Shown: in pieces, positions 1 to 64,000 of the stretch
Position numbering within the stretch: the first letter of the stretch is position 1
Layout: every line of letters begins with the position of its first letter
Assembly: GCA_050123235.1 (NCBI GenBank)
Contig: JASFHL010000006.1
Coordinates: 1,707 to 65,706 of the forward strand
Direction: 5' to 3'
DNA length: 64,000 nt
Origin: Candidatus Woesebacteria bacterium
GTDB taxonomy: Bacteria > Patescibacteriota > Microgenomatia > UBA1400 > PJMF01
The notes under the pieces: generated by a model
What the model was told of the DNA's origin: nothing
What the model saw: only the letters and a program-made list of their open reading frames with translations
Database searches by the model: none
Translations under genes and position numbers: made by a program

Positions 1-1111
1 GACTTTAGTTAATGCTGAAAGATTTATTACCCCTGAACTAAAAAAACATGAAGAAATTATTCTCTTGGCTGAAGAAAAAACTCAAAACATAGAATATCAG
101 ATTTTTTTAGATTTGATTGAAAAAATTTTAAAAAAAGTAAGTCAAGTTAAAAAAGCCGCTGAGCAAATTGCACTCTTAGATTATCTGCTTAATTTTGCCA
201 ACTTAGCAGAAAAACATCAATACTGTAAACCTAAACTTAACAATAATGGGAAATTAATAATCAGAGAGGGCAGACATCCAGTGGTGGAATCACTGGAAAA
301 AGAAAAACAATTTATCCCCAATGATAGTTATTTGAATCAAAAAGAAAATCAACTTTTGCTGATTACTGGCCCTAATATGGCAGGAAAATCTGTTTATATT
401 CGTCAAGTTGCGCTGATTGCTTTAATGGCTCATCTAGGCAGTTATGTCCCAGCTACAAAAGCTAATATTTGCCTTTTGGATAAAATTTTCGTGCGTAGTG
501 GCGCTAGTGACATGATTAGTGCAGGTTTATCTACTTTCATGTTGGAAATGGTGGAAGCAGCTTATATCTTAAATCATGCTACAAATGATAGCTTGATTAT
601 TATGGATGAAATCGGTCGTGGCACTAGCACTTATGATGGTATTAGCATTGCTTGGTCTATTGCACAATACCTAGTAAGTAAAAAAAGTAAACAGGCCAAA
701 ACTCTTTTTGCTACTCATTATCATGAACTTCAAGAATTGGCCACTAAATTCCCCAAAAAAATAAAAAACTTTCATCTTAAAATTGCCGAATACAATAATG
801 AGCCAATCTTTCTACACCAAGTAACTCCAGGTGGAGCTTCTCACAGTTTTGGCATAGCTGTAGCTAAATTAGCTGGTATTCCCGAAGAAGTAAGCAGTAA
901 TGCAAAACAGATTCTGCAGAAAATGGAGGCTAAACAAAGTTTTAAAGCTAAGTTAAAGCAAAGTAAAGCAAAATTAAGAGTAAAAACTCAAAAAAAATCA
1001 GAGTTGATAGATTTAATAAAAAGTATCAATATAGAACAGATGACTCCATTGAAAGCTTTAAATACCTTAGCAGAGATAATTAATAAAACAGAGAATAATG
1101 CCGAAAATTAA
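1..1111 (+). CDS. mutS: DNA mismatch repair protein MutS, C-terminal part (5' end lies upstream of window)
   Basis: Frame is open from nt 2. Walker A GPNMAGKS and DEIGRGTSTYDG motifs, then a THYHEL segment (MutS domain V). Confidence 0.9.
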   Translation, partial: TLVNAERFITPELKKHEEIILLAEEKTQNIEYQIFLDLIEKILKKVSQVKKAAEQIALLDYLLNFANLAEKHQYCKPKLNNNGKLIIREGRHPVVESLEKEKQFIPNDSYLNQKENQLLLITGPNMAGKSVYIRQVALIALMAHLGSYVPATKANICLLDKIFVRSGASDMISAGLSTFMLEMVEAAYILNHATNDSLIIMDEIGRGTSTYDGISIAWSIAQYLVSKKSKQAKTLFATHYHELQELATKFPKKIKNFHLKIAEYNNEPIFLHQVTPGGASHSFGIAVAKLAGIPEEVSSNAKQILQKMEAKQSFKAKLKQSKAKLRVKTQKKSELIDLIKSINIEQMTPLKALNTLAEIINKTENNAEN

Positions 1112-2807
1112 AATTCTATCTGAAGAACTACAAAATAAGATTGCTGCTGGTGAGGTAATTGAGCGTCCAGCGTCAGTGGTTAAAGAGCTAGTTGAGAACT
1201 CACTTGATGCTGGAGCTGATTCAATTAAAATCTTACTGGAAAATAGTGGTTTGAAAAGAATTGTAGTAGCTGATAATGGTTTAGGAATGGATAAGACAGA
1301 TTTAGAACTAGCAACTTTGGCTCATAGCACTAGTAAATTGGAAAAAACAGAAGATCTATTAGCGATTCAGTCTTTAGGTTTTAGGGGAGAAGCTTTGGCT
1401 AGTATCAGTCAAATTAGCCAGCTTAATATCAAAAGTAAAACTGATGAAGCTGAATTTGGTTCTGAATTAGAAAATTATGGGGGAAAAATTCAAACTCTAA
1501 AGCCAGTAGCTAGTACTACAGGTACTACAGTGATTGTTGAAAACTTATTTTACAGTGTACCAGTGAGAAAAAAATTTTTGAAATCTCTTGCTACTGAACT
1601 GAGAAAAGTCATACAGATAGTTAGTTATTTTGCTTTAGCTCATGCTGATAAGAGATTTTTTCTCTCTCATAATGGAAAAACTGTTTTGGACCTTCCTCCT
1701 CAGAGTATTGAGCTGAGGATCAGTAATTTATTAGGTAGAGCAACTTTTCTAAATTTGATCCCTCTAAGTAATAATGACCCTTACTTTTCCATATCAGGTT
1801 TTATTTCTAAACCACAAATTGCTAGAAAATCTCGTAGAAAACAATTTTTCTTTGTCAATCAACGGCCAATTAAAAACAAAATTTTTTCTGCTGTGATCAA
1901 GCAAAGTTATAGTGATCTATTGGAAAAAACAGTTTATCCACCATTTATTATTTTTCTAAAATCTCCTTTTGAAAACGTTGATGTAAATATCCATCCTAGA
2001 AAAGAAGAAGTTAAATTTCTAGATGATCAAAATCTTATTGACTTGACAAAAAAAACCATTCAGCAAACTTTAGAGCAGGCGAATTTAAGTTTCCAAAACA
2101 ATGCCCATCACTTTATTTATCAAACACAACAAACACAAAAAAGACAATACAAACTTAAAGATCATAATCAGCTATCTGTCACTAAAAAACTATTGAAAAA
2201 AAATCTAAAACCTTGGCTTAATCAAGGAAAGGAGCAAGATATAGAGATTAGTCAAATTAATGGATTATATCTAGTTCAAGAAACTGCCACTGGCTTAATC
2301 ATCATTGATCAACATGCAGCTCATGAACGAATCTTATACGAGGAATTAAGTGACAGTTTTAAAAAACAATCTCTAGCGAAAATTAAACTCAGTAAAACTA
2401 TTCTTCTAGAGCTTTCTGTCACAGAAGCTGAACTTCTGAAAGAAAATCTTGAAAAATTTAGAAACTTAGCCTTTGAGATTGATCATTTTTATGAAAATAC
2501 TTTTAAAGTAACAGCTATACCCAAAATTTTACAAAAAAGGAATATCAGTAAAATCATTAATGAATTATTAGACGATATCGCTCAAAATAGAGAACTTGAG
2601 ACCATTGACTTACAGAGTAAAAAACTAATTAAATATTTAGCTTGCCGCAGCGCTATCAAAGCTGGCGATTATCTGAACCAGGCAGAAAGAAAAAAGTTGA
2701 TTGCTGAATTAAAAAAAACAAAATCACCTTATACCTGTCCTCATGGCAGACCTGCTTTTATTGAAATTAGCTTTGAGGAACTAGCAAAGATGTTTAGCAG
2801 AACTTAA
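1098..2807 (+). CDS. mutL: DNA mismatch repair protein MutL
   Basis: N-terminal GHKL ATPase signature: AAGEVIERPASVVKELVENSLDAGA. Start overlaps mutS stop. Confidence 0.9.
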   Translation: MPKIKILSEELQNKIAAGEVIERPASVVKELVENSLDAGADSIKILLENSGLKRIVVADNGLGMDKTDLELATLAHSTSKLEKTEDLLAIQSLGFRGEALASISQISQLNIKSKTDEAEFGSELENYGGKIQTLKPVASTTGTTVIVENLFYSVPVRKKFLKSLATELRKVIQIVSYFALAHADKRFFLSHNGKTVLDLPPQSIELRISNLLGRATFLNLIPLSNNDPYFSISGFISKPQIARKSRRKQFFFVNQRPIKNKIFSAVIKQSYSDLLEKTVYPPFIIFLKSPFENVDVNIHPRKEEVKFLDDQNLIDLTKKTIQQTLEQANLSFQNNAHHFIYQTQQTQKRQYKLKDHNQLSVTKKLLKKNLKPWLNQGKEQDIEISQINGLYLVQETATGLIIIDQHAAHERILYEELSDSFKKQSLAKIKLSKTILLELSVTEAELLKENLEKFRNLAFEIDHFYENTFKVTAIPKILQKRNISKIINELLDDIAQNRELETIDLQSKKLIKYLACRSAIKAGDYLNQAERKKLIAELKKTKSPYTCPHGRPAFIEISFEELAKMFSRT

Positions 2808-4444
2808 TATAATTTTTCCAAATACTCCTTCATCATCCTTTGAGCGCCAAATTGTCCAGCTAAGGAAACTGACTTCTTCATCATTTTTAGCCACTGTTCA
2901 GGAACTCCTACAGCGTTTCTGTCATAAAAAACTGGAATTATTTTTCCTTCCAGTTTTTCATACAAGTCATCGCTAACCCGTTTGCTGTCAATCATCCAAC
3001 CGGTTTCTGCCCAATCCACTTCATTAGCCCAACCATCATCCACAGTAGCTTGCAAAACTCCATTGGAGATGGCTTTCATCCCTGAGGTACCACAAGCTTC
3101 TTTACCCCACTCAGGAATATTTAGCCAAAGGTCTGAACCTTTGACCAATTTATTAGCTATATCTAGATTATAGTCAGGAATAAAAATGGCAGAACCAGCT
3201 AATTCTCTAGCCATCTGTTTAATAATTTTTTGTAGACGAATTTTGCCAGCAGAATCTAATAAATGAGCTTTACCTGATATTAGAAGCTGAACCGGCTTTT
3301 CTTGATTTTTAAGAACTGATCTTAGTCTTTCTAGATCCCGAAAAATAGCATCCAGTCTTTTATAGCCAGCGATTCTTTTAGCCCAAGTAATAACTAGTTG
3401 CTTTTCATCATAGCTAAAACCTGTATGCTTTAAAACAAAATCAGCTAACTCTTTCTTTTTTTTCAAATGAACGTGCCATAATTCATCAGTTTTTAGATTT
3501 GCCTGCCTAACTTCCTGATCTTGCCAGGTAGGCAAGTGAACTCCGTTTGTAACATTAACCCAGTCATAACTAGGCCAACGCTCCTTTGAAAGCTTGGTAT
3601 GCAGTTTACTAACACCATTAGCTCTTCTTGATTTCCTCAAGGCAAAATCAGTCATAGAAAAATACTTTTCTTCACTTTCTGCTGTAACACCAGGTTCCAA
3701 TAATTGATCTAACTCTATTCCCATTCTTTCGGCATAATAGGCTGCATATCTTTTCAAAAGAGTTAAATTAATATTATTATTGCCAGCTGCTACTAAGGTA
3801 TGATTGGTATAAACAGTTTTATCTTTAATTAATTGACTGGCTTCGGTGTAACTCAAACCATGATCATTCATAGATTCCCTAGTCAATTGCCAATGAATAA
3901 AAGCGGGTCTGCCTTCGTTAATATGAAAAACAGCTGGATGAATACCTAAGATTTTGAGCAACTTAATTCCGCCCATACCTAAAATGAATTGTTGTTTTAA
4001 AACACTTTCCTCAGTGCCGGCATAAAGTGTGTGAGTAATGCTTCGCTCTGAAAGTTGATTTTGATCAGTATCTGTATCCAAGAGATAAAGTGTTACTTGA
4101 TCACTAATAGTTTTTTTCCAAACTCTAGCCCAGATGGCTAATTCAGTAAGATGTATTCTTACAAAAACTGGTTGATTATCTAAATAAACATGTTCTAAAC
4201 CAGCAGACAAAGGATCAAAGTCCATATCTTTTTCCTCTTGCATACCTTGATCATTAATAAACTGAATAGCGCGTTCCCCTCGATATAACAAGCCAATAGC
4301 TACTAAAGGTAAACTTAAATCAACAGCTGCTTTGAGCGTATCCCCAGCTAAGACCCCTAAACCACCAGCATAAAGCGGTAGATTGCTCTGAAGACCATAT
4401 TCAGCACAAAAATAGGCAATTGGGTTTTGAGGGGTGATTTTCAT
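2804..4444 (-). CDS. alpha-glucan (glycogen/maltodextrin) phosphorylase, GT35 family, short form
   Basis: N-terminal AYFCAEYGL...YAGGLGVLAGD and C-terminal EACGTSGMK motifs typical of GT35 phosphorylases. Confidence 0.8.
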   Translation of the reverse strand: MKITPQNPIAYFCAEYGLQSNLPLYAGGLGVLAGDTLKAAVDLSLPLVAIGLLYRGERAIQFINDQGMQEEKDMDFDPLSAGLEHVYLDNQPVFVRIHLTELAIWARVWKKTISDQVTLYLLDTDTDQNQLSERSITHTLYAGTEESVLKQQFILGMGGIKLLKILGIHPAVFHINEGRPAFIHWQLTRESMNDHGLSYTEASQLIKDKTVYTNHTLVAAGNNNINLTLLKRYAAYYAERMGIELDQLLEPGVTAESEEKYFSMTDFALRKSRRANGVSKLHTKLSKERWPSYDWVNVTNGVHLPTWQDQEVRQANLKTDELWHVHLKKKKELADFVLKHTGFSYDEKQLVITWAKRIAGYKRLDAIFRDLERLRSVLKNQEKPVQLLISGKAHLLDSAGKIRLQKIIKQMARELAGSAIFIPDYNLDIANKLVKGSDLWLNIPEWGKEACGTSGMKAISNGVLQATVDDGWANEVDWAETGWMIDSKRVSDDLYEKLEGKIIPVFYDRNAVGVPEQWLKMMKKSVSLAGQFGAQRMMKEYLEKLY

Positions 4445-4515
4445 AGTAATAATTAAACTATTAATAGATGATTTTTATCAAGTAGGGAAGTTTATATTTA
4501 AAATATAAACTTAAT

Positions 4516-4962
4516 TTAACGAATAAAAAAGGCTGTTTTGAAAAAGTAATTTACAGATTTACCTTCCGTTTTTTGTTCATAAGCTTCTATAACATCAACT
4601 TGAGTATTTCTAACAGAGATAGATCTTAAACGAAAAAAATGATTATCTAGATAAGCCATTTTAAATATATCTTTAGATAAGGGTTTCCAAATTTCTAAAT
4701 AATAAATTTGAGTAAAACCTTTTTCTTTTGCCTGCTCTAAAATTAACCACAGTTCTTTCAAATCTGATATATGCTCTTTTGCAAAAGGCTTATCACCATA
4801 TTCAGCTTTTAATTGGCCTAGTAAAAAATTAGTTTTAATAGGTGATAAAGGTGGTTTATCGTTTAGATCTGGATCCTCTCCTGCCGAACCATATCTATAT
4901 CCACCACTTCCTTCTATCGAAGAGGGGAATTGTTCATCAGAGCTTTTGAAAAACATAATCAA
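4516..4962 (-). CDS. hypothetical protein
   Basis: ORF packed in a co-directional gene run; no recognisable motif. Confidence 0.4.
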   Translation of the reverse strand: MIMFFKSSDEQFPSSIEGSGGYRYGSAGEDPDLNDKPPLSPIKTNFLLGQLKAEYGDKPFAKEHISDLKELWLILEQAKEKGFTQIYYLEIWKPLSKDIFKMAYLDNHFFRLRSISVRNTQVDVIEAYEQKTEGKSVNYFFKTAFFIR

Positions 4963-4966
4963 TTTC

Positions 4967-5848
4967 CTACATTTTCTTTTTATTTTTTAATTCATCCCAT
5001 GATAACAAAATTGGCACTGCTGTGAAAGTGCTAGAGTAAGTACCAGTTATAGCACCAATTAAGAGAGCAATTGCAAACCAGCGGATTGTCTCTCCTCCCA
5101 AGATTACTAGAGCTAGAAGCATCAAAATAATGGTTACACTGTTGTTAATAGAACGAGCTAGAGTTTCTAAAACTGCCACATTGGCTATGGTTTCTAGATT
5201 TTCTTTGTGATGTCTTTTTCGTAATTCTCTAATACGATCAAAAACCACGATAGTATCGTGAATTGAAAAAGACAAAGTAGTCAAAACAGCTGTCACAAAT
5301 AAGACGTCAACTTCTACTTTGAAAAAGTAGCCTAGCAAGCTAAAACTCCCTAATAAAATCAAAGAATCATGAAACATGGCTAAAATAGCACTTAGTCCAA
5401 ATTTTAATTCATCAAATTGGCGCCAAACGTAAATTGTAATAAAAATGGATAAAATCAAAACAGCAGCGAGTGTTTTGACTAATAATTCTTTTCCTAAAGT
5501 TGGGCCAACTGTTTCAAAACGTATTTCTTCAAGCTCAGCATAACTTTCAACTATTTTTGTCAAAACTTGCTCTTTTTGTTCTTGTTTAATAGCTTTGCCT
5601 CTAAGAATGAATTGGTTAAAACCAGAACGTTGAACACTACTGATTGTGTAAATTTCATTAAGTTTATTTTCTAATTCTTCTTGTTTTAAAATAATTTCAT
5701 CATTGCTTTTCAATCTTAATTCCAATAAAGAGCCACCAGTAAAATCAATCGAAGGTTTTAAACCGAAAAAAATTAAAGATAAAATTCCTGGTATAAGGAA
5801 AAATAGAGAAACGGCAAAATAGAATTTCTTAAAACGCATTAAATTCAT
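4967..5848 (-). CDS. secF: protein translocase subunit SecF
   Basis: Multi-TM protein with a SecF-like C-terminal region (FVTAVLTTLSFSIHDTIVVFDRIRE). Immediately follows secD. Confidence 0.85.
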   Translation of the reverse strand: MNLMRFKKFYFAVSLFFLIPGILSLIFFGLKPSIDFTGGSLLELRLKSNDEIILKQEELENKLNEIYTISSVQRSGFNQFILRGKAIKQEQKEQVLTKIVESYAELEEIRFETVGPTLGKELLVKTLAAVLILSIFITIYVWRQFDELKFGLSAILAMFHDSLILLGSFSLLGYFFKVEVDVLFVTAVLTTLSFSIHDTIVVFDRIRELRKRHHKENLETIANVAVLETLARSINNSVTIILMLLALVILGGETIRWFAIALLIGAITGTYSSTFTAVPILLSWDELKNKKKM

Positions 5849-7314
5849 GAATTTGAGCTCTCCTCAATTAGTTTTTTAGCTAAAATAGGCATCAAGATTC
5901 TCATTAAAGTACGAGTGACCACAATGCCTGTAAATAAACTGATAATCACACCTATTAATAGAGTAATCCCAAAGCCTCTCACTAAACCGCTGCTGTTTAA
6001 AAAACGAAAATTAAGAGGATTAATTAGTACTAAAGCAGTTAAAATGGTGGCTAAATTGGCATCTTTAATACTATCCCAGGCTCTACCAAAACCTAATTCT
6101 AATGCCCGATCAGCTGCCTGACCCACTCGCAATTCTTCTTTCATTCTTTCAAAAATTAAAATATTGGCATCAACAGCCATACCAATAGTTAGAATCAAAC
6201 CTGCTATGCCAGGCAAAGTTAAAGTCACTCCCAATACTTTATAAGTAGCGATGGAAAGAATTGCATAAATCAATAAAGCAAGATCAGCGACTAAACCTTT
6301 CCAGCCATAATAAAGCAGCATAAATAACATTACTAAACTTAAACCAATCACTCCGGCTCTAATACTTTGCTTAACAGATAATTCCCCTAGGCTAGCTCCA
6401 ATTGTTCTTTGTTCCAAAACTTCAACTGGCACTGGCATAGCTCCAGCATTAAGCTGGATGGACAATTCTTTAGCTTGATTTAAATCAAAATTGCCAGAAA
6501 TAACTGCTACTCCATCAAGAATAGCCGTATTGATTCGAGGAGTGGTCACTGGCACATCATCAATGAAGATGGCTAGAACTTCACCAACATTCTCAGAGGT
6601 AATCTTAGCAAATAGTTCTTTGCCTTGATCATTAAATTCCATCATCACCACAGGTTCACCTGTTTGAGGATCAAATTGTGCTTGCGCCTTTTTTAATTCT
6701 TTACCTGTTAACTCAGTTTTTTCAAAATTTTCAAAAAAATTAAGTTTTGTTTTAAGCAATTCTGCTGAATCTGAAGCCTGACTTGCTGACGCTGAAGCTT
6801 TTGCTTCTGAATCAAACTCTGACTCTTCTTTTCTTAGCTCAAGAGCTGTACTTTTTTCTAATCTAAAATCTAGTTGAGCAGTCTTACCGACTAAGCTTAG
6901 AGCTTGATTGGGATCATCTACTCCAGCTAATTCAACTATAATACGATAATCATCTTCTCCAGCTTTGGCAGTTTGCACCACTGGTTCGTTAATGCCATAC
7001 AAGTCAACTCTTTTCAAAATTATATTTTTGGCAGATTCAAGTGCTGTTTCTCTATTAATTTCTTCTATCTCTGACATATCAGCTTTAAGAATTACTTGCA
7101 TACCTCCTTGAATATCCAAACCTTTTTTCAAAATAAATTCCTTATGGATATATTTACCAAATAGAAAAAATTTTATTTGTGGAAGCTCAATTTGTTTTTT
7201 AAACTCTTTATCTAAAAAATTAAAATTTAAAACAAACTGAGCTGGCAACGCAATATAGAGTGAAACAATTGTCAAGACAATGATTAAAACTAAAACACGA
7301 AATGATTTTTTCAT
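5845..7314 (-). CDS. secD: protein translocase subunit SecD
   Basis: GLDIQGGMQVILKAD motif. Periplasmic domain followed by a 6-TM C-terminus; overlaps secF. Confidence 0.85.
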   Translation of the reverse strand: MKKSFRVLVLIIVLTIVSLYIALPAQFVLNFNFLDKEFKKQIELPQIKFFLFGKYIHKEFILKKGLDIQGGMQVILKADMSEIEEINRETALESAKNIILKRVDLYGINEPVVQTAKAGEDDYRIIVELAGVDDPNQALSLVGKTAQLDFRLEKSTALELRKEESEFDSEAKASASASQASDSAELLKTKLNFFENFEKTELTGKELKKAQAQFDPQTGEPVVMMEFNDQGKELFAKITSENVGEVLAIFIDDVPVTTPRINTAILDGVAVISGNFDLNQAKELSIQLNAGAMPVPVEVLEQRTIGASLGELSVKQSIRAGVIGLSLVMLFMLLYYGWKGLVADLALLIYAILSIATYKVLGVTLTLPGIAGLILTIGMAVDANILIFERMKEELRVGQAADRALELGFGRAWDSIKDANLATILTALVLINPLNFRFLNSSGLVRGFGITLLIGVIISLFTGIVVTRTLMRILMPILAKKLIEESSNS

Positions 7315-7316
7315 TT

Positions 7317-7916
7317 TTATTTAAGGGGTAACTTTCTTTCTGCAAATTCATCTTCATCACCAATAATCATAATACGAGTGCTATATAAAATATCCATGAT
7401 AAAAGGATCACGCCTAGTTTTTCTAAACTCAAATTCATCATGGCTAAAAACAGCATAATTGATCTCTCGCTCAAGCTTTTTCTCTTGTTCTTTAATCAGT
7501 TGTTCTAACTCTGGCAAAACAACATCACCAATTACTAAAATATCTACTTCATCCTTCATAGGTCTTAAACCACGAGTAAATTTTCCAGAAAACATCACAA
7601 ATTCTAGTGAACCTAACTTTCTTCTCATCCTTCTAAGCTTTTTACCTAAACCAGTGCTCTTAGCTACCATCTGCTGCAGTTCTTGGAAATACAAATATCT
7701 TTTATTTAAAAAATAATAAAGCCTATTGCCTCTTTCTTCACTTTTCAAAATTCCGCAATCAAGCATTCTGTCTAATTCTCTTCTAACAGCATTGATTTCT
7801 TCTTTAACCAACCTCGTTACTTGTCTCACATAAAACATTTCTTCAGCGTTTTGAAAGAAAAGTTCCATCATTTTTACTCTGACTCTAGAGATCATGAAAT
7901 CTTTGAGACTAGTCAT
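7317..7916 (-). CDS. winged-helix / minimal nucleotidyltransferase (Pol-beta superfamily) domain protein
   Basis: C-terminal FSGKFTRG...DEVDILVIGD resembles the GS-x-RG...DiDilV nucleotidyltransferase motif. N-terminus is HTH-like. Confidence 0.4.
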   Translation of the reverse strand: MTSLKDFMISRVRVKMMELFFQNAEEMFYVRQVTRLVKEEINAVRRELDRMLDCGILKSEERGNRLYYFLNKRYLYFQELQQMVAKSTGLGKKLRRMRRKLGSLEFVMFSGKFTRGLRPMKDEVDILVIGDVVLPELEQLIKEQEKKLEREINYAVFSHDEFEFRKTRRDPFIMDILYSTRIMIIGDEDEFAERKLPLK

Positions 7917-7989
7917 AGCAATCCCTCTAAAAAAGATTAGTTTTTGTACTCAGATTGTAAGAAGAGATTTAAAAAATAGCAAGAGTAAA

Positions 7990-9219
7990 TTAATAAACTA
8001 CTTCATTATCTTTTGGCAAAATCGAAATCCAAGTTAAACCTCTTGCTAATTCAATGTCATTGCCTTTTTTATCAAGAAATTTTAATTCTGATTCGCGTTC
8101 TTCCTTGGACCAGACTGCTTCAATTGCTTCTCCATTTTTAAAAATTAAAGCTTTGCCTGTGCCAATAGTGCCATAAAGAACATGCTTTTTCTCATTAATA
8201 GGACCTTTTTCTGTGGTCAAAATCACAATCACATTACTGGCAGCAACTTGTTTATTATTATTATGATCTTTATGAGGCTGTCCAGCCATACTTCTTAGAT
8301 AAGCATTAGTTTCCAAGTCATAATCCCATTGGACAGTATAATCACCGCCAATACCATTATCCCAAAATTGATAGGAAACTTTTTTGACATCTCCAGCTTC
8401 TCCTGGTTCTTCTTCAAAAACCCACCCTTCATAACCTTCTTTCCAGTCAGTGCCACCGACTGTCTTTCTGCCAATCGTTCGTTCTGGTGAAATATTAGTC
8501 CATTCTCTTTTTTCAGCTACCTTCCACAACCTTTCAGTAGAAGTAACTCCAGTATGTTCAGTAGCCACATCTTTACTTAGACGATTATAATCTTTGTAAT
8601 AAGTAGGATAACCAAGCGTAAAACCTAAGTTCATGTCATTGTTTAAATTCCAACCATATTCTCTAATCTGACCTAAAGCATCACTAGGACCGGCAACATT
8701 AGCTCCACCCACGTGAACATACATTGGCTCATTAAAACCAGAGGCATAATCAATAAAATAGGTTCTAGCACTACGCACTGGAGCAATCATTACATCATGA
8801 GATTGAGCATCGCAATAATAAATCAACATAAAACGAGTTACCCCACCTTCGGCCACAGCTTCAAAAGCAATATCAACATTTGAAACACCAGATTGAGGCC
8901 TGGCATCAGGATGATTTTCTACCATCACTGCTAAAGGTCTTCTTTTTTGCCATGCCTCTTGCTCTATATCAGTAAAATATTTACCATTCAAGGGGCAAAC
9001 CTTGTCTTTAGGAGCATTAGGATCTATTTCAAGTAAAGTGGCTAAAGGCTCAGCTTCTATGCCTTCATCTTCTACTGGGCCAGTAACTGGCCTAGTGGTT
9101 TCTGGGCCAGCAAAAAAAGATAAAGCTGTAAAAGAAGTTAAAGCTGATACTATATATAAGACTAAAGCTAAAATTAAATTTTTTTTCTGCATTAATATCC
9201 TTTCACAAATTCTTGACAA
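7990..9219 (-). CDS. secreted DUF3048 (YerB-like) family protein
   Basis: N-terminal TM/signal, then RRPLAVMVENHPDARPQSGVSNVDIAFEAVAEGGVTRF and APVRSARTYFIDYA. Match to DUF3048 is from memory. Confidence 0.55.
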   Translation of the reverse strand: MSRICERILMQKKNLILALVLYIVSALTSFTALSFFAGPETTRPVTGPVEDEGIEAEPLATLLEIDPNAPKDKVCPLNGKYFTDIEQEAWQKRRPLAVMVENHPDARPQSGVSNVDIAFEAVAEGGVTRFMLIYYCDAQSHDVMIAPVRSARTYFIDYASGFNEPMYVHVGGANVAGPSDALGQIREYGWNLNNDMNLGFTLGYPTYYKDYNRLSKDVATEHTGVTSTERLWKVAEKREWTNISPERTIGRKTVGGTDWKEGYEGWVFEEEPGEAGDVKKVSYQFWDNGIGGDYTVQWDYDLETNAYLRSMAGQPHKDHNNNKQVAASNVIVILTTEKGPINEKKHVLYGTIGTGKALIFKNGEAIEAVWSKEERESELKFLDKKGNDIELARGLTWISILPKDNEVVY

Positions 9220-9287
9220 GTATTATTTTTACCATAAATAATTTAAATTAGGAATTCTTAAAATAAAATCATCAAGATCAAGCTTTT

Positions 9288-9554
9288 TTATAGATAAAAC
9301 TTAATAATCAACAAAATGATAACTGTGATAGCAGTAACTAAGATTGTTTTTCTTAAATCTTGATAGATCAACTTAATATCAAAACCAAAAATTTTATTTA
9401 AACTAGCAGTCATTTGCTGACTGCTTTTGTCCGCTGATCCGTTATTTAAGTTCCTTTCTTTTTGTCTATTATCTAACAAAGTAGCTGCTTTGGCTACTAG
9501 CTTTCTTTTTTTACTAATCTTCTGTTTTTGTCGTCTGGTTCTCTTTTTAGCCAT
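9288..9554 (-). CDS. small tail-anchored hypothetical protein
   Basis: Basic N-terminus and a C-terminal TM helix. Overlaps rseP start. Confidence 0.3.
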   Translation of the reverse strand: MAKKRTRRQKQKISKKRKLVAKAATLLDNRQKERNLNNGSADKSSQQMTASLNKIFGFDIKLIYQDLRKTILVTAITVIILLIIKFYL

Positions 9555-10713
9555 TGAAAATTCCCCAAATATCTTTAATCGTCACTAAGATTAATAAGGC
9601 AAATAATAAGGCAAAACCACCATAATTGGCAAAGTTCTCAATTTTCTCTATTCGTTTTTTACCTAGCATTTTTTCTAAAAAAATAAATAGTGCTCTACCT
9701 CCATCTAGAGCAGGAATAGGTAAAAGATTCATAATTGCTAAGTTGATAGAGAGCATGGCTGAAAAAGTTAAAATTGAAACCCAACCGCTGGCAGCCAAAT
9801 CTACTTTATGAGCTTGGTGAACAATCCCAACCGGCCCAGCTATATCTTGAGGAATTCCAGCTCCAAGAAAAATGTCAAGCAACATTTTAGACAAAAACAT
9901 AATAATCATTGCTCCCATCATCACAGCTTCTGTTAAACCATAGAAAATCCCTCTAAATGGTCTTTCTAAAATAGGATAAAATTTAAAATAAGCCTCAGCA
10001 AAGACAATTCCCATTGAACCTTGCCCTTCAGGTGTTTCTTCTATTGTTCTTAAATAAACATCAAATTCTTGATTAGCATCCTCACAACTAAGTTCATAAC
10101 AAGGACCACTAGTAACAAGAGTAACTCTATTGCCCCGATATTTATCAATTACCTCTGCAGCTTCAGTAATATTATTTATCGAATGAAACTCATCTCCAAA
10201 CTTAATAGCCTTGATATTCACATTAGTTGGTAAATTAGCTTGAGCAGCAGGAGTATCTGGCATAACCTGTTCTATTCTAGCTTGTCCTTCCAAAAAAACA
10301 GGAATACCTATAAAGGAAAAAATAATTGAAAAAGCTAGCACTCCATATAAAAAATTAATAATTGGTCCTGCTAAAATTACAGCAATTCTTTGTTTCTTTG
10401 ATTTTTCATAAAAAGCAGAACCATTTTTTTTAATCAGAAGTTGTTTTTTACTTAATTTCTTTTTTAACTGTTTTTCTTTTTTTTCTTCCTGCTTTGGGCC
10501 ATCTTCCCCTTCTAATCTGACAAAGCCTCCAAAAGGAATAGCATTTAAAGTAAAAGCAGTCCCTTTCCATTCAAATAATTTAAGTAGTTTTGGGGGATAA
10601 CCAAAGCCAAACTCTTCGACATTAATCTTGTTTTTTTTTGCAAGTAAAAAATGACCCAGCTCGTGGATCATAATTAAAAAAGAAATTATGAAAATAACAA
10701 TTAAAATGGACAT
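9547..10713 (-). CDS. rseP: RIP zinc metalloprotease RseP (site-2 protease, M50)
   Basis: HELGH zinc motif in TM1, a PDZ-like middle region and a C-terminal LPIPALDGG motif. Confidence 0.85.
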   Translation of the reverse strand: MSILIVIFIISFLIMIHELGHFLLAKKNKINVEEFGFGYPPKLLKLFEWKGTAFTLNAIPFGGFVRLEGEDGPKQEEKKEKQLKKKLSKKQLLIKKNGSAFYEKSKKQRIAVILAGPIINFLYGVLAFSIIFSFIGIPVFLEGQARIEQVMPDTPAAQANLPTNVNIKAIKFGDEFHSINNITEAAEVIDKYRGNRVTLVTSGPCYELSCEDANQEFDVYLRTIEETPEGQGSMGIVFAEAYFKFYPILERPFRGIFYGLTEAVMMGAMIIMFLSKMLLDIFLGAGIPQDIAGPVGIVHQAHKVDLAASGWVSILTFSAMLSINLAIMNLLPIPALDGGRALFIFLEKMLGKKRIEKIENFANYGGFALLFALLILVTIKDIWGIFNG

Positions 10714-11267
10714 TAGATAGTAAGTAGTTCCTTTTCCTTCTTTTTAGCAATCTCTTCAAGTTGCTCCATATATTCTTTAAAAGACTTTTCCATATCTTCA
10801 AGATCCCTTTCAATATCATCCTCACTTATCCCAGTTCCTCCTTTTTGATCTTCAATTTGCTTTTTTATTTCAGTTCTAACTGATCTGAGCATTGTTTTAG
10901 CATTTTCAATCTTTTGTTGTAAAGTTTTAACCATCTCTTTACGTCTCTCTTCAGTCAATTGTGGCACAACAATTCTAATTTTATCTCCATCAACCACTGG
11001 ATTAAGATTTAAATCAGAGCTATTAATTGCTTTTTCTAAATCTGCAATAATATTTTTATCCCAAGGGGTAATTACTAAAAGATTGGCATCAGGTATGCTG
11101 ACATTAGCTAATTCAGGAATTTTCATTTTACTGCCATAAACTTCAACCACTACAGGATCTAATAACTGTACTGAAGCTTTGCCTGTTCTCAAACTGGCAA
11201 TGTCTTTCTTAACATGCGTTAAAACTTTTTCTGCTTTTTGTCCAAGAAGGGTTTGATCATATGGCAT
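10713..11267 (-). CDS. frr: ribosome recycling factor
   Basis: LRTGKASVQLLDPVVVEVYG...ITPWDKN signature. Size fits (184 aa). Confidence 0.9.
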   Translation of the reverse strand: MPYDQTLLGQKAEKVLTHVKKDIASLRTGKASVQLLDPVVVEVYGSKMKIPELANVSIPDANLLVITPWDKNIIADLEKAINSSDLNLNPVVDGDKIRIVVPQLTEERRKEMVKTLQQKIENAKTMLRSVRTEIKKQIEDQKGGTGISEDDIERDLEDMEKSFKEYMEQLEEIAKKKEKELLTI

Positions 11268-12187
11268 ATATCAGTAATTCTACCAAAATAAAACAAAATC
11301 TACTATACTCTCCACAAATGCAAATAAAAACATTTCTCAGAACTTTAATCAAAACTTTCACTACTCCTGAATACTATTTAGAAATTATTAAAAAACCAAT
11401 TAGTTTTTCATTCATATTTTTTTTACTTAGCTTTTTTATTTTTGGAATTATTTCAGCTATCAAATTTAATTATTTTATTTTGCCAAAATTGGAAAATCAT
11501 TTAATCACTACTCAAGAAGAAATCATTCAACATTACCCCAGCGAACTTATTATCAATTGGGATGGAGACAAATTATCAATCAACCAAGATGAGGATCTAG
11601 ATATAGATTATCCTAGTTTTGTAAATAAAGAAATTCTGACTTTAGCACCCCAGTTGGCAAGTATTAGTAAAAAAGAATTAGCAGAAACCGATATAGAAAA
11701 CTTAGATCAAAATTTTTTACTGATCTTCAGTTCTGATTATCTTTTTCTTAATCAAGATAATAAATGGCAAAGCATCGAATTAAAGACACTACCTTTATTC
11801 CAAGAAAAATTTCAAATTAGACAAGATAATTTGCCAGAGATATTGAGTCAAATCCAATCAAGCTTAGAAAAGATATTTTCTATGTTAAAAAAGTTTTCTT
11901 ATCTGCTTATTCCTAGCATTCTCATTATTTCCAGAATTTGGATTATAGTTTTGGATTGCTTTTTTATCTTTATATTTGGCAAAATCGTTGGCTTAAAACT
12001 AGCTTATAAAAAAATCTTTCAATGGGGCCTGCATATTGTAGTCATTGCTGAATTTATCAATCAAGTTAGCAAAGTTATTTATAAAAATCTAACTTTACCA
12101 ATGTTTTCACTGGCTTTTTGGGGAATTTTTCTTTACCTATTTTTTAATTTAAGAAAAAAACTCAGCTCTAAGCTTACAGTAGAATAA
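11261..12187 (+). CDS. hypothetical polytopic membrane protein
   Basis: Several predicted TM helices; no motif recognised. Confidence 0.45.
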   Translation: MAYISNSTKIKQNLLYSPQMQIKTFLRTLIKTFTTPEYYLEIIKKPISFSFIFFLLSFFIFGIISAIKFNYFILPKLENHLITTQEEIIQHYPSELIINWDGDKLSINQDEDLDIDYPSFVNKEILTLAPQLASISKKELAETDIENLDQNFLLIFSSDYLFLNQDNKWQSIELKTLPLFQEKFQIRQDNLPEILSQIQSSLEKIFSMLKKFSYLLIPSILIISRIWIIVLDCFFIFIFGKIVGLKLAYKKIFQWGLHIVVIAEFINQVSKVIYKNLTLPMFSLAFWGIFLYLFFNLRKKLSSKLTVE

Positions 12188-12194
12188 AAACTAT

Positions 12195-12779
12195 TCAGTT
12201 GGCAGCCAAATAATCTTTTAATTTTCTTAAAGCCTTAGCCCGATGACTAAGTTTATTTTTAATTTTTAATCCCATCTGAGCTAAAGTTTTTTGATAACCC
12301 TCAGGAATAAAAATTGCATCATAGCCAAAACCCTCGCTTCCTAATTCTTGCTTACTAATTTTTCCTGACATCTCTCCTTGGAAATATTTGGCTTCTGCTT
12401 TTTTAGGATCATATAGACAAATTACAGTCACAAAACTAGCTTGACGCTTTTTAAGATCCTTTGTTTTTCTCAACAATGCTTGATTGCGTTCACTATCATT
12501 ACCTTCAAACCAACGATGAGAATTCACCCCTGGAAAGCCATGCAAAGCCTTTATTTTCAAACCCGTATCATCAGCTATTGTCACTAGGCCTGTCAATTCA
12601 GCAAAAGTTTTGGCTTTAAGTAAAGCATTACCATTAAGAGTTTTAGCAGTCTCTGCTACTTCCAAGGAATCAGATTGAGGAAATTCAGTTGGAGAACGTA
12701 AAGTAATAGGTAAATCCGCTAAAATTGATTTTACCTCTGTTAACTTGCCTTGATTATTGCTGGCAAAAAGAATATCCAC
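12195..12779 (-). CDS. rdgB: non-canonical purine NTP pyrophosphatase (RdgB/HAM1)
   Basis: ASNNQGKLTEVKSIL, DDTGLKIKALHGFPGVNSHRW and GFGYDAIFIP motifs. Confidence 0.85.
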   Translation of the reverse strand: MDILFASNNQGKLTEVKSILADLPITLRSPTEFPQSDSLEVAETAKTLNGNALLKAKTFAELTGLVTIADDTGLKIKALHGFPGVNSHRWFEGNDSERNQALLRKTKDLKKRQASFVTVICLYDPKKAEAKYFQGEMSGKISKQELGSEGFGYDAIFIPEGYQKTLAQMGLKIKNKLSHRAKALRKLKDYLAAN

Positions 12780-12781
12780 AA

Positions 12782-13078
12782 TTAAGACTTAGCTTCCCCC
12801 ATACCTTTCATCAGACCTCCCAAACCACCAGTCATAGATTGCAATTTTTTAGCTGCTAATTCTTGAGATTGTTTGATCGCTTTATTAAGCACTTTAACTG
12901 CATCTTGGCTAGTTACTCCTTGAACTGAAAATTGTTTTATTTCTTGTGCTCCAGAAATTTCAACTACAATATCACCTTCTTCAATTCTAATTATTTCAGC
13001 AGCTAAATCTTGTTGCATTTTTTTAGCTTGTTTTCTCAAATTATTTAGATCGCCAAGTGCTTTAAATGGGTTTGCCAT
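12782..13078 (-). CDS. ybaB: nucleoid-associated protein YbaB/EbfC
   Basis: 98-aa protein directly downstream of dnaX (conserved dnaX-ybaB synteny). LRKQAKKMQQDL...VEISG pattern. Confidence 0.85.
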   Translation of the reverse strand: MANPFKALGDLNNLRKQAKKMQQDLAAEIIRIEEGDIVVEISGAQEIKQFSVQGVTSQDAVKVLNKAIKQSQELAAKKLQSMTGGLGGLMKGMGEAKS

Positions 13079-13115
13079 ATTAACTCCTTCTATATTAGAT
13101 AATAATTAAATTTTA

Positions 13116-14672
13116 CTACATCAATACTTCTTCGGCTAGCTCAGCTAAATCATTTTTTTCAAAATCCGCAATTTTAGTCTCTGAAGCAGTTTTTATTAAA
13201 TTAAATTCAAACTGAACTCTTTCTCCAAATAACTTTTCGCTACAAGCCTCAATTACTGATAAAAATCTTGGTTCCTGTAGCTGTTCCTGATGAAATTTAT
13301 AATAAACATTGATCAAAGCTTTGCCATTGGAATTAGCATCAGGTTTGCCAGAACGTAGTAAAGCTGCTAAAGCTGAATTTTCATTAGCAACCATTTCCAG
13401 AAATTCTTCCCAACGATCAAAAAGTAAGTGGCTAATTTGAGAAACAGAGGAAGATACGACTTTTTCAGTTTTATTATCTTTTTTTGAAAATGATTCTTTT
13501 TTTAATGTTGTATTTTGGGCTCTGAGCTGCTTTTTGCTTTTCACTTCAGGAGAACTTTTAGACTTCTTCTTACCTTCATCTCCTGCTTGTTTTTTTGATT
13601 TAAAAATCAATTCCAAAAGAGCTATTTCCAAACTTAAAAAAGGAATAGGCGAGCTTGTCTGTAAATCAATTTTTAACAAATAATTAAGTAAAAATAGTGC
13701 CACTTCTTGTTTAAGAAAAGCTTGACCTTTTTTAACTCCTAAGCTCTGCATTAAACTTGAGTGTAAAAAATCAAAAAGAGTTCTATAAAAAAACTTCTGA
13801 TCAGTGTTAGCTAACCTTAATTCTTCAATCAAGCTTGCTAGTTTTGATTCATCTTTAGCTAAAACAGCTTCAATCAAATTAATTACTTTGAGTTCATAGG
13901 AAATACCAAAAACTTTTTCCACATTTTTTTTGCTAAGTTGATTGTTGATAGTAGCTAATTCCAAAAGCTTAACAGCATCTCTAAAACTACCGTCAGCTCT
14001 TTTTGCTAATAAATCTACGGCTTCTTGTTCAAAACTCACATTTTCGGATTTTAAGACTCTAATTAAACAGTGTTCAATTTCTTGAAGAGTAGCTTTTCTA
14101 AAATTCAAAAGCGTGCAGCGAGAAACAACGGTTGACGGAATTTTATGTAGCTCTGTAGTAGCCAAAATAAAAATACTATGCTGTGGTGGTTCTTCAAGCA
14201 GCTTGAGTAGAGCATTAAAAGCTTCATTAGTCAACATATGAGCTTCATCCAGAATATAAACTGACATTTTAGCTCCTTGAGGTGGCAAGCTAACTCTTTC
14301 TTTTAAAGCTCGAATATCATCAATTCCTCGATTGCTAGCGGCATCCATTTCTTGAACTACATACGAGCTACCCTCAAAAATTTTTTGAGCTAAATCAGTT
14401 TTATTACTGGCTTCACTCAAGGCTATGGTTTTTACTTTTTTACCTTTAAAAAACAAATAATCAACTTGAGCTTCATTTTTCTTTTCGTTGAGAATAGCAG
14501 CAATAATCCTGGCAGTAGAAGTTTTACCCGTTCCCTTAGGACCAGCAAATAACATCACCTGTGGCAACTTGCCACTTTGCAACATCTTCAAAAGACTTTC
14601 TCTAATATTAGTCAGATCAAGATCTTTGATTTTTTTTGGTCGGTGTTTACGATACCAAGACATATAAATCAA
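13116..14672 (-). CDS. dnaX: DNA polymerase III subunit gamma/tau
   Basis: YRKHRP N-terminus, Walker A GPKGTGKTS, SRC motif. Confidence 0.9.
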   Translation of the reverse strand: MIYMSWYRKHRPKKIKDLDLTNIRESLLKMLQSGKLPQVMLFAGPKGTGKTSTARIIAAILNEKKNEAQVDYLFFKGKKVKTIALSEASNKTDLAQKIFEGSSYVVQEMDAASNRGIDDIRALKERVSLPPQGAKMSVYILDEAHMLTNEAFNALLKLLEEPPQHSIFILATTELHKIPSTVVSRCTLLNFRKATLQEIEHCLIRVLKSENVSFEQEAVDLLAKRADGSFRDAVKLLELATINNQLSKKNVEKVFGISYELKVINLIEAVLAKDESKLASLIEELRLANTDQKFFYRTLFDFLHSSLMQSLGVKKGQAFLKQEVALFLLNYLLKIDLQTSSPIPFLSLEIALLELIFKSKKQAGDEGKKKSKSSPEVKSKKQLRAQNTTLKKESFSKKDNKTEKVVSSSVSQISHLLFDRWEEFLEMVANENSALAALLRSGKPDANSNGKALINVYYKFHQEQLQEPRFLSVIEACSEKLFGERVQFEFNLIKTASETKIADFEKNDLAELAEEVLM

Positions 14673-15058
14673 TCATGATGATAACCCATCAAATGCATTA
14701 AGCCGTGTTTCAAATAAAAGCATATCTGATCATCAACCATTTTGCCATAGCGTTTTGCTGTTTTCACAGCTTCAGGGAAACTAATAAAAATATCACCTAG
14801 ATGAATCAATTGATCTTTTGGCTGAGGAAAATTGTCTAATTTTTTATTTTTGAACATAGGAAAAGACAATACGTCAGTTGCTCCTTTACGTTTGAGTTTA
14901 CTTTCATTAAGCAGTTTCATTTTTCTCTGTCCAACTACTGCCACATCGATCTCTACATTGTCGAGCTTGTTTTCCTTGAGCAAATCTTGTGCAGCCATCT
15001 TAATTTTTTTTCTATCAACTAAGTATCTAGAACCTACTAGTAAATTTATTTTAATCAT
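14669..15058 (-). CDS. ybeY: rRNA maturation endoribonuclease YbeY
   Basis: C-terminal H-x3-H-x5-H zinc motif (KHGLMHLMGYHHD). Confidence 0.8.
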   Translation of the reverse strand: MIKINLLVGSRYLVDRKKIKMAAQDLLKENKLDNVEIDVAVVGQRKMKLLNESKLKRKGATDVLSFPMFKNKKLDNFPQPKDQLIHLGDIFISFPEAVKTAKRYGKMVDDQICFYLKHGLMHLMGYHHD

Positions 15059-15093
15059 AGTAATGATTTTATTAAACTAATTTGAAGAGTTAA

Positions 15094-16608
15094 TTAATTA
15101 GAGTTATTGAGCTGTTTAACTGCACCTATAAATAAAATGTCATTATTATCTTTATTTAAAATTAAGAAAACAAAAGCTTTATTTACCTCCAACTCAAAAG
15201 CTTGATCAGTTTTAAATTCTTTGGTCGATGCTCCTAAAACCTGTTCCATTTCGGCATCAGTGACAGCAGTATTATCTGCTCCAGCTTCATCTATCTCTAT
15301 CAAGCTTTGGTGCATGACATTAGTCAAGGCTAGCTTTTTATCAGTCAGTTTTTTAAAATCCGCTTTTGAAGAAAAAGCTAGCTTAAGTCCAAGGGTTTCC
15401 AGAGCTTCTTTTAATTCTGTTTGATAACTGATATTAAATTTTGGTAAAGAAAAACTACCTTCTGTCTTAGCAAAATTTTCTAGCCAAGTATCTAAATTAC
15501 TTTGATTCAATTCAGAAAGAAAATCTTCTAGAGTATTTTTAGGTAAAAAGATATAAAGATTGAGATTTTTGTTTTTACCTAAAGGCAAAGCAACTGCCTG
15601 AAAAGCAGAGCTATCCAAATACATAAAGTCTTCTCTATACTGATTCATAAATGGAATCTTCTGACTTGAACCATCAACAGCAGTAAAATCTTTCTCTTGA
15701 TTAAGCTTTTTATCAAAACCATAAGTCCACAAGCCCTTAAAGGCAACAAGATTAGCCACATAAACTTGAGTGTCAGTTGCAGCTTGCACCTCTAGCTGAC
15801 TAGCATTTTCAGCTCCTAAACTTTCTTTTCTCCAGGCATCAATAGTTTTAACAGCATTTGGTCCAGCAAAATCAAGATTTTCAGCTTTAGCACCATAATA
15901 TTGTCTATTTGCTTCCAAAAACTCAGCCTTGAAATCAGCACCTTGCTGTGCCCAAACCGCATTAGCCAAATTTATTTTTATCTCTGGATCAGCGTTTTGA
16001 ATAAAGGCGATCAACTTAGCACTACCTTGATTAAGCTGAGTTAAGTCCATGCCTTTGATATTCAATCCTTCAGCAATTTCATCTTGAGTTTGATTGTTAG
16101 CACCGTTATTGAGCATTGAGAGAACCAGTGCGATGCTAGAAGGAGAAATAAAAACATTTTGATCTTGTTTTAAGGTAAGAACTTTAAAAAGATTAAGACC
16201 AAAAGAATTAAAAGCCAAGGGGAGATCACGAGTCTCTTGGTATTGTTTTTTATCATAAGTCACTTCTTTGGGTGTCGGCAAAACCGGAGGAATAGCTACA
16301 CTTTTATCAACTTGCTTACTTTTCCAGTCTTGATAGACATTCCAAGCTGCGAAGCAAAGAATAGCTAGTACAGCTAATAAAGCTACTATAGATATTAACT
16401 TGAAGACTGTTGGCTGTTGATCATTCTGTTGATTTATTTTTGCTTTCAAATCTGAGGCTTGAGGAGGTGGTTGAGTAGGGGGGCTAGGATCAGCTACAGG
16501 AAAAGTTTGATCTACATTATCATTGACAGCACTCATAGTTGGTGGAAGCTGACTTTGCTTAGCTACAGGCTGTTGTTTGGCATTAAAAACTGTATTTTCT
16601 TCTGACAT
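15094..16608 (-). CDS. membrane-anchored serpin-domain protein
   Basis: Pro/Gln-rich N-terminus plus one TM helix, then a serpin core (NLVAFKGLW; hinge EAGADNTAVTDA; C-terminal FVFLILNKDNNDILFIGAV). Confidence 0.7.
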   Translation of the reverse strand: MSEENTVFNAKQQPVAKQSQLPPTMSAVNDNVDQTFPVADPSPPTQPPPQASDLKAKINQQNDQQPTVFKLISIVALLAVLAILCFAAWNVYQDWKSKQVDKSVAIPPVLPTPKEVTYDKKQYQETRDLPLAFNSFGLNLFKVLTLKQDQNVFISPSSIALVLSMLNNGANNQTQDEIAEGLNIKGMDLTQLNQGSAKLIAFIQNADPEIKINLANAVWAQQGADFKAEFLEANRQYYGAKAENLDFAGPNAVKTIDAWRKESLGAENASQLEVQAATDTQVYVANLVAFKGLWTYGFDKKLNQEKDFTAVDGSSQKIPFMNQYREDFMYLDSSAFQAVALPLGKNKNLNLYIFLPKNTLEDFLSELNQSNLDTWLENFAKTEGSFSLPKFNISYQTELKEALETLGLKLAFSSKADFKKLTDKKLALTNVMHQSLIEIDEAGADNTAVTDAEMEQVLGASTKEFKTDQAFELEVNKAFVFLILNKDNNDILFIGAVKQLNNSN

Positions 16609-16668
16609 AAATCTATCCTAGCAGATTTTAACTCGAAGGTGAAAGCGGAAAAAATTGTCAAAGCTTTC

Positions 16669-16956
16669 TTAGACCACTGTCTGAACTTCTTTGGCTTTAA
16701 CTAGTTTTAAAAATTCCTCAAAATCAATCTCGAATCTCTCCAGAACTACCTTTAATCTTTTAGTAGTTTTTGCTGAATCAGCTTGTCCTTCTTTAGATAG
16801 CTCATGAAGCGAACTTAAAAGCTCAGTTAGTTTTACTTTAGCTTTCGCAGCCAACTCCATCAGAGCAGCTAAAACTGCAAAATCTTGCTCTGTCAATTGA
16901 TCTGCTACTGGTTCTACTTCAGCTGGATTGATATTTTTTAAAGTTTCATCTGTCAT
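16669..16956 (-). CDS. hypothetical small acidic protein
   Basis: ORF only. Confidence 0.3.
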   Translation of the reverse strand: MTDETLKNINPAEVEPVADQLTEQDFAVLAALMELAAKAKVKLTELLSSLHELSKEGQADSAKTTKRLKVVLERFEIDFEEFLKLVKAKEVQTVV

Positions 16957-16989
16957 GTTTTAATTCTTAATTAATAATTGAATAAAATT

Positions 16990-17925
16990 TTAAGCTTTAG
17001 CCAAAGCGCTTGTTTCAGATTTTCTCTTCCAATTTAAATCTATCACCCCTAGCGGCACTTCATCATTTGGATCATCTACAAAAAACAAAATAACTTTACC
17101 ACGGCTTTTTGGACTCCAAATTTTTCCCTCTCTAATCACTTCAGGAGAGCCACCAAACTGTTTTTTCACCCACTGGGCTGGACCAGCATCAGCAACCACT
17201 CCCACAACTGCTAATTCTTCATTAGGGTTAATTACTATCATTTTGCGAAATTTATACCAAGGTTTTAACTCTTTATAATTAGTATTCCAATCTGGTAAAT
17301 ACAAAGTCTGTACAGCAAAATAATATTTTTCTCTTTGAATATCTTGCTCAGTTAATTCCATATTTTGACTAAACCAACCAAAAGCTCCTCTATTTTCAGC
17401 TAAGCCTGCTTCCAAATAAGCATCATGCTGAGCCAAAGTATCTGTGGGAAATCTTTTTAAATGTTGCTCTCCTCCCATAATCCCAATGCTATGATTAAGC
17501 CTATGACTGTCAAGCTCAGCAGTGACCTCAAACCCCAAAATATCATTTAATTGTTGTTCCAAATAAAGTTCATCTTCTTTTGCTAAGTGTCCAGCCTCTA
17601 TATTAACAAAGCTAATCATTTTATTAATCACCTCTTGATGTTCTTCTTCATTCAATTGAGCAAGACTTTTATCTCCTGTTTCCTCCTCTACTAGCTGAAT
17701 TTGTTCTTCTATCTGAGCTTCAACTGGTTGGCTAACAATCACCTGCCCAGCAAGAGAAACTGCAGCCATCAATTGTTGAGTCAAATCTTTGAGATCTTCC
17801 AATTCCAAGGAGTTTTTTTTCAACCAAACTGATAATTCTTGATGTTTATCCAAAAAATTTTGTTTAATTTTTTGATAAGAAGATTGAACTTTATTTGACT
17901 GGGCAGTTTTTTTGACAGTAGTCAT
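16990..17925 (-). CDS. hypothetical protein (C-terminus weakly RlpA/DPBB-like)
   Basis: Start/stop coupled to gltX. C-terminal MIVINPNEELAVVGVVADAGP is vaguely like the RlpA VtNl.NGrsvvVrInDRGP segment. Confidence 0.4.
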   Translation of the reverse strand: MTTVKKTAQSNKVQSSYQKIKQNFLDKHQELSVWLKKNSLELEDLKDLTQQLMAAVSLAGQVIVSQPVEAQIEEQIQLVEEETGDKSLAQLNEEEHQEVINKMISFVNIEAGHLAKEDELYLEQQLNDILGFEVTAELDSHRLNHSIGIMGGEQHLKRFPTDTLAQHDAYLEAGLAENRGAFGWFSQNMELTEQDIQREKYYFAVQTLYLPDWNTNYKELKPWYKFRKMIVINPNEELAVVGVVADAGPAQWVKKQFGGSPEVIREGKIWSPKSRGKVILFFVDDPNDEVPLGVIDLNWKRKSETSALAKA

Positions 17926-19454
17926 TATTGTGTTTTTAAAAATCTAATTGCAGTCTCAATTCTACTAAAACTTTTGTCTTTTCCCAGAACCTCCATCAAC
18001 TCATACAAAGGTGGCGTAAATTTTCTAGCAGTAATAGCAGAACGCAAAGACATAAACAGGTCTTTATGTTTAAAATCAAAATCATCGGCACATTTTCTAA
18101 TTGTCGCCTCCCAAGTTTCTGGATTATAGTCGGTTAAATTCTCTAGTCTTTCTTTTACAGCTATTAAAATTTCAATTATTGTTTGTTTATCATGACCTTG
18201 TAATAAGTCTTCTAAATCATAAACTAATTTATTTAAATAATAAAAATCTAGTAGATCATGAAGTTCTGAAAAAACTTTCAGTCTTTCTTGAGCTAAAGCT
18301 AAAGCATTTTTAAAAAAATCTGCATCTTTTGCTATCCATTCTAAAATTCTTTTAGCCCCATCAATAATTTTCTCATCTGAGCCTTTTCCAGCTACCCATT
18401 CAGCCCAAGATTGAATTTCTTTGAACAAAAGATCTAACTCCTTTTTCCTAATATAAATTCCATTTAACCAATTCAATTTTTTAGTATCAAAGATAGGGCC
18501 AGTAATATTAAGCTGCTCCCACTCAAAGATCTCCATCATTTCTTCCTTAGTGAAAATTTCTCTTTGATCAGCAGGCTTCCATAATAAAAGAGCTAAAAAA
18601 TTTAACAAAGCATCTGCTAAGTAACCCTGCTCACGATACCACCATAATGAAGTATTCCCCTTTCTTTTTGATAATTTAGATCTATCTGGATTTCTCAAAA
18701 CAGGGGTATGAAGCATTACTGGTGGCTGCCAGCCAAAGTATTCATAAAGTAAAATATGTTTGGGAGCACTAGGTAACCACTCTTCACCACGTTTCATATG
18801 AGTAATTTCCATCAAGTGATCATCAACTACCACTGCTAGATGATAAGTTGGAAAAGCGTCAGATTTTAGTAAAACTTGATCATCCACAATATTACTATCA
18901 AATTCTACTTCACCTCGCAAAACATCATGAACAATAATTTTCTGATCATCTGGAACTTTAAGTCTAATCACAGCTTTTTCCCCTTTGCTCAAATGTTCTT
19001 CAACTTCCTTCTTAGTTAAAGATCGACATTTTCTATCATACTTTGGTGGAATACCCTCTTTTTGTTGTTGCTTTCTCATCTTAGCCAAACGCTCTGCTGA
19101 ACAAAAACAATAATAAGCTTTATCTTTATCAATTAATTCTTGAGCGTATTTTTGATAAATAGCCAATCTTTCTGATTGACGATAAGGAGCATATGGACCA
19201 CCTACTTTAGGACTCTCATCAGGATTTAATGCTAACCAATCTAAGGCTTCATGAATTGTCTCTTCACTGCCTTCAACATAGCGTTTTCTATCTGTATCTT
19301 CTATTCTAAGAATAAATTTCCCTTGATAACGACGGGCAAAAACCCAATTAAATAAAACTTGAAAAGCAGTTCCCACATGAGGATAACCCGTTGGGGAAGG
19401 AGCTTCCCGAGTTCTAACTTTGCCAATTAATTTTTTATTTCTTGTATCTAGCAT
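17925..19454 (-). CDS. gltX: glutamate--tRNA ligase
   Basis: PSPTGYPHVGTA (HIGH-class) and KLSKRKG (KMSKS) motifs. Confidence 0.9.
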   Translation of the reverse strand: MLDTRNKKLIGKVRTREAPSPTGYPHVGTAFQVLFNWVFARRYQGKFILRIEDTDRKRYVEGSEETIHEALDWLALNPDESPKVGGPYAPYRQSERLAIYQKYAQELIDKDKAYYCFCSAERLAKMRKQQQKEGIPPKYDRKCRSLTKKEVEEHLSKGEKAVIRLKVPDDQKIIVHDVLRGEVEFDSNIVDDQVLLKSDAFPTYHLAVVVDDHLMEITHMKRGEEWLPSAPKHILLYEYFGWQPPVMLHTPVLRNPDRSKLSKRKGNTSLWWYREQGYLADALLNFLALLLWKPADQREIFTKEEMMEIFEWEQLNITGPIFDTKKLNWLNGIYIRKKELDLLFKEIQSWAEWVAGKGSDEKIIDGAKRILEWIAKDADFFKNALALAQERLKVFSELHDLLDFYYLNKLVYDLEDLLQGHDKQTIIEILIAVKERLENLTDYNPETWEATIRKCADDFDFKHKDLFMSLRSAITARKFTPPLYELMEVLGKDKSFSRIETAIRFLKTQ

Positions 19455-19460
19455 ATTAAT

Positions 19461-20537
19461 TTAATCAGCCACAACTCTTGGATCTAGAGCAGGCACATAG
19501 CCTAAGAAAGCATCATCGCCTTCAAAAACAAAAATGGGTTGTAAGTATTCTTGCTCTACAAAAGAATCAAAATAAGCTAAGTAAACATTTCTAATCACAG
19601 CTTCTTCCAATTTTTGATCACTTAAAGTAAAACCCTCCCCAGCTTGTAATAATTTCCAGGCCTCCTGAGGACTTCTTAAAGGATAAGTTTCAACTGTCAA
19701 GTAATCAATTGCCTGGTAATTATACTCCATCTGTAAAATAGCATCGTTTCCTCTTAAAACACCGGTAATGATAGCCGTAATTGTTCCTTTATACCCCCCA
19801 GGGGTATACATTCTAAATTCACCATCAATAGGATAGCGGTTAAGATCAACTTTCACAAAATCTGCATCCGACAAAGACACAGCTTCTTCCAATTCTGAGC
19901 CTAATGATTTCAAATAACTAATATCACCTGAACTAGTAGCCACATCTTCTGGTAACAAATTAGCTGATCTTAAAAAAGTTTTTAGCAAATTAACTGATTC
20001 AAAGTCATCTGGCAAATTTTTATTCAAAATTAAATCTGGTCTAGACAAATAATCAGTTTTAAAAACAAAATGCATATTTTGAATATCCAAATCAAAAGTA
20101 GATTCCAAAGGTTCTGATCTAGTCCAACGATAAGTTCTTTCATCTAAAACTTGAGGTTCAAAAACAAAATTGTATATCTGAGCCACTCTTCTTGCTTCTT
20201 GATCTGCTAACAAGCTAGGAGCGGACTTTAGAGCTAAAAATACCTTGGCTCTATCACCAAATGAAGGAAAACTAGCTGTTGCTAATTCTAAACGATATGA
20301 TTTTGGCACTTGATCTGGATCCTGTTCGGGAAAGACAATGGCTGGTAGTTTCCCAAAACCCATAGTCGGAGGGGGGGGTGGTTCTGGATGTATAGCTTTC
20401 CAAAAAGAAATAAAAGCAGATAAAAACATTCTGCCCACAATTAAAACAACTAAAGTGATAATGCTAAATTTGATAGTTTGTCTACCAATTCTAGCTACAT
20501 TGGTTAAAGTTGGGGCAGAAGAATCAGTAGCTGGCAT
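19461..20537 (-). CDS. hypothetical N-terminally anchored extracytoplasmic protein
   Basis: One N-terminal TM followed by a PPPPP linker. Contains a G8/C8 homopolymer in the coding sequence. Confidence 0.4.
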   Translation of the reverse strand: MPATDSSAPTLTNVARIGRQTIKFSIITLVVLIVGRMFLSAFISFWKAIHPEPPPPPTMGFGKLPAIVFPEQDPDQVPKSYRLELATASFPSFGDRAKVFLALKSAPSLLADQEARRVAQIYNFVFEPQVLDERTYRWTRSEPLESTFDLDIQNMHFVFKTDYLSRPDLILNKNLPDDFESVNLLKTFLRSANLLPEDVATSSGDISYLKSLGSELEEAVSLSDADFVKVDLNRYPIDGEFRMYTPGGYKGTITAIITGVLRGNDAILQMEYNYQAIDYLTVETYPLRSPQEAWKLLQAGEGFTLSDQKLEEAVIRNVYLAYFDSFVEQEYLQPIFVFEGDDAFLGYVPALDPRVVAD

Positions 20538-20668
20538 AGGATATGGAATTTATTATTTCAAGAATTATCATAGCTTATTTTTGCCTCAACAGTAAAGTTT
20601 TGTCTGTACTAATCTTATTTTATAATGCTTTATTAAAAAGATTGTTCAAAAAACTAAAAATTAAAGAA

Positions 20669-21613
20669 TTAACTAATTTCCTCCCAATGGTAATTTTTAA
20701 AAACCCAATCAATAATTTCTTTTGTTTCTCTGTAGCGGTCTTGACTATTCATTAGAACAATTAAAATTTGATGATTATCTCTTTCCAATAAAGTAATTAA
20801 TACTTGGCCTGCCCATGGAGTAGTGCCAGTTTTTAAACCTCTTACGCCTTCTTCACTGCCCAGTAGATCATTAGTGTTATAAAGATAATGCTTGATCCGT
20901 CCAGTAGTATCAGTGACTATAATTTTTTTCTGTTCTACCAATTCTTTTAAAAATGTGTTTTTCAAAAACTCACGACTAATAATAGCTAAATCAAAGGCAG
21001 TGCTTTGGTGATTCTGATCATCTAAGCCAGAAGGATTGGTAAATCTAGTATTTTCTAGATGCAAAGCTTCCGCCATCTGGTTCATTTCCAAAACAAAACC
21101 AGCATAACCTAAGGGATGATTACTAGCTAAAACAAAGGCAGCATCATTGGCTGAAGCAACTAGTAAGCCAGTCAAGAGTTCTTTAACAGCAATTTGTTCT
21201 TTAAGTCTTAAACCCATGGTATTTCCTTGAGTAAAAGCTTCTTTATTAACAACTAGGGTGCGATTATCAGGATATGTTTTGGCAGCTACTAAGGCAGTCA
21301 TTAGTTTGGTAGTTGAAGCAGGGTAGCGCAAGCTACGAGCTTCTTTTTCTAACAGAATAGCTGAAGATGCTAAGTCTATGACCAAATAACTTTGGGCAGT
21401 CAGTTGGGCTAGTTGATTGTCCTGAATAGCTAATTCCGTGGAATTGCTAGCAGTTCTCACGGCCACTGGTGATGGTTTAATTAAATCAAGAGTGATTTCT
21501 TGACTTAATTGGCTTTGAGAATCAACTTCTTGTCCATAGACTACAGACTGAACTAAAAAAAATAAACAAATAAAAAGAATAGTTAAATACTGATCAAAGC
21601 GTAATTTTGGCAC
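20669..21613 (-). CDS. D-alanyl-D-alanine carboxypeptidase (S11, PBP5-like)
   Basis: Signal peptide and an SxxK active-site motif (ASTTKLMT). Confidence 0.75.
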   Translation of the reverse strand: MPKLRFDQYLTILFICLFFLVQSVVYGQEVDSQSQLSQEITLDLIKPSPVAVRTASNSTELAIQDNQLAQLTAQSYLVIDLASSAILLEKEARSLRYPASTTKLMTALVAAKTYPDNRTLVVNKEAFTQGNTMGLRLKEQIAVKELLTGLLVASANDAAFVLASNHPLGYAGFVLEMNQMAEALHLENTRFTNPSGLDDQNHQSTAFDLAIISREFLKNTFLKELVEQKKIIVTDTTGRIKHYLYNTNDLLGSEEGVRGLKTGTTPWAGQVLITLLERDNHQILIVLMNSQDRYRETKEIIDWVFKNYHWEEIS

Positions 21614-21661
21614 AAATATTATTCTATAGAAAAATTTAATAAGAAGTAAGATGCTTATAGA

Positions 21662-23536
21662 TTAAATTTTTATCAATTCTGGCTTTTCCAATTTTAAAAA
21701 ATCCTTCATTGACATCACTACCGAGCGATCATGGCGACCAACATTGAAAGCCATAGTTTTTTCTTTAGCTAAATCAGAATCTAAATAGGTTTTAAGCTGT
21801 ATGCTAGAACCAAAAGGTGGAATGGCACCAATTTCTAAAGCTGTTCTTTCTTTAACCTCTTCTTTTGAGGCCATAGTTAATTTACTTTCATTAAAATATT
21901 TTTTCAAAAGTTTAAAATCAGCCTTTTTATTTCCCGCTAAAACAAATAAAACATATTTTTTATTTTTATCTTTACCTAATCTTAAAACTAAAGCCTTAGC
22001 ACCTTGATGTGCAGCTGTTCCTCTAATTTTGGCTGCTTCTTCACTGGTATAAACAGGTTCATGAGCAAAATATTGATAATCAGCGCCACTGTTTTGTAAT
22101 TTATTGACAATAAAATCATGTGGACTTTGGCTCTCTACAGCAACAGCGATACCTAATTCATCAAGTTGATCAGCTTCCACTACGCTTGGCGCTGACATCA
22201 CGGCTGTGCGTCCAGTTGAGGTCATTGGGAAGGCAATCACTTCTTTTAATGAACTTTCTCCTGCCAATAACATCACTAAACGATCAATACCTAAAGCAAT
22301 GCCACCATGAGGAGGAGTCCCAAGTTCAAAAGCTTTGAGCATATGGCCAATACTATCTTCTATTTCTTGATCACTATAACCCATTATTTTAAAAGTAGAT
22401 TTAAGTAGTTCTGCTGTATGAGCGCGGATACTACCGCCACCTGCTTCATAGCCATTACAGACCAAGTCATACTGAGCAGTGATGATTTTATCAATATTAC
22501 GGCCTGCTAGATGATCCTCTATATGCTCTGGCAACGGGCTACTAAAAGGGTTATGAGTGAAAGTCCAGCCACTCTTGCCATCTTGTACTTCAGCAGCATC
22601 TTCTTTATCTACTTTTTTAAAAAAAGGAAAATTTACTACCCAAGCAAATGCTAAAACACCTTTCTTTTTTTCTTTTTCTGTTCTGAGATCAAATTTATCA
22701 TCCCCATATTTTTTAAGGGCATCTTGATAATTAATGACTGGAAAAGTCTCATCTTTGAGTTTGCCACCAACTGCTTTGATAGCAGTCTTGACCAATTCTT
22801 CTACTACTTGCATCACTTCCTCTTGACTAGCAAAGCTTAGCTCTAAATCAAACTGAGTAAACTCAAAACCTCTGTCAGATCTTAAATCCTCATCACGAAT
22901 ACAACGAGCAACTTGGAAATATCTTTCCAGCCCTGCAGTCATTAATAGCTGTTTATATTGTTGAGGGCTTTGAGGTAAAGCATAAAACTTACCCAGCTGA
23001 AAACGAGAAGGGACAATAAAGTCTCTAGCACCTTCTTTGGTTGATTTAGTTAAGATTGGTGTTTCAACTTCTACAAAATCTTGCTTGAACAAATGCTCCC
23101 TTAAAGCCCTAATAAATTCTGACCTCAGACGCATAATCTTTTGCATTCTATCTCGTCTCAAATCTAGATAGCGGTATTTCAATCTCACTTCTTCACCGAT
23201 TTCCTTACCATCACCGTCAAGAGAAATTGGCAAATCAATTGATTTGTTCAAAATCTTGTAACTTTCAAGTTCCAGCTCAACTTTACCGGTAGCAATCTTT
23301 TCATTAAAGTTAGCCTTATCTCGTTGTTTGACTATGCCAATCACCTCTACCACAGATTCAACTGTTAAATCTCTTAATTGATTATCGACTCCCACGCATT
23401 GAATGAACCCTGTTCTATCCCTTAAATCAATGAAAGTAACTTTACCATGATCACGTTTACTATTCACCCAGCCTTGGAGCTTAATCTTTTTACCAACAGA
23501 TTTGGGGGCATGGTGGATGAGTGTGCGTGTCTGCAT
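21662..23536 (-). CDS. aspS: aspartate--tRNA ligase lacking the GAD insertion domain, fused to a C-terminal YbaK/ProX-like deacylase domain
   Basis: Bacterial-type motifs QSPQQYKQLLM, FEFTQFDLELSF, GGGSIR and GIALGIDRL. Only ~135 aa lie between motifs 2 and 3. About 160 aa follow the usual end with KALVLRL...IGAIPPFG...VGRHDRSVVMS, which is YbaK-like. Confidence 0.85.
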   Translation of the reverse strand: MQTRTLIHHAPKSVGKKIKLQGWVNSKRDHGKVTFIDLRDRTGFIQCVGVDNQLRDLTVESVVEVIGIVKQRDKANFNEKIATGKVELELESYKILNKSIDLPISLDGDGKEIGEEVRLKYRYLDLRRDRMQKIMRLRSEFIRALREHLFKQDFVEVETPILTKSTKEGARDFIVPSRFQLGKFYALPQSPQQYKQLLMTAGLERYFQVARCIRDEDLRSDRGFEFTQFDLELSFASQEEVMQVVEELVKTAIKAVGGKLKDETFPVINYQDALKKYGDDKFDLRTEKEKKKGVLAFAWVVNFPFFKKVDKEDAAEVQDGKSGWTFTHNPFSSPLPEHIEDHLAGRNIDKIITAQYDLVCNGYEAGGGSIRAHTAELLKSTFKIMGYSDQEIEDSIGHMLKAFELGTPPHGGIALGIDRLVMLLAGESSLKEVIAFPMTSTGRTAVMSAPSVVEADQLDELGIAVAVESQSPHDFIVNKLQNSGADYQYFAHEPVYTSEEAAKIRGTAAHQGAKALVLRLGKDKNKKYVLFVLAGNKKADFKLLKKYFNESKLTMASKEEVKERTALEIGAIPPFGSSIQLKTYLDSDLAKEKTMAFNVGRHDRSVVMSMKDFLKLEKPELIKI

Positions 23537-23593
23537 GAAGAGTATTATAGTCGAAAGCAGTCGCTTTCTTCAAGGAAAAACTAAGTATAATTT

Positions 23594-25108
23594 TCAGTGA
23601 TTAGCCATCTTAGCTTCAAATGGCATATTAACTGTATATTCTGGTTTAAATCTATCTACTTCCGCGTGTCTTCTATCTTCATCATTTATCGCAATACTTC
23701 CTAGAATCAATTGTCCTTCTACTACTTGAGGAAAATAACGGGCATTATAAACGTCAACATTTTTTATTCTATAAACAACTTCTGGATTTTTTAAATCTAT
23801 TGCCACTAAAACATCATAATTTAAAGTAGCACCTTCCTGATGATTTGCTCTTACTACAATTAAATCTTGTCTGCCGAGTCTAATATAACTAGGAGACGAT
23901 AAAAAATTAACTCCATAAGCTGTCAAATCAGCAACTGGCTGCCAGCTGGCATCTTCTGCAGCTGAAGTAGCAAGATATAGCCTCTCGCCGTCAGCTTTTA
24001 TGATTTGATGATTCGGAGTAATACAAAAATTAGAGTTATGTCTACATGCTAAACCATCACTGCCTTCTTCTCGAAGAATGCTGAATTCACCTGTTCTTGG
24101 ATCAAGTTCAATTTGAGCTTGCCTAATACGGCCATCTTGATCACCTGCTGTAATTCCTTCATCAGTATGCATTTTTGTTCTCAAATTCCCATCTTCAACT
24201 CTAAATTGAGATTTTACTCTACTAGAAGAAATAGATTCATAAGTCAAACAAGTAAGTTGATAAGTATTCTCTGTGCCTGGTACCAGAGTGAGACTAAAAC
24301 GATCGCCATAAGGATCAGTATAACCCGGGAGAGCTTCTTCAACCATAATTACTGGTTCAGAGATAGTACGGGAACCATCCTCATTAGTTTTGATGCTTAT
24401 GGCTTCAATTTGATCGCTGGGTACTCCATTGCTCACAATATGTCTTTTATAAACTATGAAAACAATATCTGTTGTAATTCTGCTAGAAAGAATAGGATTA
24501 TCAATAGCTTCATAGTTATATGCATCTCTGTATACCCATGGAGCAATTACCTCATGATTGGCTACTGATCCATCAGTATTATATGCTACCCAATATAAAC
24601 CGCGACCATCATCTGGCCAAACAAAGCCACTTTCTCCAAGATAGGCAATAGAAGAAAGTCCAGCTGCTGTAGACTGTTCTATCCAATTTAAAACGTAAAT
24701 TGGCACTTGATAACCTAGTTCTCTTTCTAAGATTACTACTCTTCCAAGTTCATCATTATCAAAGACAGCCCTCTCCAAAAACATTTCACCTACAATACCC
24801 CAGTTAGTATCCATAGTCCTACTAACAACTGTCGCTCCTGCAGCAGAACTTGCCTGAACATGATCAACACTAAGCCATAAATTATCAGGCTCTTTAGGTG
24901 GTAAATCAGCATGACCTGTTTGAACAAATAATTCTTTATATGGTTCTGGTGAGGAAGTACTTTCTAGTGAAGAGGTCTCTTGAGCAGTAGCTTCTTCGCC
25001 TGGGAATAGTCTCCTCCCTGTAACTAGTGCTCCAACCATGGAAGCTGTTCCTTTAAGCCATTCTCTTCTGTTCAAAGGTTTTCTTAAAAAAGACTTTTCT
25101 TCAGACAT
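23594..25108 (-). CDS. hypothetical secreted protein with twin-arginine (Tat) signal
   Basis: N-terminal NRREWLKGTASMVGALVTG. Confidence 0.5.
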   Translation of the reverse strand: MSEEKSFLRKPLNRREWLKGTASMVGALVTGRRLFPGEEATAQETSSLESTSSPEPYKELFVQTGHADLPPKEPDNLWLSVDHVQASSAAGATVVSRTMDTNWGIVGEMFLERAVFDNDELGRVVILERELGYQVPIYVLNWIEQSTAAGLSSIAYLGESGFVWPDDGRGLYWVAYNTDGSVANHEVIAPWVYRDAYNYEAIDNPILSSRITTDIVFIVYKRHIVSNGVPSDQIEAISIKTNEDGSRTISEPVIMVEEALPGYTDPYGDRFSLTLVPGTENTYQLTCLTYESISSSRVKSQFRVEDGNLRTKMHTDEGITAGDQDGRIRQAQIELDPRTGEFSILREEGSDGLACRHNSNFCITPNHQIIKADGERLYLATSAAEDASWQPVADLTAYGVNFLSSPSYIRLGRQDLIVVRANHQEGATLNYDVLVAIDLKNPEVVYRIKNVDVYNARYFPQVVEGQLILGSIAINDEDRRHAEVDRFKPEYTVNMPFEAKMANH

Positions 25109-25380
25109 AGATTACTATTATAACTTATAACTTTCTAATTAATTAAAAACAATTACTAAATCTGGAGATACTAGATTAAAATTATAGCAGCAACTGTAGC
25201 CACTCATCCAAAATTCATTTAAGAATCTGCACTTGCTTTTTTGATATGGATATGTGATCATATTTTTTTAATGATAAAAATTAGTTGTTGGCACGTCACC
25301 CGTTATCAAATGGTCATCTTCTCTAAGAGAAGAGTGGGGGCGTGATTTATCATTAAATTTAAAAAATAACTAAAAAACGA

Positions 25381-25405
25381 CCCCGCAAAAAAAGCGGGGC
25401 TTTTT
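25381..25405. terminator. intrinsic terminator hairpin (CCCCGC-A7-GCGGGG + T5) flanked by A- and T-tracts, potentially bidirectional
   Basis: Perfect 6-bp GC stem with a 7-nt loop followed by TTTTT. An A-tract precedes it. Confidence 0.6.
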
Positions 25406-25504
25406 GATTTTAAGAAGTAATTATTAATTAGTAAGCGGAATTTTATAGCAAACTGTTTAAAAAAATTACTTAAAGCAGCTATAAAAATTCTGAAAGGAGG
25501 CGAA

Positions 25505-25717
25505 ATGTCACCCGTCAGGCCAACCCTCAGCAGCTCCAATCTAAAGACCTTATATTATCTGGCCTTAAACTGTTGCAAAGGGCAGAATCAAAGGCCCAGT
25601 TTATTTGAATATAAACAAGATCAAAGTAGCTTTGAAAGGGTGATGATTGCCATCAATAAAGCTAAGCGTAAGAATAGTTATTTTAAAAACTACGCCAATG
25701 CGATGATGAAAGAATAA
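25505..25717 (+). CDS. small ORF (70 aa) with strong Shine-Dalgarno; product unknown
   Basis: AAAGGAGG lies 5 nt before the ATG. No homology recognised; may instead lie within an ncRNA. Confidence 0.25.
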   Translation: MSPVRPTLSSSNLKTLYYLALNCCKGQNQRPSLFEYKQDQSSFERVMIAINKAKRKNSYFKNYANAMMKE

Positions 25718-25899
25718 AAAGTGATGGGTTCACTCAGCTCATTCAAGATGCAATGAGCTGAGTAAAGTTATCATTGCGTTGTGCTAATGGGCGCTTCCTT
25801 TCGATTGGTAAAGCAGACAACCCTCCGGGGGCATTTTTCCCAGCTCTTAAAAAACACAACCCTTTAGTAAAAAATCATAGTCTCTGCTAAAATTTAATT

Positions 25900-27147
25900 A
25901 TGTCAAGACAATCCTTCATTCGCTACTTAGTAGTAATCCTCATCACCACTGCCATCATTGCTCCCTTAAGCATTCTTTTATCTAAAAAAATTGATTTCAA
26001 TCAAGCTGATCCCTTCACCAACCCTTTTGTAGACCAAGCAAAACAAAAAGAGCTACCACTGCTACAATATTCCATCCCTAATCTAAAAAAAAGAGCCTAT
26101 TACCCCAGTCAAATTAAAATTGAAAGCTTAATTGACGAATTTGAAGAATACAATGCCTATCTTTTTTCCTATACGACCATGAATAAAAAAATGACTGGCC
26201 AGCTCAATATCCCACACACTGCTTATACTAAAAATAAATCAGCAGTGATTATCATGCTACGCGGTTATGTACCCAAAGAAATTTACCAATCTGGAGTTGG
26301 TACTAAAAATGCAGCTGCTGTTTTGGCTAAAAATGGCTACATTACTTTGGCGCCTGATTTTTTTGGTTTTGGAGACAGTGCTGAAGAACCAGAAGATAGC
26401 TGGGAGGGGAGATTTATCAAACCCATTAATGTGATCGAATTAGTTGAAACAGTTAAACAAAATCCTAAAATCAAAATCCCTGAAGACTTAGCTGCGACTG
26501 ATACTGCTAAAGAAAGTGTAAAAACTGATAGTGAGACAGAAGCTGAGCAAGAAGAAGACGAATCAGAAAAAACAGGACCTAGCATTAAACTTGATCCTCA
26601 GAAAATTGGTATTTGGGCTCATAGTAATGGCGGACAAATCGCGCTCACTACTCTGGAAGTTCTATCAGAAGAGATCCCGACTACTCTCTGGGCACCGGTG
26701 ACAGCACCTTTTCCTTATTCAATCTTGTTCTTCAGCGATGAAGTAGAAGACGAGGGCAAAGAAAGCCGAGCTTGGGTAGCTTTATTTGAAAAAGATTATG
26801 ATGTTTTTGATTTCAGCCTCACTCAGCACCTTGATAAGCTCACTGGACCATTACAAATCCATCATGGCACTAGTGATGATGCAGCTTTAATTGCTTGGTC
26901 GGATGAATTTGTAAGCAAAATTAAAAAAGAAAACCAAAGACGAAAAGAATTATCAGCAGAATCAAAAATGCAAAATTCCGATTCTAAGCAAAAAGAAAAA
27001 ACAGATGAAGATCAAGAAGAGATAGAACTTCCTCTAAATCAAATCCAGGTTACTTACCATCGTTATCCTGGGGCTAATCATAATCTACAACCAGCTTGGG
27101 ATACGGCCGTAAAAAGAGATTTGGACTTTTTTGCAGAAAATTTATAA
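25900..27147 (+). CDS. membrane-anchored alpha/beta-hydrolase (S9 / dienelactone-hydrolase-like)
   Basis: N-terminal TM. GxSxG nucleophile elbow GIWAHSNGGQIA, with downstream D and H candidates. Confidence 0.6.
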   Translation: MSRQSFIRYLVVILITTAIIAPLSILLSKKIDFNQADPFTNPFVDQAKQKELPLLQYSIPNLKKRAYYPSQIKIESLIDEFEEYNAYLFSYTTMNKKMTGQLNIPHTAYTKNKSAVIIMLRGYVPKEIYQSGVGTKNAAAVLAKNGYITLAPDFFGFGDSAEEPEDSWEGRFIKPINVIELVETVKQNPKIKIPEDLAATDTAKESVKTDSETEAEQEEDESEKTGPSIKLDPQKIGIWAHSNGGQIALTTLEVLSEEIPTTLWAPVTAPFPYSILFFSDEVEDEGKESRAWVALFEKDYDVFDFSLTQHLDKLTGPLQIHHGTSDDAALIAWSDEFVSKIKKENQRRKELSAESKMQNSDSKQKEKTDEDQEEIELPLNQIQVTYHRYPGANHNLQPAWDTAVKRDLDFFAENL

Positions 27148-27153
27148 ATAGCT

Positions 27154-28266
27154 CTATTGGCTCTTTTCCCCATCATTTATCAAAACCGTTCCTTGCCTAA
27201 GATTCTCGATGCGTTCAATCTTTCTTTCCATTTGTTTACTTCTAGTAGTAGTCAGTTTTTCAAAACCAGTTTTTAAGGTATCGATAGATCTACCAAATTT
27301 GCTAAATTCATCTTTAAAGCGTCGCCATTCTTTGACAAAATCATCAACATATTTAACCACTTCCTTAAGCTTATCTCCAATCATAAAATTGCGATAACTC
27401 TCAATTACTGTTCTAGCTACAATCAAAAAAGTAAAAGGAGAAACAATCAGCACTCGTTTAGCAATCGCTGCATCTACAATATCTGGAAATTTTTGATTAA
27501 TAAAAGAAAAAACCATTTCATTGGGCACAAAAAGAATTGCATAATCTAAAGTGTCTTGTTCTGGATCAATATATGCTGCCACTTTATCAATCTTAGTTTT
27601 TAAATCTTTGCTAAACTGCTTGAGATGGCTGGCTTTAGCTGATTTAGTTTCTGCCAGACTCATTTTCTGAATCTCTTGATAGGGGAATTTGACATCAACC
27701 GGCACATTGCGTTTATTAGGTAAGAGCAAAGTAATATCGGGCTTTAAAGCTGAAGAACCTAATTTAGCTTGCCTCAAATAATGAGTGCCTTCTACTAAAC
27801 CATTGCTGACTAATAGATCTTCAATAATACGCTCTCCCCATTCACCTCGTTGTTGATTATTGGATAAAACCGTAGCTAACTGATGGGTAGACACTTTTAA
27901 ATCCTCAGCTAAACGTCTGTGTTGTTCCAAAGAAGTACTCAGTTCACTGAATTTTTTGACTCGATCTTTTTCTAAAAGCCTGATTTCTTCTTGTCGGCTG
28001 TTTAAATCTTGCTGGAGCTGCTTAACTAATTTTTCAAAAACCTTTTGTTTATTTTCTAAATCAGTTTTAATTGTTTCCTTTTCACTAGCTAAAATTTCCT
28101 TACTCTGCTTGGCGATTTTATTAGCACTCATGCCAAAAACTTGATTAATCATATCTTCCAGTTTATCAGTAGGCTTTTGCTCAAACATCAACTTTTTGAG
28201 TAGAAAATAGAGGCTCAAAAAACCGAGCACAATAGTAAATAAAATTAAAATTAAATCAATAGACAT
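27154..28266 (-). CDS. rmuC: DNA recombination protein RmuC
   Basis: N-terminal TM, long coiled coil, then GEWGERIIEDLL (the RmuC GxWGE signature). Confidence 0.75.
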   Translation of the reverse strand: MSIDLILILFTIVLGFLSLYFLLKKLMFEQKPTDKLEDMINQVFGMSANKIAKQSKEILASEKETIKTDLENKQKVFEKLVKQLQQDLNSRQEEIRLLEKDRVKKFSELSTSLEQHRRLAEDLKVSTHQLATVLSNNQQRGEWGERIIEDLLVSNGLVEGTHYLRQAKLGSSALKPDITLLLPNKRNVPVDVKFPYQEIQKMSLAETKSAKASHLKQFSKDLKTKIDKVAAYIDPEQDTLDYAILFVPNEMVFSFINQKFPDIVDAAIAKRVLIVSPFTFLIVARTVIESYRNFMIGDKLKEVVKYVDDFVKEWRRFKDEFSKFGRSIDTLKTGFEKLTTTRSKQMERKIERIENLRQGTVLINDGEKSQ

Positions 28267-28319
28267 AAGTTAAAGATAGTATACTGAGATAGTGTCTACT
28301 TGTCAGTTTTAATTTAACT

Positions 28320-28787
28320 ATGAGCAAAGCCCGATCCCGCCTTAGATTGAAACAAAAAAAAAGAACCACCACTAGAGCTGGTTCTAGGTTAAAAAAAATT
28401 AATAAAAAAAGAATATCAATAGATGCATCGATTTTTAAACGATATATACAGCATCTACCCACACTATTTGTATCTTTGCCTTTTTTTTATGCTAGTGGCT
28501 ATATTTTGACAAAAATCTATCCTAGTGAAATCAAAAATTTATTGCTCAGTAATGCCTATTTGCCATTACAAATAACTGTTTTTTTAGCTAACTTTTTCTT
28601 TTTTAGTTTTTTAACTCTGAAAACTAGAAGAGGCTTATTAGTTAGCCTCTGCATCAGTACTTTTTTATTTTTAAAATTGGAAAAAGTAATCATTGATTAC
28701 ATTTTAGTTTCATCTATTTTGTTATTTTTTGTTATAATTGAATTAATTTTAACTTACTTAGAAAAAAATAATGCAAACTTCAAGTAA
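28320..28787 (+). CDS. hypothetical membrane protein with basic N-terminus
   Basis: ORF with several TM helices. Confidence 0.35.
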   Translation: MSKARSRLRLKQKKRTTTRAGSRLKKINKKRISIDASIFKRYIQHLPTLFVSLPFFYASGYILTKIYPSEIKNLLLSNAYLPLQITVFLANFFFFSFLTLKTRRGLLVSLCISTFLFLKLEKVIIDYILVSSILLFFVIIELILTYLEKNNANFK

Positions 28788-29133
28788 AAAACTCGCAAGG
28801 CAAACTAAAACTGAAATCTCAAGTCAATTAATTTCCCTAATCTCTGATCTCCAACACCCAGCAGAAATTGAACAATTTATTCAAGACTTTTTTACCGAAA
28901 CTGAAATTATAGTTTTTGCCAAAAGACTATCAATTGCTTATCTACTCTCTCAAGGCAAGTCCTATCAAGAAATCAAGGATGAGCTTAAAGTTTCCAGTGC
29001 CACCATCTCAGCTGTAGCAGAAATTAAAGATAAAAAAGGCATTAAACTAGCTATGAAAAAAATAAAAGCAGATCAAAAATATCAGCAGCAGGCTGAGAAG
29101 ATTTGGAGGGTGGTAAAAAAGTTTAGGAATTAA
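28771..29133 (+). CDS. TrpR-like YerC/YecD family DNA-binding protein
   Basis: AKRLSIAYLLSQGKSYQEIKDELKVSSATISAV helix-turn-helix, typical of the YerC/YecD family. Confidence 0.55.
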   Translation: MQTSSKKLARQTKTEISSQLISLISDLQHPAEIEQFIQDFFTETEIIVFAKRLSIAYLLSQGKSYQEIKDELKVSSATISAVAEIKDKKGIKLAMKKIKADQKYQQQAEKIWRVVKKFRN

Positions 29134-29195
29134 GGTTTAGGATTACAGAGATATAGATAATAAAATCACAAAAAAAACAAAGATATAGTAATTTA

Positions 29196-29357
29196 TTACT
29201 GCCAAGGATTTTCATCATTTACAGGTACACTGAGAATGACATAGCCGCAATAATTACATTTTTTACCATTTTCTATCTGCTGCATATTTCCAATCTCACA
29301 TCGAGGACAGTTTCCTGATTTTTCTGTAGTTGGTTCCTCTTCTTTTCTAGTAATCAT
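29196..29357 (-). CDS. unannotated small zinc-ribbon protein (53 aa)
   Basis: Translation MITRKEEEPTTEKSGNCPRCEIGNMQQIENGKKCNYCGYVILSVPVNDENPWQ contains a CPRC...CNYC pair. Confidence 0.35.
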   Translation of the reverse strand: MITRKEEEPTTEKSGNCPRCEIGNMQQIENGKKCNYCGYVILSVPVNDENPWQ

Positions 29358-29477
29358 TTTGAAATCCTTTTAAAAATTTATTAATCAGTCTAATTATAGC
29401 AAATTAGCTTAATTTTTCAAAAAAGATAAAATTTTGCTATCAGTTTGCACAAAAATAAAACTACAGCCAAAACAAAG

Positions 29478-29505
29478 CTGACTATTCCTTCAAAATTGCT
29501 ATAAT
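29478..29505 (+). promoter_or_regulatory. sigma70-like promoter for metG (CTGACT-N16-TATAAT), -10 only 6 nt from ATG, implying a leaderless mRNA
   Basis: Read directly from the sequence upstream of the 29512 ATG. Confidence 0.35.
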
Positions 29506-29511
29506 ACTCCC

Positions 29512-30987
29512 ATGTCTGATCAATATTTCTATCTCACCACCACCTTACCGTATGTCAATGCTTCACCACATATTGGTTTTGGTTTAGAAATTACTGAAGC
29601 TGATGTGATTGCCAGATATATGATGATGAAACTTGGTGAAAGAAATGTGTTTTTCAATACTGGGACTGATGAACATGGGCAAAAAATCTATCAAAAAGCA
29701 ATGGAGGCAAAATTAGATCCTCAAAAATATTGTGATCAATATGCAGCTAAATTCGCTGATCTAAAAAAACAGCTCAATCTTAAATACAATCATTTTATTA
29801 GAACCACTGAGCAGCATCACGTTAAAGCTGCTCAAGAGTTTTGGCGTCGTTGTCAAAAAAATGCTGATATTTACAAAAAACTTTATAAAATAAAATACTG
29901 TGTTGGCTGTGAGTTAGAAAAAACTGACAGTGAGCTGCTTGATGGTAAATGCCAGTTACACCCTAATCGTGACTTAGAAATTAGAGAAGAGGAAAATTAT
30001 TTTTTTAGATTTTCAAAATATCAACAAGCTTTATTAGATCTTTATCAACAACAACCTCATTTTGTCAAACCAGTAAGCAAGATGAAAGAAATTATTAGTT
30101 TTGTAAAACAAGGTCTGCAAGACTTCAGTATTTCTAGATTAAAATCAAAAATGCCTTGGGGCATCCCAGTACCAGGAGATAAAGAACATGTGATGTATGT
30201 TTGGTTCGATGCCTTGATTAACTATATTTCTACTATTGGCTGGCCAGATGATACTGATAGTTTTAGAAAATATTGGCCAGGTTTGCCAGAATCAGAAACA
30301 CTAGCACCAGAAAAAATTTCTTGCATTCAACTAGCTGGTAAAGATAATCTTCGCCAGCAATCGGCCATGTGGCAAGCAATGTTACTCTCAGCTGGCTTGC
30401 CAACTACCCAGCAAATTTTAATTAATGGCTTTATTAGCATTGATGGTCAAAAAATGAGTAAATCTTTGGGTAATGTCATCTCCCCAAAACAAATGGTGGA
30501 GCGTTATGGGACTGATGCCACTAGATATCTTTTAATTTCATTAGGTGCTTTTAGCAGTGATATGGATGTTAATTGGGATAAGTTTGATAACAAATACACT
30601 GCTGATTTGACAAATGGCTTAGGTAACTTATGTTCCAGAGTGGCTAAGATGTGTGAGAAGGCGGGAATCGGATCAGTGGAGGCAAAAATCAAACTTAACG
30701 CTAATTATGAACAGGCTATGACTAATTTTGAACTTAATGATGCTCTAAGTGAAACTATGCTTTTAATTAGTAAAGAAGATCAATTTCTCAGTGAAGCTAA
30801 GCCATGGCAATTAGCGGGTGAAGATCAGGCCTTAATATTAGCTAATTCTGCTACTAATATCCTCACTATCGCTCATCATCTCCAGCCTTTTATGCCAGAA
30901 ACAGCTCAAAAAATCTTAGATCACTTTAACAAGAAAAAAATAGTTGCACTTAAAGCACTTTTTCCTAGATTAAAGCAATCTAAATAA
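29512..30987 (+). CDS. metG: methionine--tRNA ligase
   Basis: HIGF (HIGH-class) and KMSKSLGN motifs. Zn-knuckle cysteines present. Confidence 0.9.
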   Translation: MSDQYFYLTTTLPYVNASPHIGFGLEITEADVIARYMMMKLGERNVFFNTGTDEHGQKIYQKAMEAKLDPQKYCDQYAAKFADLKKQLNLKYNHFIRTTEQHHVKAAQEFWRRCQKNADIYKKLYKIKYCVGCELEKTDSELLDGKCQLHPNRDLEIREEENYFFRFSKYQQALLDLYQQQPHFVKPVSKMKEIISFVKQGLQDFSISRLKSKMPWGIPVPGDKEHVMYVWFDALINYISTIGWPDDTDSFRKYWPGLPESETLAPEKISCIQLAGKDNLRQQSAMWQAMLLSAGLPTTQQILINGFISIDGQKMSKSLGNVISPKQMVERYGTDATRYLLISLGAFSSDMDVNWDKFDNKYTADLTNGLGNLCSRVAKMCEKAGIGSVEAKIKLNANYEQAMTNFELNDALSETMLLISKEDQFLSEAKPWQLAGEDQALILANSATNILTIAHHLQPFMPETAQKILDHFNKKKIVALKALFPRLKQSK

Positions 30988-31820
30988 TGCAAATTATTGA
31001 TACTCACTGCCACTACAACTTAGAACCATTGTATTCTGGTCAAGTTGCTCATTTTAAACTAAACCCCGACCATGCTCTAAGAAAAATGACTTGGCAAGAT
31101 CACTGGCGAAAAGCTAAAAAAAAAGGCGTAGTTAAATCTATTGTAGTTGGATCTGATCTTAATTCTAGTGACAAGGCTCTTGAAATCGCCAGCCAAGATA
31201 AAAATCTATATGCTGCCATTGGGCTTCACCCCCACGAGGCCAGCCTAGAGAGGCAAATTGATTTGGATCAAAAATTAAAAAAAATGGTTCTTAATTCTAA
31301 TGTAATTGCTATTGGTGAAACTGGGCTAGATTATTTTCATTTACAAAAAAATAGGACAAAAATTATTAAAAAGCAAGAAGATTTATTTATCAAACAAATT
31401 GAACTAGCTAATGAATTAAAACTCTCTCTAATTATTCATTGTCGCGATAGAGAAAAAAAGGCTTATCAAGATTTACTAGCCATTCTCAAAGCTCATACTC
31501 CTGAAAAAAGCTTTATCCTTCATTGTATTTCTGGATCATTAGATTATATTAAACAAGCTCTATCAATGGGCGCTTATTTGGGTGTAGCAGCTAATGTGAC
31601 TTACAAAAATGCAAACTCAATTAGAGAAATTGTCAAATATAGCCCCAATGATCGTTTATTAATAGAAACAGATGCTCCATATTTAGCACCTGAAAAATTT
31701 AGAGCCCAAGTGTGCGAGCCATGGATGATTGTTGAAACAGCTAAATTCTTACAAATTGAGTTTAAAATTGAGCCAGAGCAACTTTATAGTAATTCTATTA
31801 AGGCGTTCAGTTTAGTTTGA
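30987..31820 (+). CDS. tatD: TatD family metal-dependent hydrolase/DNase
   Basis: IDTHCH N-terminus and GETGLDY motif. Conserved metG-tatD synteny. Confidence 0.85.
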   Translation: MQIIDTHCHYNLEPLYSGQVAHFKLNPDHALRKMTWQDHWRKAKKKGVVKSIVVGSDLNSSDKALEIASQDKNLYAAIGLHPHEASLERQIDLDQKLKKMVLNSNVIAIGETGLDYFHLQKNRTKIIKKQEDLFIKQIELANELKLSLIIHCRDREKKAYQDLLAILKAHTPEKSFILHCISGSLDYIKQALSMGAYLGVAANVTYKNANSIREIVKYSPNDRLLIETDAPYLAPEKFRAQVCEPWMIVETAKFLQIEFKIEPEQLYSNSIKAFSLV

Positions 31821-31913
31821 TAAGCTTAATTTTGATTCGACTCCAAAATTCATCTATAGTAAATATAACTTTATCCTAAGTAAGATATAATAAATTAAGC
31901 TTATCAAACTAAA
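31811..31913. repeat. 21-bp perfect inverted repeat (31811-31831 / 31893-31913) enclosing a 61-nt loop, spanning the tatD stop codon and ending 3 nt before the next ATG
   Basis: Arm tttagtttgataagcttaatt and its exact reverse complement aattaagcttatcaaactaaa. Confidence 0.6.
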
Positions 31914-31916
31914 CTT

Positions 31917-33413
31917 ATGATTAAACGATATTTCCGCCGTCATCCGATCCGCACTCAACGCGCATTAGAAATCATACCAGGATTTTTTTCTTGGTCTTTA
32001 ATTTTATTTCCTATCTGGGGATCATTCCTTATTCCCACTGTTGTAGCATATTATGTGATCACTTTTGCTGTTTATTGGCTTTATCGCTCTGCTATCTTAG
32101 CTATTTTATCAATCATTGCTCATTTTAAAATTCAAGCTTCCAAAAAATTTGATTGGATTGCTGATCTTAAACAGAGTTATCCTAAAACTTGGGATAGTAT
32201 TCAGCATCTAATTATTATTCCTACTTACCGAGAACCAGAAAGTACTTTAGAAAAAACTTTGGATGCTCTTACCCGACAGTCTTATCCTCGGAAAAATATC
32301 CATATTATGATTTCGTTTGAAGAAAGAGAAGGAGCTGAAGGTAAGGACAAAGCAAAATATCTTAAAAACAAGTTTAAAAACAAATTTGGCAATTTGTGGA
32401 CTACTTTTCATCCTGATATCAAAGGGGAAGTAAAAGGAAAATCATCTAATACCTGTTGGGGTGCTAAAAGAGCTAAAGAATTGTTGATTGATAAAGCAAA
32501 ATTTCCAATTGAAAAAACCACCATTACCAGTGAAGATGCAGATGCTCGTTTCCATCATCATTATTTTGCTAATCTAAGCTATGAATTCTTATCACAAAAA
32601 AACCCACATAATAAAGTCTGGCAAGGAGGCATTGTTTTTTACAATAATATCTGGCAAGTTCCAGCTCCAATCCGGGTGATGGCTTCAATTTTCTCAGTTA
32701 CCCAAATTTATATTTTGATGAGAAAAGATCGTTTGATTAATTTTTCCACCTATTCTACTAGCCTCAAACACGTAGTGGAAATTGGTTATTGGGATACCGA
32801 TGTTATTCCCGAAGATTACCGCTTCTTTTTCAAATCTTATTTTGCCAAAAAAGGCCAATTTGATGTTGAACCGATCTTTTTACCAATCAATGCTGATGCA
32901 GCTGAAGCTAAAGGCACTTTCAGAGCTTTTAAAAATCAATATGAACAGCTTAAACGTTGGGCTTGGGGAGTAAGCGATGATGCTTATATAATTAGGCAGT
33001 ATATTTTAACTGAAGGTATTCCTTTTTGGGATAAAACTGTCAGAGTTCTAAAAGTAATTGAAGATCACTTTTTATGGCCAGTCAATTGGTTTGCCATTAC
33101 TATCTCAGCAACTCTGCCACCATTACTGAATGATAAGTTTAATCGCACCATTTTGGGTAAAACTCTACCACAGGTAACTTCAGCTTTACTCACAATGTCT
33201 TTGCTCTCTATGGTGGTAGTCTTTTTGATAGATGCTAGGAACAGACCTCCTCGACCCAACAAATACAACCCACTTTCCTATATTTTTCAACCTTTAGAAT
33301 TTTTAATGTTGCCAATTATTGGCTTTTTCTTTTCTGCATTGCCAGGGCTTGATGCTCACACTAGGTTGATGTTGGGAAAATATATTGAATATAAAGTGAC
33401 GGAGAAGGTTTAA
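31917..33413 (+). CDS. family-2 glycosyltransferase, polytopic membrane protein
   Basis: IIIPTYREPESTLEKTLDALTRQSYP GT-A motif; multiple TM helices. Confidence 0.6.
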   Translation: MIKRYFRRHPIRTQRALEIIPGFFSWSLILFPIWGSFLIPTVVAYYVITFAVYWLYRSAILAILSIIAHFKIQASKKFDWIADLKQSYPKTWDSIQHLIIIPTYREPESTLEKTLDALTRQSYPRKNIHIMISFEEREGAEGKDKAKYLKNKFKNKFGNLWTTFHPDIKGEVKGKSSNTCWGAKRAKELLIDKAKFPIEKTTITSEDADARFHHHYFANLSYEFLSQKNPHNKVWQGGIVFYNNIWQVPAPIRVMASIFSVTQIYILMRKDRLINFSTYSTSLKHVVEIGYWDTDVIPEDYRFFFKSYFAKKGQFDVEPIFLPINADAAEAKGTFRAFKNQYEQLKRWAWGVSDDAYIIRQYILTEGIPFWDKTVRVLKVIEDHFLWPVNWFAITISATLPPLLNDKFNRTILGKTLPQVTSALLTMSLLSMVVVFLIDARNRPPRPNKYNPLSYIFQPLEFLMLPIIGFFFSALPGLDAHTRLMLGKYIEYKVTEKV

Positions 33414-33514
33414 AAAATTGCCACTAAAGTTTTGATATGTAAAATAAGAAATTAAATCATTATTTTCTTCTAATTAATCTAGCAATCACAAACAAAAACA
33501 GCTAAAATGATTTT

Positions 33515-35185
33515 ATGCTCAAATTTTTGAAAAAAGTTGATAAGACTCTTGACAGAGAAATTCCTTTATTTTTATTAATACTACTTTTGATTATTTTACG
33601 ATTACCAAATTTTTTTGAACCTTATTGGTATGGCGATGAAGCTATTTATCTCACTATTGGTAATGCTCTGCGTTTTGGCGAAAAACTATATACGGATATT
33701 ATTGATCATAAAACTCCAATTATTTATTTTCTGGCAAAAGTACCTAATCAACTTAGTTTTAGATTTCTTAATCTTTTATGGACGGCTCTTGCTACGGTTT
33801 CTTTTTATTTTTTAGCAAAAAAAATATTTAAAAAAAAATCATTATCTTTTTTTAGCACTCTTATTTTTGTCCTGCTAACTAGTTTACCTTGGTTTGAAGG
33901 TTATATCCCTAATGGTGAGTTATTTGTAATTGGTTTTGTTATGGCTGGAGCATACTTACTTAGTAACACTAATTATTTCAATAATTTCCTTAAAGGCAAA
34001 ATAATTAAAACAAAACAACTTGTCCAATCAAAAAAATCAGCAAGTAAAAAAAATCAGCGATCTCTTTTCACTTTAATCAAAAACAAAAAAGAAGAATTAT
34101 TAATTTTTATAGCTGGCTGTTTTTTTGCTTTAGCTATTTTAACTAAAGTACCAGCTTTACTAGACTTTGCGGCTTTTATGGCAATTGCCTGGTTCAGTTT
34201 AGTAAATACTTTCTCTTTTTCACCAAAAAAACTTAAAAACTGGAAAAAACAACTCTTACCACAATTAAAAAAATTTTTCATTCTTCTAGCCGGAGTGCTC
34301 ACTCCTATTTTACTTTCAGTCATTTATTTTGCTAGCAAAGGCTCAGCTAAAGATTATTTAGATTTTGGTTTACTTTATAACTTTAGATATGCCAGCTCCT
34401 GGCAATTAAATTTTACTAACCCAGTGCTTATTTTTGCTTTTAGTTTAAAAGGCAAACTTATTTTACTCAGCTTATTGTTTTTCTTACTTAGTTTTGCTAA
34501 AAAATTAATCACTCCCAAAGCTCAACTTTTGATAGCTTGGTTTGCGCTGTCTCTGTTTGCCAGCCTTTTGTCAAATCGACCATATCCCCATTATTTTTTA
34601 CAAATCATGCCAGCCTTTTCTTTACTAATTATTTATTTACTTTATTCTCTGCTCAAAATCTATCAGACAAAGAAAAAATCATTAGTAAATATTGTGGAAA
34701 TTAGCTTAGCTAGTTTATTAATCTTAATTGCTTTTGCTAGCATGAAGCTGCTGAAATTAGGTCTCCATCCTGTAAAAACTTATTATCAAAATTTCTATTT
34801 ATATGCCACTAGAAAACTTTCAGAAGAAGATTATTATCAAAGCTTTAACAATTTGATGAGAGACAATTACAAAGCTAGCAAAATTATTCAAGACAAAGCT
34901 GAGAAAAGAATTTTCATTTGGGGTAACAACCCAATGCTCTATGCTCATTCAAAAACTATTCCTACTGGTCGCTTTACGGTAGCCTTTCACATTAAAGATT
35001 TTAACGCTTACCGTGAAACCATGGATGGAATTAAAAAACATCAACCTAAGATCATAGTTGTCATGAAAGACGAACAAGACCCTTTTCCAGAATTTTATCG
35101 CTATCTATACCGTTTCTACAAACTTAAGTATAATTTAGAGTATATGTTTATTTTTGAAAAAGTAGATCAACCGGAATCAAAATGA
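33515..35185 (+). CDS. GT-C fold glycosyltransferase (ArnT/PMT-like), polytopic membrane protein
   Basis: About 12 predicted TM helices. YWYGDEAIY first-loop acidic motif typical of GT-C/ArnT-like enzymes. Confidence 0.5.
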   Translation: MLKFLKKVDKTLDREIPLFLLILLLIILRLPNFFEPYWYGDEAIYLTIGNALRFGEKLYTDIIDHKTPIIYFLAKVPNQLSFRFLNLLWTALATVSFYFLAKKIFKKKSLSFFSTLIFVLLTSLPWFEGYIPNGELFVIGFVMAGAYLLSNTNYFNNFLKGKIIKTKQLVQSKKSASKKNQRSLFTLIKNKKEELLIFIAGCFFALAILTKVPALLDFAAFMAIAWFSLVNTFSFSPKKLKNWKKQLLPQLKKFFILLAGVLTPILLSVIYFASKGSAKDYLDFGLLYNFRYASSWQLNFTNPVLIFAFSLKGKLILLSLLFFLLSFAKKLITPKAQLLIAWFALSLFASLLSNRPYPHYFLQIMPAFSLLIIYLLYSLLKIYQTKKKSLVNIVEISLASLLILIAFASMKLLKLGLHPVKTYYQNFYLYATRKLSEEDYYQSFNNLMRDNYKASKIIQDKAEKRIFIWGNNPMLYAHSKTIPTGRFTVAFHIKDFNAYRETMDGIKKHQPKIIVVMKDEQDPFPEFYRYLYRFYKLKYNLEYMFIFEKVDQPESK

Positions 35186-35553
35186 GCTCAAAAAACCACG
35201 TGAGAAAAAACAGACTAGCAAAAACTATTCCTCAATTTATTAAAACACCAATCCTCCTTAGTTTTTCTTTAACTATTATTTTGCTAATAGTTTGTTTAGC
35301 TTTTTATCCTAAATTACAAGCAGAAATTCCATTTTTCTATTCAGTGGCAGAACCCCAGAAACAGCTAGCTCATAAAAATTTTATTTTTCTTTTTCCAAGT
35401 CTATCACTTATTTTTAATTTAGTGGCTTTAATTTTAATCAAAGTTTTTTCCCAATTAGAAAAAATAATTGTCAAGTTTTTCGTTTTTATGAATCTAGTTT
35501 TCCAGATTATAATAGCTATGTTAGTATTTAGATTAATCTTAATTATCGGCTAG
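35182..35553 (+). CDS. small 3-4-TM membrane protein (possibly GtrA-like flippase accessory)
   Basis: Size and topology only. Overlaps neighbours. Confidence 0.35.
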   Translation: MSSKNHVRKNRLAKTIPQFIKTPILLSFSLTIILLIVCLAFYPKLQAEIPFFYSVAEPQKQLAHKNFIFLFPSLSLIFNLVALILIKVFSQLEKIIVKFFVFMNLVFQIIIAMLVFRLILIIG

Positions 35554-35555
35554 CT

Positions 35556-36623
35556 ATGATAGCTTTTTTACTCAGCACCGTTATTGCTCTTTTTCTAGCT
35601 CCAGTGATTATCAAAATTTATAGCAGGCAAGATTGGATCGATGATCCCCGAAAAAGTAAACATGTTAAAAAAACTCATCAAGAACCTGTCCCAAGAGGAG
35701 GAGGAATAGTTATTTTTATAGCTATTTTGATTGCTGCATTGCTACTTTTACAAATTGATAAATATTTAATTGCCATTCTTCTTGGAGCATTAATTTTGAC
35801 TATTGTTGGCACTTTAGATGATATTTTGAATTTACATCCTGTGATTAGATTAGTTGCTGGTTTGATAGCTGCTTTACTGGTAGTCGGATCTGGTATTGGT
35901 ATTGCTTATGTTAGCCATCCTTTTACAGAAGGAGTGATTCATCTTAACCAAGCTCAAATTAGTCTTTTCCTTTTTAATAAAGTACGAACAATCTGGATTT
36001 TAGCTGATATTTTTGCCTTAATCTTTATTGTCTGGAACATGAATATTATTAATTGGTCAAAAGGAGTGGATGGACAATTACCTGGCTTTGTGAGCATGGC
36101 TGCGATTTTTATTGGAATCCTTTCTTACCGTTTTGTTGATGATCCTACTCAATTTAACACTGCCAATCTCAGTTTTATTGTGGCAGGTGCATTTTTTGGT
36201 TTTTTATTTTGGAATTGGTATCCACAAAAAATAATGCCAGGTTATGGTGCAGGTTCTCTAGCTGGCTATTTTCTCAGCATTCTCAGTATTTTATCTGGTG
36301 CTAAAGTTGCTACTACTTTAATGGTTCTTGCTATCCCTACTGCAGACGGTATTTTTACTATTTTAAGAAGAATCCTAGCTGGTAAATCACCTTTATGGGG
36401 AGATCGTGGTCATTTACATCACAAGCTGATGGATGTTCTTGGTTGGGGACGACGCAGAATAGCTGTCTTTTACTGGATGAGCAGCTTATTAATGGGTATA
36501 CTATCACTATATTTACAAACAAAGGCTAAGATCTTTGCTATTTTACTGGCATTAACTTTTGTTTTTAGCTTTCATATTTGGGTTAAAATTAAAAGTAAAA
36601 ATAAACAGTATTTAATTAATTAA
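35556..36623 (+). CDS. polyprenyl-phosphate sugar-1-phosphate transferase (WecA/MraY family)
   Basis: LDDILNLHP, NMNIINWSKGVDGQ and GDRGHLHHKL motifs. Confidence 0.75.
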   Translation: MIAFLLSTVIALFLAPVIIKIYSRQDWIDDPRKSKHVKKTHQEPVPRGGGIVIFIAILIAALLLLQIDKYLIAILLGALILTIVGTLDDILNLHPVIRLVAGLIAALLVVGSGIGIAYVSHPFTEGVIHLNQAQISLFLFNKVRTIWILADIFALIFIVWNMNIINWSKGVDGQLPGFVSMAAIFIGILSYRFVDDPTQFNTANLSFIVAGAFFGFLFWNWYPQKIMPGYGAGSLAGYFLSILSILSGAKVATTLMVLAIPTADGIFTILRRILAGKSPLWGDRGHLHHKLMDVLGWGRRRIAVFYWMSSLLMGILSLYLQTKAKIFAILLALTFVFSFHIWVKIKSKNKQYLIN

Positions 36624-36630
36624 AATCAAT

Positions 36631-37596
36631 ATGAAGTTCCAAAAATTTCACATTCTATATCTGATTCTTAAATCAGCTCGTCCTAGACAATGGATCAAAA
36701 ATGTAGCTCTTTTTGCACCTTTGGTCTTTTCTGGCTTTTTCTTTTATACCCCAGAAGATGGTATACCTTACTTTTTCACCATTCTTTATGCTTCAATAAT
36801 TTTTTGTATTCTCACTTCAGCTATTTATATTATCAATGACATTATTGATTTAAAAGCAGATCGCAAACATCCTTTTAAGAAAAAAAGACCAATCGCTTCA
36901 GGTGAATTACCAGTGCCAGTGGCTAGTTTTACTGCTATTTCTAGTTTAATTCTGGTGCTTTTTTTATCAATGGGCTTACCGTTTTTCTTTAAATTAATGA
37001 TTTTCTTTTATTTCATCCTGCAATTACTTTATGCCAAAAAAACCAAGCACATTCCTATCTTGGATGTGATTTCTATAGCCACTGGCTTTCTAATCAGAAT
37101 TTATGCTGGAGCTGTGGTGGTGAGTAACTTGCATATGAGTGTTTGGTTTTTATTAACAGTAGTTTCAGCATCACTGTTTTTGGCAGTAGGTAAACGACAA
37201 AGTGAACGAACTCTTCTTAGCAAAGAAAATTTGGGCTACACCAGGAAAACTCTTAGACATTATAGCCAGCGATTATTAGATCAGTATACTGGCATGTTTG
37301 CTAATGCCACTTGGCTAAGTTATTCTTTGTTTGCTTTCCAAAATAATACATCAAATATGACCCCTGCTTATGAGAGGTTTCCCGAATTATATGTGCTCCT
37401 ACCTAGAGCTTTGCAATCACAAAAACTATTGATGTTGACTATTCCTTTTGTGATTTTTGGAGTGATGCGTTATTTACAACTGATTTATGAAGAAAATCAT
37501 GGTGAATCTCCAGAATTAGTTCTACTAAGAGATAAAACTTTATTAACTACTGTTTTCAGTTTTGGCATTGCTGTGATGCTAATTATTTATTTATGA
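36631..37596 (+). CDS. UbiA-family decaprenyl-phosphate phosphoribosyltransferase-like prenyltransferase
   Basis: WIKNVALFAPLVFSG and NDIIDLKAD (NDxxDxxxD) motifs, as in DPPR synthases. Confidence 0.65.
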   Translation: MKFQKFHILYLILKSARPRQWIKNVALFAPLVFSGFFFYTPEDGIPYFFTILYASIIFCILTSAIYIINDIIDLKADRKHPFKKKRPIASGELPVPVASFTAISSLILVLFLSMGLPFFFKLMIFFYFILQLLYAKKTKHIPILDVISIATGFLIRIYAGAVVVSNLHMSVWFLLTVVSASLFLAVGKRQSERTLLSKENLGYTRKTLRHYSQRLLDQYTGMFANATWLSYSLFAFQNNTSNMTPAYERFPELYVLLPRALQSQKLLMLTIPFVIFGVMRYLQLIYEENHGESPELVLLRDKTLLTTVFSFGIAVMLIIYL

Positions 37597-37782
37597 AAAG
37601 ATGAATTGTCTGGTAAAAAACCTCAACCAAGTTCTATAAGCTACTAGCAATACTCCTTAAAACCATCATTTTGATACAATTAATTTTTAATATATAATAA
37701 GTATGTATTAATGAATGTTTTTTTAATTAATCAATACAAACTATTAATAAAAACTGCCAGCCCCCAAAAAATATAAATTTTT

Positions 37783-38679
37783 ATGAAAGAAAGAGGTTTA
37801 GAAATAAAAACCCTATTTGATTGTTTAGAGTATATTCAAGAAGCAAATCTTGAGAGAATTCAGAGCTTAGATCAAGCTGTTGCTTGGTTATTAAGCATCG
37901 CATTTAAATATATAAGCCATATTGAAAAAACTGATGAAAAAATAGCCAAAGAAATGATTCTCCATAAAATAGTTCATACTGGAGAAACAATGGAAGCCAT
38001 GTATGATATTTTATCTAGAGAAGATGCTTTAGATGAATATTTTGAAGCAGCTATGCTAGCTATTATTAGTCATGATGTGGGCAGATTTCCTCAAGTTGCA
38101 AAACACAAGATTATTTCTGATGATAAATCAAGATTTGACCATGCTCAAGCAAGCCATGCAATTCTGACAGGGGAATGGTCAGAACTTATAGCCCCTGTTC
38201 CTTTTGCCAATCATCCAGCTTTTGATGACATAGCTACAGCAATTTTAGAACATAGTAAGTTTAAACCAGCCGTGGAGAGCTTATTAGTCGCATTAGTGAG
38301 AGATGCTGATAAATTAGCTATCTTAAGAGGAATCGTTGAATTCAGTGATCGATTCAAAATGCTTAGGCCGCAATTAACAGAGGCTAGTGAAAGTATAAGT
38401 AGAACTGTAATTGAAAGCTTTTTGGATCCACAATGTGCCACAGTAGTAAACGGAGATGTAGTGACTATAGCTGATGATTTGATAGCAAAATTGGCATTTA
38501 TTTTTGATATTAATTTGCAAGCTACTAAAGATATTTTAGTTGAAGAAGGAATTCTAGATCAAATCATAGCTAAAATTATTGAAGCAGCAGATTTAGATGA
38601 ACTAATAGCAAACAGAATTAGACAAAGAGTAGCTGATTGGAAGAAAGCAGAGCTGCCAACGAAAGACTGGGAGAGTTAA
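37783..38679 (+). CDS. HD-domain phosphohydrolase-like protein
   Basis: H...HDVGR and distal D/H motifs. Confidence 0.45.
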   Translation: MKERGLEIKTLFDCLEYIQEANLERIQSLDQAVAWLLSIAFKYISHIEKTDEKIAKEMILHKIVHTGETMEAMYDILSREDALDEYFEAAMLAIISHDVGRFPQVAKHKIISDDKSRFDHAQASHAILTGEWSELIAPVPFANHPAFDDIATAILEHSKFKPAVESLLVALVRDADKLAILRGIVEFSDRFKMLRPQLTEASESISRTVIESFLDPQCATVVNGDVVTIADDLIAKLAFIFDINLQATKDILVEEGILDQIIAKIIEAADLDELIANRIRQRVADWKKAELPTKDWES

Positions 38680-38757
38680 GAGATTTGTTGAGCTGGCCTA
38701 AAGATTGTTGATCTTAAGCTGATGTGAAAATTATTGCTAAAAATACAATACTCCTGT

Positions 38758-39342
38758 TTATTCCTCATAAACTCCTGATTTTCTTAAAAATTTAGTCACT
38801 TCCTCCATAGGCAAACCATGAGTAAAAGCAGTGAAAGAGCCACTGATGCTTGCCACTAAGGCCGCGCCAGCTGGGTAGGCTGGGCAAAAGGCCGCTGACC
38901 AAGCTAAAACTGGCTCATTTTGAACATAAGTTTCTATTTCTTCTTCTGTTAAAGGGCGAAACTTTATTTTAATTTTTTTAGTAGTGGCGAAATCAATTTT
39001 ATTTTTTTGATCAAGATAAGCAAAACCCGTATAAGTAAAGAGTTGATTGCCAGATAGAGCTTTGAGCATTTCCCTAGCCTCATCTAAATCACTAGGTTTT
39101 TCCATAATCTTATCTTTGAAAACACAAAAAGTATCTGCTGCCATCACAATTGCTTGAGGGTGTTTTTGAGCGACAAATTCAGCCTTAGCACGAGCGATCT
39201 TTTTTGCCCTAAGCGAAACATTTTTAGCTTGGATAGCCTGCTCATCAATCTCTGCAGGCATGACTTTGAAAGCTAAGTTTAAAGTTTTGAGAATTGCTTG
39301 CCGCTGTTTGGATTGGGAGGCTAGGATGATGTTGGCTTGCAT
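38758..39342 (-). CDS. maf: Maf-like nucleoside-triphosphate pyrophosphatase
   Basis: ILASQSKQR N-terminus; full-length Maf fold signature. Confidence 0.85.
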   Translation of the reverse strand: MQANIILASQSKQRQAILKTLNLAFKVMPAEIDEQAIQAKNVSLRAKKIARAKAEFVAQKHPQAIVMAADTFCVFKDKIMEKPSDLDEAREMLKALSGNQLFTYTGFAYLDQKNKIDFATTKKIKIKFRPLTEEEIETYVQNEPVLAWSAAFCPAYPAGAALVASISGSFTAFTHGLPMEEVTKFLRKSGVYEE

Positions 39343-39361
39343 TTTTTAATTATTTTGATCA

Positions 39362-39619
39362 TCAATAATCTTTACCCATTACTCCTGAGTCTGGAACTTG
39401 ATGTCCGTCTTTTCTAGGCCTTGGCTCACCAAGAGCCTCTTCTAAATTACTAAATTCTTCGGCCAGATCAGCTCGCACTTGAGAATCTAATTTGTCAGGT
39501 GCACCATCAAATCTATTATTCTTAAGCCATCTTCTCAAATTTCTCCACCTTACTATCATCAGTGCCCGCGCCCGACTTTTTTGATCTTCAGTTATTTTCA
39601 AAGCTTCGCTTTCACCCAT
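39362..39619 (-). CDS. hypothetical protein
   Basis: ORF only. Confidence 0.3.
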   Translation of the reverse strand: MGESEALKITEDQKSRARALMIVRWRNLRRWLKNNRFDGAPDKLDSQVRADLAEEFSNLEEALGEPRPRKDGHQVPDSGVMGKDY

Positions 39620-39656
39620 ATTACCCTTTCTTGTTACTAACTAAGAAAAAACCATT

Positions 39657-40538
39657 TTAGCAAAAATTTGCTTGGATAACAGCCTTCAAATCCTGTTTCA
39701 GCTCTGGCTTATCTTTAGCCACCATCAGATTAGCCTTTAACCAGCCTGATAAATTACCTCCATCTAAATAAGTCCCTTGAGGGGTAAATACTAGCACTTC
39801 ATCTGTTTTAATTAAATTTAGCAAAGAATCAGTGATCAAAACTTCTTTAACTCTAGCATTGGGTTTTTGTTGTTCAATAATATTAAAAATTTGTGGAGTA
39901 AAAACATATTTACTAATATTAACTAAATTTGATGGTGCTTGACCCGAAGCTGGTTTTTCTATCAAAGCAGTTAGATAATTAAAACCTTCTCTGTTTTCAA
40001 CTTTAGCTACCCCATAGCGATGTAAATCTTTTTCTTTTTTTTCAATACAAGTCATTAAAGCTGCTGTATGACTCATTTTAAAACAATTAATCATTCTTGA
40101 AGTTTCAGAAGAGCCATCAGCATTATAAATAAAATCATCACCCATAAAAACTAAAAAAGCATCTTCATTTTTAACATGTTCTTTAGCTAATAAAACAGGT
40201 ATGGCTGTACCGTATTCATCATCGTCACTTTGTTTAACAAAATGGAACTTTGCTTTTTAATGAAGTGTTTTAATTTTTTTATAAAGATGCAGTTTTTGTC
40301 TTTTTTTTAAATAATGAAACAAACGTTTATTTTCTCTATAAAAATGCAGAATTTGATAATTATGTTTACTAATCACAAAAATAATTTCTTCAATGCCTGC
40401 TTTAACACAATCTTCTACCACATAATCGATCAAAGGCCTATTCAAAACTGGTAACATTTCTTTCTGAATGCTTTTAGTAATAGGGAGCATCCTGCTACCA
40501 AAACCAGCTGCTGCTATGACTGCTTTTTTAATTTTCAT
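39657..40538 (-). pseudogene. UTP--glucose-1-phosphate uridylyltransferase (GalU)-like gene interrupted by one in-frame TAA (plus 40257-40259)
   Basis: N-terminal part KAVIAAAGFGSRMLPITKSIQKEMLPV and C-terminal part GDDFIY... are in the same frame. The 111 nt between them also encode GalU-like sequence (GTAIPVLLAKEHVKNEDAFLVF). Confidence 0.6.
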
Positions 40539-40549
40539 ATAAATCTATT

Positions 40550-41890
40550 TTACAGACCTCTTACCAAGATCGCATCAACTACTCGTTTTACAGCTGTCAT
40601 ATAAGTAGCCATTCTGCCATCAACTTGATGTTTTTCCTTTGTCTGCCACATTTCAGCAAAAGCCTTTTCCATCATTGGTTTGAGTCTATCTAAAACTTCT
40701 TTTTTAGTCCAATAGAAACTTTGCAGGTTCTGCACCCATTCAAAATATGAAACAGTTACTCCGCCTGCATTAGCCAAAATATCGGGAACAACTAAAATAT
40801 CCTTTTTAGCTAAAATCTGATCAGCTTCAGGAGTAAGCGGGCCATTGGCTAATTCAATAATAGCCTTAGCTTTGATTTTGTTAGCATTTTCTTTAGTAAT
40901 TACATTTTCCAAAGCAGCTGGTACTAAAATATCAACATCTAATTCCAAGAGTTCTTGGTTACTAATTTGTTTACCATTATTTAGATCACACTTTTCATGA
41001 GAACAAAGACAATTTGCCACTTTGCCTTTTTTTTGTTTGCAATCTAAAGTTTTTTGAGGAGCTAATCCCTGCTCCACATAAACTCCTCCTTTAGAATCTG
41101 AAACAGCCACCACTTTGTAGCCCAAATCATCAGCGTGTTTGGCAAACCAAAAACCCACATTACCAAAACCTTGGATAGCAATACTGACGTCTTTTTTACG
41201 TTTAATTCCCAATGCTTGTACTAGTGCTTCCAAAATATAAACTCCACCTAGACCAGTGGCTTCTTCACGCCCTTCAGAGCCACCTAGTGTCAGTGGTTTA
41301 CCAGTGAAAGTAGCCCAAGGATTAACTTGCAAGCTAGAAGCGCAGCAACAGCCACATTTTTCTTCTGCACAGGGCTTTGTTTTTCTAATTTTTTGATATT
41401 CATCTACCATCCAAGCCATGATTTGACCATTGGTATTGACGTCTGGAGCTGGCACATCTACCCAAGGACCTATATTATTAGCAATAAAACAAGCATAAGC
41501 GCGACTCAATCTCTCTAATTCAGTTTCGCTTAATTTTTTAGGATCAACGATCACACCTCCCTTACCGCCACCATAGGGGATACCAGTAACTGCGCATTTC
41601 CAAGTCATCCAAGTTGACAAGGCCTTAACTTCGTCTATAGTCACATTGGGATGATAACGAATACCACCCTTATAAGGACCACGAGCATTATTATGTTGGG
41701 AGCGATAAGCTTTAAATTTTTTTGTCTTGCCATTATCCATCTTAACTTCCAGCTCAGTCTCTAATAATTTTTCAGGTTCTTTTAATTTTTTAATTGCTCG
41801 CTCAAATTTTTTCTTATCTTGGTATTGGGGCTTAAGTAATTTGGCAACAGCCTCTAGTTGTTTAATAGCGTTGGCATGTAGATTTGACAT
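40550..41890 (-). CDS. gdhA: NAD(P)-glutamate dehydrogenase with two cysteine-rich insertions
   Basis: KGGIRYHP and GIPYGGGKGG motifs. Insertions KPCAEEKCGCCCASS and DCKQKKGKVANCLCSHEKCD. Confidence 0.9.
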   Translation of the reverse strand: MSNLHANAIKQLEAVAKLLKPQYQDKKKFERAIKKLKEPEKLLETELEVKMDNGKTKKFKAYRSQHNNARGPYKGGIRYHPNVTIDEVKALSTWMTWKCAVTGIPYGGGKGGVIVDPKKLSETELERLSRAYACFIANNIGPWVDVPAPDVNTNGQIMAWMVDEYQKIRKTKPCAEEKCGCCCASSLQVNPWATFTGKPLTLGGSEGREEATGLGGVYILEALVQALGIKRKKDVSIAIQGFGNVGFWFAKHADDLGYKVVAVSDSKGGVYVEQGLAPQKTLDCKQKKGKVANCLCSHEKCDLNNGKQISNQELLELDVDILVPAALENVITKENANKIKAKAIIELANGPLTPEADQILAKKDILVVPDILANAGGVTVSYFEWVQNLQSFYWTKKEVLDRLKPMMEKAFAEMWQTKEKHQVDGRMATYMTAVKRVVDAILVRGL

Positions 41891-41996
41891 CAGATTCCTT
41901 TAATTAGACTGCTAGTAATATCAAGAAGAACTTTAGTTAATTATCTCCTGTTCGTCTTTGTTCTTAGGCAGGATCTTCTGCAATAAAATTAAATCT

Positions 41997-42030
41997 AGTA
42001 TACCCCCGGGGGGTATGTGAGTCAAGCTTC
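41997..42030 (-). promoter_or_regulatory. gdhA promoter TTGACT-N17-TATACT with the ATACCCCC-G-GGGGGTAT palindrome (CsoR/RcnR-type operator) in the spacer
   Basis: Reverse complement of plus 41995-42027 reads gcTTGACTcacataccccccgggggTATACT. Palindrome at plus 42002-42018. Confidence 0.5.
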
Positions 42031-42043
42031 GAATCAAAACAGA

Positions 42044-43813
42044 TTATTTCACTGTCACACTCTTAGCAAGATTTCTTGGTTTATCAGGATCAGCTCCTAA
42101 ACCAATTGCTAAAAAGTAAGCTAAAAGTTGTCCAACGATCACATTGGCGATCACAGTTAGCTCTTGCCAATCTGGCGTTTTAATCAGCTTGTCAAATTCT
42201 GTGGCTTTGAAAGAACTAATACCAATAGTTCTAGCTCCCCTAGCCTTAAGTTCAGTGACACTCGAAAGTAATTCTGCTTTTAAATGATCATTGCTAGCTA
42301 AAGCAAAACAGGGAGTTCCATTTTTAACCAAACTAATCACTCCATGCTTCAGCTCACTAGCAGCGAAAGCTTCTGCATGAAGATAACTGCTTTCTTTGAT
42401 CTTTAAGGCAAATTCTAAAGCACCAGCATAATTTTCCTTTTTGCCAATCACGTAAATGTGATCTTCATCTAGAAGTGTCTTAGCTAGCTTGATCACTTTT
42501 TTTTCTAATTCTTCAGTTAACCATTTTTTAAGATCTTGTCCGACTTTTTTAAGCCTTTTTTGAGCTGCAGGGTATTGACCAGCTACAGCTTGACTTAATA
42601 AATAAATAGTAGCCAATTGGGCTGTGAAAGCTTTGGTGGAAACTACAGCAATTTCTGGTCCAGCACCAACTGATAAAACATAATCAGCTAATCTCTCTAA
42701 AGTTGATCCTCTAGCATTGATCACTGCCAATAATTTAGCTCCTTTTTCTTTGGCTCGTCTACTGGCAATTAAGGTGTCCGCTGTTTCACCGCTTTGAGAA
42801 ATAGCAATCACTAAAGTGTTTTTATCACAAAATTGAGCAAAGCTTTCAAATTCGTGGGCATGAAAGGCTAGGGCTTCGACTCCTACTTGAGCAAAATAAT
42901 AAGTTGAAAGCAGACAACAATGATAAGCAGTGCCACAGGCTAATAAGATTACTTTTTTATTTTTCTTGATTTGTTTGGCAATGCTTAATATTTCTTCTTT
43001 ATTAATCAAAGCTGTTCTGGGAATTGTTTCTTTTTGCTCAAAGATTTCTTTAATTAAAAAATGAGGAAAATTACCTTTTTCAGCAGTTTCTTCATCCCAA
43101 TCAATTTGCTCAATGCGGAGCTTTTTTTCTTTGCCTGAATCGAGTGAATAGAGTTTAATGCCAGTTTCTGATAAAACAATGCCTTCTCTGTCTTTTAGAT
43201 AAATTACTCTATTTGTGTGCTTCAATAAAGCAGTCACGTCAGAAGCTAAATAGTATCTATCTTGCCCTACTCCGACTATTAATGGCGAACCATCTCTACA
43301 GGCGATGATTTGTTTTGATTCTATATCAAAAATAACGATGGCATTGGAACCAGCAATAATATTGAAACTCTCAAAAACTGCCTTAACTACATCCAAAGTC
43401 TTCTTTTTTTCTTCAATCAAGTGAGCAATTACTTCAGTATCTGTTTCTGATTGAAAATGGTGTTTTTTCTTCTTAAGTTGAGATTTTAGTTCTTGGTAGT
43501 TTTCAACAATACCATTGTGTACAACAGCCACCTTTCCCGAGCCATCTAAATGCGGATGAGCATTTTCATCAGTTACTCCACCATGTGTAGCCCAACGGGT
43601 ATGACCAATTGCCATTGAACTAGCTGGTAAAGAAACCCTTGCCTCGCCAATTTTGCCAACATGTTTTTCAAGTTTTATTTTGTCTGACTTACTTGGTTTA
43701 ACTGCCACACCCCATGAATCATAACCACGATATTCGAGTTTTTTCAAACCTTCCAAAACAGTCTCAGCCGCTTGTTTTTTTTCATCATTGATTACAGCAA
43801 AAATTCCACACAT
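42044..43813 (-). CDS. glmS: glutamine--fructose-6-phosphate aminotransferase
   Basis: MCGIF N-terminal nucleophile; two SIS domains. Confidence 0.95.
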   Translation of the reverse strand: MCGIFAVINDEKKQAAETVLEGLKKLEYRGYDSWGVAVKPSKSDKIKLEKHVGKIGEARVSLPASSMAIGHTRWATHGGVTDENAHPHLDGSGKVAVVHNGIVENYQELKSQLKKKKHHFQSETDTEVIAHLIEEKKKTLDVVKAVFESFNIIAGSNAIVIFDIESKQIIACRDGSPLIVGVGQDRYYLASDVTALLKHTNRVIYLKDREGIVLSETGIKLYSLDSGKEKKLRIEQIDWDEETAEKGNFPHFLIKEIFEQKETIPRTALINKEEILSIAKQIKKNKKVILLACGTAYHCCLLSTYYFAQVGVEALAFHAHEFESFAQFCDKNTLVIAISQSGETADTLIASRRAKEKGAKLLAVINARGSTLERLADYVLSVGAGPEIAVVSTKAFTAQLATIYLLSQAVAGQYPAAQKRLKKVGQDLKKWLTEELEKKVIKLAKTLLDEDHIYVIGKKENYAGALEFALKIKESSYLHAEAFAASELKHGVISLVKNGTPCFALASNDHLKAELLSSVTELKARGARTIGISSFKATEFDKLIKTPDWQELTVIANVIVGQLLAYFLAIGLGADPDKPRNLAKSVTVK

Positions 43814-43815
43814 AG

Positions 43816-45021
43816 TTATTGATTAATATTTTTTTTAATTATTGAACCTGGCTCTATCACTGCCTCATTTTTAATTATCACTCCGGGCATGGTACTAGAC
43901 TGAACTCCAACTTTAACATTATGCCCCATGATCACTCCTAAATTTTTTCTTTTGCTATCTGTTTTTTTAGCTTTAACAACAGTTTTGACAGTAGCTCTAT
44001 CTAATCTCCTATTGGCAGAAATAAAACCTGCCCCTATTCTCACTCCCTGACCCAAGACAGAATCTCCAATAAAACCACTATGACAATGAGCATCAGTCAT
44101 CAAAATGCTATTAGCCACATCAGCAAAGCGTTGAACTTCTGCTCTATCTTCTAGTACAGAACCTTTACGCAAGATGCAATGTTGACCAACTACAGCCTTT
44201 TTACCTATATAAGCCGGACCTTCAACAATAGCATAATCAGCAACAATTGCTTCAGGACCAATATAGACATCACCCTTAATCAAGGCTGTCGGAGATATTT
44301 TAGCTTGTTTAGAGATTGAAAATTTGAACTTTTGAAATAGCTCATTTTTAAGATCCAATAAATGCCAAGGGTATTTAAGAGAAGCTGGAGTTTTTTCAAA
44401 CTTAGCAACCTTAACTTCATGTTTTTGCATATAGTTATTCAAAGCAGTTTCCAAAAGATACTCTTCGGCTGGCAAAGATGACATGTAATTTAGAAAATCT
44501 CTATTTAATAGATAAATGCCAATAATTCGATACGGATTTTTTATTTTCTGCTGTGGTTTTTCAATCAAAGAAATTGCTTTAACTCCCTCAATAGAGACAA
44601 CACCATAAATTTTTGGATTGTCAGTTGCTGTAGCAGCCAAAGCGGAAGAACTATTCAAATTAATCATTTTTTGTAAATAATCAGCTGCATTGACTTGACT
44701 GGCATTCATCACAAAAAAATGCTCATCGAGTAAATCTTTGGCAGCCAAAATAGCGTCAGCCATTCCTCGAGCTTCTTTTTGAATAGCAATTTCCAGTTTT
44801 TCAAAATTTTGAACATAATCTTTTAACAAAGATTTAGTCCTTGAGTTTGACTGATTTACTACTACTACCACTTTTTTTATTTTAGCTTCGATTAAAGAAT
44901 CTAAAGTCCAATAAAGTATTGGTTTGCCCATTAACACAGTTTCAACTTTGCTTTCTTTTATTGAAAAAGGAAAAAATCTGGAAGATTTGCCGGCGGCTAA
45001 TAAAACTGCTTGCTTTGGCAT
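43816..45021 (-). CDS. bifunctional sugar-1-phosphate nucleotidyltransferase / left-handed-beta-helix acetyltransferase (GlmU-like)
   Basis: LAAGKSSRF nucleotidyltransferase motif and C-terminal hexapeptide repeats. Adjacent to glmS. Confidence 0.6.
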   Translation of the reverse strand: MPKQAVLLAAGKSSRFFPFSIKESKVETVLMGKPILYWTLDSLIEAKIKKVVVVVNQSNSRTKSLLKDYVQNFEKLEIAIQKEARGMADAILAAKDLLDEHFFVMNASQVNAADYLQKMINLNSSSALAATATDNPKIYGVVSIEGVKAISLIEKPQQKIKNPYRIIGIYLLNRDFLNYMSSLPAEEYLLETALNNYMQKHEVKVAKFEKTPASLKYPWHLLDLKNELFQKFKFSISKQAKISPTALIKGDVYIGPEAIVADYAIVEGPAYIGKKAVVGQHCILRKGSVLEDRAEVQRFADVANSILMTDAHCHSGFIGDSVLGQGVRIGAGFISANRRLDRATVKTVVKAKKTDSKRKNLGVIMGHNVKVGVQSSTMPGVIIKNEAVIEPGSIIKKNINQ

Positions 45022-45037
45022 AAAAATTTAATTTTTT

Positions 45038-45694
45038 TTATAAAAAATTATTCAATTGCATCATATCATGAATACAATAATTAGCTTTTTTTGATTTTTT
45101 GGAAAATAAAACTCCAATACCTCCTTGCTCCTGACCAATTTGACAATCTTTTTCCCAATTATCTCCCACGTAAAGACACTCCTCAGCTTTAAGTTTAAAT
45201 TTTTTCCAAGCCCGCTCATAATATTTGATGCTTGGTTTCATCACTTTCATCTCATCAGAATTAAATATTAAATCAAATCTATCTTTTAAATTAAACTTAT
45301 TCAATTTGAGATCAGTTAGTCTTTGACTGCCCTCAGTGATGAGTATTTTTAAGACAGACAAATCTTGTTCCAAAAACCGCCTGCTTCCTTTAGTAAGACT
45401 GAGCTTTGCTGCCACTTCATCTTCAAGTATTCTAACTGCATCAGGAATAAAACTTTTATCTAAGTTTAACTTACCCAGCGTTTGAGCAAGCGAATATTCA
45501 AAAGAGCGTTCTTTTGGGTTTTTAGAAAATTTAAGTTTTTTGACAGTTACGCGCCATTGTTTGAAAATTATTTCTTCATCAAAAGATAGTTTTTGAGCAA
45601 GAAAATCAATTGCTTTTTTATAGGCAGCTTGGGAAATATTAGCTGTATTGACTAGAGTATTATCTAAATCAAAAAAAATTGCTTTAATTCTCAT
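45038..45694 (-). CDS. HAD-superfamily hydrolase
   Basis: FFDLDNTLV motif I; downstream GDN motif. Confidence 0.7.
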   Translation of the reverse strand: MRIKAIFFDLDNTLVNTANISQAAYKKAIDFLAQKLSFDEEIIFKQWRVTVKKLKFSKNPKERSFEYSLAQTLGKLNLDKSFIPDAVRILEDEVAAKLSLTKGSRRFLEQDLSVLKILITEGSQRLTDLKLNKFNLKDRFDLIFNSDEMKVMKPSIKYYERAWKKFKLKAEECLYVGDNWEKDCQIGQEQGGIGVLFSKKSKKANYCIHDMMQLNNFL

Positions 45695-46710
45695 GGGTTT
45701 ACGATTTTGACTAATACTTTAGCTAATTTATAGGCATCATGACGTAATAAAGTTCTAATAACAGTATCACTTTTATTTTGTTGAATCAGAGACTTAGAAA
45801 GTAACTTTGCTTTGATAATCTGGCTTTGCTCCAAATTAACTAAATCATCTCTTATCGGAAACTCTTTGCAGCGAGCATATCTTGCAGCTAAATCTGCTGG
45901 CATCTGCTCAGAATTTAAAATAACTATATCTGGTCTTCTGCCACAGTATCTGATCACTTCTGTTAGGTGATCCTTGGCAGTCATTTTATGTGTCTGCGCA
46001 TAATGCGTCATCAGATTGACAATATAAACAAACTTTCCTTTATTCTCTTTCAGAGCTGCTTTGAAACCTTTGGGCAAAGCATTAACCAAAAGACTAGCAT
46101 ATAAATCACCTGGTCCTAAAATAATCATATCTGCCGATTCGATGGCTGCAGCTGCTTTTTTATAAATCTGACTCTTTGGTTCAAGTTCTATTTTAGTAAT
46201 TCTCTTACCTCCATAACGACTATCATCTAAAGTGTGTTCGCCAATATTAATAGTCCCATCTTGGTAATGAATCTTCAAACTAGTGTCTTTTTCTGTAATC
46301 GGATAAACTCGGCCATTAATTCTAAAGATACGAGCAGCTGTTTCTATTGCTTGAGCAGGAGAATTACTTAAATATTCAAGAGCAGTTAAGATCAGATTGC
46401 CCAGATTATGTCCTTTAAGACCATTGCCTTTATTAAAACGATAAAGTAATAAGTTTCTGATATCTTCCTGATATCGGCCATCAGCTAAAGCGGCCAAACA
46501 CTGTCTCAAATCACCGACTGCTAAAAAACCAAATTCATCACGCAATCTGCCAGTCGATCCACCTGAATCAAAAACCGCCACAATGGCAGTTAGATCAAGC
46601 TTTGCCTCATTCTTAAGCCCTGAGAGAACCACTGAAGTGCCTGTTCCTCCACCAATGACTACTACTTTCTTTTTACGAACTTTTTTTACCATACCAGACA
46701 AGTATAGCAA
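45691..46710 (-). CDS. YvcK / gluconeogenesis-factor (CofD-like, UPF0052) family protein
   Basis: VVIGGGTGTSVVLSGLK and FDSGGSTGRLRDEFG motifs. Confidence 0.75.
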   Translation of the reverse strand: MLYLSGMVKKVRKKKVVVIGGGTGTSVVLSGLKNEAKLDLTAIVAVFDSGGSTGRLRDEFGFLAVGDLRQCLAALADGRYQEDIRNLLLYRFNKGNGLKGHNLGNLILTALEYLSNSPAQAIETAARIFRINGRVYPITEKDTSLKIHYQDGTINIGEHTLDDSRYGGKRITKIELEPKSQIYKKAAAAIESADMIILGPGDLYASLLVNALPKGFKAALKENKGKFVYIVNLMTHYAQTHKMTAKDHLTEVIRYCGRRPDIVILNSEQMPADLAARYARCKEFPIRDDLVNLEQSQIIKAKLLSKSLIQQNKSDTVIRTLLRHDAYKLAKVLVKIVNP

Positions 46711-46736
46711 ATTTTAAAAAAAAAGGAGATGTGAAC

Positions 46737-47795
46737 TCAGCTTTCTAGCCAAGCTTCTGCATCTAAGGCTGCGCTACAACCTTGACCAGCTGCAGTAATG
46801 GCTTGTTTATAACGCAAATCAACAACATCGCCTGCAGCAAACACGCCTTCTACTGAAGTCATGCTGGGGTAATCAACTAGACCATTTTTATTTAAAGCTT
46901 GTTTAGCTTTTTCTAAACCAGCTTTGGAAAGACTTAAGCGGGTGATCAAATATTTTTTTTCATCCATTTCTAGCTGTCCTGCAAAAATCTCAGTCACTGG
47001 TCGATGGCCGATGGCCAAAAAGACTCCATCTGCTGTCAATTTTTGTATTTTGCCATTTATTTTAATTTTTATTTTTTCAACTTTATCTTGACCCAGCACT
47101 TCTTTAAGATTGCTATTCCATAAAACCTCAATCTTAGGATGCTTAAGAACTCGATCTTGCATAATTTTGCTGGCTCTAAATCTATCTCTGCGATGAATAA
47201 TATGAACTTCTTTGGCAAACTTAGTTAAAGCCAAAGCATCTTCCATAGCAGTATCACCCCCACCCACTACATAGACTTTTTTGTCTTTATAAAAGGCAGC
47301 GTCACAAACAGCACAAGTGCTAAGACCTCTACCTAAAAATTTTTGTTCTCCTGGAATACCTAACATGATCGAAGTAGCTCCAGTGCAAACAATCACTGCC
47401 TCGGGTTCAATGTCATGCTTTTTCTTTTTTATTTTAGCAGTCAAAGCTAGGATTTTTTCAGACTTAGCTTTTTTATAAAAATCATAAGCTGTACTTTCTG
47501 GTAAGCTAGTCCAAAGTTTGAAAGGTCTTTTTTTAAAATCAACAGCTGTCACTAGTTGGTCAACAATTTGAGTTTCAAAATGTTCTGCTTGCTGACGTAA
47601 GCTCATCATGAATTCAGGACCTTGAATTCCTTTAGGAAAGCCAGGAAAATTTTCAAGTTCAGTGGTATACATTAGTTGACCACCGCTTTCGAGGCCAGTG
47701 AAAAGTATGGGTTTCAGTTTTGCGCGAGCTGCATAAATAGCGGCTGTGTAGCCAGCAGGCCCAGAACCGATGATTGCCAATTTTGTTTTGATCAT
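46737..47795 (-). CDS. trxB: thioredoxin-disulfide reductase
   Basis: GSGPAGYTAA FAD motif and CAVCD redox centre. Confidence 0.85.
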   Translation of the reverse strand: MIKTKLAIIGSGPAGYTAAIYAARAKLKPILFTGLESGGQLMYTTELENFPGFPKGIQGPEFMMSLRQQAEHFETQIVDQLVTAVDFKKRPFKLWTSLPESTAYDFYKKAKSEKILALTAKIKKKKHDIEPEAVIVCTGATSIMLGIPGEQKFLGRGLSTCAVCDAAFYKDKKVYVVGGGDTAMEDALALTKFAKEVHIIHRRDRFRASKIMQDRVLKHPKIEVLWNSNLKEVLGQDKVEKIKIKINGKIQKLTADGVFLAIGHRPVTEIFAGQLEMDEKKYLITRLSLSKAGLEKAKQALNKNGLVDYPSMTSVEGVFAAGDVVDLRYKQAITAAGQGCSAALDAEAWLES

Positions 47796-47826
47796 AAGAT
47801 TAATTTATTAGTTAAAGTATTTGAGT

Positions 47827-48003
47827 GAATCTCTAAAATATTATTATATATAAATCTTGCACACGTTCGCTGCAACATTTTATTTTTGTTTTAGATACAA
47901 GGCTCACTCGGTGAAGCTCGGTAGTAGATGAATTGCTAGCTCGAATCTAGCCAGACCTCGCTTCAACGGTAAAGATTTATATATAATAATATTTTAGAGA
48001 TTC
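47827..48003. repeat. perfect 32-bp inverted repeat (47827-47858 / 47972-48003) enclosing a 113-nt GC-richer core between trxA and trxB; the core is copy C of the 3'-UTR repeat family
   Basis: Arm gaatctctaaaatattattatatataaatctt and its exact reverse complement. Confidence 0.6.
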
Positions 48004-48033
48004 TAATCAAAGCACTAACTAATTAAACATTTA

Positions 48034-48381
48034 TTAATCTAAAACTCCCTCAATCATGGCTTTTAAGCCGGCTTCACCTGGAAAACCTACTTGTCGTTTT
48101 ACTTCTTTGATCTTTTTTCCATCAGCTTCAAAAATAATAACAGTAGGAATACTCATCACACCATATTCTTTAGCAGTAGTTTGATTTTCATCAACATTGA
48201 CTTTAACAATCATAATTTTATCTTTATATTCATCAGCTAATTTATCAATGATAGGGGCTGCCATTTGACAAGGCCCACACCAATCAGCATAAAAATCAAC
48301 CATTACTGGCTTGCCTGCTTTTTGAATACTTTGTTTAAAGTTATCATCATTTAGATGAGCTGCGCCTTTTTTGTCTGCCAT
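48034..48381 (-). CDS. trxA: thioredoxin
   Basis: WCGPC active site. Confidence 0.9.
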   Translation of the reverse strand: MADKKGAAHLNDDNFKQSIQKAGKPVMVDFYADWCGPCQMAAPIIDKLADEYKDKIMIVKVNVDENQTTAKEYGVMSIPTVIIFEADGKKIKEVKRQVGFPGEAGLKAMIEGVLD

Positions 48382-48410
48382 AAATCTCCTTTACAAAAAT
48401 TTATAAATCT

Positions 48411-48704
48411 TTAATATCTAAAAATCTCTTTTAAAATTTGATCTAGTTGTTTTATATTTCGTTCCTTGGAACAACGACTTGCTTCATTGCTTAGCAAATC
48501 TCTAGCCACTCTACCTAAAGAATTACGAGCTGCAATTACTTGTCTCACAATATCAATGCACATTCTTTCATCTTCATACATTTTAATCAAGCCGTCGATT
48601 TGACCTCTAATTCTTCTCAGTTGCTGAGCAACTTTGTCTTCTGTTTTATCTTTAGAGATTATAGAAATTTTTTTTAATTTTTTGTTTCGCTTTACTCGTG
48701 ACAT
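48411..48704 (-). CDS. CsoR/RcnR/FrmR-family (DUF156) metal/redox-sensing transcriptional repressor
   Basis: 97-aa protein with LRRIRGQIDGLIKMYEDERMCIDIVRQV...RC. The sensor positions read Cys...Asn...Cys rather than Cys-His-Cys. Confidence 0.7.
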   Translation of the reverse strand: MSRVKRNKKLKKISIISKDKTEDKVAQQLRRIRGQIDGLIKMYEDERMCIDIVRQVIAARNSLGRVARDLLSNEASRCSKERNIKQLDQILKEIFRY

Positions 48705-48709
48705 ATTAT

Positions 48710-48742
48710 TTTAATATACCCCCTGGGGGTATGTTAAGTCAA
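48710..48742 (-). promoter_or_regulatory. promoter of the CsoR-family gene, TTGACT-N18-TATATT, with the ATACCCCC-T-GGGGGTAT operator overlapping spacer and -10; -10 is ~8 nt from the ATG (leaderless)
   Basis: Reverse complement of plus 48705-48742 reads TTGACTtaacatacccccagggggTATATTaaaataat, followed by ATG. Confidence 0.5.
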
Positions 48743-48755
48743 GTAGATCTTTCTA

Positions 48756-50603
48756 TCAATTTTTGATTTGATTCTGTAATTTAACAATTAATTCCAACAG
48801 ATCATTTAATCTGGTCTCCTCTTCTTCTGTTTTTTTTAATTTTTTATCAAGTTCTTCAATTTGAGCATTGATTTTGTTGATTTTTCTTCTGATTAATTCT
48901 TTTTTTAATAAATTAAAAACTCGATTCCATTCTTGATCAACTTTTAATTGATCCAATAAATCAAGATATTTGGGATTTAAATAAAAGTCAAACAGTTTTT
49001 CTTTTAAATCTTCAGCTAGAGTGTGAGCAAACTTATCTAAAACAAAATCAGTTTTAAAACTAATTATTTTTTTAATAATTTGCTGAGCACCTAATAAACT
49101 AAGCTCAAAATCTTTTAACAAGCAAGCTCTATCTTTAACTTTGCTTTGATCAGAGCGCAGTAACAAAAAAAATAAATACCTTTCTAGTTCTAATAGACTC
49201 TCACTTTCTCCTTCTGCTTTTTTTTGTGACGGTCTCCTGGCAATTTTACTGACAACGCTCTTTTTTTGTTTCTTAGATATTATTTTAAGATTAGCGCTAA
49301 TCCTAGTCATATCCTTCATCACTACCGCCTGTTTAACATTTAAAGCTTTAGCTAATTTAGCTAAATAATAATCTTGCTCAACTGCATGTTTAATCTTAAA
49401 TAAAACTGCTGCTAATTCATCCATAATTTTTCTTTTCCCTTCTGGCTTTTGGGGATCATGTTTATTTAAAACTACCCGTAGTAAAAACTCATAAATAGAG
49501 ATTGATTGTTTAGCTTTTTTACGCCAAAGGGATGCTTCAACGCTAGCTAGTTCATCAACATCTTTGTATTTTTTCCTATTGCTAACTTTTTTATTATCAG
49601 AATTATCATTTAAATCAATGATCCGTAACTCCAAACGACTGTCTTTTATTAAATCAATTGCTCTTCTACTAGCTTCAATGCCAGCATTATCAGTATCAAG
49701 ACAAAGCAAAACTTTATCAGCTACTCTTTCAAACAATTTAATTTGCTCTTTTGTTAAGGCTGAACCCTTAATTGCCACAATGTGATTGACATGAGCTTGT
49801 ACTGAAGAAATGACATCAAATTCCCCTTCACAAACAATTACTTCCTGTTTCTTCTTAATTTCGCGAAATAATTCACTAAAACCATAGAGCATCTGAGATT
49901 TATGATAGAGTAAAGTTTCAGGAGTGTTAATATATTTGGCCTCCTTAGCTGCTTTATCAAGTAAACGACCTGAAAAGCCAACAACTATACCTCGGTGATT
50001 TTTAAGAGGGAAAACTACTCTGGAACGAAAACGATCATAATAGCGACCAGTTTTGGTTTTGATGATTAAACCTGTTTTGAAAATTTCTTCCAAACTAAAT
50101 TTCTTTTTATGATGCAAATACTTGATCAAACCATCCCAACTATCCAGAGCAAATCCTAATTGAAATAATTTAATTGAATCTTGAGTAATACTTCTTTCTT
50201 TCAAATATGCTCTAGCTTTCTCTCCTCTTTGATGTTTAGTGAGTATATAGTGGTAATATTCTTTAGCTAAATTTAAAATTGCTAACAATCGTTCGCGTTC
50301 TTCATCATTACTGGAGCGCTTAAATTCTTTTAACTTAATGCCAGCCCGATCAGCTAATTGTTTCAAAGCTTCCAAAAAAGTCATGCCATCATATCTCTCC
50401 AAAAATTCGATCACATCACCACTTGCTCCACAACCAAAGCAACGAAAACGCTGAATATCTTCACTGACAAAGAAACTGGGAGTTTTTTCATTATGAAAGG
50501 GACAAAGGCCCTTATAACTACTACCTGCAGCTTTCAATTCCAAACGCTCAACAATAATATCAACAATATTATTAGCATCCTTGACTGTTTGGACTTGGGA
50601 CAT
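48756..50603 (-). CDS. dnaG: DNA primase
   Basis: CPFHNEKTPSF zinc finger and a Toprim domain. Confidence 0.9.
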   Translation of the reverse strand: MSQVQTVKDANNIVDIIVERLELKAAGSSYKGLCPFHNEKTPSFFVSEDIQRFRCFGCGASGDVIEFLERYDGMTFLEALKQLADRAGIKLKEFKRSSNDEERERLLAILNLAKEYYHYILTKHQRGEKARAYLKERSITQDSIKLFQLGFALDSWDGLIKYLHHKKKFSLEEIFKTGLIIKTKTGRYYDRFRSRVVFPLKNHRGIVVGFSGRLLDKAAKEAKYINTPETLLYHKSQMLYGFSELFREIKKKQEVIVCEGEFDVISSVQAHVNHIVAIKGSALTKEQIKLFERVADKVLLCLDTDNAGIEASRRAIDLIKDSRLELRIIDLNDNSDNKKVSNRKKYKDVDELASVEASLWRKKAKQSISIYEFLLRVVLNKHDPQKPEGKRKIMDELAAVLFKIKHAVEQDYYLAKLAKALNVKQAVVMKDMTRISANLKIISKKQKKSVVSKIARRPSQKKAEGESESLLELERYLFFLLLRSDQSKVKDRACLLKDFELSLLGAQQIIKKIISFKTDFVLDKFAHTLAEDLKEKLFDFYLNPKYLDLLDQLKVDQEWNRVFNLLKKELIRRKINKINAQIEELDKKLKKTEEEETRLNDLLELIVKLQNQIKN

Positions 50604-50695
50604 ATTAGGGCTATTTTAACAGACGTCTAGAACATTACTATAGATAAATAAGACAGTAGGACTTCTCTCCAAATTGTGTTTATAATGTAAATCAT

Positions 50696-51124
50696 ATGCC
50701 AGAAAGTAAAAAAACAGAAAAAAAAAGAGAACATATCAAGAGCCCTTTCAGCATCTACTTTAATATGCTTAGTGAGATTGATAAGGGAGCGAGGTATTCC
50801 AAAGAATATGGGTCTATTCTTATCTTAGGTCTAGTAGAAGAGATTGGAGAAATGGCTAGAGCTTACCTCGCAGAACATGGACGTAAAAAAACAAATATAG
50901 CGGCTCAACTGGATGAAACCTATCAACAGGAATTAGGTGACATTCTATTAGTGATTCTAAGATTTGCCAGAATTAAAAAAATTAATTTACATGACAGAAT
51001 CATGTATTCGATGAAAAAAATTCAAAAAAGAAAAGCCCAACCTAAAGGAGCAAAAAAATTAAAAGTTTCTCTAAGCGATGCCAAGACCAAAAAAGTAAAA
51101 ACAAAGAAAAATCAAACTCCTTAA
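50696..51124 (+). CDS. MazG-like nucleotide pyrophosphohydrolase with lysine-rich C-terminal tail
   Basis: EExGE-like EEIGEMARAY and ELGDILLVILRFA helices. Confidence 0.5.
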   Translation: MPESKKTEKKREHIKSPFSIYFNMLSEIDKGARYSKEYGSILILGLVEEIGEMARAYLAEHGRKKTNIAAQLDETYQQELGDILLVILRFARIKKINLHDRIMYSMKKIQKRKAQPKGAKKLKVSLSDAKTKKVKTKKNQTP

Positions 51125-51192
51125 GCTAAATCTCTAAATCTTCCACCAGGGTTATACTTAAGAATTACTGCTAAATAAAAAAAGAGTTCTAG

Positions 51193-51612
51193 CTATTTAT
51201 CCTTCCTCCCCAAACGTCTTTCAACCATCACACATCTATCGTGCACTACTTCGATTTGATTTTTTTGACAAAAGCTAATTGCTTTTTCACTCTCACTACC
51301 TGGCTGCAACCAAACTTTTTTTATACCTAGCTTTTTAACTTCTGTTAATACTCGCTCTGTAACAGCTGGTGGCACTACAAAAATCACCATTTCAATTTTG
51401 TCTTTGACATCACTTAGATGAGCGTAAACTTTTTGCCCTAAAATTTTTTTTTCTTTTAAATTAATAGGGATAACATTAAAACCAGCATCAGTGAGGTCTT
51501 TTAAAATTTTATAACCATATTTTTCAGGGTTAGCGGAGGCCCCAACTAGGGCGAAAATCTTCTTTTTTAGCATTTTGTTCCTCTTTCCATTTTTCCGTAC
51601 GTTTTGTTTCAA
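51193..51612 (-). CDS. CoA-binding domain protein (YccU-like)
   Basis: IFALVGASANPEKYGYKILKDL motif. Likely true start at an internal Met near 51573. Confidence 0.65.
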   Translation of the reverse strand: MKQNVRKNGKRNKMLKKKIFALVGASANPEKYGYKILKDLTDAGFNVIPINLKEKKILGQKVYAHLSDVKDKIEMVIFVVPPAVTERVLTEVKKLGIKKVWLQPGSESEKAISFCQKNQIEVVHDRCVMVERRLGRKDK

Positions 51613-52027
51613 GGATCTCTTCTAACAATCCTCCAAAATTTGGTTTTTTTCTCACTTGTATTACGTGACGGATATAATCTTGTGTTATTTGAAGACACTC
51701 TATAGCTAAAAGAGCTTCACAATTCAAATGATTGGCAAAATAATCAACAAGAATTCTAGCGTGGTTTCGATTGATTGTAATGTGATAATACCAGCTAAGC
51801 TCTGCTTGATTTGGGTAAAAACCATCTTCTTGCAATCCAGGATCACAAATAGGGCAAAGGGCCAATAGTTCTTCTAATCCATCAACATTAAAACGAGGTC
51901 TATCATACTTCTCATTAAGTTCTCGTCTTTGTTCATCAGGAAGATCATGCCACATTTCCATACCAAAAATATGCGGATATTTACGATTTTCTTTCATTTC
52001 TGAATCACTTGAAATTTCTCTCTCCAT
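51530..52027 (-). CDS. hypothetical protein
   Basis: ORF with a CPICD motif. Its 3' end overlaps the next ORF. Confidence 0.35.
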   Translation of the reverse strand: MEREISSDSEMKENRKYPHIFGMEMWHDLPDEQRRELNEKYDRPRFNVDGLEELLALCPICDPGLQEDGFYPNQAELSWYYHITINRNHARILVDYFANHLNCEALLAIECLQITQDYIRHVIQVRKKPNFGGLLEEILETKRTEKWKEEQNAKKEDFRPSWGLR

Positions 52028-52088
52028 AATAAAATTGCTCCTTTTAATTAATGCTATACTAACAATTATAATATCAACTTAAGAAAAT

Positions 52089-53261
52089 ATGAACTCAAAA
52101 AAATCAATTTATCTAGACTATGCTGCCACCACCCCTGTTGATCCCAGAGTAATAAAAGCTATGCTGCCTTATTTTAATAAAAAATTTGCTAATGCTGCTA
52201 CTATCTATAAACTAGGATTGGAAGCTAAAAAAGCAGTTGAAGACAGTCGCAGGCTTATGGCTGAAGCTCTGGGCGCAGTAAATAAAGAAGTTTTCTTTAC
52301 CAGCAGTGCTACTGAAAGCAATAATACAGTGCTAAAAGGGATTGCTTTTGCTAATAAAGATAAGGGCAATCACATTATCATTTCTGAAATTGAGCATGAC
52401 TGTATTCTCAATAGCGCTAAGTGGCTAAAAAAACAAGGTTTTAAAATCACTAGACTGAAAGTAGATGATCGTTATGGCCGCATTCATCCAAAATCTGTGG
52501 CAAAAGCTATCACTGATGAGACTATCTTAGTCTCTATTCTTCATGCTAATAATGAAATTGGTACTATTCAAGATATTGCCAAAATTGGACAAATCTGCAG
52601 ACAAAAAGGAGTGTATTTTCATACTGATGCTGCTCAAAGTTTTGCCAAAATACCAATTAATATCAAGGAAATGAACATTGATCTGCTAACTGCCTCTGCC
52701 CACAAAATCTATGGTCCAAAAGGAGTAGCGCTACTCTATATAAAACAGGGAGTAGCAATTGAACCACTATTGCATGGAGGTGGTCAAGAATCTAATATGC
52801 GTTCTTCTACTAGCAATACCGCAGCCATTGTCGGCTTTGCCAAAGCCACTGAGCTTTGTTTAGCAGAGATGGAAAAAGAATCTAAAAGACTGACTAAACT
52901 GCGTGACAAAGTGATTAAAACTGTTTTATCTAAAATTCCAGAGACTAGTTTAAATGGCCATCCCACTGAGAGATTAGCTAACAATATTAATCTTTCCTTT
53001 TCCTTTGTGGAAGGGGAGTCGATTATTTTGTTACTAGATGCAGCTGGCATCTCGGCGTCGACTGGCTCTGCCTGTTCATCCAAGAACTTAGAGCCTTCAC
53101 ATGTTTTAAAATCCTGTGGCATTAAAGCTGAAAAAATTCATGGCTCATTAAGGCTGAGTCTTGGTCGCTGGACTAATGAAAAAGACATTGATTATTTGTT
53201 AAAAACTTTGCCTGCTATTATCAAAAAACTTAGAAAAGTCTCACCTTTTAGAAAAAAATAA
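52089..53261 (+). CDS. iscS: cysteine desulfurase
   Basis: LDYAATTP N-terminus, SAHKIYGPKG PLP-lysine motif, C-terminal SSGSAC. Confidence 0.9.
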   Translation: MNSKKSIYLDYAATTPVDPRVIKAMLPYFNKKFANAATIYKLGLEAKKAVEDSRRLMAEALGAVNKEVFFTSSATESNNTVLKGIAFANKDKGNHIIISEIEHDCILNSAKWLKKQGFKITRLKVDDRYGRIHPKSVAKAITDETILVSILHANNEIGTIQDIAKIGQICRQKGVYFHTDAAQSFAKIPINIKEMNIDLLTASAHKIYGPKGVALLYIKQGVAIEPLLHGGGQESNMRSSTSNTAAIVGFAKATELCLAEMEKESKRLTKLRDKVIKTVLSKIPETSLNGHPTERLANNINLSFSFVEGESIILLLDAAGISASTGSACSSKNLEPSHVLKSCGIKAEKIHGSLRLSLGRWTNEKDIDYLLKTLPAIIKKLRKVSPFRKK

Positions 53262-53264
53262 TAT

Positions 53265-53786
53265 TTGTATTATGAGAAAATTTTTATGTACACAAAAAAA
53301 GTAATGCAGCATTTTCAAAATCCTAAAAATACAGGTAAATTAAAAAATCCTGATGGAATCGGCAAAGTGGGCAATATTGTCTGTGGAGATGTAATGCATC
53401 TTTATATTAAAGTGGGAAAAAATAAAAAAAATGATAATATTCTGAAAGATATTAAATTTGAGACTTTTGGTTGTGCTGCAGCCATTGCAACGAGTAGTAT
53501 CATCACCGACTTAGCCAAAGGGCAAACTTTGGAGCAAGCTTTAAAAATAAATAAAAATAAGGTTGTGGACTCATTGGGTGGTTTGCCACCAGTAAAAGTG
53601 CATTGCTCAATCTTAGCAGTTGATGCTCTTAGTGAAGCTATTTATGATTATTTGAAAAAAAATAAAAAAGCAATTCCTGCAGACTTAAAAAAAAGACACC
53701 TGCGAATTCAAAAAGAAAAAAAACTCATCAAAGAAAAATATCGTGAATGGACAGAAGGGCAAGAAAAAACCCTAACAAATGAATAG
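53265..53786 (+). CDS. iscU: Fe-S cluster assembly scaffold IscU/NifU with extended basic C-terminus
   Basis: GxVxCGD and FGCAAAIATSS cysteine ligand motifs. Confidence 0.85.
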   Translation: MYYEKIFMYTKKVMQHFQNPKNTGKLKNPDGIGKVGNIVCGDVMHLYIKVGKNKKNDNILKDIKFETFGCAAAIATSSIITDLAKGQTLEQALKINKNKVVDSLGGLPPVKVHCSILAVDALSEAIYDYLKKNKKAIPADLKKRHLRIQKEKKLIKEKYREWTEGQEKTLTNE

Positions 53787-53860
53787 GCTGGATAGTTTCC
53801 ATCAATCAATATACTACCGAGCTTCATGGAATGAGCCTCACTCTATGACGATCTTTATCC
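53787..53860 (+). repeat. 3'-UTR repeat family copy A, with invariant 14-mer ACTACCGAGCTTCA at 53814-53827
   Basis: Alignable over ~70 nt with copies at 55925-56000 and the reverse complement of 47859-47971. Confidence 0.45.
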
Positions 53861-54545
53861 TTGACCCATCTAACTGGGCTTTTTCACCACTAGTGGATTT
53901 AATTTGCACCATGTATTGATTATTGCCAGCAGTTAAAGCCAAAGCTGGAGAACTTTTCCAAGTTGAACTGCTAGTATTATGAAAAATTTCTGAATTATGA
54001 AAGATATGACCTGTAGTTTTATTAATTAATCTAGCATGCACCTCACCACCAATGATTGATAAAGCTGCCTGAAGTTCGATATTTTTGACTTTGGGATAAT
54101 TACTACTATTAATATATGCGACTGCTGAACTCATATCAGTCCATTCTCGGCTGGTAGTACTGCCTGTGCCTAAATAAACAAAATATTCTTTGACAGCGGG
54201 TTGAGCAGAACTTTGGGGAATAGTGCTTTTAGCTGCGGGTTTTTTTTCTAAAGCAGTAATTCTAGATTTTAAATCTTGTATTTCAGCTGCCAAACTAGCA
54301 ATGCTGGCTTTATTTTCCTGAACCTGTGTGTCTATTGAAGAACTTTTCTCTTCGCCTAAAGTAGAATCAGCAAGTAAACTTGAATCTTCTGTATCTGTTT
54401 CTGAAGAACTACCAAGAATCTTTTCTAGGTTTTGGTTAAATTGCTTAAGTTTTTGTGAAGTAGATAAAGAAAAAATCCACAAAGCTATTAAGTTAGCAAT
54501 TATAAATAAAGTAAATAAAAAAATTAATTTAGAAAATTTGGGCAT
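53838..54545 (-). CDS. hypothetical secreted/anchored protein with coiled-coil
   Basis: N-terminal TM/signal; no recognisable motif. Confidence 0.4.
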   Translation of the reverse strand: MPKFSKLIFLFTLFIIANLIALWIFSLSTSQKLKQFNQNLEKILGSSSETDTEDSSLLADSTLGEEKSSSIDTQVQENKASIASLAAEIQDLKSRITALEKKPAAKSTIPQSSAQPAVKEYFVYLGTGSTTSREWTDMSSAVAYINSSNYPKVKNIELQAALSIIGGEVHARLINKTTGHIFHNSEIFHNTSSSTWKSSPALALTAGNNQYMVQIKSTSGEKAQLDGSRIKIVIE

Positions 54546-54630
54546 TCAAATTAAGTATAGCAGAGATGCTCATTGCTATGCTAAATAAAATAAAGATATT
54601 GACAAATTTAAAACAGTTATAGGAATAAAA

Positions 54631-55176
54631 TTACCAAATTTTAGCTTTACTTCCTGCTTTGGGCCTTTTGTGAGCGGCTATTCTAGTTTGGGGAAAATCC
54701 ATTTTATCTCCACCTTCTCCTTGAAGACGACGTCTGCGTCTCCTCCTCTCTATTTTAGGCTTCTTTTTTGGTTTTTTTACTTTTCTTTCTTCTAGCCCCG
54801 AATCAGTACCTAAATCAGCCTCAGTTTCTTCTACTTTGACATCAGTAATCTTATCTCCATCCATCACACATTTAAAAGTTAGGCCATTGACAGAAAAAGT
54901 CTGAATAACTTCACTGCCTTCTAACTTCGAGTCTGGGAAAATGTTTGCTCTACGCAATTTGCCAAAAACATTGGGAGTATTATCACTTGGTTCATTGAGT
55001 ATAGCTATTAGTCCCTCCTTAGCTTCTTCTTCCTCAAGTAAAACTTTTGCTCCTAAGTTGGCTAGCTGATCAGTTAAGTTGTCTAATGCTTCCGGCTCCT
55101 CTGCTATCACAATTTTTTCCAACATAATTCCTCCTAAAAGTCTAATAATTATTATCACTCTAGCAAAAAGTATCAA
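54631..55176 (-). CDS. hypothetical protein with arginine-rich C-terminal tail
   Basis: ORF with an RRRRRR basic stretch. Start probably at an internal Met. Confidence 0.3.
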   Translation of the reverse strand: MILFARVIIIIRLLGGIMLEKIVIAEEPEALDNLTDQLANLGAKVLLEEEEAKEGLIAILNEPSDNTPNVFGKLRRANIFPDSKLEGSEVIQTFSVNGLTFKCVMDGDKITDVKVEETEADLGTDSGLEERKVKKPKKKPKIERRRRRRRLQGEGGDKMDFPQTRIAAHKRPKAGSKAKIW

Positions 55177-55283
55177 AGAAAACTAGCACTGAAACAAAAA
55201 AAATAGACTTTAGTAAACAATTGTACTTTTTCAATAACTTTAATATACTGCTCATATAAACTTATTAATTAAATCCAAAACAG

Positions 55284-55907
55284 ATGTTAAAAACAATTTT
55301 GCCAACTAAATTATTTAAAATAGTCATTATTACGCTATTTCTTAGCTGTTTAGCAGTTTTCCTATGGTGGAAACAAAGTAATTTAAATTCCAAGTTTAAA
55401 CTAAACTTAGATCAAGCAGCAGTTATTAAAGAGATTCAGGAATTAAATAAATTAGAAACAGCCTCTTTTAACATTGAAAAAATCATTGATGCTGGTACAG
55501 ATGCTAATCAATTTAAAGAATTTTTATTTGGTGATCGTATTTTATTAATCGCCCATGGCAGAGTAGTTGCCGGTATTGATTTGTCTAAAATTGAAGGAAA
55601 AGATATCCAGATTAATGAAGAAAGCAAAGAATTGAAAATCAAACTAGCTGCCCCTCAAATATTTCACACTATTATTGATAATGAAAAAACTAAAGTCTAC
55701 GACAGAAAAAAAGGCATTTTAACTAAAGGTCAAAAAGATCTTGAGGCTCAAGCACGCCAAGCTGCAGAGGAAAGCATCCAAGAGGCTGCTTGTGAAGCTG
55801 ATATCCTAGATATTGCAGCTACCAGCGCAGAAAAACAACTGATTATTCTTTTTAAGGCATTGGGTTTTGAATCAGTAATTATTAAAATTGAGAAAGGAAA
55901 CTGTTAG
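55284..55907 (+). CDS. DUF4230-like membrane-anchored protein
   Basis: N-terminal TM. RVVAGIDLSKIEG...KVYD pattern recalled for DUF4230. Confidence 0.45.
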   Translation: MLKTILPTKLFKIVIITLFLSCLAVFLWWKQSNLNSKFKLNLDQAAVIKEIQELNKLETASFNIEKIIDAGTDANQFKEFLFGDRILLIAHGRVVAGIDLSKIEGKDIQINEESKELKIKLAAPQIFHTIIDNEKTKVYDRKKGILTKGQKDLEAQARQAAEESIQEAACEADILDIAATSAEKQLIILFKALGFESVIIKIEKGNC

Positions 55908-55924
55908 TGAGTTCACTACACAAC

Positions 55925-56000
55925 AATTTTAGAGCGTTGAAGTGGAGTCTGGTTGGATTTAAATTGGCAATAAATACACTACCGAGCTTCAGCGAATCAA
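55925..56000 (+). repeat. 3'-UTR repeat family copy B, with 14-mer at 55978-55991 and flanking 8-bp stem CGTTGAAG/CTTCAGCG
   Basis: See copy A. Lies between convergent genes. Confidence 0.45.
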
Positions 56001-56003
56001 AAT

Positions 56004-56855
56004 CTATTTATACTCCACAAAGTATTTAATATTAGCGTTTGCTTTTAGCTCCTCCAACCAAGTTTGAAATTCTTCACTTAGTTTTTGTTGTTTGATTTGT
56101 TCTGTGACTGTGCTTCTTAACTCTGCTTCTTCAGTAGCTTCAGTCACTTCCGGCAGATATTCTTTATTGTCTTCCAAATATTGATCAATATCTTCGTCAG
56201 TTATTTGAACTTTATCTGCAAGCAACTTTTCAATTAGTTTTTGTAGTTTAACATTTCTTATTAGTTCATCCTTACTCATTCCCTGCAATTCCAAAAACTG
56301 ATCTAAACTAAAACCTTGTGAAGAAAAATTTTCTTCCAACTTAACAAGTTCAGCATCCATTTCTTCTTGAGAAATAGAAACATTAAGTTTGCTAGATTCT
56401 TGGAAAATAAGAGTTTCCAAAACTAAAGAATCCATAATTTGTTTACCATAACGTTGCTCGGATCTCGACACTACTGAAAATCTACTAATTGGCTGACCAT
56501 TAATTAAAGCCACTACCAACAGACCTTTGAAAAAATAAATGCCTACAGCCAAAATTAAAAGCGCTGCAAATCCAAAAAATTTTCTTCTAGACATTTGCTT
56601 AATATTATTAATGAACGAAAGAACTGTTTTCGCTGTAGTTTTAATAATTTCTACATTTCTAACTGTAGCTACAATATTTTGATCTTTTTCTTTTTTAACT
56701 GTCTTCTCAGTAGCTGCTCTTTTTTTGGTAATTTTTTTACTCACTTTACTAACAGTTTTTCTTTTAGCAGTAGCCTTTGATTGAGAGCCTTTTTTAACTG
56801 CTGTAGTTGTTTGTCTTTTGGAAGTCTTTGATGCTTTTTTTGCCATAATGTGCAA
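56004..56855 (-). CDS. hypothetical basic N-terminus/TM protein with SurA-N-like chaperone region
   Basis: Lysine-rich N-terminus, one TM, helical domain. Family assignment weak. Confidence 0.4.
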   Translation of the reverse strand: MHIMAKKASKTSKRQTTTAVKKGSQSKATAKRKTVSKVSKKITKKRAATEKTVKKEKDQNIVATVRNVEIIKTTAKTVLSFINNIKQMSRRKFFGFAALLILAVGIYFFKGLLVVALINGQPISRFSVVSRSEQRYGKQIMDSLVLETLIFQESSKLNVSISQEEMDAELVKLEENFSSQGFSLDQFLELQGMSKDELIRNVKLQKLIEKLLADKVQITDEDIDQYLEDNKEYLPEVTEATEEAELRSTVTEQIKQQKLSEEFQTWLEELKANANIKYFVEYK

Positions 56856-56979
56856 AGTATATCATAAATAAGTCTTAATGAAACTGGAAAAATATAGTAT
56901 AAATGAAAATCTAAATAAGCTGTTTTTGCAGATTTAGCATTATAGTTATCTAGCCATTGATATGGCTATAGTTTATAGC

Positions 56980-57612
56980 TCAGGATTTAAAATCATTTAA
57001 TAAAGCAATAACTTCTTCATCGCTAACTTGTCCGAATTCTTGATAATAAGAACCAATAGCACCTTTAAAAAACCATGGTTCTTCTAAACTGATCAGTTCA
57101 TCAACATTTTTTCTTAAATCTGCGGCAGTATCTTTAGGCAATACAGGCACAGCAATCACAATTTTTTTTGGTTTTTGTTTTTTAATATCCAAAATAGCTG
57201 CTTTGATAGTCAGACCTGTGGCAATACCATCATCAACAATGATGGCAACTTTGTTTGTGGCTGATAGACGCTTCTTTTCAGCTAAATAAACTTTACTTCT
57301 TCTGATTGCTTCTTGCTGTTCTTTTTTTACTTCTTTTTTAAGCCAATCCTGATTTATTATCTTGCGCTCGGCTTCATTGCAGACTAAACTACCACCTTCA
57401 GCCAAAGCACAAATTGCATATTCAGCTGAACTAGGATGCCCTATTTTACGCGGGATGATTAAATCTAGGGGAGCCTTTAACTGTCTAGCTATTTCAACAC
57501 CCAAGACTATTCCACCACGAGGTAAAGAGTACAAAACTACATCTTGGTTTTTATATTTCAATAAAGCTTGAGCTAGTTTTTTAGCAGCTTCAAGACGGTT
57601 TTTAAACTGCAT
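56980..57612 (-). CDS. predicted phosphoribosyltransferase
   Basis: VAIIVDDGIATGLT PRPP-binding motif. Confidence 0.7.
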   Translation of the reverse strand: MQFKNRLEAAKKLAQALLKYKNQDVVLYSLPRGGIVLGVEIARQLKAPLDLIIPRKIGHPSSAEYAICALAEGGSLVCNEAERKIINQDWLKKEVKKEQQEAIRRSKVYLAEKKRLSATNKVAIIVDDGIATGLTIKAAILDIKKQKPKKIVIAVPVLPKDTAADLRKNVDELISLEEPWFFKGAIGSYYQEFGQVSDEEVIALLNDFKS

Positions 57613-57724
57613 GTATTTAGCATAACATATCTTGATTCATCATACTAAATAATAGACAACTATATTAAAGTTTATTATAATAGCAAGCTGTAGATCAAAA
57701 AACTCAACTTAAACTAATTATTTC

Positions 57725-58603
57725 ATGACAGTAGAAAATCCTTTATCTTCTTTATTATTCAAAGAAAAACAAAAAAATATTCTAATTTTCTTATTAGTTT
57801 ATCTAATATTAGTGGGTCCGATTATAGGCTGTTCATCTACAACAGAAGCAGCTGCTGTAGAAACAAAACTAACTCGCTGGACAGTTTTAACTCCACAGCC
57901 ACCAGATATTATTCCTACGTATAATAATCCTTATGCTGATCTTATCAGTTTAGAACCTTGGATAGAGAATGGAGGGCCAGTTCTGCTTGAATATCAAGGT
58001 AAAAAATATCCTATTCTTAGTTTAAATCTAGAAGCTGCTACTGCTGTTAATGGTTGGCAAGATGTAATTCATATTTTTGATATTGGCCAAAATAACTGTT
58101 TTGCAGATGCTCTAATTAGAATTGGCTGTTTAAACGAAGTGCTCACAGAAGGACACTGGTTAAATCCAGATTCTGTTGATTATATTCTCAGAAGATATTT
58201 CACAGAAGTGGCTACTATTGATACTTCAAAAATTACTCCAGAAATGGCAGAGGCGACCTTTAATTTTTATCAAACAGAAAAAGGTGGTTTTTACTTTGCC
58301 AGCACTGATCCCGGTTTAGCCGCTCCTGTTAATGAGCTTATTGTGCAACTAATTGAGCTAGGTGATAAGTATGGCCCTACGCTAGTCACATACAATGTAC
58401 AAACTGAAGCTGCAGTTTACCCTTTATATCATATGAGTTATGTACCAGGAAATTTGGCTGAAGAAACTTACAACGACTATGCTTTTTATGAAAAAATCCT
58501 CATGGATCCGATTCTAATCAATGTGTTAAAACATTGCTTGGAAAATGAAATAGAAGGTAAAAGAGCTAATTTAAGTATTACTGTGTGGAAGCCGAACTAC
58601 TGA
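57725..58603 (+). CDS. hypothetical lipoprotein
   Basis: Signal peptide with an IIGC lipobox. Confidence 0.4.
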   Translation: MTVENPLSSLLFKEKQKNILIFLLVYLILVGPIIGCSSTTEAAAVETKLTRWTVLTPQPPDIIPTYNNPYADLISLEPWIENGGPVLLEYQGKKYPILSLNLEAATAVNGWQDVIHIFDIGQNNCFADALIRIGCLNEVLTEGHWLNPDSVDYILRRYFTEVATIDTSKITPEMAEATFNFYQTEKGGFYFASTDPGLAAPVNELIVQLIELGDKYGPTLVTYNVQTEAAVYPLYHMSYVPGNLAEETYNDYAFYEKILMDPILINVLKHCLENEIEGKRANLSITVWKPNY

Positions 58604-58670
58604 CTTAAAAAAATATTTATTAGTTTTTTATATATTACTGCTTTCTTTGCTCTAAAACAAATTTTCTTAT

Positions 58671-59147
58671 TTAGTTTAAAAGCACTATTGCTAAATTTAG
58701 GATGCTAGCAAAACTGACCCAGAGTAGATAAGGAATCAACAAGTAGCTTGCTGATTTATTAAGAAGAAAAAATCTTCTAATTGTAAGCACAATCAAAAAC
58801 CATAAAAGTATAATTTCCAGGAAAGCAAGCCCTGGTAGCTGTAGACCAAAAAAAATGATGGACCATAAAAAATTGAAAAATAATTGTAATAAAAAAATTA
58901 TTTTTGCTTTCTTTAAAAATTTTTTTTTAGACTTTCCTTGCCAAACTAAATAAAAAGCTAAACCCATCATCAAATACAAGCTTATCCAGACAGGAGCAAA
59001 TATCCAATCAGGTGGGTTAAAAAAGGGTTTGTTTAAGTCAAAATACCAAGTCCTGACACTACTACTGGTAAAAAAAGAAGCCAATAAACCGGCTAGCTGA
59101 GGTAATAATAAAGCGATGATTAATTTTTGCCAATAGATTTTTTTCAT
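58671..59147 (-). CDS. tspO: tryptophan-rich sensory protein TspO/MBR
   Basis: FFNPPDWIFAPVWISLYLMMGLAFYLVW five-TM signature. Confidence 0.8.
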   Translation of the reverse strand: MKKIYWQKLIIALLLPQLAGLLASFFTSSSVRTWYFDLNKPFFNPPDWIFAPVWISLYLMMGLAFYLVWQGKSKKKFLKKAKIIFLLQLFFNFLWSIIFFGLQLPGLAFLEIILLWFLIVLTIRRFFLLNKSASYLLIPYLLWVSFASILNLAIVLLN

Positions 59148-59290
59148 AAAAATTGGGATTTACTCATTTAATCACAACTTAGAGTAATAAGACAACTCTA
59201 CTGATGAATTCTTCTACGAGAGTTATTCCTCGGAAGAATGGACTAGTCGATTCATCGACTTGATAGAAAAAATGTTCAAGTAGCTAAAAT

Positions 59291-59323
59291 ATGCGGGTTA
59301 GCGCCAGCCCGCATGTTTTTTTT
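59291..59323. terminator. intrinsic terminator ATGCGGG-loop-CCCGCAT + T8 (AUUUU on the other strand), directly downstream of the isochorismatase-family gene
   Basis: 7-bp GC-rich stem, 10-nt loop, then a T8 run. Confidence 0.6.
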
Positions 59324-59330
59324 CATTAAT

Positions 59331-59948
59331 CTAGTTAGTCCAAATTTTTAAAATTTTATCCAATGCTAGTACATCTCCAAAATAGCGTTGAATATTTTTA
59401 AGAGATATACGATGTGATTCCTGACTATTAGAAGCCACACATTCTTGAGGCACCACTACAAAATAACCCTTATGATAAGCATTGCGTATAGTTGTTTCTA
59501 CACATGCGTTAGTTTTCACTCCAACTACAATCAAGCTTTTAATTCTTTTTTTCTTCAAATATGAATCAAGCTCTGTATTATGAAAGCTACAATAATTATG
59601 CTTAACTACTATCTTGTCTTTTTTTGCTGGTAAAACCCCCACCATTTTTGTACCTTCAGTACCTTCTAGAACACAAACATTTTTTTCTTGTTTCTCTTTT
59701 TTACTAAACCTATATCTGCCCACCTCATTTCTATATTTAAGACCATCAATCATTTGAGTGAAGATTATGGGAGTGTTTTTTTGACGAGCAACTGATACTA
59801 ATTTGCGGATTGGCCTCAGTATAGCTTGCATGCTAGCGATATTTTGACCAGATTTAGCTAATTTACCATCATCGTCAATAAAGTCCTTTTGTAAATCAAT
59901 AACTAGAACAGCAGTATGTTTAGGATTTAGGATGTTTTGCAATTGCAT
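59331..59948 (-). CDS. isochorismatase-family cysteine hydrolase
   Basis: AVLVIDLQKDF and VVGVKTNACVETT (catalytic Cys) motifs. Confidence 0.8.
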   Translation of the reverse strand: MQLQNILNPKHTAVLVIDLQKDFIDDDGKLAKSGQNIASMQAILRPIRKLVSVARQKNTPIIFTQMIDGLKYRNEVGRYRFSKKEKQEKNVCVLEGTEGTKMVGVLPAKKDKIVVKHNYCSFHNTELDSYLKKKRIKSLIVVGVKTNACVETTIRNAYHKGYFVVVPQECVASNSQESHRISLKNIQRYFGDVLALDKILKIWTN

Positions 59949-59964
59949 ATTCTTTTACTTACTG

Positions 59965-60049
59965 CGGAAGGGGTGGGATTCGAACCCACGAGGTCCCGAA
60001 AGACTCCGGTTTTCGAAACCGGTGCAATAGACCGCTATGCGACCCTTCC
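59965..60049 (-). tRNA. tRNA-Ser (anticodon CGA), class II with long variable arm
   Basis: Reverse complement folds with acceptor GGAAGGG/CCCUUCC, anticodon arm CCGGU-UUCGAAA-ACCGG and T-arm GUGGG-UUCGAAU-CCCAC. CCA is not encoded. Confidence 0.85.
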
Positions 60050-60062
60050 TCTTCTCCTTTTA

Positions 60063-60701
60063 TTATACCTTTTTTATGGAATGTTCATTGAGATGCATGA
60101 TTAAATCAGCAATTGTTTTCAAAGTTAAAAAAAATAATAGTGGACCATTACCTTCAGCCACCTGCCCAAAAATAATAATGATGTGCATCGGAATTATGCG
60201 AGCATAGGGTTCAAACATTACCTTAGCAATATTTTTCTTTTGTTCTTGATCTTCAGTTTTATTAGTAAAATAAGAAAAAAGGTGATTAAGAAAAAACATT
60301 GCTAAAACAGACAAACCAGCGCTTATTTTAATAAACAGTAAAGATGGAAAAATAAAAATTAGATAAACAAAGTGAAAAAAACCATAATGAAAAAGAAAGA
60401 AAAATGCTATAGTTCTTTTTGTTTCTGCATTGGGTTCAATCTTTTTGCCATTAAGCAGAACCCTATCGGTGGTGAAATACTTTAAATTGATAATTTTAAA
60501 AAATTGAAAAATACCAATAATTACGCTCTGTCCCCAATAGACAAAAAGCAAATCTCCCAAGCTCCATCTTTGATAAAGGGCGATAACTATAGTGACAATA
60601 TTGACTAATAACAAAGCCAAAGTGGAAGGATGGAATAATGAAGCCAATAGATTTCTATTAGCTTGAAGACGAATTGCGCTAGAGTGGTATTGTAATTTCA
60701 T
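60063..60701 (-). CDS. hypothetical polytopic membrane protein
   Basis: ORF with multiple TM helices, flanked by the two tRNAs. Confidence 0.35.
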   Translation of the reverse strand: MKLQYHSSAIRLQANRNLLASLFHPSTLALLLVNIVTIVIALYQRWSLGDLLFVYWGQSVIIGIFQFFKIINLKYFTTDRVLLNGKKIEPNAETKRTIAFFFLFHYGFFHFVYLIFIFPSLLFIKISAGLSVLAMFFLNHLFSYFTNKTEDQEQKKNIAKVMFEPYARIIPMHIIIIFGQVAEGNGPLLFFLTLKTIADLIMHLNEHSIKKV

Positions 60702-60715
60702 AAAATAAAAAAAGA

Positions 60716-60792
60716 TGGTGCACCCGACACGATTCGAACGTGCGACCTACAGTTCCGCAAACTGTTGCTCTATCCAGCTGAGCTACGGGTGC
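60716..60792 (-). tRNA. tRNA-Arg (anticodon reads GCG), CCA encoded
   Basis: Reverse complement is GCACCCGUAGCUCAGCUGGAUAGAGC..ACAGU-UUGCGGA-ACUGU..GUUCGAAUC..CGGGUGCACCA. The 5' half is nearly identical to E. coli tRNA-Arg. Confidence 0.85.
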
Positions 60793-60963
60793 TTAAAAAA
60801 AAGATTTGTCGCAAAATCTGCGCTTTAGCTTGGGGGTTAAAACAACAAGACCCTGCGACAAATCTAATATATTGTAATCTGGAGGAAAGATTAAGACAAG
60901 TTTATTCGCCTTTTTAAAAATATCCAAAAATGCAGTTTATTGCGGAATTTTTATCCGCAAGAA

Positions 60964-61416
60964 TCATTGAGCCTCTTCTTTACTAAACAATCCTACTAGC
61001 TCCGTACTTTCTAAGACATGCCCTTCCATGGCTTTTTTTAAATCTGCTTTTTCTGCTTCATTATCTAAGTCTAAAACTGTATCAAGAGCAAAAAGTTTAA
61101 AAAAATAGCGATGGGTGCCAGAAGGAGGACATGGGCCACCATAATCAGTTTTAAAAAAGCTATTCACACCAGCCACAGCAGCTTTAGGTGTAGTATTTTC
61201 TTCAATCTTAGCTACCTGAGGAATATTCCACAGCAACCAATGCACCCAATCTCCTGCTGGGGCATCAGGATCATCAACTATTAAAGCTAAACTTAGAGTT
61301 CCTTCTGGAATCCCTGATATTTCTAAAGGTGGGCTGATATTTTCACCCTTACAGCTATATTTTGGAGGAATTTGACCATTATGAATAAAAGCTGGGCTAG
61401 TAAGAGTCAGAGGCAT
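60964..61416 (-). CDS. YbhB/YbcL PEBP-family protein
   Basis: IVDDPDAPAG...WVHWLLWNIP PEBP signature. Confidence 0.8.
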   Translation of the reverse strand: MPLTLTSPAFIHNGQIPPKYSCKGENISPPLEISGIPEGTLSLALIVDDPDAPAGDWVHWLLWNIPQVAKIEENTTPKAAVAGVNSFFKTDYGGPCPPSGTHRYFFKLFALDTVLDLDNEAEKADLKKAMEGHVLESTELVGLFSKEEAQ

Positions 61417-61477
61417 ATTGATCCTTCAATACTTTTTACTAATTTCATTTTAGCAAAAAAAAATGTAAATTATCTAT

Positions 61478-61744
61478 ATGAAAAGAGGCCCTGTTATTTT
61501 CAATCAAGCAGAAACTAATTTAATTTTGCAATCCTTGGCAACTAATACAGAAAACCAGCTACTGATTAGTAAATTACAAGCCACGTTACAAGCAGAAACA
61601 GACAGCAACTATCTTTTACTAAGTGAAGAAGAATTAGAACTAATCATTGATAATTTACCTGCCCCGACTGCCAATCAAGATCCTAATTTAAATAGTTTAA
61701 GACAAAATATCCAAACTCAGCTCAGTAATTTGCGGAACAATTAA
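61478..61744 (+). CDS. hypothetical small protein
   Basis: ORF only. 3' end overlaps dgkA on the opposite strand. Confidence 0.25.
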   Translation: MKRGPVIFNQAETNLILQSLATNTENQLLISKLQATLQAETDSNYLLLSEEELELIIDNLPAPTANQDPNLNSLRQNIQTQLSNLRNN

Positions 61745-62114
61745 AAAGTGCTAATATTTTAGGCAAAAAGATAGCCAGGCCAATCATCGCCGCTGCAATC
61801 GCCACTACTAAAACTGCTCCAGCAGCTGCATCTCTAGCTCTGGTAGTAGAAGAATAAGATAAGTTTAATTCATCACGTAGAGTATTAGCCAATTCTTCCA
61901 CTGCTGTGTTTACTAGCTCAGCAGCCCAAACTATGGCAATTAAAATTAATACTATAAACCAATCATATTTAGAAATAGAAAAAAATAGACCAGCCTCCAG
62001 TACCAAAATAGTCATCACTCCGTGAAACTTCATATTTCTCTCTTTAAAACCAGAAACTATCCCTCGAAAGGCATAGATAAAAGCTTTGAAAAACTTTTTT
62101 GTCTTTTTACGCAT
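61722..62114 (-). CDS. dgkA: diacylglycerol kinase / undecaprenol kinase (DgkA family)
   Basis: Three TM helices and the AAELVNTAVEELANT catalytic-helix motif. Confidence 0.7.
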   Translation of the reverse strand: MRKKTKKFFKAFIYAFRGIVSGFKERNMKFHGVMTILVLEAGLFFSISKYDWFIVLILIAIVWAAELVNTAVEELANTLRDELNLSYSSTTRARDAAAGAVLVVAIAAAMIGLAIFLPKILALFNCSANY

Positions 62115-62154
62115 AATAAGCCCTATTTCAAAATTGAACTTACTACATTATAGA

Positions 62155-64000
62155 TCAAAATAAACCCAATTGACTACTTTCTTTTTTCTTTTTTTGTTGC
62201 CATTTTTTTATTCTAATTAATGTTTCATCTTCCAGTTCTATAAAATCATCATTGGTAAAATAATTTTTAAAAGAAGAAACTTGACTTTGTTTTTTATTTC
62301 TTTTTTCAGTATTGATTAAATAAAGTCCTTTTTTAGCTCGTGTCATGGCTACATAAAGCAATCTTTTTTCTTCTGCTAATGCTGCTTTATCTTTTAATTT
62401 TTTGGAAAAAGGAATTAGACCTTCTTCAAAGCCACAAATAAAAACATAATCAAATTCTAAACCTTTAGCTGCATGCATTGTCAGTAAAGTAACTTTATCA
62501 ACATTTTTATCATAGTAGTCATGTTCTTTTAGAGAATCAAGAAAATTGATGAATTTCAATAAAGACTTTTCTTCTTGGTCAAAAGCAGTTACTATTGATT
62601 TAAATTCATAGAGATTCTTTATTTTTTTGACTTTGCTGGCTGATTTTTCTTCAAGATTAAATTTACTGATAATCAAATCAACTAAAGCTGCTAAAGAAAA
62701 TTTACCTTCACCAATATTTTTCTTAAATTGGAGTTCAATTGTTGCTAAATTTGCTAAAAAGTCAGCTAATAAAGTTGCTTGTTTTTTACTTAATAATTTC
62801 TGATTAATGATTTTTCCTGCTGATTTATGAATAGAAAAATTAAGATCTTGAGCTAGTTGTCTGATTTTAGTGACTGTTTTTTTACTGAGTGCTGAATATT
62901 TTGACTCTAGTAAATTGTTAAATAGTTCTTCTCTATCAATCTGCTCAACCTCTTGACTGTTTAAAAACCTCAAAAAATCAGTAATGAACTTAATTTCTGA
63001 CTTCTCATATAAAGATCTGCCACCTACTATTTGATAAGGAATCCCTGACTCATCAAATTTATTTTCCAAAGCGTGACTCAAACCATGAATACGGTAAATA
63101 ACTGCAAAATCAGCAAATCTAGCTTGCTGCTCACTAGCCTGAAGTTCACTTGCCTCCTGAAAATCAAGGCCACCAACTTTTTGGCTGATGCTTTTTAAAA
63201 TCCATTTTGCTTCACTATATTCATCATAGGTTTTAATTAGCTTTACTTCACTAACAATTTTCTGTTTAGCTTGTAATTTTAGTTTCTTTTTAAATAAAGA
63301 TTGACTTAAATTTAAAATCTCTGGGCCAGAACGATAATTATCTTGTAAATTAATTTCTTGAAAATTTGGAAAATCTATTTTAAATTGATCAAAAGCATGA
63401 GCATTAGCGCCTCTGAAGGAATAAATCGCCTGCCTAGGATCACCAATCACTACTAAATTATTTTCTTTATTAATTAATGATTTAATAAGCTGATATTGAA
63501 TATTATTAGTATCTTGATATTCATCAATTAATAAGTAGCGATATTTTTTTCTTAGCTTATGCAACTGTGCTGATGCTAGCTGTTGATTTTTATTTTTATC
63601 AGCATCAGAATTAAGAATTTCTAAAAAATTTACTAACAGATCATCAAAGTCTAAGAGTTTTCTATTTTCTAATTCAGCTTGATAACTCTTAATTAATTTG
63701 TTTATCACTGGCTCAAGATCGGCTTCATTTAAACTTAAATTTTTCCAACGAGAAATTAACAAAGATAACTCTTTTGCAGAGAATCTGCTGAAATCCTGAC
63801 TTAATCTTTGATTTTGCACAATCTCTTTAATTAATAGGACTCTATTTTTTTTAGAAATTAAAGATAAAGGTTGATCTGTTGTGCTTAAAAAGCGATGGGC
63901 TAAAGCATGGAAAGTGGTAACTAAAGGTAAATTTTTTTTAACTATAGAAAGTTGCCTCAACCTATCTTGAATCTCTAAAGCTGCTTTTTTAGTAAAAGTT
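62155..64000 (-). CDS. UvrD/PcrA/Rep-family ATP-dependent DNA helicase, C-terminal part (N-terminus beyond window end)
   Basis: DEYQDTN (motif II), TFHALAH (motif III) and VAMTRAK (motif VI). ORF runs open to the window edge. Confidence 0.85.
   Translation of the reverse strand, partial: TFTKKAALEIQDRLRQLSIVKKNLPLVTTFHALAHRFLSTTDQPLSLISKKNRVLLIKEIVQNQRLSQDFSRFSAKELSLLISRWKNLSLNEADLEPVINKLIKSYQAELENRKLLDFDDLLVNFLEILNSDADKNKNQQLASAQLHKLRKKYRYLLIDEYQDTNNIQYQLIKSLINKENNLVVIGDPRQAIYSFRGANAHAFDQFKIDFPNFQEINLQDNYRSGPEILNLSQSLFKKKLKLQAKQKIVSEVKLIKTYDEYSEAKWILKSISQKVGGLDFQEASELQASEQQARFADFAVIYRIHGLSHALENKFDESGIPYQIVGGRSLYEKSEIKFITDFLRFLNSQEVEQIDREELFNNLLESKYSALSKKTVTKIRQLAQDLNFSIHKSAGKIINQKLLSKKQATLLADFLANLATIELQFKKNIGEGKFSLAALVDLIISKFNLEEKSASKVKKIKNLYEFKSIVTAFDQEEKSLLKFINFLDSLKEHDYYDKNVDKVTLLTMHAAKGLEFDYVFICGFEEGLIPFSKKLKDKAALAEEKRLLYVAMTRAKKGLYLINTEKRNKKQSQVSSFKNYFTNDDFIELEDETLIRIKKWQQKKKKESSQLGLF

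What the first reader, a model, noticed from the sequence alone, without database searches (positions are those of the whole stretch)
21662..23536. AspRS without GAD domain but with an appended YbaK/ProX-like trans-editing domain
The catalytic core has bacterial-type signatures (QSPQ, FTQ.D.E.SF). The roughly 115-aa GAD insertion normally found between motifs 2 and 3 is absent. The protein then continues about 160 aa past the usual C-terminus, with sequence matching the YbaK/ProX aminoacyl-tRNA deacylase fold. I am not aware of an AspRS-YbaK fusion being described. It could edit mischarged tRNA-Asp or tRNA-Asn in a non-discriminating AspRS context, or supply a Cys/Ala-tRNA(Pro) deacylase activity in trans from a convenient fusion partner.
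Basis: partly seen in the sequence, partly recalled or inferred. Interest (0 to 1): 0.65.

Follow-up and report, generated by a model that had tools for sequence, protein, structure and literature searches.

The report
AspRS fused to YeaK-like editing domain
This gene from a Woesebacteria (candidate phyla radiation) genome joins an aspartyl-tRNA synthetase to a YeaK-type aminoacyl-tRNA proofreading domain; the fusion is real, common in this bacterial group, recurs on three different kinds of AspRS, and appears undescribed in the literature I could search.

Summary
ORF 21662..23536 (-) encodes 624 aa: an OB anticodon-binding domain, a bacterial-type class IIb AspRS core in which about 8 residues replace the roughly 125-aa GAD insertion, the native bacterial C-terminal extension, an 8-aa linker and a complete tRNA_edit (INS/YbaK-fold) domain.

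It is not an assembly artefact. More than 100 independent 90%-identity clusters from Patescibacteria share the architecture, some on contigs over 1 Mb. The exact protein is already in NCBI (MGD9129552.1, Candidatus Woesebacteria).

- **GAD loss is separate from the fusion.** All 80 closest GTDB relatives lack GAD, fused or not, and GAD-containing AspRS–editing fusions also exist.
- **The domain's closest characterised relative is E. coli YeaK/ProXp-ST1**, a Ser/Thr-tRNA deacylase (37% identity, E 3e-34), not YbaK or ProXp-ala.
- **The fusion arose from adjacent genes.** aspS and the deacylase gene sit next to each other, overlapping by ATGA in one relative, in a conserved block. The same domain is also widely fused to archaeal-type aspartate–tRNA(Asn) ligase.

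Catalytic Lys514 and the GxxxP loop are invariant, so an active deacylase tethered to AspRS is most likely. Its substrate and its cis or trans mode are unresolved. I found no paper describing this architecture.

The parts
21662..23536 (-). Whole gene: 624-aa AspRS fused to a YeaK-like deacylase (stop codon at 21662-21664).
   Evidence: ORF listing. Domain searches. Identical protein in NCBI, MGD9129552.1, Candidatus Woesebacteria.
23249..23482 (-). OB-fold anticodon-binding domain (aa 19-96).
   Evidence: Pfam PF01336, 4e-14. pLDDT above 89 in the AF2 model.
22220..23194 (-). Class IIb catalytic core (aa 115-439), with QSPQ and motifs 1-3 intact.
   Evidence: Pfam PF00152, 1.7e-108. Invariant across 111 fusions: P160, Q189-Q193, R214-D217, R222, E225, Q228, E232, G411, G412, R419. 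Best structural matches are bacterial AspRS.
22652..22678 (-). Short connector (aa 287-295, EKEKKKGVL) at the site where bacterial AspRS normally carries the roughly 125-aa GAD insertion.
   Evidence: Two-segment alignments to 5w25 and PRK00476. No Pfam GAD hit. Translation.
22142..22219 (-). Native bacterial-type AspRS C-terminal extension (aa 440-465, ending ...QLDELGIAV).
   Evidence: Aligns with residues up to 607 of Mtb AspRS. Matches the C-termini of unfused relatives in L001 and L082.
22118..22141 (-). Linker of about 8 residues (aa 466-473, AVESQSPH) at the former gene boundary.
   Evidence: Junction comparison with split genes; in L082 the two genes overlap by ATGA. Lower pLDDT here.
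21665..22117 (-). YeaK/ProXp-ST1-like aminoacyl-tRNA deacylase domain of the INS/YbaK fold (aa 474-624).
   Evidence: PF04073 over its full length. Domain model pLDDT 95.3. TM about 0.8 to all INS-family structures. 37% identity to E. coli YeaK, E 3e-34. YeaK scores 124 bits against the domain profile.
21995..21997 (-). Codon for Lys514, the INS-superfamily catalytic lysine (in GAKALV).
   Evidence: Invariant in 111 fusions and in 114 free-standing homologs. Aligns with the Lys in YeaK GAKALV. Translation.
21815..21829 (-). GxxxP loop (G570-A-I-P-P574) of the deacylase active site.
   Evidence: G570, P573 and P574 are invariant. Translation.
20669..21613 (-). Downstream neighbour: D-Ala-D-Ala carboxypeptidase (Peptidase_S11), part of the conserved block.
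   Evidence: Pfam PF00768, 5.6e-48. Same neighbour in L001, L082, L083, L085 and L088.
19461..20537 (-). Conserved 358-aa gene of unknown function within the block.
   Evidence: No Pfam or NCBIfam hit. A no-Pfam gene of 356-436 aa occupies the same position in the related loci.
17925..19454 (-). GluRS, the last member of the conserved block aspS-[edit]-S11-X-gltX.
   Evidence: Pfam tRNA-synt_1c plus Anticodon_2. Same position in the related loci.

Best explanation
The gene encodes a functional bacterial-type AspRS whose C-terminus is joined, through about 8 residues, to a catalytically intact YeaK/ProXp-ST1-type aminoacyl-tRNA deacylase. AspRS in this phylum generally lacks GAD.

**Origin.** The fusion arose when the stop codon was lost between aspS and a translationally coupled deacylase gene immediately downstream. 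Both sit in a conserved Patescibacteria block: RecJ - aspS - edit - Peptidase_S11 - X - gltX.

**Proposed mechanism.** The AspRS core aspartylates tRNA. The tethered domain hydrolyses the ester bond of a wrongly acylated tRNA, using the INS-family Lys and GxxxP active site. This gives AspRS, a synthetase with no known editing activity, a physically coupled proofreading step.

**Shown here:** the architecture, the homology, conservation of the active-site residues, the origin from adjacent genes, and the recurrence on three AspRS scaffolds.

**Inferred, with my estimates:**
- The domain is an active deacylase: about 0.8.
- It acts preferentially on tRNAs handled by AspRS (tRNA-Asp or tRNA-Asn), not purely in trans: about 0.45.
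- The amino acid removed is Ser/Thr-like, as for YeaK: about 0.35.
For: **Architecture**
- Domain architecture and the clean GAD deletion.
- Confident models: full length pLDDT 88, domain alone pLDDT 95.
- INS fold, TM about 0.8.

**Closest characterised relative is E. coli YeaK**
- 124 bits against the domain profile.
- hhalign probability 99.85%.
- 37% identity over 151 aa with one gap, E 3e-34.
- For comparison: 3op6 scores 112 bits, YbaK and ProXp-x about 60, ProXp-ala 45-50.

**Active site retained**
- H492, K514, G570, P573 and P574 are invariant in 111 fusions.
- The same residues are conserved in free-standing homologs.

**The fusion is real and widespread**
- 110 full-length relatives at 56-72% identity.
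- 19 of the 80 best GTDB species loci are fused.

**Adjacent-gene precursors exist**
- True stop codon and a separate ATG in L018, L021 and L028.
- ATGA overlap in L082.

**Association with AspRS across AspRS types**
- Adjacent to archaeal-type ND-AspRS in L085.
- Fused to archaeal-type AspRS in about 80 of the top 120 clusters.
- Fused to GAD-containing AspRS.
- Among the 150 family representatives, 18 are AspRS fusions or fragments, against 2 Peptidase_S11 fusions and 1 RuvX fusion.
- An archaeal-type fusion persists outside the ancestral block, in L091.

**Known activity of the related family**
- ProXp-ST1 hydrolyses Ser- and Thr-tRNAs with broad tRNA specificity (PMC11295145, read).
Against: - AspRS is not known to need editing, and no mischarged AspRS product is documented (my own knowledge).
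- The domain is dispensable for AspRS. 58 of 80 close relatives have no editing gene within 6 kb of aspS. The nearest core relatives of the window protein (75-76% identical) lack it. Fused, adjacent and absent states are interleaved on the AspRS tree.
- The same domain is mostly free-standing (114 of 150 representatives).
- It sits in unrelated contexts in other lineages.
- It stays in the block without aspS in L083.
- It is occasionally fused to the other neighbour, Peptidase_S11, or to RuvX. Adjacency alone could therefore drive fusion.
- T497, S498 and G576, conserved in this clade, differ in YeaK. Amino-acid specificity may differ.
- I could not inspect interdomain geometry, because no coordinates or PAE were available. 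The linker has low pLDDT.
Confidence: 0.6

Rival explanations
1. Opportunistic fusion of a general trans-editing factor. The YeaK-like domain still works in trans on many tRNAs, for example Ser/Thr mischarged by ThrRS, AlaRS, ValRS, IleRS or LysRS. AspRS is only a carrier that provides co-expression and stability. The fusion reflects tight gene packing, not a functional tie to aspartylation.
For: - ProXp-ST1 has broad tRNA specificity and is indifferent to N73 (PMC11295145).
- Most family members are free-standing.
- Conserved residues are the same in fused and free forms.
- The domain is also fused to Peptidase_S11 and to RuvX.
- Frequent loss, and interleaved states on the AspRS tree.
- The ATGA overlap makes accidental fusion easy.
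Against: - AspRS fusions far outnumber other fusions: 18 against 3 among the representatives.
- More than 100 bacterial-type clusters and about 80 archaeal-type clusters carry the fusion.
- The association survives replacement of aspS by an unrelated AspRS type.
- It also survives relocation out of the block.
Confidence: 0.3
2. Surveillance of the indirect asparagine pathway. The domain hydrolyses Asp-tRNA(Asn) that escapes GatCAB, and perhaps recognises the acceptor stem of tRNA-Asn. This would prevent Asp being inserted at Asn codons.
For: - The domain is fused or adjacent to proteins that pass the NCBIfam equivalog for aspartate-tRNA(Asn) ligase.
- The block also carries gltX.
- GAD, proposed to help retain Asp-tRNA(Asn) (PMC3367201), is missing in most of these AspRS.
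Against: - It would be a futile cycle with the fused synthetase.
- No INS-family member is known to remove Asp.
- The closest relative removes Ser/Thr.
- GAD-containing fusions exist.
- GatCAB and AsnRS status is unknown for these genomes: none is in the window.
Confidence: 0.06
3. A non-catalytic role. The appended domain acts as a tRNA-binding or scaffolding module, or as a structural substitute for the missing GAD domain.
For: [quoted passage not shown]
- The window protein lacks GAD.
Against: - The catalytic Lys and the GxxxP loop are strictly invariant.
- GAD-less AspRS without the domain is the majority state.
- AspRS proteins that keep GAD also carry the domain.
- The domain is attached at the C-terminus, not at the GAD insertion site.
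Confidence: 0.03
4. Artefact: an assembly or sequencing frameshift, or a gene-calling error, that joined two separate genes.
For: Separate adjacent genes do exist in some relatives.
Against: - The window has one uninterrupted ORF.
- The same 624-aa protein is found in independent sources: NCBI, JGI and Logan.
- 110 full-length homologs come from independent assemblies, including contigs of 0.5-1.4 Mb.
- 19 GTDB species carry the fusion.
Confidence: 0.01

Closest known systems
E. coli YeaK / ProXp-ST1 (free-standing Ser/Thr-tRNA deacylase, INS superfamily)
   Same: End-to-end homology with the C-terminal domain: 37% identity with one gap, E 3e-34. Shared residues are the H492 equivalent, R505, K514 in GAKALV, the GxxPP loop, the FN(A)G motif and D612. 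Both also have the small insertion after the Lys strand.
   Different: YeaK is a single-domain protein that acts in trans. Here the domain is covalently attached to AspRS. Clade-specific T497, S498 and G576 are K, C and S in YeaK. Activity and specificity are untested.
Bacterial-type AspRS (E. coli, T. thermophilus, M. tuberculosis; NCBIfam PRK00476)
   Same: OB-fold anticodon-binding domain, class IIb core, QSPQ and motifs 1-3, and the bacterial C-terminal extension. Scores above the equivalog cutoff. Best structural matches.
   Different: Lacks the roughly 125-aa GAD insertion and carries an extra C-terminal deacylase domain.
ProXp-ala-ProRS fusions of protists, and bacterial ProRS with the INS domain
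   Same: An INS-superfamily deacylase sits in the same polypeptide as a class II synthetase. For T. brucei ProRS, the full-length fusion deacylated better than the isolated INS-like domain (PMC11286415).
   Different: The partner is AspRS (class IIb), not ProRS (IIa). The domain is C-terminal, not N-terminal or inserted. The subfamily is YeaK-like, not ProXp-ala or INS.
PDB 3OP6 (Legionella lpg1207, uncharacterised INS-family protein)
   Same: Best solved relative: 112 bits against the domain profile, TM 0.78-0.84.
   Different: Free-standing, with no known function. I found no literature on it. It is less similar to the query domain than YeaK is.
YbaK (Cys-tRNA(Pro) deacylase) and ProXp-ala (Ala-tRNA(Pro) deacylase)
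   Same: Same fold, catalytic Lys and GxxxP loop.
   Different: Well below the YbaK equivalog cutoffs. Only about 60 bits (YbaK) and 45-50 bits (ProXp-ala) against the domain profile.

Membership tests
Bacterial-type aspartyl-tRNA synthetase (class IIb) | Passes the curated equivalog model for bacterial aspS. | tested here: met
   PRK00476 scores 579 bits against a cutoff of 443. TIGR00459 scores 510 against 374.
Bacterial-type aspartyl-tRNA synthetase (class IIb) | N-terminal OB anticodon-binding domain plus a class II core with motifs 1-3 and the QSPQ Asp-binding signature. | tested here: met
   Pfam hits. Invariant motif residues in 111 homologs.
Bacterial-type aspartyl-tRNA synthetase (class IIb) | GAD insertion domain between motifs 2 and 3. 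| tested here: not met
   No PF02938 hit at E<=1. About 125 reference residues are replaced by about 8. The same holds for all 80 closest GTDB relatives.
Bacterial-type aspartyl-tRNA synthetase (class IIb) | Aspartylation of tRNA-Asp, and discriminating versus non-discriminating specificity. | not testable with these tools
   Needs an enzyme assay or the whole-genome complement of AsnRS and GatCAB. Neither is in the window.
INS / YbaK superfamily (Pfam tRNA_edit PF04073) | Full-length match to the family profile, and the YbaK fold. | tested here: met
   PF04073 positions 1-123 of 123, E 1.2e-30. Foldseek TM about 0.8 to 3op6, 2cx5, 1wdv, 1dbx, 2dxa and 1vki.
INS / YbaK superfamily (Pfam tRNA_edit PF04073) | Conserved catalytic lysine and GxxxP loop. 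| tested here: met
   K514, G570, P573 and P574 are invariant.
INS / YbaK superfamily (Pfam tRNA_edit PF04073) | Hydrolysis of a mischarged aminoacyl-tRNA. | not testable with these tools
   Requires a deacylation assay.
YbaK proper (Cys-tRNA(Pro) deacylase) | Passes the YbaK equivalog models. | tested here: not met
   TIGR00011 scores 55.5 against a cutoff of 153. PRK10670 scores 24.3 against 243.
ProXp-ST1 (YeaK) | Closest sequence relationship, end to end, to E. coli YeaK compared with other INS families. | tested here: met
   YeaK scores 124 bits against the domain profile. Others: 3op6 112, YbaK, ProXp-x and APE2540 about 60, ProXp-ala 45-50. BLASTP gives 37% identity, E 3e-34.
ProXp-ST1 (YeaK) | Family-specific pocket residues and Ser/Thr specificity. 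| tested here: inconclusive
   9 of 12 clade-invariant positions are shared with YeaK. T497, S498 and G576 differ. Specificity needs an assay.
ProXp-ST1 (YeaK) | Single-domain, free-standing trans-acting protein. | tested here: not met
   Fused to AspRS in the window. Free-standing in sister lineages.
ProXp-ala (Ala-tRNA(Pro) deacylase) | Closest relationship to the characterised ProXp-ala proteins (C. crescentus, human). | tested here: not met
   1vjf and 5vxb score 45-46 bits, 1vki 49.6 and human 8huz 33.5. These are the lowest scores among the free-standing INS families.
Synthetases with a cis-editing domain (ProRS-INS, ThrRS, AlaRS, PheRS) | An editing domain in the same polypeptide as the synthetic site. 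| tested here: met
   Single ORF and domain order.
Synthetases with a cis-editing domain (ProRS-INS, ThrRS, AlaRS, PheRS) | The editing pocket is reachable by the CCA end of tRNA bound to the synthetase, and it hydrolyses the synthetase's own errors. | not testable with these tools
The linker has low pLDDT. Needs a complex model or structure, and kinetics.

The most novel reading that the evidence does not exclude
AspRS has always been regarded as a synthetase without proofreading. In a large part of the candidate phyla radiation it may have acquired a dedicated editing step. Under this reading, a YeaK-like deacylase recruited to three different AspRS scaffolds (bacterial with GAD, bacterial without GAD, and archaeal-type non-discriminating) clears a specific error of aspartylation. 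The error could be a non-cognate residue on tRNA-Asp or tRNA-Asn, or un-amidated Asp-tRNA(Asn). That would be a new class of synthetase-coupled editing, tied to the indirect Asn pathway.
Probability: 0.25. Interest if true: 0.8.

Novelty: new variant of a known kind. Interest (0 to 1): 0.58.

Why it matters
Editing domains are known for seven synthetase families, and AspRS is not among them. A 2024 review states that INS-superfamily deacylases outside ProRS are single-domain proteins (PMC11295145).

Hundreds of Patescibacteria lineages carry an INS-family (YeaK-like) deacylase welded to AspRS, on three structurally different AspRS scaffolds. That suggests one of two things:
- an unrecognised fidelity problem in aspartylation or in the indirect Asn pathway of these reduced-genome bacteria; or
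- a way of organising general proofreading around a synthetase.

It also offers a natural set of fused, split and absent variants for testing what tethering adds to trans-editing.

Separately, bacterial-type AspRS across Patescibacteria generally lacks the GAD domain. That bears on the unresolved function of GAD.

Tried and rejected
- **Frameshift or assembly artefact: rejected.** The fusion recurs in independent assemblies. The three apparent split cases have real stop and start codons.
- **The editing domain replaces GAD: rejected.** GAD-less unfused AspRS is the majority, and GAD-containing fusions exist.
- **YbaK or ProXp-ala identity: rejected.** Based on equivalog cutoffs and profile scores.
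- **3op6 as the closest relative: superseded.** YeaK is closer. YeaK itself has no close solved structure.
- **Counting fusion events: unresolved.** NJ trees of the editing domain and of the AspRS core interleave all states. A 150-aa domain with NJ is too weak to decide.
- **GatCAB, AsnRS, ProRS or DTD in the window: none found.** None is among the ORFs scanned. The only tRNAs are Ser-CGA and Arg-GCG. The discriminating versus non-discriminating question stays open.
- **Predicting specificity from anticodon-domain residues: not used.** E. coli N82 and M87 against the query's N76 and I81 rests on my memory only, and the signal is mixed.
  - The profile-based genome scan with the domain alignment failed because no stretch was conserved enough.
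  - The afdb50 fold library was unavailable.
  - The primary ProXp-ST1 and FthB papers were not held.
  - No literature was found on 3OP6 or lpg1207.
- **Literature search for the fusion: found nothing.** Ten searches covering AspRS with YbaK or ProXp, CPR or Patescibacteria with aaRS editing, and loss of the GAD domain found no description.
Full report
**1.

The window has one uninterrupted ORF at 21662..23536 on the minus strand, encoding 624 aa. Pfam finds three domains:
- tRNA_anti-codon at aa 19-96;
- tRNA-synt_2 at aa 115-439 (1.7e-108);
- a complete tRNA_edit domain at aa 492-616, covering profile positions 1-123 of 123 (1.2e-30).

There is no GAD hit, even at E<=1. NCBIfam places the protein above the curated cutoff of bacterial aspS (PRK00476, 579 bits against 443), but as two stretches. 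Against M. tuberculosis AspRS, residues 14-287 align to 37-313 and residues 295-464 align to 439-607. So about 125 residues of GAD are replaced by about 8 (EKEKKKGVL).

The synthetase part otherwise looks intact. QSPQ and motifs 1-3 are invariant across 111 homologs. The only low-confidence stretches in the AF2 model are two active-site loops and the interdomain linker. The model's best structural matches are bacterial AspRS.

**2. It is not an artefact, and the sequence is not new.**

The identical protein is in NCBI as MGD9129552.1, [quoted passage not shown]. JGI names it "aspartyl-tRNA synthetase". A full-length search returned 110 independent 90%-identity clusters with these properties:
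- 600-640 aa long;
- 56-72% identical to the query;
- the same three Pfam domains;
- named sources including Woese-, Beckwith- and Dojkabacteria (WS6) and unclassified Patescibacteria;
- several on contigs of 0.5-1.4 Mb.

Of the 80 best loci in GTDB species genomes, 19 are fused.

**3. GAD loss is a property of the phylum, not of the fusion.**

All 80 loci have a core of about 465 aa without GAD, whether or not an editing domain is attached. Conversely, P0266 (744 aa) and P0274 (748 aa) are complete bacterial AspRS proteins with GAD plus the same C-terminal domain. P0274 sits in the same gene neighbourhood (L088). The idea that the appended domain replaces GAD is therefore rejected.

The literature notes that GAD lies beside the active site, where ThrRS has its editing domain, and that it may help retain Asp-tRNA(Asn) (PMC3367201). 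Its general absence here is worth noting in its own right.

**4. What the appended domain is.**

The domain alone models at pLDDT 95. It superposes on every INS/YbaK-family structure at TM about 0.8, so the fold confirms the superfamily but not the subfamily.

A profile built from 30 diverse fused domains gives these scores:

| Reference | Bits |
|---|---|
| E. coli YeaK (ProXp-ST1) | 124 |
| 3op6 (uncharacterised Legionella protein) | 112 |
| YbaK, ProXp-x, APE2540 | about 60 |
| ProXp-ala | 45-50 |

The YbaK equivalog models are missed by a wide margin. I fetched E. coli YeaK from the K-12 genome. hhalign gives a probability of 99.85%. BLASTP against the window domain gives 37% identity over 151 residues with a single gap, E 3e-34. 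YeaK itself has no close solved structure.

ProXp-ST1 hydrolyses Ser- and Thr-mischarged tRNAs. It has broad tRNA specificity and does not depend on N73 (PMC11295145).

The catalytic Lys (K514), the GxxxP loop (G570, P573, P574) and H492 are invariant in the fusions. They are equally conserved in free-standing homologs. Three clade-specific positions (T497, S498, G576) differ from YeaK, so the amino-acid specificity may not be identical.

**5. How the fusion arose.**

Relatives share the block RecJ - aspS - [edit] - Peptidase_S11 - unknown - gltX. The window carries the last four members. The editing gene occurs in these states:

| State | Example |
|---|---|
| Fused to aspS | window |
| Separate, overlapping aspS by ATGA | L082 |
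| Separate, with its own ATG 2-10 nt after a true stop | L018, L021, L028 |
| Present without aspS | L083 |
| Absent | L001, whose AspRS is 75-76% identical to the query |

In the window, the native AspRS C-terminus (...ELGIAV) is followed by only about 8 residues before the first helix of the deacylase. A one-base indel in an ATGA overlap would be enough to fuse the two genes.

**6. The association with AspRS goes beyond one lineage of AspRS.**

- In L085, the aspS slot holds an archaeal-type aspartate-tRNA(Asn) ligase (PRK05159, 466 bits against a cutoff of 353), followed by the separate editing gene.
- L018 has archaeal-type aspS, bacterial GAD-less aspS and the editing gene in a row.
- P0249, P0316 and P0367 are archaeal-type AspRS fused to the domain.
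- This second fusion type is itself widespread. About 80 of the top 120 clusters are roughly 600 aa long and come from Roizman-, Ames-, Pace- and Woesebacteria, on contigs up to 1.2 Mb.
- One such fusion sits outside the ancestral block (L091).

An exhaustive profile search found 12,153 cluster representatives at E<=1e-3 and 340 at E<=1e-30. Among the best 150 (the S11 and RuvX partners were identified):
- 114 are free-standing;
- 18 are AspRS fusions or fragments of them;
- 3 are tandem arrays;
- 2 are fused to Peptidase_S11;
- 1 is fused to RuvX.

**7. Evidence that tempers a dedicated AspRS-editing role.**

- The domain is often absent next to aspS: 58 of 80 loci.
- Fused, adjacent and absent states are interleaved on an AspRS-core tree.
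- The domain trees do not separate the architectures.
- More distant free-standing members sit in unrelated contexts.
- Fusions to the other neighbour occur (L089).
- AspRS is not known to mischarge (my own knowledge).
- I could not examine interdomain geometry.

**8. Verdict.**

The most likely reading, at confidence 0.6, is a functional AspRS carrying a tethered, catalytically active YeaK/ProXp-ST1-type aminoacyl-tRNA deacylase, derived from fusion of adjacent genes. Two questions cannot be settled computationally:
- Does it proofread AspRS products (about 0.45), or does it act as a general trans-editing factor that uses AspRS as a carrier (about 0.3)?
- Does it remove Ser/Thr, as YeaK does (about 0.35)?

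**9. Novelty.**

Ten full-text searches found no description of an AspRS-INS/YbaK/ProXp fusion, or of GAD-less bacterial AspRS in CPR. A 2024 review states that INS members outside ProRS are single-domain proteins.

The sequences are abundant in public databases under ordinary AspRS names. I therefore classify this as a new variant of a known kind: two known modules in an undescribed, widespread and recurrent combination. My interest score is moderate to high, 0.58.

Noticed in passing
GTDB loci L002-L081 (AspRS ORFs); L088 6001-8247: Bacterial-type AspRS in Patescibacteria generally lacks the GAD insertion: all 80 closest species-level relatives have a core of about 465 aa. Rare relatives (P0266, P0274/L088) keep GAD. 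I found no paper noting this.
   Followed up: partly
L018 4646-6001, 5989-7416 and 7359-7889: One genome has an archaeal-type non-discriminating AspRS directly upstream of the bacterial GAD-less aspS and a separate editing gene. It looks like an intermediate of in-situ gene displacement.
   Followed up: partly
L089 5309-6769 (P0320); P0343; P0330; P0241, P0242: The same YeaK-like domain is also fused to the downstream D-Ala-D-Ala carboxypeptidase (two clusters) and to RuvX (one cluster of 5 members, on contigs up to 245 kb). It also occurs as triple tandem repeats.
   Followed up: partly
window 15094-16608 (-): A 504-aa serpin (PF00079, 5e-84) is encoded in this Woesebacteria genome.
   Followed up: no
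window 23594-25108 (-): The 504-aa ORF directly upstream of aspS has no Pfam or NCBIfam hit. Its N-terminus (NRREWLKGTASMVGALV) looks like a twin-arginine signal. In relatives, RecJ occupies the upstream position instead.
   Followed up: no
window 19461-20537 (-): This 358-aa ORF has no family hit. A no-Pfam gene of 356-436 aa occupies the same position (between Peptidase_S11 and gltX) in L001, L082, L083, L085 and L088.
   Followed up: partly
window 39657-40145 (-): This 162-aa ORF matches only the C-terminal part (profile positions 108-243 of 245) of NTP_transferase. It may be a truncated gene or a remnant.
   Followed up: no
window 29512-30987 (+): A compact 491-aa MetRS lies about 6 kb from aspS. 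With GluRS at 17925-19454, that makes three synthetase genes within 13 kb.
   Followed up: no
window 58671-59147 (-) and 60964-61416 (-): Genes of the TspO/MBR family and the PEBP family lie near tRNA-Ser(CGA) and tRNA-Arg(GCG).
   Followed up: no

Follow-up and report, generated by a model that had tools for sequence, protein, structure and literature searches.

In the classical attenuators, that is the trp, his, leu, thr and pheST leaders, a short leader ORF overlaps segment 1 of an RNA whose segments form the exclusive pairings 1:2, 2:3 and 3:4, with 3:4 being an intrinsic terminator and termination the default, and the element described here is alike in all these respects. Leader ORFs of other kinds are also on record. 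As far as the available parts of the sources describe them, the leaderless polycysteine short ORFs of mycobacteria lie at the 5' end of operons, and pausing of ribosomes on them changes the fold of the RNA downstream (Canestrari et al., bioRxiv 10.1101/834739), toiL of E. coli (PMC12121999) and the vmlR leader of B. subtilis (PMC9226507) contain leader ORFs that sense translation stress or antibiotics, and the terminated attenuator transcript rnTrpL of Sinorhizobium meliloti is also an sRNA, its leader peptide peTrpL having a function of its own (PMC7968998).

The element lies in a 64,000-nucleotide stretch of DNA from a Candidatus Woesebacteria bacterium, which was analysed as a whole (the window); its sequence is contained in run SRR11698124. 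Unlike the classical attenuators, it has no Shine-Dalgarno sequence and no run of regulatory codons, and its start is probably leaderless; its stop codon stands at the end of segment 2 and not between segments 1 and 2; it contains a third, inner hairpin, and the AUG is part of an outer helix; and its regulated gene, presumably a 70-aa ORF, codes for an uncharacterised small protein and not for a biosynthetic operon, in a host that is a Patescibacterium. With the mycobacterial ORFs, as outlined in the text available, it shares a leaderless short ORF, and Cys-rich mini-ORFs that precede CysRS in relatives (L016-L026) resemble them closely; those elements are there said to free a sequestered ribosome-binding site (translational control), whereas the output here is an intrinsic terminator, and the window peptide has a single Cys and an unrelated downstream gene. 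The toiL and vmlR leaders, in the portions of the reports at hand, are alike in that their peptides show no amino-acid bias and that read-through depends on a stalled ribosome, as is proposed here, and toiL also in that its regulated genes are small stress-type proteins; they have no sequence similarity to the element, toiL on the same accounts acts through Rho, and nothing links the element to antibiotics. Patescibacteria (CPR) are uncultured bacteria with small genomes and few recognisable regulators, and to our knowledge very little is known about their gene regulation; a literature search found no paper on leader-peptide attenuation in CPR or Patescibacteria.

Positions 25109-25899 (791 nt) form the largest gap without ORFs of at least 100 aa in the window, as had been proposed, the next largest measuring 404 nt. 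Every feature listed for it in the original prediction was recovered when the sequence was re-read, and most of them are parts of one plus-strand unit. What had been overlooked was the closing stem of the hairpin (a perfect 12-bp inverted repeat, 25267-25278 / 25346-25357), a 24-codon ORF inside this hairpin, and the promoters. A search for repeats and mobile elements found the region to be single-copy within the window, and its "empty" 790 bases become three annotated units with these features:

25122-25117 (within 25109-25122), minus strand: putative -10 box TATAAT of the 504-aa gene, 8 nt before its ATG (25108)
25233-25261, plus strand: predicted leader promoter, with -35 TTGCTT (25233-25238), a 17-nt spacer and extended -10 TGT-GATCAT (25253-25261)
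25267-25357, plus strand: long hairpin (anti-antiterminator), from minimum-free-energy folds
25267-25278 / 25346-25357, plus strand: helix P1, which includes the AUG
25271-25345, plus strand: mini-ORF (leader peptide) MIKISCWHVTRYQMVIFSKRRVGA followed by UGA, 24 codons, without Shine-Dalgarno
25292-25301 / 25336-25344, plus strand: helix P2, segment 1 with segment 2, A25298 bulged
25317-25323 / 25327-25333, plus strand: helix P3, the palindrome reported earlier
25334-25343, plus strand: antiterminator strand (segment 2), GUGGGG-G-CGU pairing with ACG-A-CCCCGC (25377-25386) by RNAduplex
25346-25380, plus strand: A-rich, G-poor linker, its last 4 nt belonging to the antiterminator
25381-25405, plus strand: intrinsic terminator, segment 3 CCCCGC (25381-25386), A7 loop, segment 4 GCGGGG (25394-25399), then C and U5
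25493-25717, plus strand: Shine-Dalgarno AAAGGAGG (25493-25500) and 70-aa ORF (25505-25717)
25722-25773, plus strand: hairpin 3' of the 70-aa ORF, 22-nt arms with a 12-bp perfect core, without a clean U-tract
25864-25893, plus strand: putative hydrolase promoter, TTAGTA, 18 nt, TAAAAT (25888-25893), outside the attenuator

The leader promoter, read from the sequence, is predicted to be sigma-70-like, and since the ATG lies 9 nt downstream of the -10, the 5' UTR is predicted to be only ~0-4 nt long. Equivalent and stronger promoters precede the ATG in 10 of 10 relatives (-35 TTGACA, TTGCAT or TTGCCT, 16-19 nt spacing, -10 TTTAAT, TATAAT or TACAAT). Leaderless starts are normal in the lineage: a -10 box stands 6-8 nt before the start of the hydrolase, of MetRS and of the 504-aa gene. 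The spacing between -10 and ATG is 7-11 nt in the leader versus 6-8 nt in the clearly leaderless genes of the same genomes, and we infer that the mini-ORF is translated from a leaderless or near-leaderless start. This translation may be inefficient, because the AUG is tied up in P1 as soon as the whole hairpin has formed.

All 11 instances have an ORF of 21-27 codons that begins with ATG and sits at the same place in the structure, and its stop is always at or just past segment 2. The other two frames of this region have ~1.5 stops each, and an open frame is expected by chance in ~15% of cases per independent lineage. In three close pairs dN/dS was 0.34, 0.29 and 0.18, values calculated from just 21-27 codons in alignments that had been optimised on the amino-acid sequences. 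Codons 8-11 of the window ORF coincide with segment 1 and are all minor codons (four consecutive rare ones), and the stop codon and the 3' end of segment 2 overlap. The peptides follow a pattern of C/A-rich codons, then hydrophobic, then basic, then Val/Gly residues; between clades this composition alone is kept, and motifs such as WQHQxTIxKF persist within clades. Since translation of such a hairpin gives the same pattern anyway, part of the apparent peptide conservation could reflect RNA constraints. No repeated amino acid marks regulatory codons in the mini-ORF peptides, a feature that characterises the amino-acid subclass of attenuators and does not define the mechanism. One His or Tyr codon begins segment 1 in most instances; sensing of Asn, His and Tyr codons (queuosine-tRNA), or of His alone, was rejected, His being replaced by Tyr in two instances, and the need of segment 1 for a C/A-rich composition accounts for the His, Asn and Tyr codons. 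A type I toxin mRNA is not indicated either, the hydrophobic stretch of the peptide spanning only 4-9 residues with polar and basic flanks.

The nested hairpin forms in all 11 instances (z-scores from -1.5 to -6.3 in the nine tested), and the tip of its minimum-free-energy fold is the palindrome TCTTCTC-TAA-GAGAAGA (25317-25333), as originally described. Its large one-sided internal loops carry a conserved YCAAR(U/A)UU stretch, and its loop sequences differ widely between clades. Whole-element MAFFT alignments (A1, A2, A5) are unreliable between clades, and we therefore compared duplex energies of cognate and non-cognate strands. Duplexes of the 5' and 3' halves of the hairpin had a mean of -23.5 kcal/mol when cognate versus -15.4 kcal/mol when non-cognate, with none of 20000 permutations as good. 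The second pairing, between the G-rich 3' strand of the hairpin and the 5' arm of the terminator (segment 2:segment 3), is likewise available in 11 of 11 instances, and here cognate energies ranged from -15.1 to -19.9 kcal/mol (mean -16.9) versus a non-cognate mean of -12.4 kcal/mol (11 instances; none of 50000 permutations as good). In the window this antiterminator helix has 9 bp and an energy of -14.2 to -15.9 kcal/mol, according to how much flanking sequence is counted. In L064 the terminator is unrelated in sequence (ACUUCUCAGC...CUGAGGAGU) and its segment 2, GCUGAGGUAGUGAU, matches it, with -17.8 kcal/mol for the cognate pair versus -5.3 to -11.6 kcal/mol with other terminators.

Covariation was read from A3, a four-sequence alignment and the only one on which columns were counted. 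In it, 88.6% of the P2 cells are paired, with 2 compensatory pairs, and RNAalifold recovers the antiterminator helix, in which 2 pairs are compensatory and no pair is broken. Three-way covariation is seen at two positions, column 83 (U/G) with columns 25 (A/C, segment 1) and 120 (A/C, segment 3), and column 76 (G/A) with columns 31 and 126 (C/U). The terminator, whose CCCCGC-A7-GCGGGG stem and loop (25381-25399, then C and T5 to 25405) had been identified correctly, recurs at this position in every one of the 11 instances and also in two contigs cut just upstream (L013, L061), and linkers in the relatives measure 22-38 nt with the same composition. On these comparisons we regard the element as a well-supported candidate for a cis-regulatory RNA switch in Patescibacteria.

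The complete unit (promoter, ATG, 21-27-codon ORF, long hairpin, A-rich linker and terminator) is present in the window and in 10 other Microgenomates-group genomes, which bears out the conservation that the original prediction had left to be checked in related genomes. It is flanked by AspRS and the hydrolase in 9 of the 11, is inverted in L006 and L034, and is divergent from AspRS in L063 and L064; one further genome with AspRS-hydrolase adjacency, represented by three near-identical loci (L011, L012, L037), is without it. Terminator and ORF follow each other in the same order in all 11 genomes, and the ORF begins 19-63 nt past the terminator stem in seven: 50-63 nt in L004, L007 and L033, and only 19-36 nt, with a Shine-Dalgarno sequence, in L008, L005, L063 and L064. 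These 19-36 nt leave no space for a promoter, which argues for co-transcription of the downstream gene with the leader. In the window the distance from terminator stem to 70-aa ORF is 105 nt, and a weak internal promoter (TTTAAA, 18 nt, TATAAA, ~25457-25486) may be present before the ORF.

The 70-aa ORF itself (25505-25717, with AAAGGAGG upstream at 25493-25500), whose conservation had been in question, proved to be real and conserved, with homologues behind the same leader or terminator in L003 (66 aa, 37% identity), L004 (59 aa) and L061, where the protein P0123 (62 aa, 40% identity) was matched with an E value of 4.6e-6 against 1.8 billion proteins. P0123 was the one true homologue in this exhaustive protein search; P0122, a eukaryotic immunoglobulin-repeat protein matched by the same query, is spurious, and a word-index protein search returned the self-match only. 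L007, L008 and L033 probably contain further members of the family, and the small ORFs downstream in L006 and L034 belong to other families and code for very basic small proteins. Pfam and NCBIfam gave nothing significant for the 70-aa protein or for the other downstream small ORFs. Single-sequence AlphaFold2 modelled three helices with low confidence (pLDDT 67.5), and the product, one of a conserved, hitherto unannotated family, may be a small helical protein. Tight control of such a family suggests a conditional, perhaps stress-related, role.

The hairpin at 25722-25773 adjoins the stop of this ORF; the 12-bp stem noted before (25742-25773) is the core of its 22-nt, 82%-complementary inverted repeat. 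In L003 and L004 the equivalent place before the hydrolase promoter is likewise taken by a hairpin or terminator, and the structure in the window is probably the end or a stabiliser of the 70-aa transcript. A role of the downstream hairpins as leader or riboswitch of the hydrolase gene, suggested originally, was rejected: the hydrolase ATG (25900) lies 6 nt past its own -10 box and is predicted to be leaderless, and the relatives are laid out likewise (TATAAT, 6 nt, ATG in L005; similarly in L003, L007 and L008).

Rfam 15 covariance models, those of riboswitches, T-boxes, 6S RNA and known small RNAs included, gave no family at the gathering score in 25000-26000, the matches with E up to 10 being chance-level or architectural, and ARAGORN found no tmRNA or tRNA in the region, in agreement with the earlier failure to place tmRNA, RNase P or SRP RNA there. 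Nor was there a gathering-threshold match in the loci of 17 relatives searched. The only near-match was Trp_leader (RF00513), with 32.6 bits and an E value of 1.5e-4 against a gathering threshold of 41 bits, and the terminator and a single stem contribute most of its score, in keeping with a shared architecture. A true trp leader is not indicated: there is one Trp codon in the window and none in five relatives, and small proteins, not a trp operon, lie downstream.

Taken together, we consider it probable that the element is a ribosome-dependent (leader-peptide) transcription attenuator of the trp-leader kind, placed before the 70-aa ORF. It has a leader terminator upstream of an ORF on the same strand, the pairings 2:3 and 1:2, and a short ORF overlapping segment 1; the three mutually exclusive pairings and their covariation, the conservation of the ORF and the promoter-less placement of the gene in four relatives were shown in the analysis. 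Transcription would start a few bases before the AUG at 25271. With the hairpin intact, segment 1 (25292-25301) would hold segment 2 (25334-25344) and the terminator would form, so that the default state would be termination with release of a ~138-nt transcript. A ribosome that lags or stalls while translating the first half of the ORF would cover segment 1 and free segment 2, which would then pair with the terminator 5' arm (25377-25386) and let RNA polymerase read into the 70-aa ORF. A ribosome that has reached the stop codon would cover segment 2, with which this codon overlaps, and termination would win again. We infer, then, that ribosome position makes the choice between terminator and antiterminator, and for what is sensed we favour either a slow passage of the ribosome through the rare codons of segment 1 or arrest dependent on the nascent peptide.

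A stronger version, in which the peptide is a true arrest peptide that stalls on a small molecule, an antibiotic or the state of translation and switches on a fast-evolving small-protein module specific to the Microgenomates group, is speculative and rather unlikely. If true, it would, with the Cys leaders before CysRS, make leaderless leader-peptide attenuation a general strategy in reduced genomes that are poor in regulators. In this sister case, Cys-rich leaderless mini-ORFs with a terminator lie upstream of CysRS in L016, L020, L021, L024 and L026, directly so in L020 and L026, and the probably leaderless mini-ORF of the window, in line with them, points to such ORFs as sensors.

The alternative that survives best keeps the terminator/antiterminator switch and replaces the ribosome by a metabolite, a protein or an RNA that binds the long hairpin, the ORF being a by-product of strand composition. 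The covariation itself proves the three-segment switch, the YCAAR(U/A)UU stretch in the internal loops could serve for binding, the peptide pattern parallels the make-up of the hairpin arms, and the very basic small proteins encoded downstream in L006 and L034 leave room for feedback by a small basic downstream protein. We nonetheless judge it unlikely, since none of the 11 instances has an interrupted frame and the ATG comes right after the promoter, against a chance of ~15% per independent lineage, dN/dS is below 1, no riboswitch or protein-binding leader in Rfam matches, and the loop sequences vary widely between clades.

Release of an RNA at the terminator leads to the small RNA that had first been proposed. 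A predicted, unannotated plus-strand transcription unit of ~138 nt ending at the 25405 terminator stands, and its free-standing status probably does not: the terminated RNA is better understood as the 5' leader (attenuator) of the 70-aa ORF, given its conserved mini-ORF, its covarying antiterminator and, in relatives, a next ORF with no promoter space after the terminator. A free-standing, trans-acting RNA of ~138 nt with incidental read-through would account for the unit's own promoter and strong terminator and for the single-stranded A/C-rich stretch between two hairpins, as found in many base-pairing small RNAs. It would, however, have no need for a segment 2 that tracks the terminator-arm sequence or for a conserved mini-ORF, and in at least four relatives the downstream ORF abuts the terminator without promoter space, which is not the arrangement of an independent unit, so we hold this explanation to be improbable. 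A trans role in addition to the cis role could exist, and the released 138-nt RNA and the peptide might both act in trans; in the available account of rnTrpL, released attenuator RNAs can do so (PMC7968998), and the rnTrpL / peTrpL pair, which is an analogy only, would reconcile the small-RNA and attenuator readings.

It is highly doubtful that the mini-ORF is instead a gene for a functional micro-protein of 21-27 aa with a leaky terminator, whose hairpin only stabilises the mRNA. The dN/dS values (0.18-0.34) and the motifs kept within clades would suit such a gene, but across clades the composition pattern alone persists, the peptide lacks any recognisable motif and any hydrophobic stretch that could span a membrane, and the mimicry of the terminator 3' arm by segment 2, with its covariation with the 5' arm, would go unexplained. 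Finally, that the hairpin is the minus-strand 5' leader of the 504-aa gene, with the terminator serving minus-strand transcription, was rejected and has a negligible chance of being right: the terminator is formally bidirectional and the minus strand has a fold of similar stability to that of the plus strand (-37.2 kcal/mol, z -3.8), but the comparative data already contradict it, the gene being a lineage-specific insertion absent from every relative with the element, and this gene has a -10 box of its own 8 nt upstream of its ATG, the promoter, ORF and downstream gene are all on the plus strand, and the G-U pairs of P2 become A-C on the minus strand.

Some observations remain on the ribosome-dependent attenuator and its surroundings. 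The 9-mer GTCACCCGT, reported as duplicated, occurs at 25295 and 25507 with no other copy in the 64 kb; 0.02 matches are expected for that specific word, and some exact 9-mer repeat within 800 nt is not unusual. That it acts at the start of the 70-aa ORF as a functional second copy of segment 1 and pairs with segment 2 was rejected because the pairing is unconserved (cognate mean -8.7 versus non-cognate -8.8 kcal/mol). A terminator scan called the terminator at 25381-25405 on both strands and found 5 terminator-like sites in 24500-26500 versus 1.5 +/- 1.4 in shuffles. Elsewhere in the window, other candidate sites with a mini-ORF and a terminator were seen at 9316, which was rejected as it lies inside a minus-strand gene, and at 59204.

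The region 25109-25899 is flanked by a divergent gene for a 504-aa protein with a twin-arginine-like signal (minus strand, start 25108) and the gene for a 415-aa alpha/beta-hydrolase (plus strand, start 25900). As originally predicted, it is the largest gap in the window, with 791 nt free of any ORF of at least 100 aa against 404 nt for the runner-up. The predicted features, namely a terminator (25381-25405), a 7-bp palindrome (25317-25333), a 12-bp stem (25742-25773), a duplicated 9-mer and a 70-aa ORF (25505-25717, plus strand), were each located where described. Absent from that prediction were a perfect 12-bp inverted repeat (25267-25278 / 25346-25357), which together with CACGUC-A-CCC / GGG-GGCGUG and the 7-bp palindrome makes up a single long nested hairpin, a 24-codon mini-ORF running through this hairpin (25271-25345, peptide MIKISCWHVTRYQMVIFSKRRVGA), and promoter-like hexamers just 5' of the mini-ORF, whose ATG they precede by 9 nt (TTGCTT, 17 nt, TGT-GATCAT). 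We refer to the 5' strand of the main stem as segment 1, to its G-rich 3' strand as segment 2 and to the terminator arms as segments 3 and 4.

Predicted pairings and flanking promoter elements
25292-25301 / 25336-25344, plus strand: segments 1 and 2, anti-antiterminator
25334-25343 / 25377-25386, plus strand: segments 2 and 3, antiterminator
25381-25386 / 25394-25399, plus strand: segments 3 and 4, terminator
25864-25893, plus strand: hydrolase promoter, accounting for one flank
25122-25117, minus strand: -10 box of the 504-aa gene, accounting for the other flank

The collections contained no close relative of the window genome, the best hydrolase homologue being 56% identical. We fetched 63 loci (L-numbers) by searching for the hydrolase in genome and metagenome collections, by exact-protein look-ups of hydrolase and AspRS homologues, and through the sole homologue of the 70-aa protein, and scanned them, with additional inspection, for ORFs that open with ATG, span 14-36 codons and stop 15-70 nt short of an intrinsic terminator. 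The unit of promoter, mini-ORF within a long hairpin, A-rich linker and terminator was recovered in 10 other genomes (L003, L004, L005, L007, which is identical to L030, L008, L033, L006, L034, L063 and L064), while L013 and L061 carry partial copies at contig ends with the linker and terminator only. Where AspRS and the hydrolase are adjacent, their intergenic region holds the unit in 9 of 10 distinct genomes; it is inverted in L006 and L034 and divergent from AspRS in L063 and L064. The 504-aa gene (23594-25108, minus strand; twin-arginine-type signal, no Pfam domain) is absent from this interval in every relative examined and from all carriers of the unit, and therefore looks like a lineage-specific local insertion between AspRS and the attenuator.

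All 11 sequences show one long hairpin over the mini-ORF; behind it come a linker of 22-38 nt, rich in A and poor in G, and the terminator. Between clades the stems differ in sequence and keep their complementarity. Duplexes between the 5' and 3' halves averaged -23.5 kcal/mol for cognate and -15.4 kcal/mol for non-cognate combinations, a cognate mean that none of 20000 permutations reached. In every genome segment 2 resembles the 3' arm of its own terminator and can therefore pair with the 5' arm, segment 3, in cognate duplexes of 7-13 bp and -15.1 to -19.9 kcal/mol (mean -16.9 versus -12.4 kcal/mol for non-cognate ones; 0 of 50000 permutations did as well). L064 is the clearest case: its terminator, ACUUCUCAGC-A6-CUGAGGAGU, departs from the usual (A)CCCCGC type. 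Segment 2 of L064, GCUGAGG-U-AGUGAU, forms 13 bp (-17.8 kcal/mol) with the arm of this terminator and reaches only -5.3 to -11.6 kcal/mol with any other.

Covariation was examined on a four-sequence alignment. RNAalifold returned the antiterminator as the consensus structure, with 11 pairs, 2 of them compensatory and none broken, and in the helix of segments 1 and 2, which also has 2 compensatory pairs, 88.6% of cells were paired, a proportion that dropped to 25-58% when the partner strand was slid by 1-3 columns. Two columns in segment 2 change in step with both partners. At column 83, L004 and L007 have U, matched by A25 and A120, and L008 and L033 have G, matched by C25 and C120; at column 76, three sequences have G opposite C31 and C126, and L008 has A opposite U31 and U126. 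Such double covariation is the signature of a strand alternating between two partners, and the arrangement is therefore that of an anti-antiterminator (1:2), an antiterminator (2:3) and a terminator (3:4). The duplicated 9-mer corresponds to segment 1 and the first codons of the 70-aa ORF (M-S-P-V); the pairing that it suggests is not conserved (cognate -8.7 versus non-cognate -8.8 kcal/mol).

In all 11 sequences the mini-ORF starts at an ATG without Shine-Dalgarno, 7-11 nt beyond the -10 box, and forms an open frame of 21-27 codons. Its stop codon invariably coincides with the 3' end of segment 2 or follows it by a few bases. The other two frames contain about 1.5 stops each, and of 18 off-frames examined just 3 were free of stops. 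By a rough estimate, an open frame in all of some 8 independent lineages is very unlikely to arise by chance. The dN/dS values of three close pairs (0.34, 0.29 and 0.18) are supportive and not decisive, since they rest on short sequences and on alignments optimised at the amino-acid level. Between clades the peptide keeps only a pattern (polar with His, Tyr or Trp, then hydrophobic, basic, and finally Val, Ala or Gly) that would equally follow from hairpin-arm composition, and overall it seems to be under some selection. Codons 8-11 (CAC GUC ACC CGU; 25292-25303, that is, segment 1) are all minor, each with 0.11-0.22 of synonymous use in this 34% G+C genome, and could be a built-in slow stretch or merely supply the G+C needed for pairing.

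A leaderless start of the mini-ORF is plausible in this genome. Leaderless mRNAs seem common in the window genome, since the hydrolase (TAAAAT, 6 nt, ATG; 25888-25902), MetRS at 29512 (TATAAT, 6 nt, ATG; 29496-29514) and the 504-aa gene (TATAAT, 8 nt, ATG; 25106-25122, minus strand) likewise start right after a -10 box without Shine-Dalgarno. By contrast, the small ORFs that follow the attenuator carry strong Shine-Dalgarno sites.

These ORFs begin 19 nt (L008), about 22 nt (L063), 34 nt (L064) or 36 nt (L005) after the terminator stem, 50-63 nt in L004, L033 and L007, and 105-144 nt in the window, L003, L061, L006 and L034. No promoter fits a gap of 19-36 nt, and in those four genomes the ORF must therefore be transcribed by read-through. 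The 70-aa ORF is a real gene, with homologues behind the same leader in L003 (66 aa, 37% identity) and L004 (59 aa) and behind the terminator in L061 (P0123, 62 aa, 40% identity; E 4.6e-6 when 1.8 billion proteins were searched exhaustively). The L007, L008 and L033 proteins, which have in common a P-F-W-H/Y-E-R-Q motif, are probably related to it. The small proteins encoded in L005, L006, L034, L063 and L064 are different ones, and several resemble zinc ribbons or are very basic. The genes in this position vary by genome and are all very small (minus-strand L006:2880-3650, L034:330-600 and L064:2296-2517, and L007:3533-3745), with products such as zinc-ribbon peptides (MKCQNCGRKVPDDCNICPYCKH..., CPAC repeats) and a highly basic 26-aa peptide (MARKKKPSGEKKSHQKKKVRRYMNGA). 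Neither the 70-aa protein nor the others matched Pfam or NCBIfam, and a single-sequence AlphaFold2 model of the former gave three helices with a pLDDT of 67.5, a confidence too low to support a fold search. The stop of the 70-aa ORF is followed 5 nt later by the hairpin at 25722-25773, which we read as the 3' end of the ORF's small transcription unit; a 12-bp hairpin or terminator occupies the corresponding place in L003 and L004.

The original prediction had suggested an Rfam scan; Rfam 15 at gathering score over the whole window returned two tRNAs only. ARAGORN found no tRNA or tmRNA in the region, the window contains no further copy of it, and no Rfam family reached threshold in 17 relatives' loci. 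In a permissive search of 25000-26000, Trp_leader alone came in at an E-value under 0.01; its 32.6 bits fall short of the gathering score, 41, and the alignment is built on one stem and the terminator. The element would work like trp-type attenuators; however, it scores below the Trp_leader threshold and has neither tandem Trp codons nor trp genes downstream, and it is outside every curated family. We found no description in the literature of leader-peptide attenuation in CPR or Patescibacteria.

The small RNA first proposed here would survive as a terminated transcript of about 138 nt; the covariation and gene order point instead to a cis-acting terminator/antiterminator switch controlling a small-protein gene, a reading that we hold with high confidence. 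Beyond these observations and the ORF conservation, the mechanism is modelled on classical attenuation. On RNA free of ribosomes, the long hairpin, far more stable than the 2:3 pairing, would form first, allowing the terminator to form and the transcript to be released. A ribosome loaded at the 5' AUG and delayed over roughly codons 6-15 would cover segment 1, leaving segment 2 free during segment 3 synthesis, so that the antiterminator can form and transcription continues into the 70-aa ORF; at the stop codon it would cover segment 2 and termination would prevail again. The outer helix, P1, joins the AUG region to bases just past the stop and should limit loading to the first ribosome. That the switch depends on the ribosome, and not on some other factor as trigger, is favoured with less assurance. 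No amino acid is repeated in the peptide; given the minor codons 8-11 and some apparent selection on the peptide, general translation slowing or nascent-chain-dependent arrest is the most likely trigger.

A leaderless Cys-rich mini-ORF with an intrinsic terminator was also observed upstream of CysRS in five of the fetched loci, directly so in L020 and L026:

L020:2465-2561, Cys-rich mini-ORF unit
L026:2457-2561, Cys-rich mini-ORF unit
L016:2227-2333, Cys-rich mini-ORF unit
L021:2114-2220, Cys-rich mini-ORF unit
L024:313-419, Cys-rich mini-ORF unit

The peptides (MIKICCCPCDGCEGDCC, MINLLCCCPCTCGEECSC and similar) start 6-7 nt after the -10 box, and pairing is possible between the G-rich ORF end and the terminator 5' arm (-11.8 to -16.9 kcal/mol). 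No Rfam family reached threshold for this element, which probably attenuates cysS in Patescibacteria in response to cysteine and supports a leader-peptide mechanism in the phylum. In mycobacteria, leaderless poly-Cys sensor ORFs have been described that act at the level of translation (10.1101/834739).

In L064 (2784-2933), AspRS is immediately preceded by a T-box-like leader that is short and divergent and contains AGAGGUGGCACCG as well as a terminator; it matches RF00230 at 36.4 bits (E 1.4e-6), where the gathering score is 93, far higher. L063 and L065 have a similar sequence upstream of AspRS. The window does not have such a leader, its AspRS start (23536) being only 57 nt from the end of the 504-aa gene. 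The window AspRS (21662-23536, minus strand) bears a C-terminal YbaK/tRNA_edit domain (PF04073), found in 117 of the best 120 homologues, the other three being partial entries of 465-471 aa; NCBI names several homologues 'amino acid--tRNA ligase-related protein'. Finally, a separately made Logan assembly of this organism (run SRR11698124) splits at about 25803-25827, between the 70-aa ORF and the hydrolase promoter, into two contigs overlapping by about 25 nt, which may reflect strain variation or low coverage.

Follow-up and report, generated by a model that had tools for sequence, protein, structure and literature searches.

A run of six genes in a genome of Candidatus Woesebacteria bacterium, among them predicted glycosyltransferases and a UbiA-superfamily enzyme, raises the question of whether they form one pathway for the cell envelope and, if so, which sugar that pathway carries. 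They occupy positions 31917-38679 of the stretch of DNA analysed here (64,000 nt, JASFHL010000006.1:1707-65706; hereafter the window). A preliminary description had reported six co-directional genes; we found all six as plus-strand open reading frames at those positions (table 1), and the family assigned to each held at superfamily level. We lean towards the view that five of them, encoding a GT2, a GT-C, a 3-TM protein, a PNPT and a UbiA-type PPPRS, constitute an envelope-glycan operon conserved across the Microgenomates (candidate phyla radiation) that makes and uses lipid-linked ribofuranose. Polyprenyl-phospho-pentofuranose systems are already known, and the Microgenomates form is a variant unrecognised in public annotation. 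If this model is correct, a large group of tiny uncultured bacteria would build or decorate a cell-surface polymer with lipid-carried ribose, by a logic of lipid-carried pentoses whose most familiar example is the cell wall of the tuberculosis bacterium.

Table 1. Predicted features of the gene cluster, in window coordinates.
Feature	Coordinates	Strand	Basis
GT2 membrane-embedded processive polysaccharide synthase (HAS/BcsA-like), 498 aa	31917..33413	+	profiles, motifs, AlphaFold model
GT-C fold glycosyltransferase (ArnT/PMT/ALG-like), 556 aa	33515..35185	+	predicted fold, invariant motif
Small 3-TM membrane protein, 123 aa	35182..35553	+	hydrophobic helices, conserved motif
Atypical PNPT (GT4; MraY/WecA superfamily), 355 aa	35556..36623	+	PF00953, structure matches
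Predicted polyprenyl-phosphate 5-phosphoribosyltransferase (DPPR synthase/PPPRS, UbiA superfamily), 321 aa	36631..37596	+	NF008978
Sigma-70-like promoter match	37671..37698	+	consensus match only
HD-superfamily hydrolase, 298 aa; adjoins the putative operon, not a conserved member	37783..38679	+	HD residues

The UbiA-type protein scored 209, 201 and 150 bits on DPPR-synthase models, the highest being the NCBIfam model NF008978 (208.9, cut-off 207), compared with 46.4 bits for the best model outside the phosphoribosyltransferases and at most 30 bits for 4-HB, heme-O and MenA-type prenyltransferases. It also matched the structure of Rv3806c (PDB 8j8j, E=3.4e-34) and carries the NDxxDxxxD motif as N69, D70, D73 and D77. 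Rv3806c binds Mg, ribose, the 5-phosphate and pyrophosphate through a known set of contacts (PMC10994848), of which those equivalent to R17, K23, Y66, N69, D73, K83, R86, Q131, Y134 and K139 are identical here (R17, N69, D73, K83, R86, Y134 and K139 correspond to Rv3806c R22, N73, D77, K87, R90, Y138 and K143), while Y157 is replaced by Phe (F153), as in some mycobacteria. The identical set includes K23, Y66 and Q131, counterparts of the phosphoribose contacts K28, Y70 and Q135, which are reported not to be shared by other members of the UbiA superfamily (PMC10994848). Across homologues, residues of the Mg/diphosphate motif and the K/R cluster are invariant in 81-82 of 82 sequences, Q131 is present in 75/82 and position 153 is F or Y in 82/82. 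The protein is thus very likely a PPPRS, PRPP-dependent transfer being predicted from sequence and structure comparison. The DPPR-synthase reading of the preliminary description is borne out, since the protein groups with the phosphoribosyltransferases (209 versus no more than 46 bits) and not with menaquinone or heme-O prenyltransferases. It is predicted to be the only enzyme of the cluster able to make a polyprenyl-monophosphate sugar. In all related loci examined, the UbiA open reading frames span approximately 310-345 aa; the HAD-fused model NF006088 matches the protein over its UbiA part only (model positions 194-434 of 482), and a profile search of it for a fused HAD phosphatase domain found none.

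The first two genes of the cluster encode glycosyltransferases. The GT2 scored 25.6 bits against Pfam PF13632, below the cut-off of 27, and was likewise below the curated cut-offs of NCBIfam. Its AlphaFold model (pLDDT 86.2) gave CvHAS, XlHAS1 and BcsA as top Foldseek matches (E 1e-9 to 5e-7), with a GT-A domain between two N-terminal and approximately four C-terminal TM helices. The motifs EDAD at 206 (DxD, D207/D209), PEDY at 298 (ED, D300) and QLKRW at 344-348 are present, and D207/D209, D300 and Q344-R347-W348 are invariant in 33 sequences. What had been called simply a membrane GT2 is one, and more exactly a predicted processive synthase. The neighbouring protein adopts a true GT-C fold in its predicted structure (pLDDT 91.5), in agreement with the earlier ArnT/PMT-like assignment in a cluster with UbiA; it is multi-TM, has a small C-terminal α/β domain and displays, in its first loop outside the cytoplasm, the invariant acidic motif YWYGDE (37-42) with its invariant DE. 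The donor sugar cannot be read from the fold, a point against our model; among the structural neighbours, mannosyl and Ara4N transferases come ahead of arabinofuranosyltransferases.

The genes that accompany known pentofuranose pathways bear on the sugar. Neither DprE1/DprE2-type genes (FAD_binding_4/ALO, adh_short) nor a phosphatase of known type (PAP2 Rv3807c-type, HAD-PRP) was found in the window or among the conserved neighbours, and the analogy to actinobacterial arabinan drawn in the preliminary description is not supported in this respect. Flippases of known type (GtrA/SMR, MATE) are absent from the cluster, and no PRPP synthetase was identified within the window; like the missing phosphatase, these results count against the pathway proposed below. 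With neither an epimerase nor a known phosphatase linked to the cluster, the lipid-linked sugar is more probably ribofuranose than arabinofuranose; in the framework of Kelly et al. (PMC11127046), the lack of a DprE-type epimerase likewise predicts ribofuranose. In the pathway that we propose, the UbiA-type enzyme would transfer 5-phosphoribose from PRPP to polyprenyl phosphate at the cytoplasmic face, a step supported by the comparisons above, yielding polyprenyl-phospho-ribofuranose-5-phosphate. An unlinked phosphatase would remove the 5-phosphate, the lipid-linked ribofuranose would be moved to the outer leaflet, and the GT-C would attach the pentofuranose to an acceptor outside the cytoplasm. 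The most plausible acceptor is the polysaccharide that the HAS/BcsA-like GT2 would extrude, a PNPT-primed glycan, or both. There is precedent in Citrobacter, Pseudomonas and mycobacteria, where a PPPRS together with a GT-C serves to add extracytoplasmic pentofuranoses (PMC11127046).

We then consider how far the arrangement is conserved. A pattern scan matched more than 599 stretches; among the matches listed, 546 encode a relative, and the best 80 loci were taken. Gene presence was counted in the 67 of these with enough flank, so that all fractions of 67 given here refer to loci drawn from the best 80 of at least 546. The order and strand of the first five genes are kept in dozens of species-level genomes at UbiA identities of 44-72%, an arrangement far beyond chance. 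The PNPT gene lies immediately upstream of UbiA in 67/67 loci, an open reading frame fills the small-protein position in 63 and the GT2 is present in 62. The GT-C occurs in 47, being missing from a Daviesbacteria-type variant (approx. 20/67), and the strictly conserved core therefore consists of the GT2, the small protein, the PNPT and UbiA. In several lineages, the gene directly after UbiA encodes a second lipid-carrier-dependent membrane enzyme whose family differs: PMT in 14 loci, a PTPS_related/AftD-like protein in one (L014) and Wzy_C in another (L082). The closest relative genomes have UbiA followed directly by Maf or a PMT-type GT-C, and in such sister lineages this second GT-C would act in the same way as the first. 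Spacing is operon-like, the last four core genes being separated by 14, 2 and 7 nt (JGI calls the small protein as 117 aa from 35200, rather than 123 aa from 35182), and the PNPT and UbiA genes overlap by 14 nt in a related locus (L003).

MetRS and TatD are likewise syntenic with the cluster, indicating that genes in such small genomes keep their order even when they share no function. This counts against our model, as do the loci that lack the GT-C. It is conceivable, at a fairly low probability, that the cluster is a conserved neighbourhood serving no single pathway: UbiA would make polyprenyl-P-ribose(-5-P), the GT-C would use another lipid-linked donor (e.g. polyprenyl-P-hexose) made elsewhere, and the GT2 and PNPT would serve independent polymers. 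Retention of UbiA without GT-C in approximately 20 of the 67 loci is consistent with this explanation, as is the closer structural match of the GT-C to mannosyl and Ara4N transferases than to arabinofuranosyltransferases. Against it, the window annotation contains no PF00535 gene of the GtrB/DPM1 type that could supply a polyprenyl-P-hexose, the core genes are tightly spaced or overlapping, and the enzymes recruited beside UbiA across lineages depend on lipid carriers despite their differing families.

The PNPT raises a further difficulty. It matched PF00953 (78.7 bits), MraY structures (E=6e-18) and, less closely, GPT (E=0.003), and fell below the curated equivalogs for WecA (TIGR02380, 71.7 against a cut-off of 326) and MraY (TIGR00445, 59.7 against 192). 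The DD pair (D88, D89), N166, D172 and HLHH (286-289) are kept. Position 169, where DGxDG has its first Asp, is Lys here and in 26/32 sequences overall and never Asp; position 230, where FMGD has its Mg-binding Asp, carries Tyr or Phe in 32/32 (PG-Y230-G here), and none of the 32 has an acidic residue in that motif. Both aspartates are essential in MraY (BsMraY D174 for DGxDG; AaMraY D265/BsMraY D231 for FMGD; PMC5039524), so a catalytic role as an ordinary PNPT is in doubt, which again counts against our model. Of the earlier label ‘WecA-like’, membership of the PNPT superfamily stands, the enzyme being an atypical member. The missing aspartates, together with the retained DD, N, D and HxHH, could point to a module of PNPT and PPPRS that builds a lipid-linked primer, in which the PNPT takes the 5-phosphate of polyprenyl-P-ribose-5-P, rather than polyprenyl-P, as its substrate; the HAS-like synthase would start from this primer to elongate and export a polymer. 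In that case the 5-phosphate would be used rather than removed, explaining the lack of a linked phosphatase, and the PNPT and UbiA genes are indeed an invariant pair (67/67), adjacent or overlapping. We nevertheless consider this improbable. The substitutions fit equally well with an altered metal site and ordinary UDP-HexNAc:polyprenyl-P activity, or with a non-catalytic subunit. We know of no precedent for PNPT chemistry on polyprenyl-P-ribose-5-P, and the Rv3807c phosphatase is reported to be dispensable in mycobacteria. Phosphatase-dead ORF15 of Citrobacter youngae still supports some Ribf addition (PMC11127046), suggesting that unlinked phosphatases can suffice, as our preferred ribofuranose pathway would require.

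The small protein (117-123 aa) has three hydrophobic helices and belongs, on sequence grounds, to an undescribed family with the conserved outer-loop motif LPPxxP(L/I)F(Y/N)(S/Q)LPWG. It had been likened to GtrA; GtrA (PF04138) matched none of 52 family members at E≤1, and there are three TM helices rather than four. DUF1648 gave weak matches to 4/52. The protein is the only membrane component of the putative operon without an assigned step. The HD protein scored 20.7 bits against PF01966 (cut-off 22), a profile found in 45/49 of its distant relatives; H65, H97, D98 and D174 are invariant with these relatives, and a PDB profile search matched 2pq7 (E=3.5e-10). In 84 related loci, the 10 kb on each side of UbiA contain no HD homologue, the gene is present in 0/67 complete loci, and a word-indexed search of 5.8 billion proteins returned only the protein itself. 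Its closest relatives (≤37% identity) occur in unrelated contexts, none with UbiA. One distant relative adjoins YfhO, PMT_2 and DUF2298 GT-C genes. The 186 nt spacer between UbiA and HD holds the best sigma-70-like match of an 11-kb region, TTGATA-16-TATAAT (11/12, by consensus match only). By these comparisons the HD gene, which lies between UbiA and the convergent maf, is an insertion specific to this lineage and falls outside the five-gene model.

These observations bear on the full scheme drawn from the preliminary description, an actinobacterial-style pathway resembling that for decaprenyl-phospho-arabinose, with the HD protein dephosphorylating the DPPR-like intermediate, the 123-aa protein as a GtrA-type flippase and possible epimerisation of the pentose. 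In its favour, the invariant H, HD and D residues make the HD protein a plausible phosphohydrolase of the metal-dependent kind, its gene lies directly downstream on the same strand, and it has the one relative beside GT-C genes. Its absence from the 84 related loci, the return of nothing but itself in the protein search, the promoter-like site that precedes it, the unrelated contexts of its remaining relatives, the failure of GtrA across the small-protein family and the lack of DprE1/E2-like genes in the window make this scheme very improbable. That UbiA is an ordinary aromatic or quinone prenyltransferase in a cluster unrelated to lipid-linked pentoses, as its public names would imply (‘UbiA prenyltransferase family protein’ at NCBI, ‘4-hydroxybenzoate polyprenyltransferase’ at JGI), is extremely improbable given the 209 bits for DPPR synthase against at most 30 for 4-HB, heme-O and MenA-type models and the counterparts of Rv3806c K28, Y70 and Q135 present here and in the 82 homologues (Q131 in 75).

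Among known systems, Citrobacter youngae O1/O2 ORF12-15 (Kelly et al., PNAS 2024, PMC11127046) similarly clusters a PRPP-using UbiA-type synthase with a GT-C predicted to act outside the cytoplasm, the GT-C likeness being drawn at superfamily level, and also lacks a DprE-type epimerase. Of the three components in that study, a GT-C is found in our locus, whereas the phosphoribose phosphatase (a HAD domain in Citrobacter) and the dedicated flippase (MATE) are not. The Microgenomates cluster instead adds the HAS/BcsA-like synthase, the atypical PNPT and the undescribed 3-TM protein, and sits in a housekeeping context beside MetRS-TatD in monoderm-like CPR bacteria rather than in an O-antigen locus. 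Pilin D-arabinofuranosylation in Pseudomonas aeruginosa Pa5196/PA7 (a PPPRS ortholog with the GT-C TfpW) offers a stand-alone PPPRS, with no fused phosphatase, supplying a GT-C. There, the phosphatase is separate, and Araf-adding systems carry DprE1/E2 homologues (PMC11127046); neither these nor the pilin target was found for the Microgenomates cluster. GtrA/GtrB/GtrC-type systems (CsbB/GtcA/YfhO) also make a lipid-monophosphate sugar inside, flip it and use it through an outside GT-C, with a small membrane protein gene beside the GT-C. Here, however, the donor synthase would be UbiA-type and PRPP-using rather than a GtrB-type GT2, the GT2 is a QxxRW processive synthase, and the small protein, with three TM helices, falls outside the GtrA family. 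The mycobacterial DPA pathway/arabinogalactan locus (Rv3806c UbiA, Rv3807c, DprE1/E2, Rv3789, AftA/B/C/D, Emb, WecA, GlfT2) includes a DprE1 (FAD oxidase) and DprE2 (reductase) pair with no counterpart in the window or the conserved neighbours. Its synthase shares the PRPP, Mg and 5-phosphate contact residues with the enzyme described here, save for Y157, and it too places PNPT, GT2 and GT-C genes beside the DPPR synthase.

The preliminary description had proposed an envelope glycosylation cluster of six plus-strand genes in this Candidatus Woesebacteria (Patescibacteria/CPR) MAG, and its coordinates are exact for all six open reading frames (see table). The window has a low GC content (0.337), and identical copies of its proteins are carried by contigs of up to 83 kb in NCBI, JGI and Logan. 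The spacing of the genes varies along the row: 96 nt separate TatD from GT2 and 101 nt separate GT2 from GT-C, while GT-C and the small protein are 14 nt apart, or overlap by 4 nt if the 123-aa start is used. Only 2 nt lie between the small protein and GT4, 7 nt between GT4 and UbiA, and 186 nt between UbiA and the HD-domain hydrolase gene (HD), which ends 78 nt from the convergent maf gene. The best promoter-like match in the region (11/12) falls inside the UbiA–HD spacer. An Rfam search of the region gave no match, and terminator scans of the UbiA–HD spacer found no terminator, so transcription could read through into HD.

Coordinates of the genes and related features (positions in the window unless a locus is named)
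Feature	Position	Strand	Length or remark
Serpin-domain protein	15094-16608	-	504 aa
RmuC, 155-aa membrane protein, Trp-repressor-like protein, MetRS, TatD	28320-31820		
GT2	31917-33413	+	498 aa
GT-C	33515-35185	+	556 aa
Small 3-TM protein	35182-35553	+	123 aa
GT4 (PNPT)	35556-36623	+	355 aa
UbiA (PPPRS)	36631-37596	+	321 aa
HD	37783-38679	+	298 aa
GalU-like gene	39657-40538	-	in-frame TAA at codon 94
GlmS, sugar-1-P nucleotidylyltransferase/acetyltransferase, HAD, YvcK operon	42044-46710	-	
HAD hydrolase	45038-45694	-	within the GlmS operon
PEGA+SH3_3 protein (example)	L033, 10935-11774	-	
Daviesbacteria-type loci without GT-C			L034, L038, L039, L042, L046, L047, L049, L051, L055, L059, L063, L064, L070, L071, L073

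The UbiA-family protein scored 208.9 bits against the NCBIfam decaprenyl-phosphate phosphoribosyltransferase equivalog (cut-off 207), 200.6 and 149.5 bits against sister phosphoribosyltransferase models, and no more than 46 bits against any of the aromatic, haem-O, quinone or GGGP prenyltransferase models. As had been suggested, it therefore groups with phosphoribosyltransferases and not with prenyltransferases. It also aligns with Rv3806c of M. tuberculosis as solved by cryo-EM (PDB 8j8j, E=3.4e-34). The Rv3806c residues that touch Mg, ribose, the 5-phosphate and pyrophosphate have been listed, and other UbiA enzymes do not share its phosphoribose contacts (PMC10994848). Transferring these ligand contacts through the 8j8j alignment paired R22 with R17, K28 with K23, Y70 with Y66, N73 with N69, D77 with D73, K87 with K83, R90 with R86, Q135 with Q131, Y138 with Y134, K143 with K139 and Y157 with F153, and the mapped positions show little or no variation across 82 UbiA homologues. 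No HAD domain is fused to the protein; a HAD-UbiA model was matched over its UbiA half only. These sequence comparisons argue strongly for a PPPRS (DPPR synthase). Public records name the gene ‘UbiA prenyltransferase family protein’ (NCBI) or ‘4-hydroxybenzoate polyprenyltransferase’ (JGI), so its specific function is unannotated; both names miss the phosphoribosyltransferase assignment backed by the NCBIfam model.

A pattern scan with tblastn across GTDB species representatives returned more than 599 stretches, at least 546 of which encode a relative of the query. We analysed the best 80 of these and restricted gene counts to the 67 loci whose upstream flank was 5.2 kb or longer. Where a record name tells the lineage, it is one of the Microgenomates-type Patescibacteria (Woese-, Levy-, Davies-, Gottesman-, Pace- and Cerribacteria). 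Numerous locus-bearing MAGs (L005, L007, L008, L012, L018, L030 and others) carry Pseudomonadales, Gammaproteobacteria or Vitreimonas titles, and with a Microgenomates-type locus these labels look wrong. BLAST of the window proteins recovered the order (TrpR)-MetRS-TatD-GT2-GT-C-small protein-GT4-UbiA nearly everywhere in the fetched loci; in the 67 counted, drawn from the best 80, GT4 is present in 67, the small open reading frame in 63, GT2 in 62, GT-C in 47, a second, PMT-type GT-C in 14 and HD in none. The genes from RmuC to TatD keep their place beside the glycan operon throughout the clade, and long-range gene order around them is unusually stable in genomes of this clade. A family HMM confirmed that loci of a Daviesbacteria-type variant have no GT-C. 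This variant retains the small protein, GT4 and UbiA, and its GT2 is approximately 590 aa long, with an N-terminal extension of approximately 90 aa.

The gene downstream of UbiA changes from group to group. In the closest relatives among the fetched loci it is a PMT-family GT-C at a distance of 3–8 nt, of which tblastn found no remnant in the window (best E=0.5); in other loci it is a PTPS_related/AftD-like membrane protein or a Wzy_C protein. Since different lipid-carrier-dependent enzymes have been recruited repeatedly beside UbiA, its product is predicted to be a lipid-linked donor, and this is the best contextual evidence for that role. The GT-C of the window probably uses this product, as the preliminary description had supposed. 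In Levy and Davies clades (within L024–L084), UbiA is followed directly by a convergent gene for a 270–340-aa surface or wall-binding-type protein with PEGA and SH3_3 domains, and then by GroEL.

GT2 fell below Pfam and NCBIfam cut-offs, with 25.6 bits for Glyco_trans_2_3 and 25 bits for PgaC/IcaA over the C-terminal half. Sequence searches of the PDB gave nothing significant for a GT2 profile, nor for GT-C as a single sequence or as a 63-sequence profile, and both were assigned only once their predicted structures had been compared with known folds. The GT2 model, built on an alignment from exact cluster look-ups, was predicted with a pLDDT of 86.2, and its best fold matches were the Chlorella-virus and Xenopus hyaluronan synthases (HAS) and BcsA (E=1e-9 to 5e-7). 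The residues typical of such synthases, D207-x-D209, E299-D300 and Q344-x-x-R347-W348, do not vary among 33 family members. On the strength of the HAS/BcsA-like model and these residues, GT2 is predicted to be a processive synthase-translocase and not a GtrB-like donor synthase.

GT4 belongs to the PNPT superfamily (PF00953, 78.7 bits), matching MraY structures (E=6e-18 with a profile) and human GPT (E=0.003), and lies far under the WecA and MraY equivalog cut-offs. We rejected a housekeeping MraY (59.7 bits against a cut-off of 192), as catalytic residues are missing. Across GT4 and 31 homologues (L001–L068), the two Asp residues essential in MraY are absent. The first Asp of NxxNxxDGxDG is Lys (K169) in 26 of 32 sequences and Asp in none, while the equivalent of FMGDxGS reads (F/M)-P-G-(Y/F)-G, with Y/F at position 230 and an acidic residue in 0/32. 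The family retains DD, N166, D172 and HLHH. The altered sites correspond to BsMraY D174 and D231, the latter equivalent to AaMraY D265, the Mg-binding catalytic residue (PMC5039524). The comparison points to a PNPT subfamily whose active site has been rebuilt.

Directly upstream of GT4, 63 of the 67 counted loci (from the best 80 fetched) have an open reading frame of 110–130 aa; the protein family has three hydrophobic helices. The motif LPPxxP(L/I)F(Y/N)(S/Q)LPWG is conserved past the first helix, one Pro being invariant, and the positive-inside rule suggests that this loop lies on the outer face. The suggestion that this protein is GtrA-like finds no support, since it has three helices and none of 52 family members matches GtrA; four of the 52 weakly matched DUF1648. 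A word-indexed homologue search returned the query alone.

HD is most likely a genuine HD-superfamily protein, with H65, H97, D98 and D174 invariant; PF01966 was passed by 45 of 49 distant relatives, and the profile matches PDB 2pq7. We found no homologue in any of the 84 related loci, even at phmmer E<10, and a word-indexed search returned HD alone. The relatives from a full HMMER scan share at most 37% identity and belong to a generic HD family whose gene contexts are uninformative: of five contexts examined, one lay on a contig that was too short, and the other four were heterogeneous and lacked UbiA. In three loci (L028, L006 and L009), maf, GalU and GDH come straight after UbiA, which is the order of the window minus HD. 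Given its absence from the 84 loci, the unrelated contexts of its relatives, the promoter-bearing spacer and these HD-less loci, HD is a lineage-specific insertion. It had been put forward as the dephosphorylating step, for which we found no supporting evidence, and with 0/84 loci carrying a homologue it cannot be a general DPPR phosphatase.

Kelly et al. described three-component systems in which a PPPRS occurs with a HAD phosphatase, a MATE flippase and a GT-C, and which are related to the mycobacterial DPA pathway and Pseudomonas pilin arabinosylation (PMC11127046). The CPR operon shares the PPPRS and GT-C core with these systems, but lacks their phosphatase and flippase types; its extra components are a synthase, an atypical PNPT and a small protein of a new kind. 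Annotation and tblastn found no PAP2, DprE1/DprE2-like, GtrA, MATE, GtrB-type GT2 or PMT gene within the 64-kb window, and none of these apart from PMT, which was counted separately, is a conserved neighbour in related loci. With none of the phosphatases, flippases and epimerases known as partners present, at least two steps would depend on proteins not yet recognised. The proposed parallel with actinobacterial arabinan is likewise unsupported, the window having no DprE1/DprE2-like gene. In the Kelly et al. survey, DprE1/E2 homologues accompany Araf systems and an ORF13 epimerase accompanies Xylf systems (PMC11127046); under this rule, the lack of epimerases here predicts ribofuranose.

An operon with a predicted PRPP-dependent lipid-ribose synthase thus appears to be conserved in hundreds of Microgenomates species beside housekeeping genes, which predicts a pentofuranose surface glycan, its sugar probably ribofuranose, as a core feature of the lineage. 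To our knowledge, almost nothing has been established experimentally about the CPR cell envelope, and within the literature searched we found no paper that ties Patescibacteria to DPPR-synthase chemistry. The PPPRS and GT-C paradigm would thereby extend past Actinobacteria and Proteobacteria. A bolder reading, which we consider improbable, is that the PNPT and PPPRS make a new lipid-linked primer in which the ribose 5-phosphate is put to use instead of being cleaved off, one possible product being polyprenyl-P-ribose-5-P(-P)-HexNAc. From this primer, the HAS-like synthase would then elongate a wall polymer and export it, with the 3-TM protein as an outer-face subunit. The PNPT, without the Mg-binding Asp and with Lys in place of the catalytic Asp, forms a strictly conserved pair with the PPPRS; if true, this would be a new, Microgenomates-specific mode of polysaccharide initiation.

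UDP-GlcNAc supply genes lie 3–8 kb downstream of the operon, encoding GlmS, an archaeal-type GlmU-like protein, a generic HAD and YvcK. The bifunctional sugar-1-P nucleotidylyltransferase/acetyltransferase scored 290 bits against TIGR03992 (cut-off 292). No GlmM-type mutase was seen among the annotated genes of this operon, so its HAD protein might fill a sugar-phosphate step. We dropped the same HAD hydrolase as a candidate for the missing phosphatase: it is generic and TIGR02253-like, sits with GlmS, the GlmU-like gene and YvcK, and has no link to the cluster. One in-frame TAA, at a codon where relatives carry Glu, breaks up the GalU-like UTP-glucose-1-phosphate uridylyltransferase gene, which would correspond to a GAA-to-TAA change. 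Apart from this codon the gene aligns in one frame, at 60% identity, with its intact counterpart in L028 (291 aa), and the TAA reflects either a fresh pseudogene, variation within the population or an error in sequencing. The window also encodes a protein with a Serpin domain (PF00079), and serpins are uncommon in bacteria.
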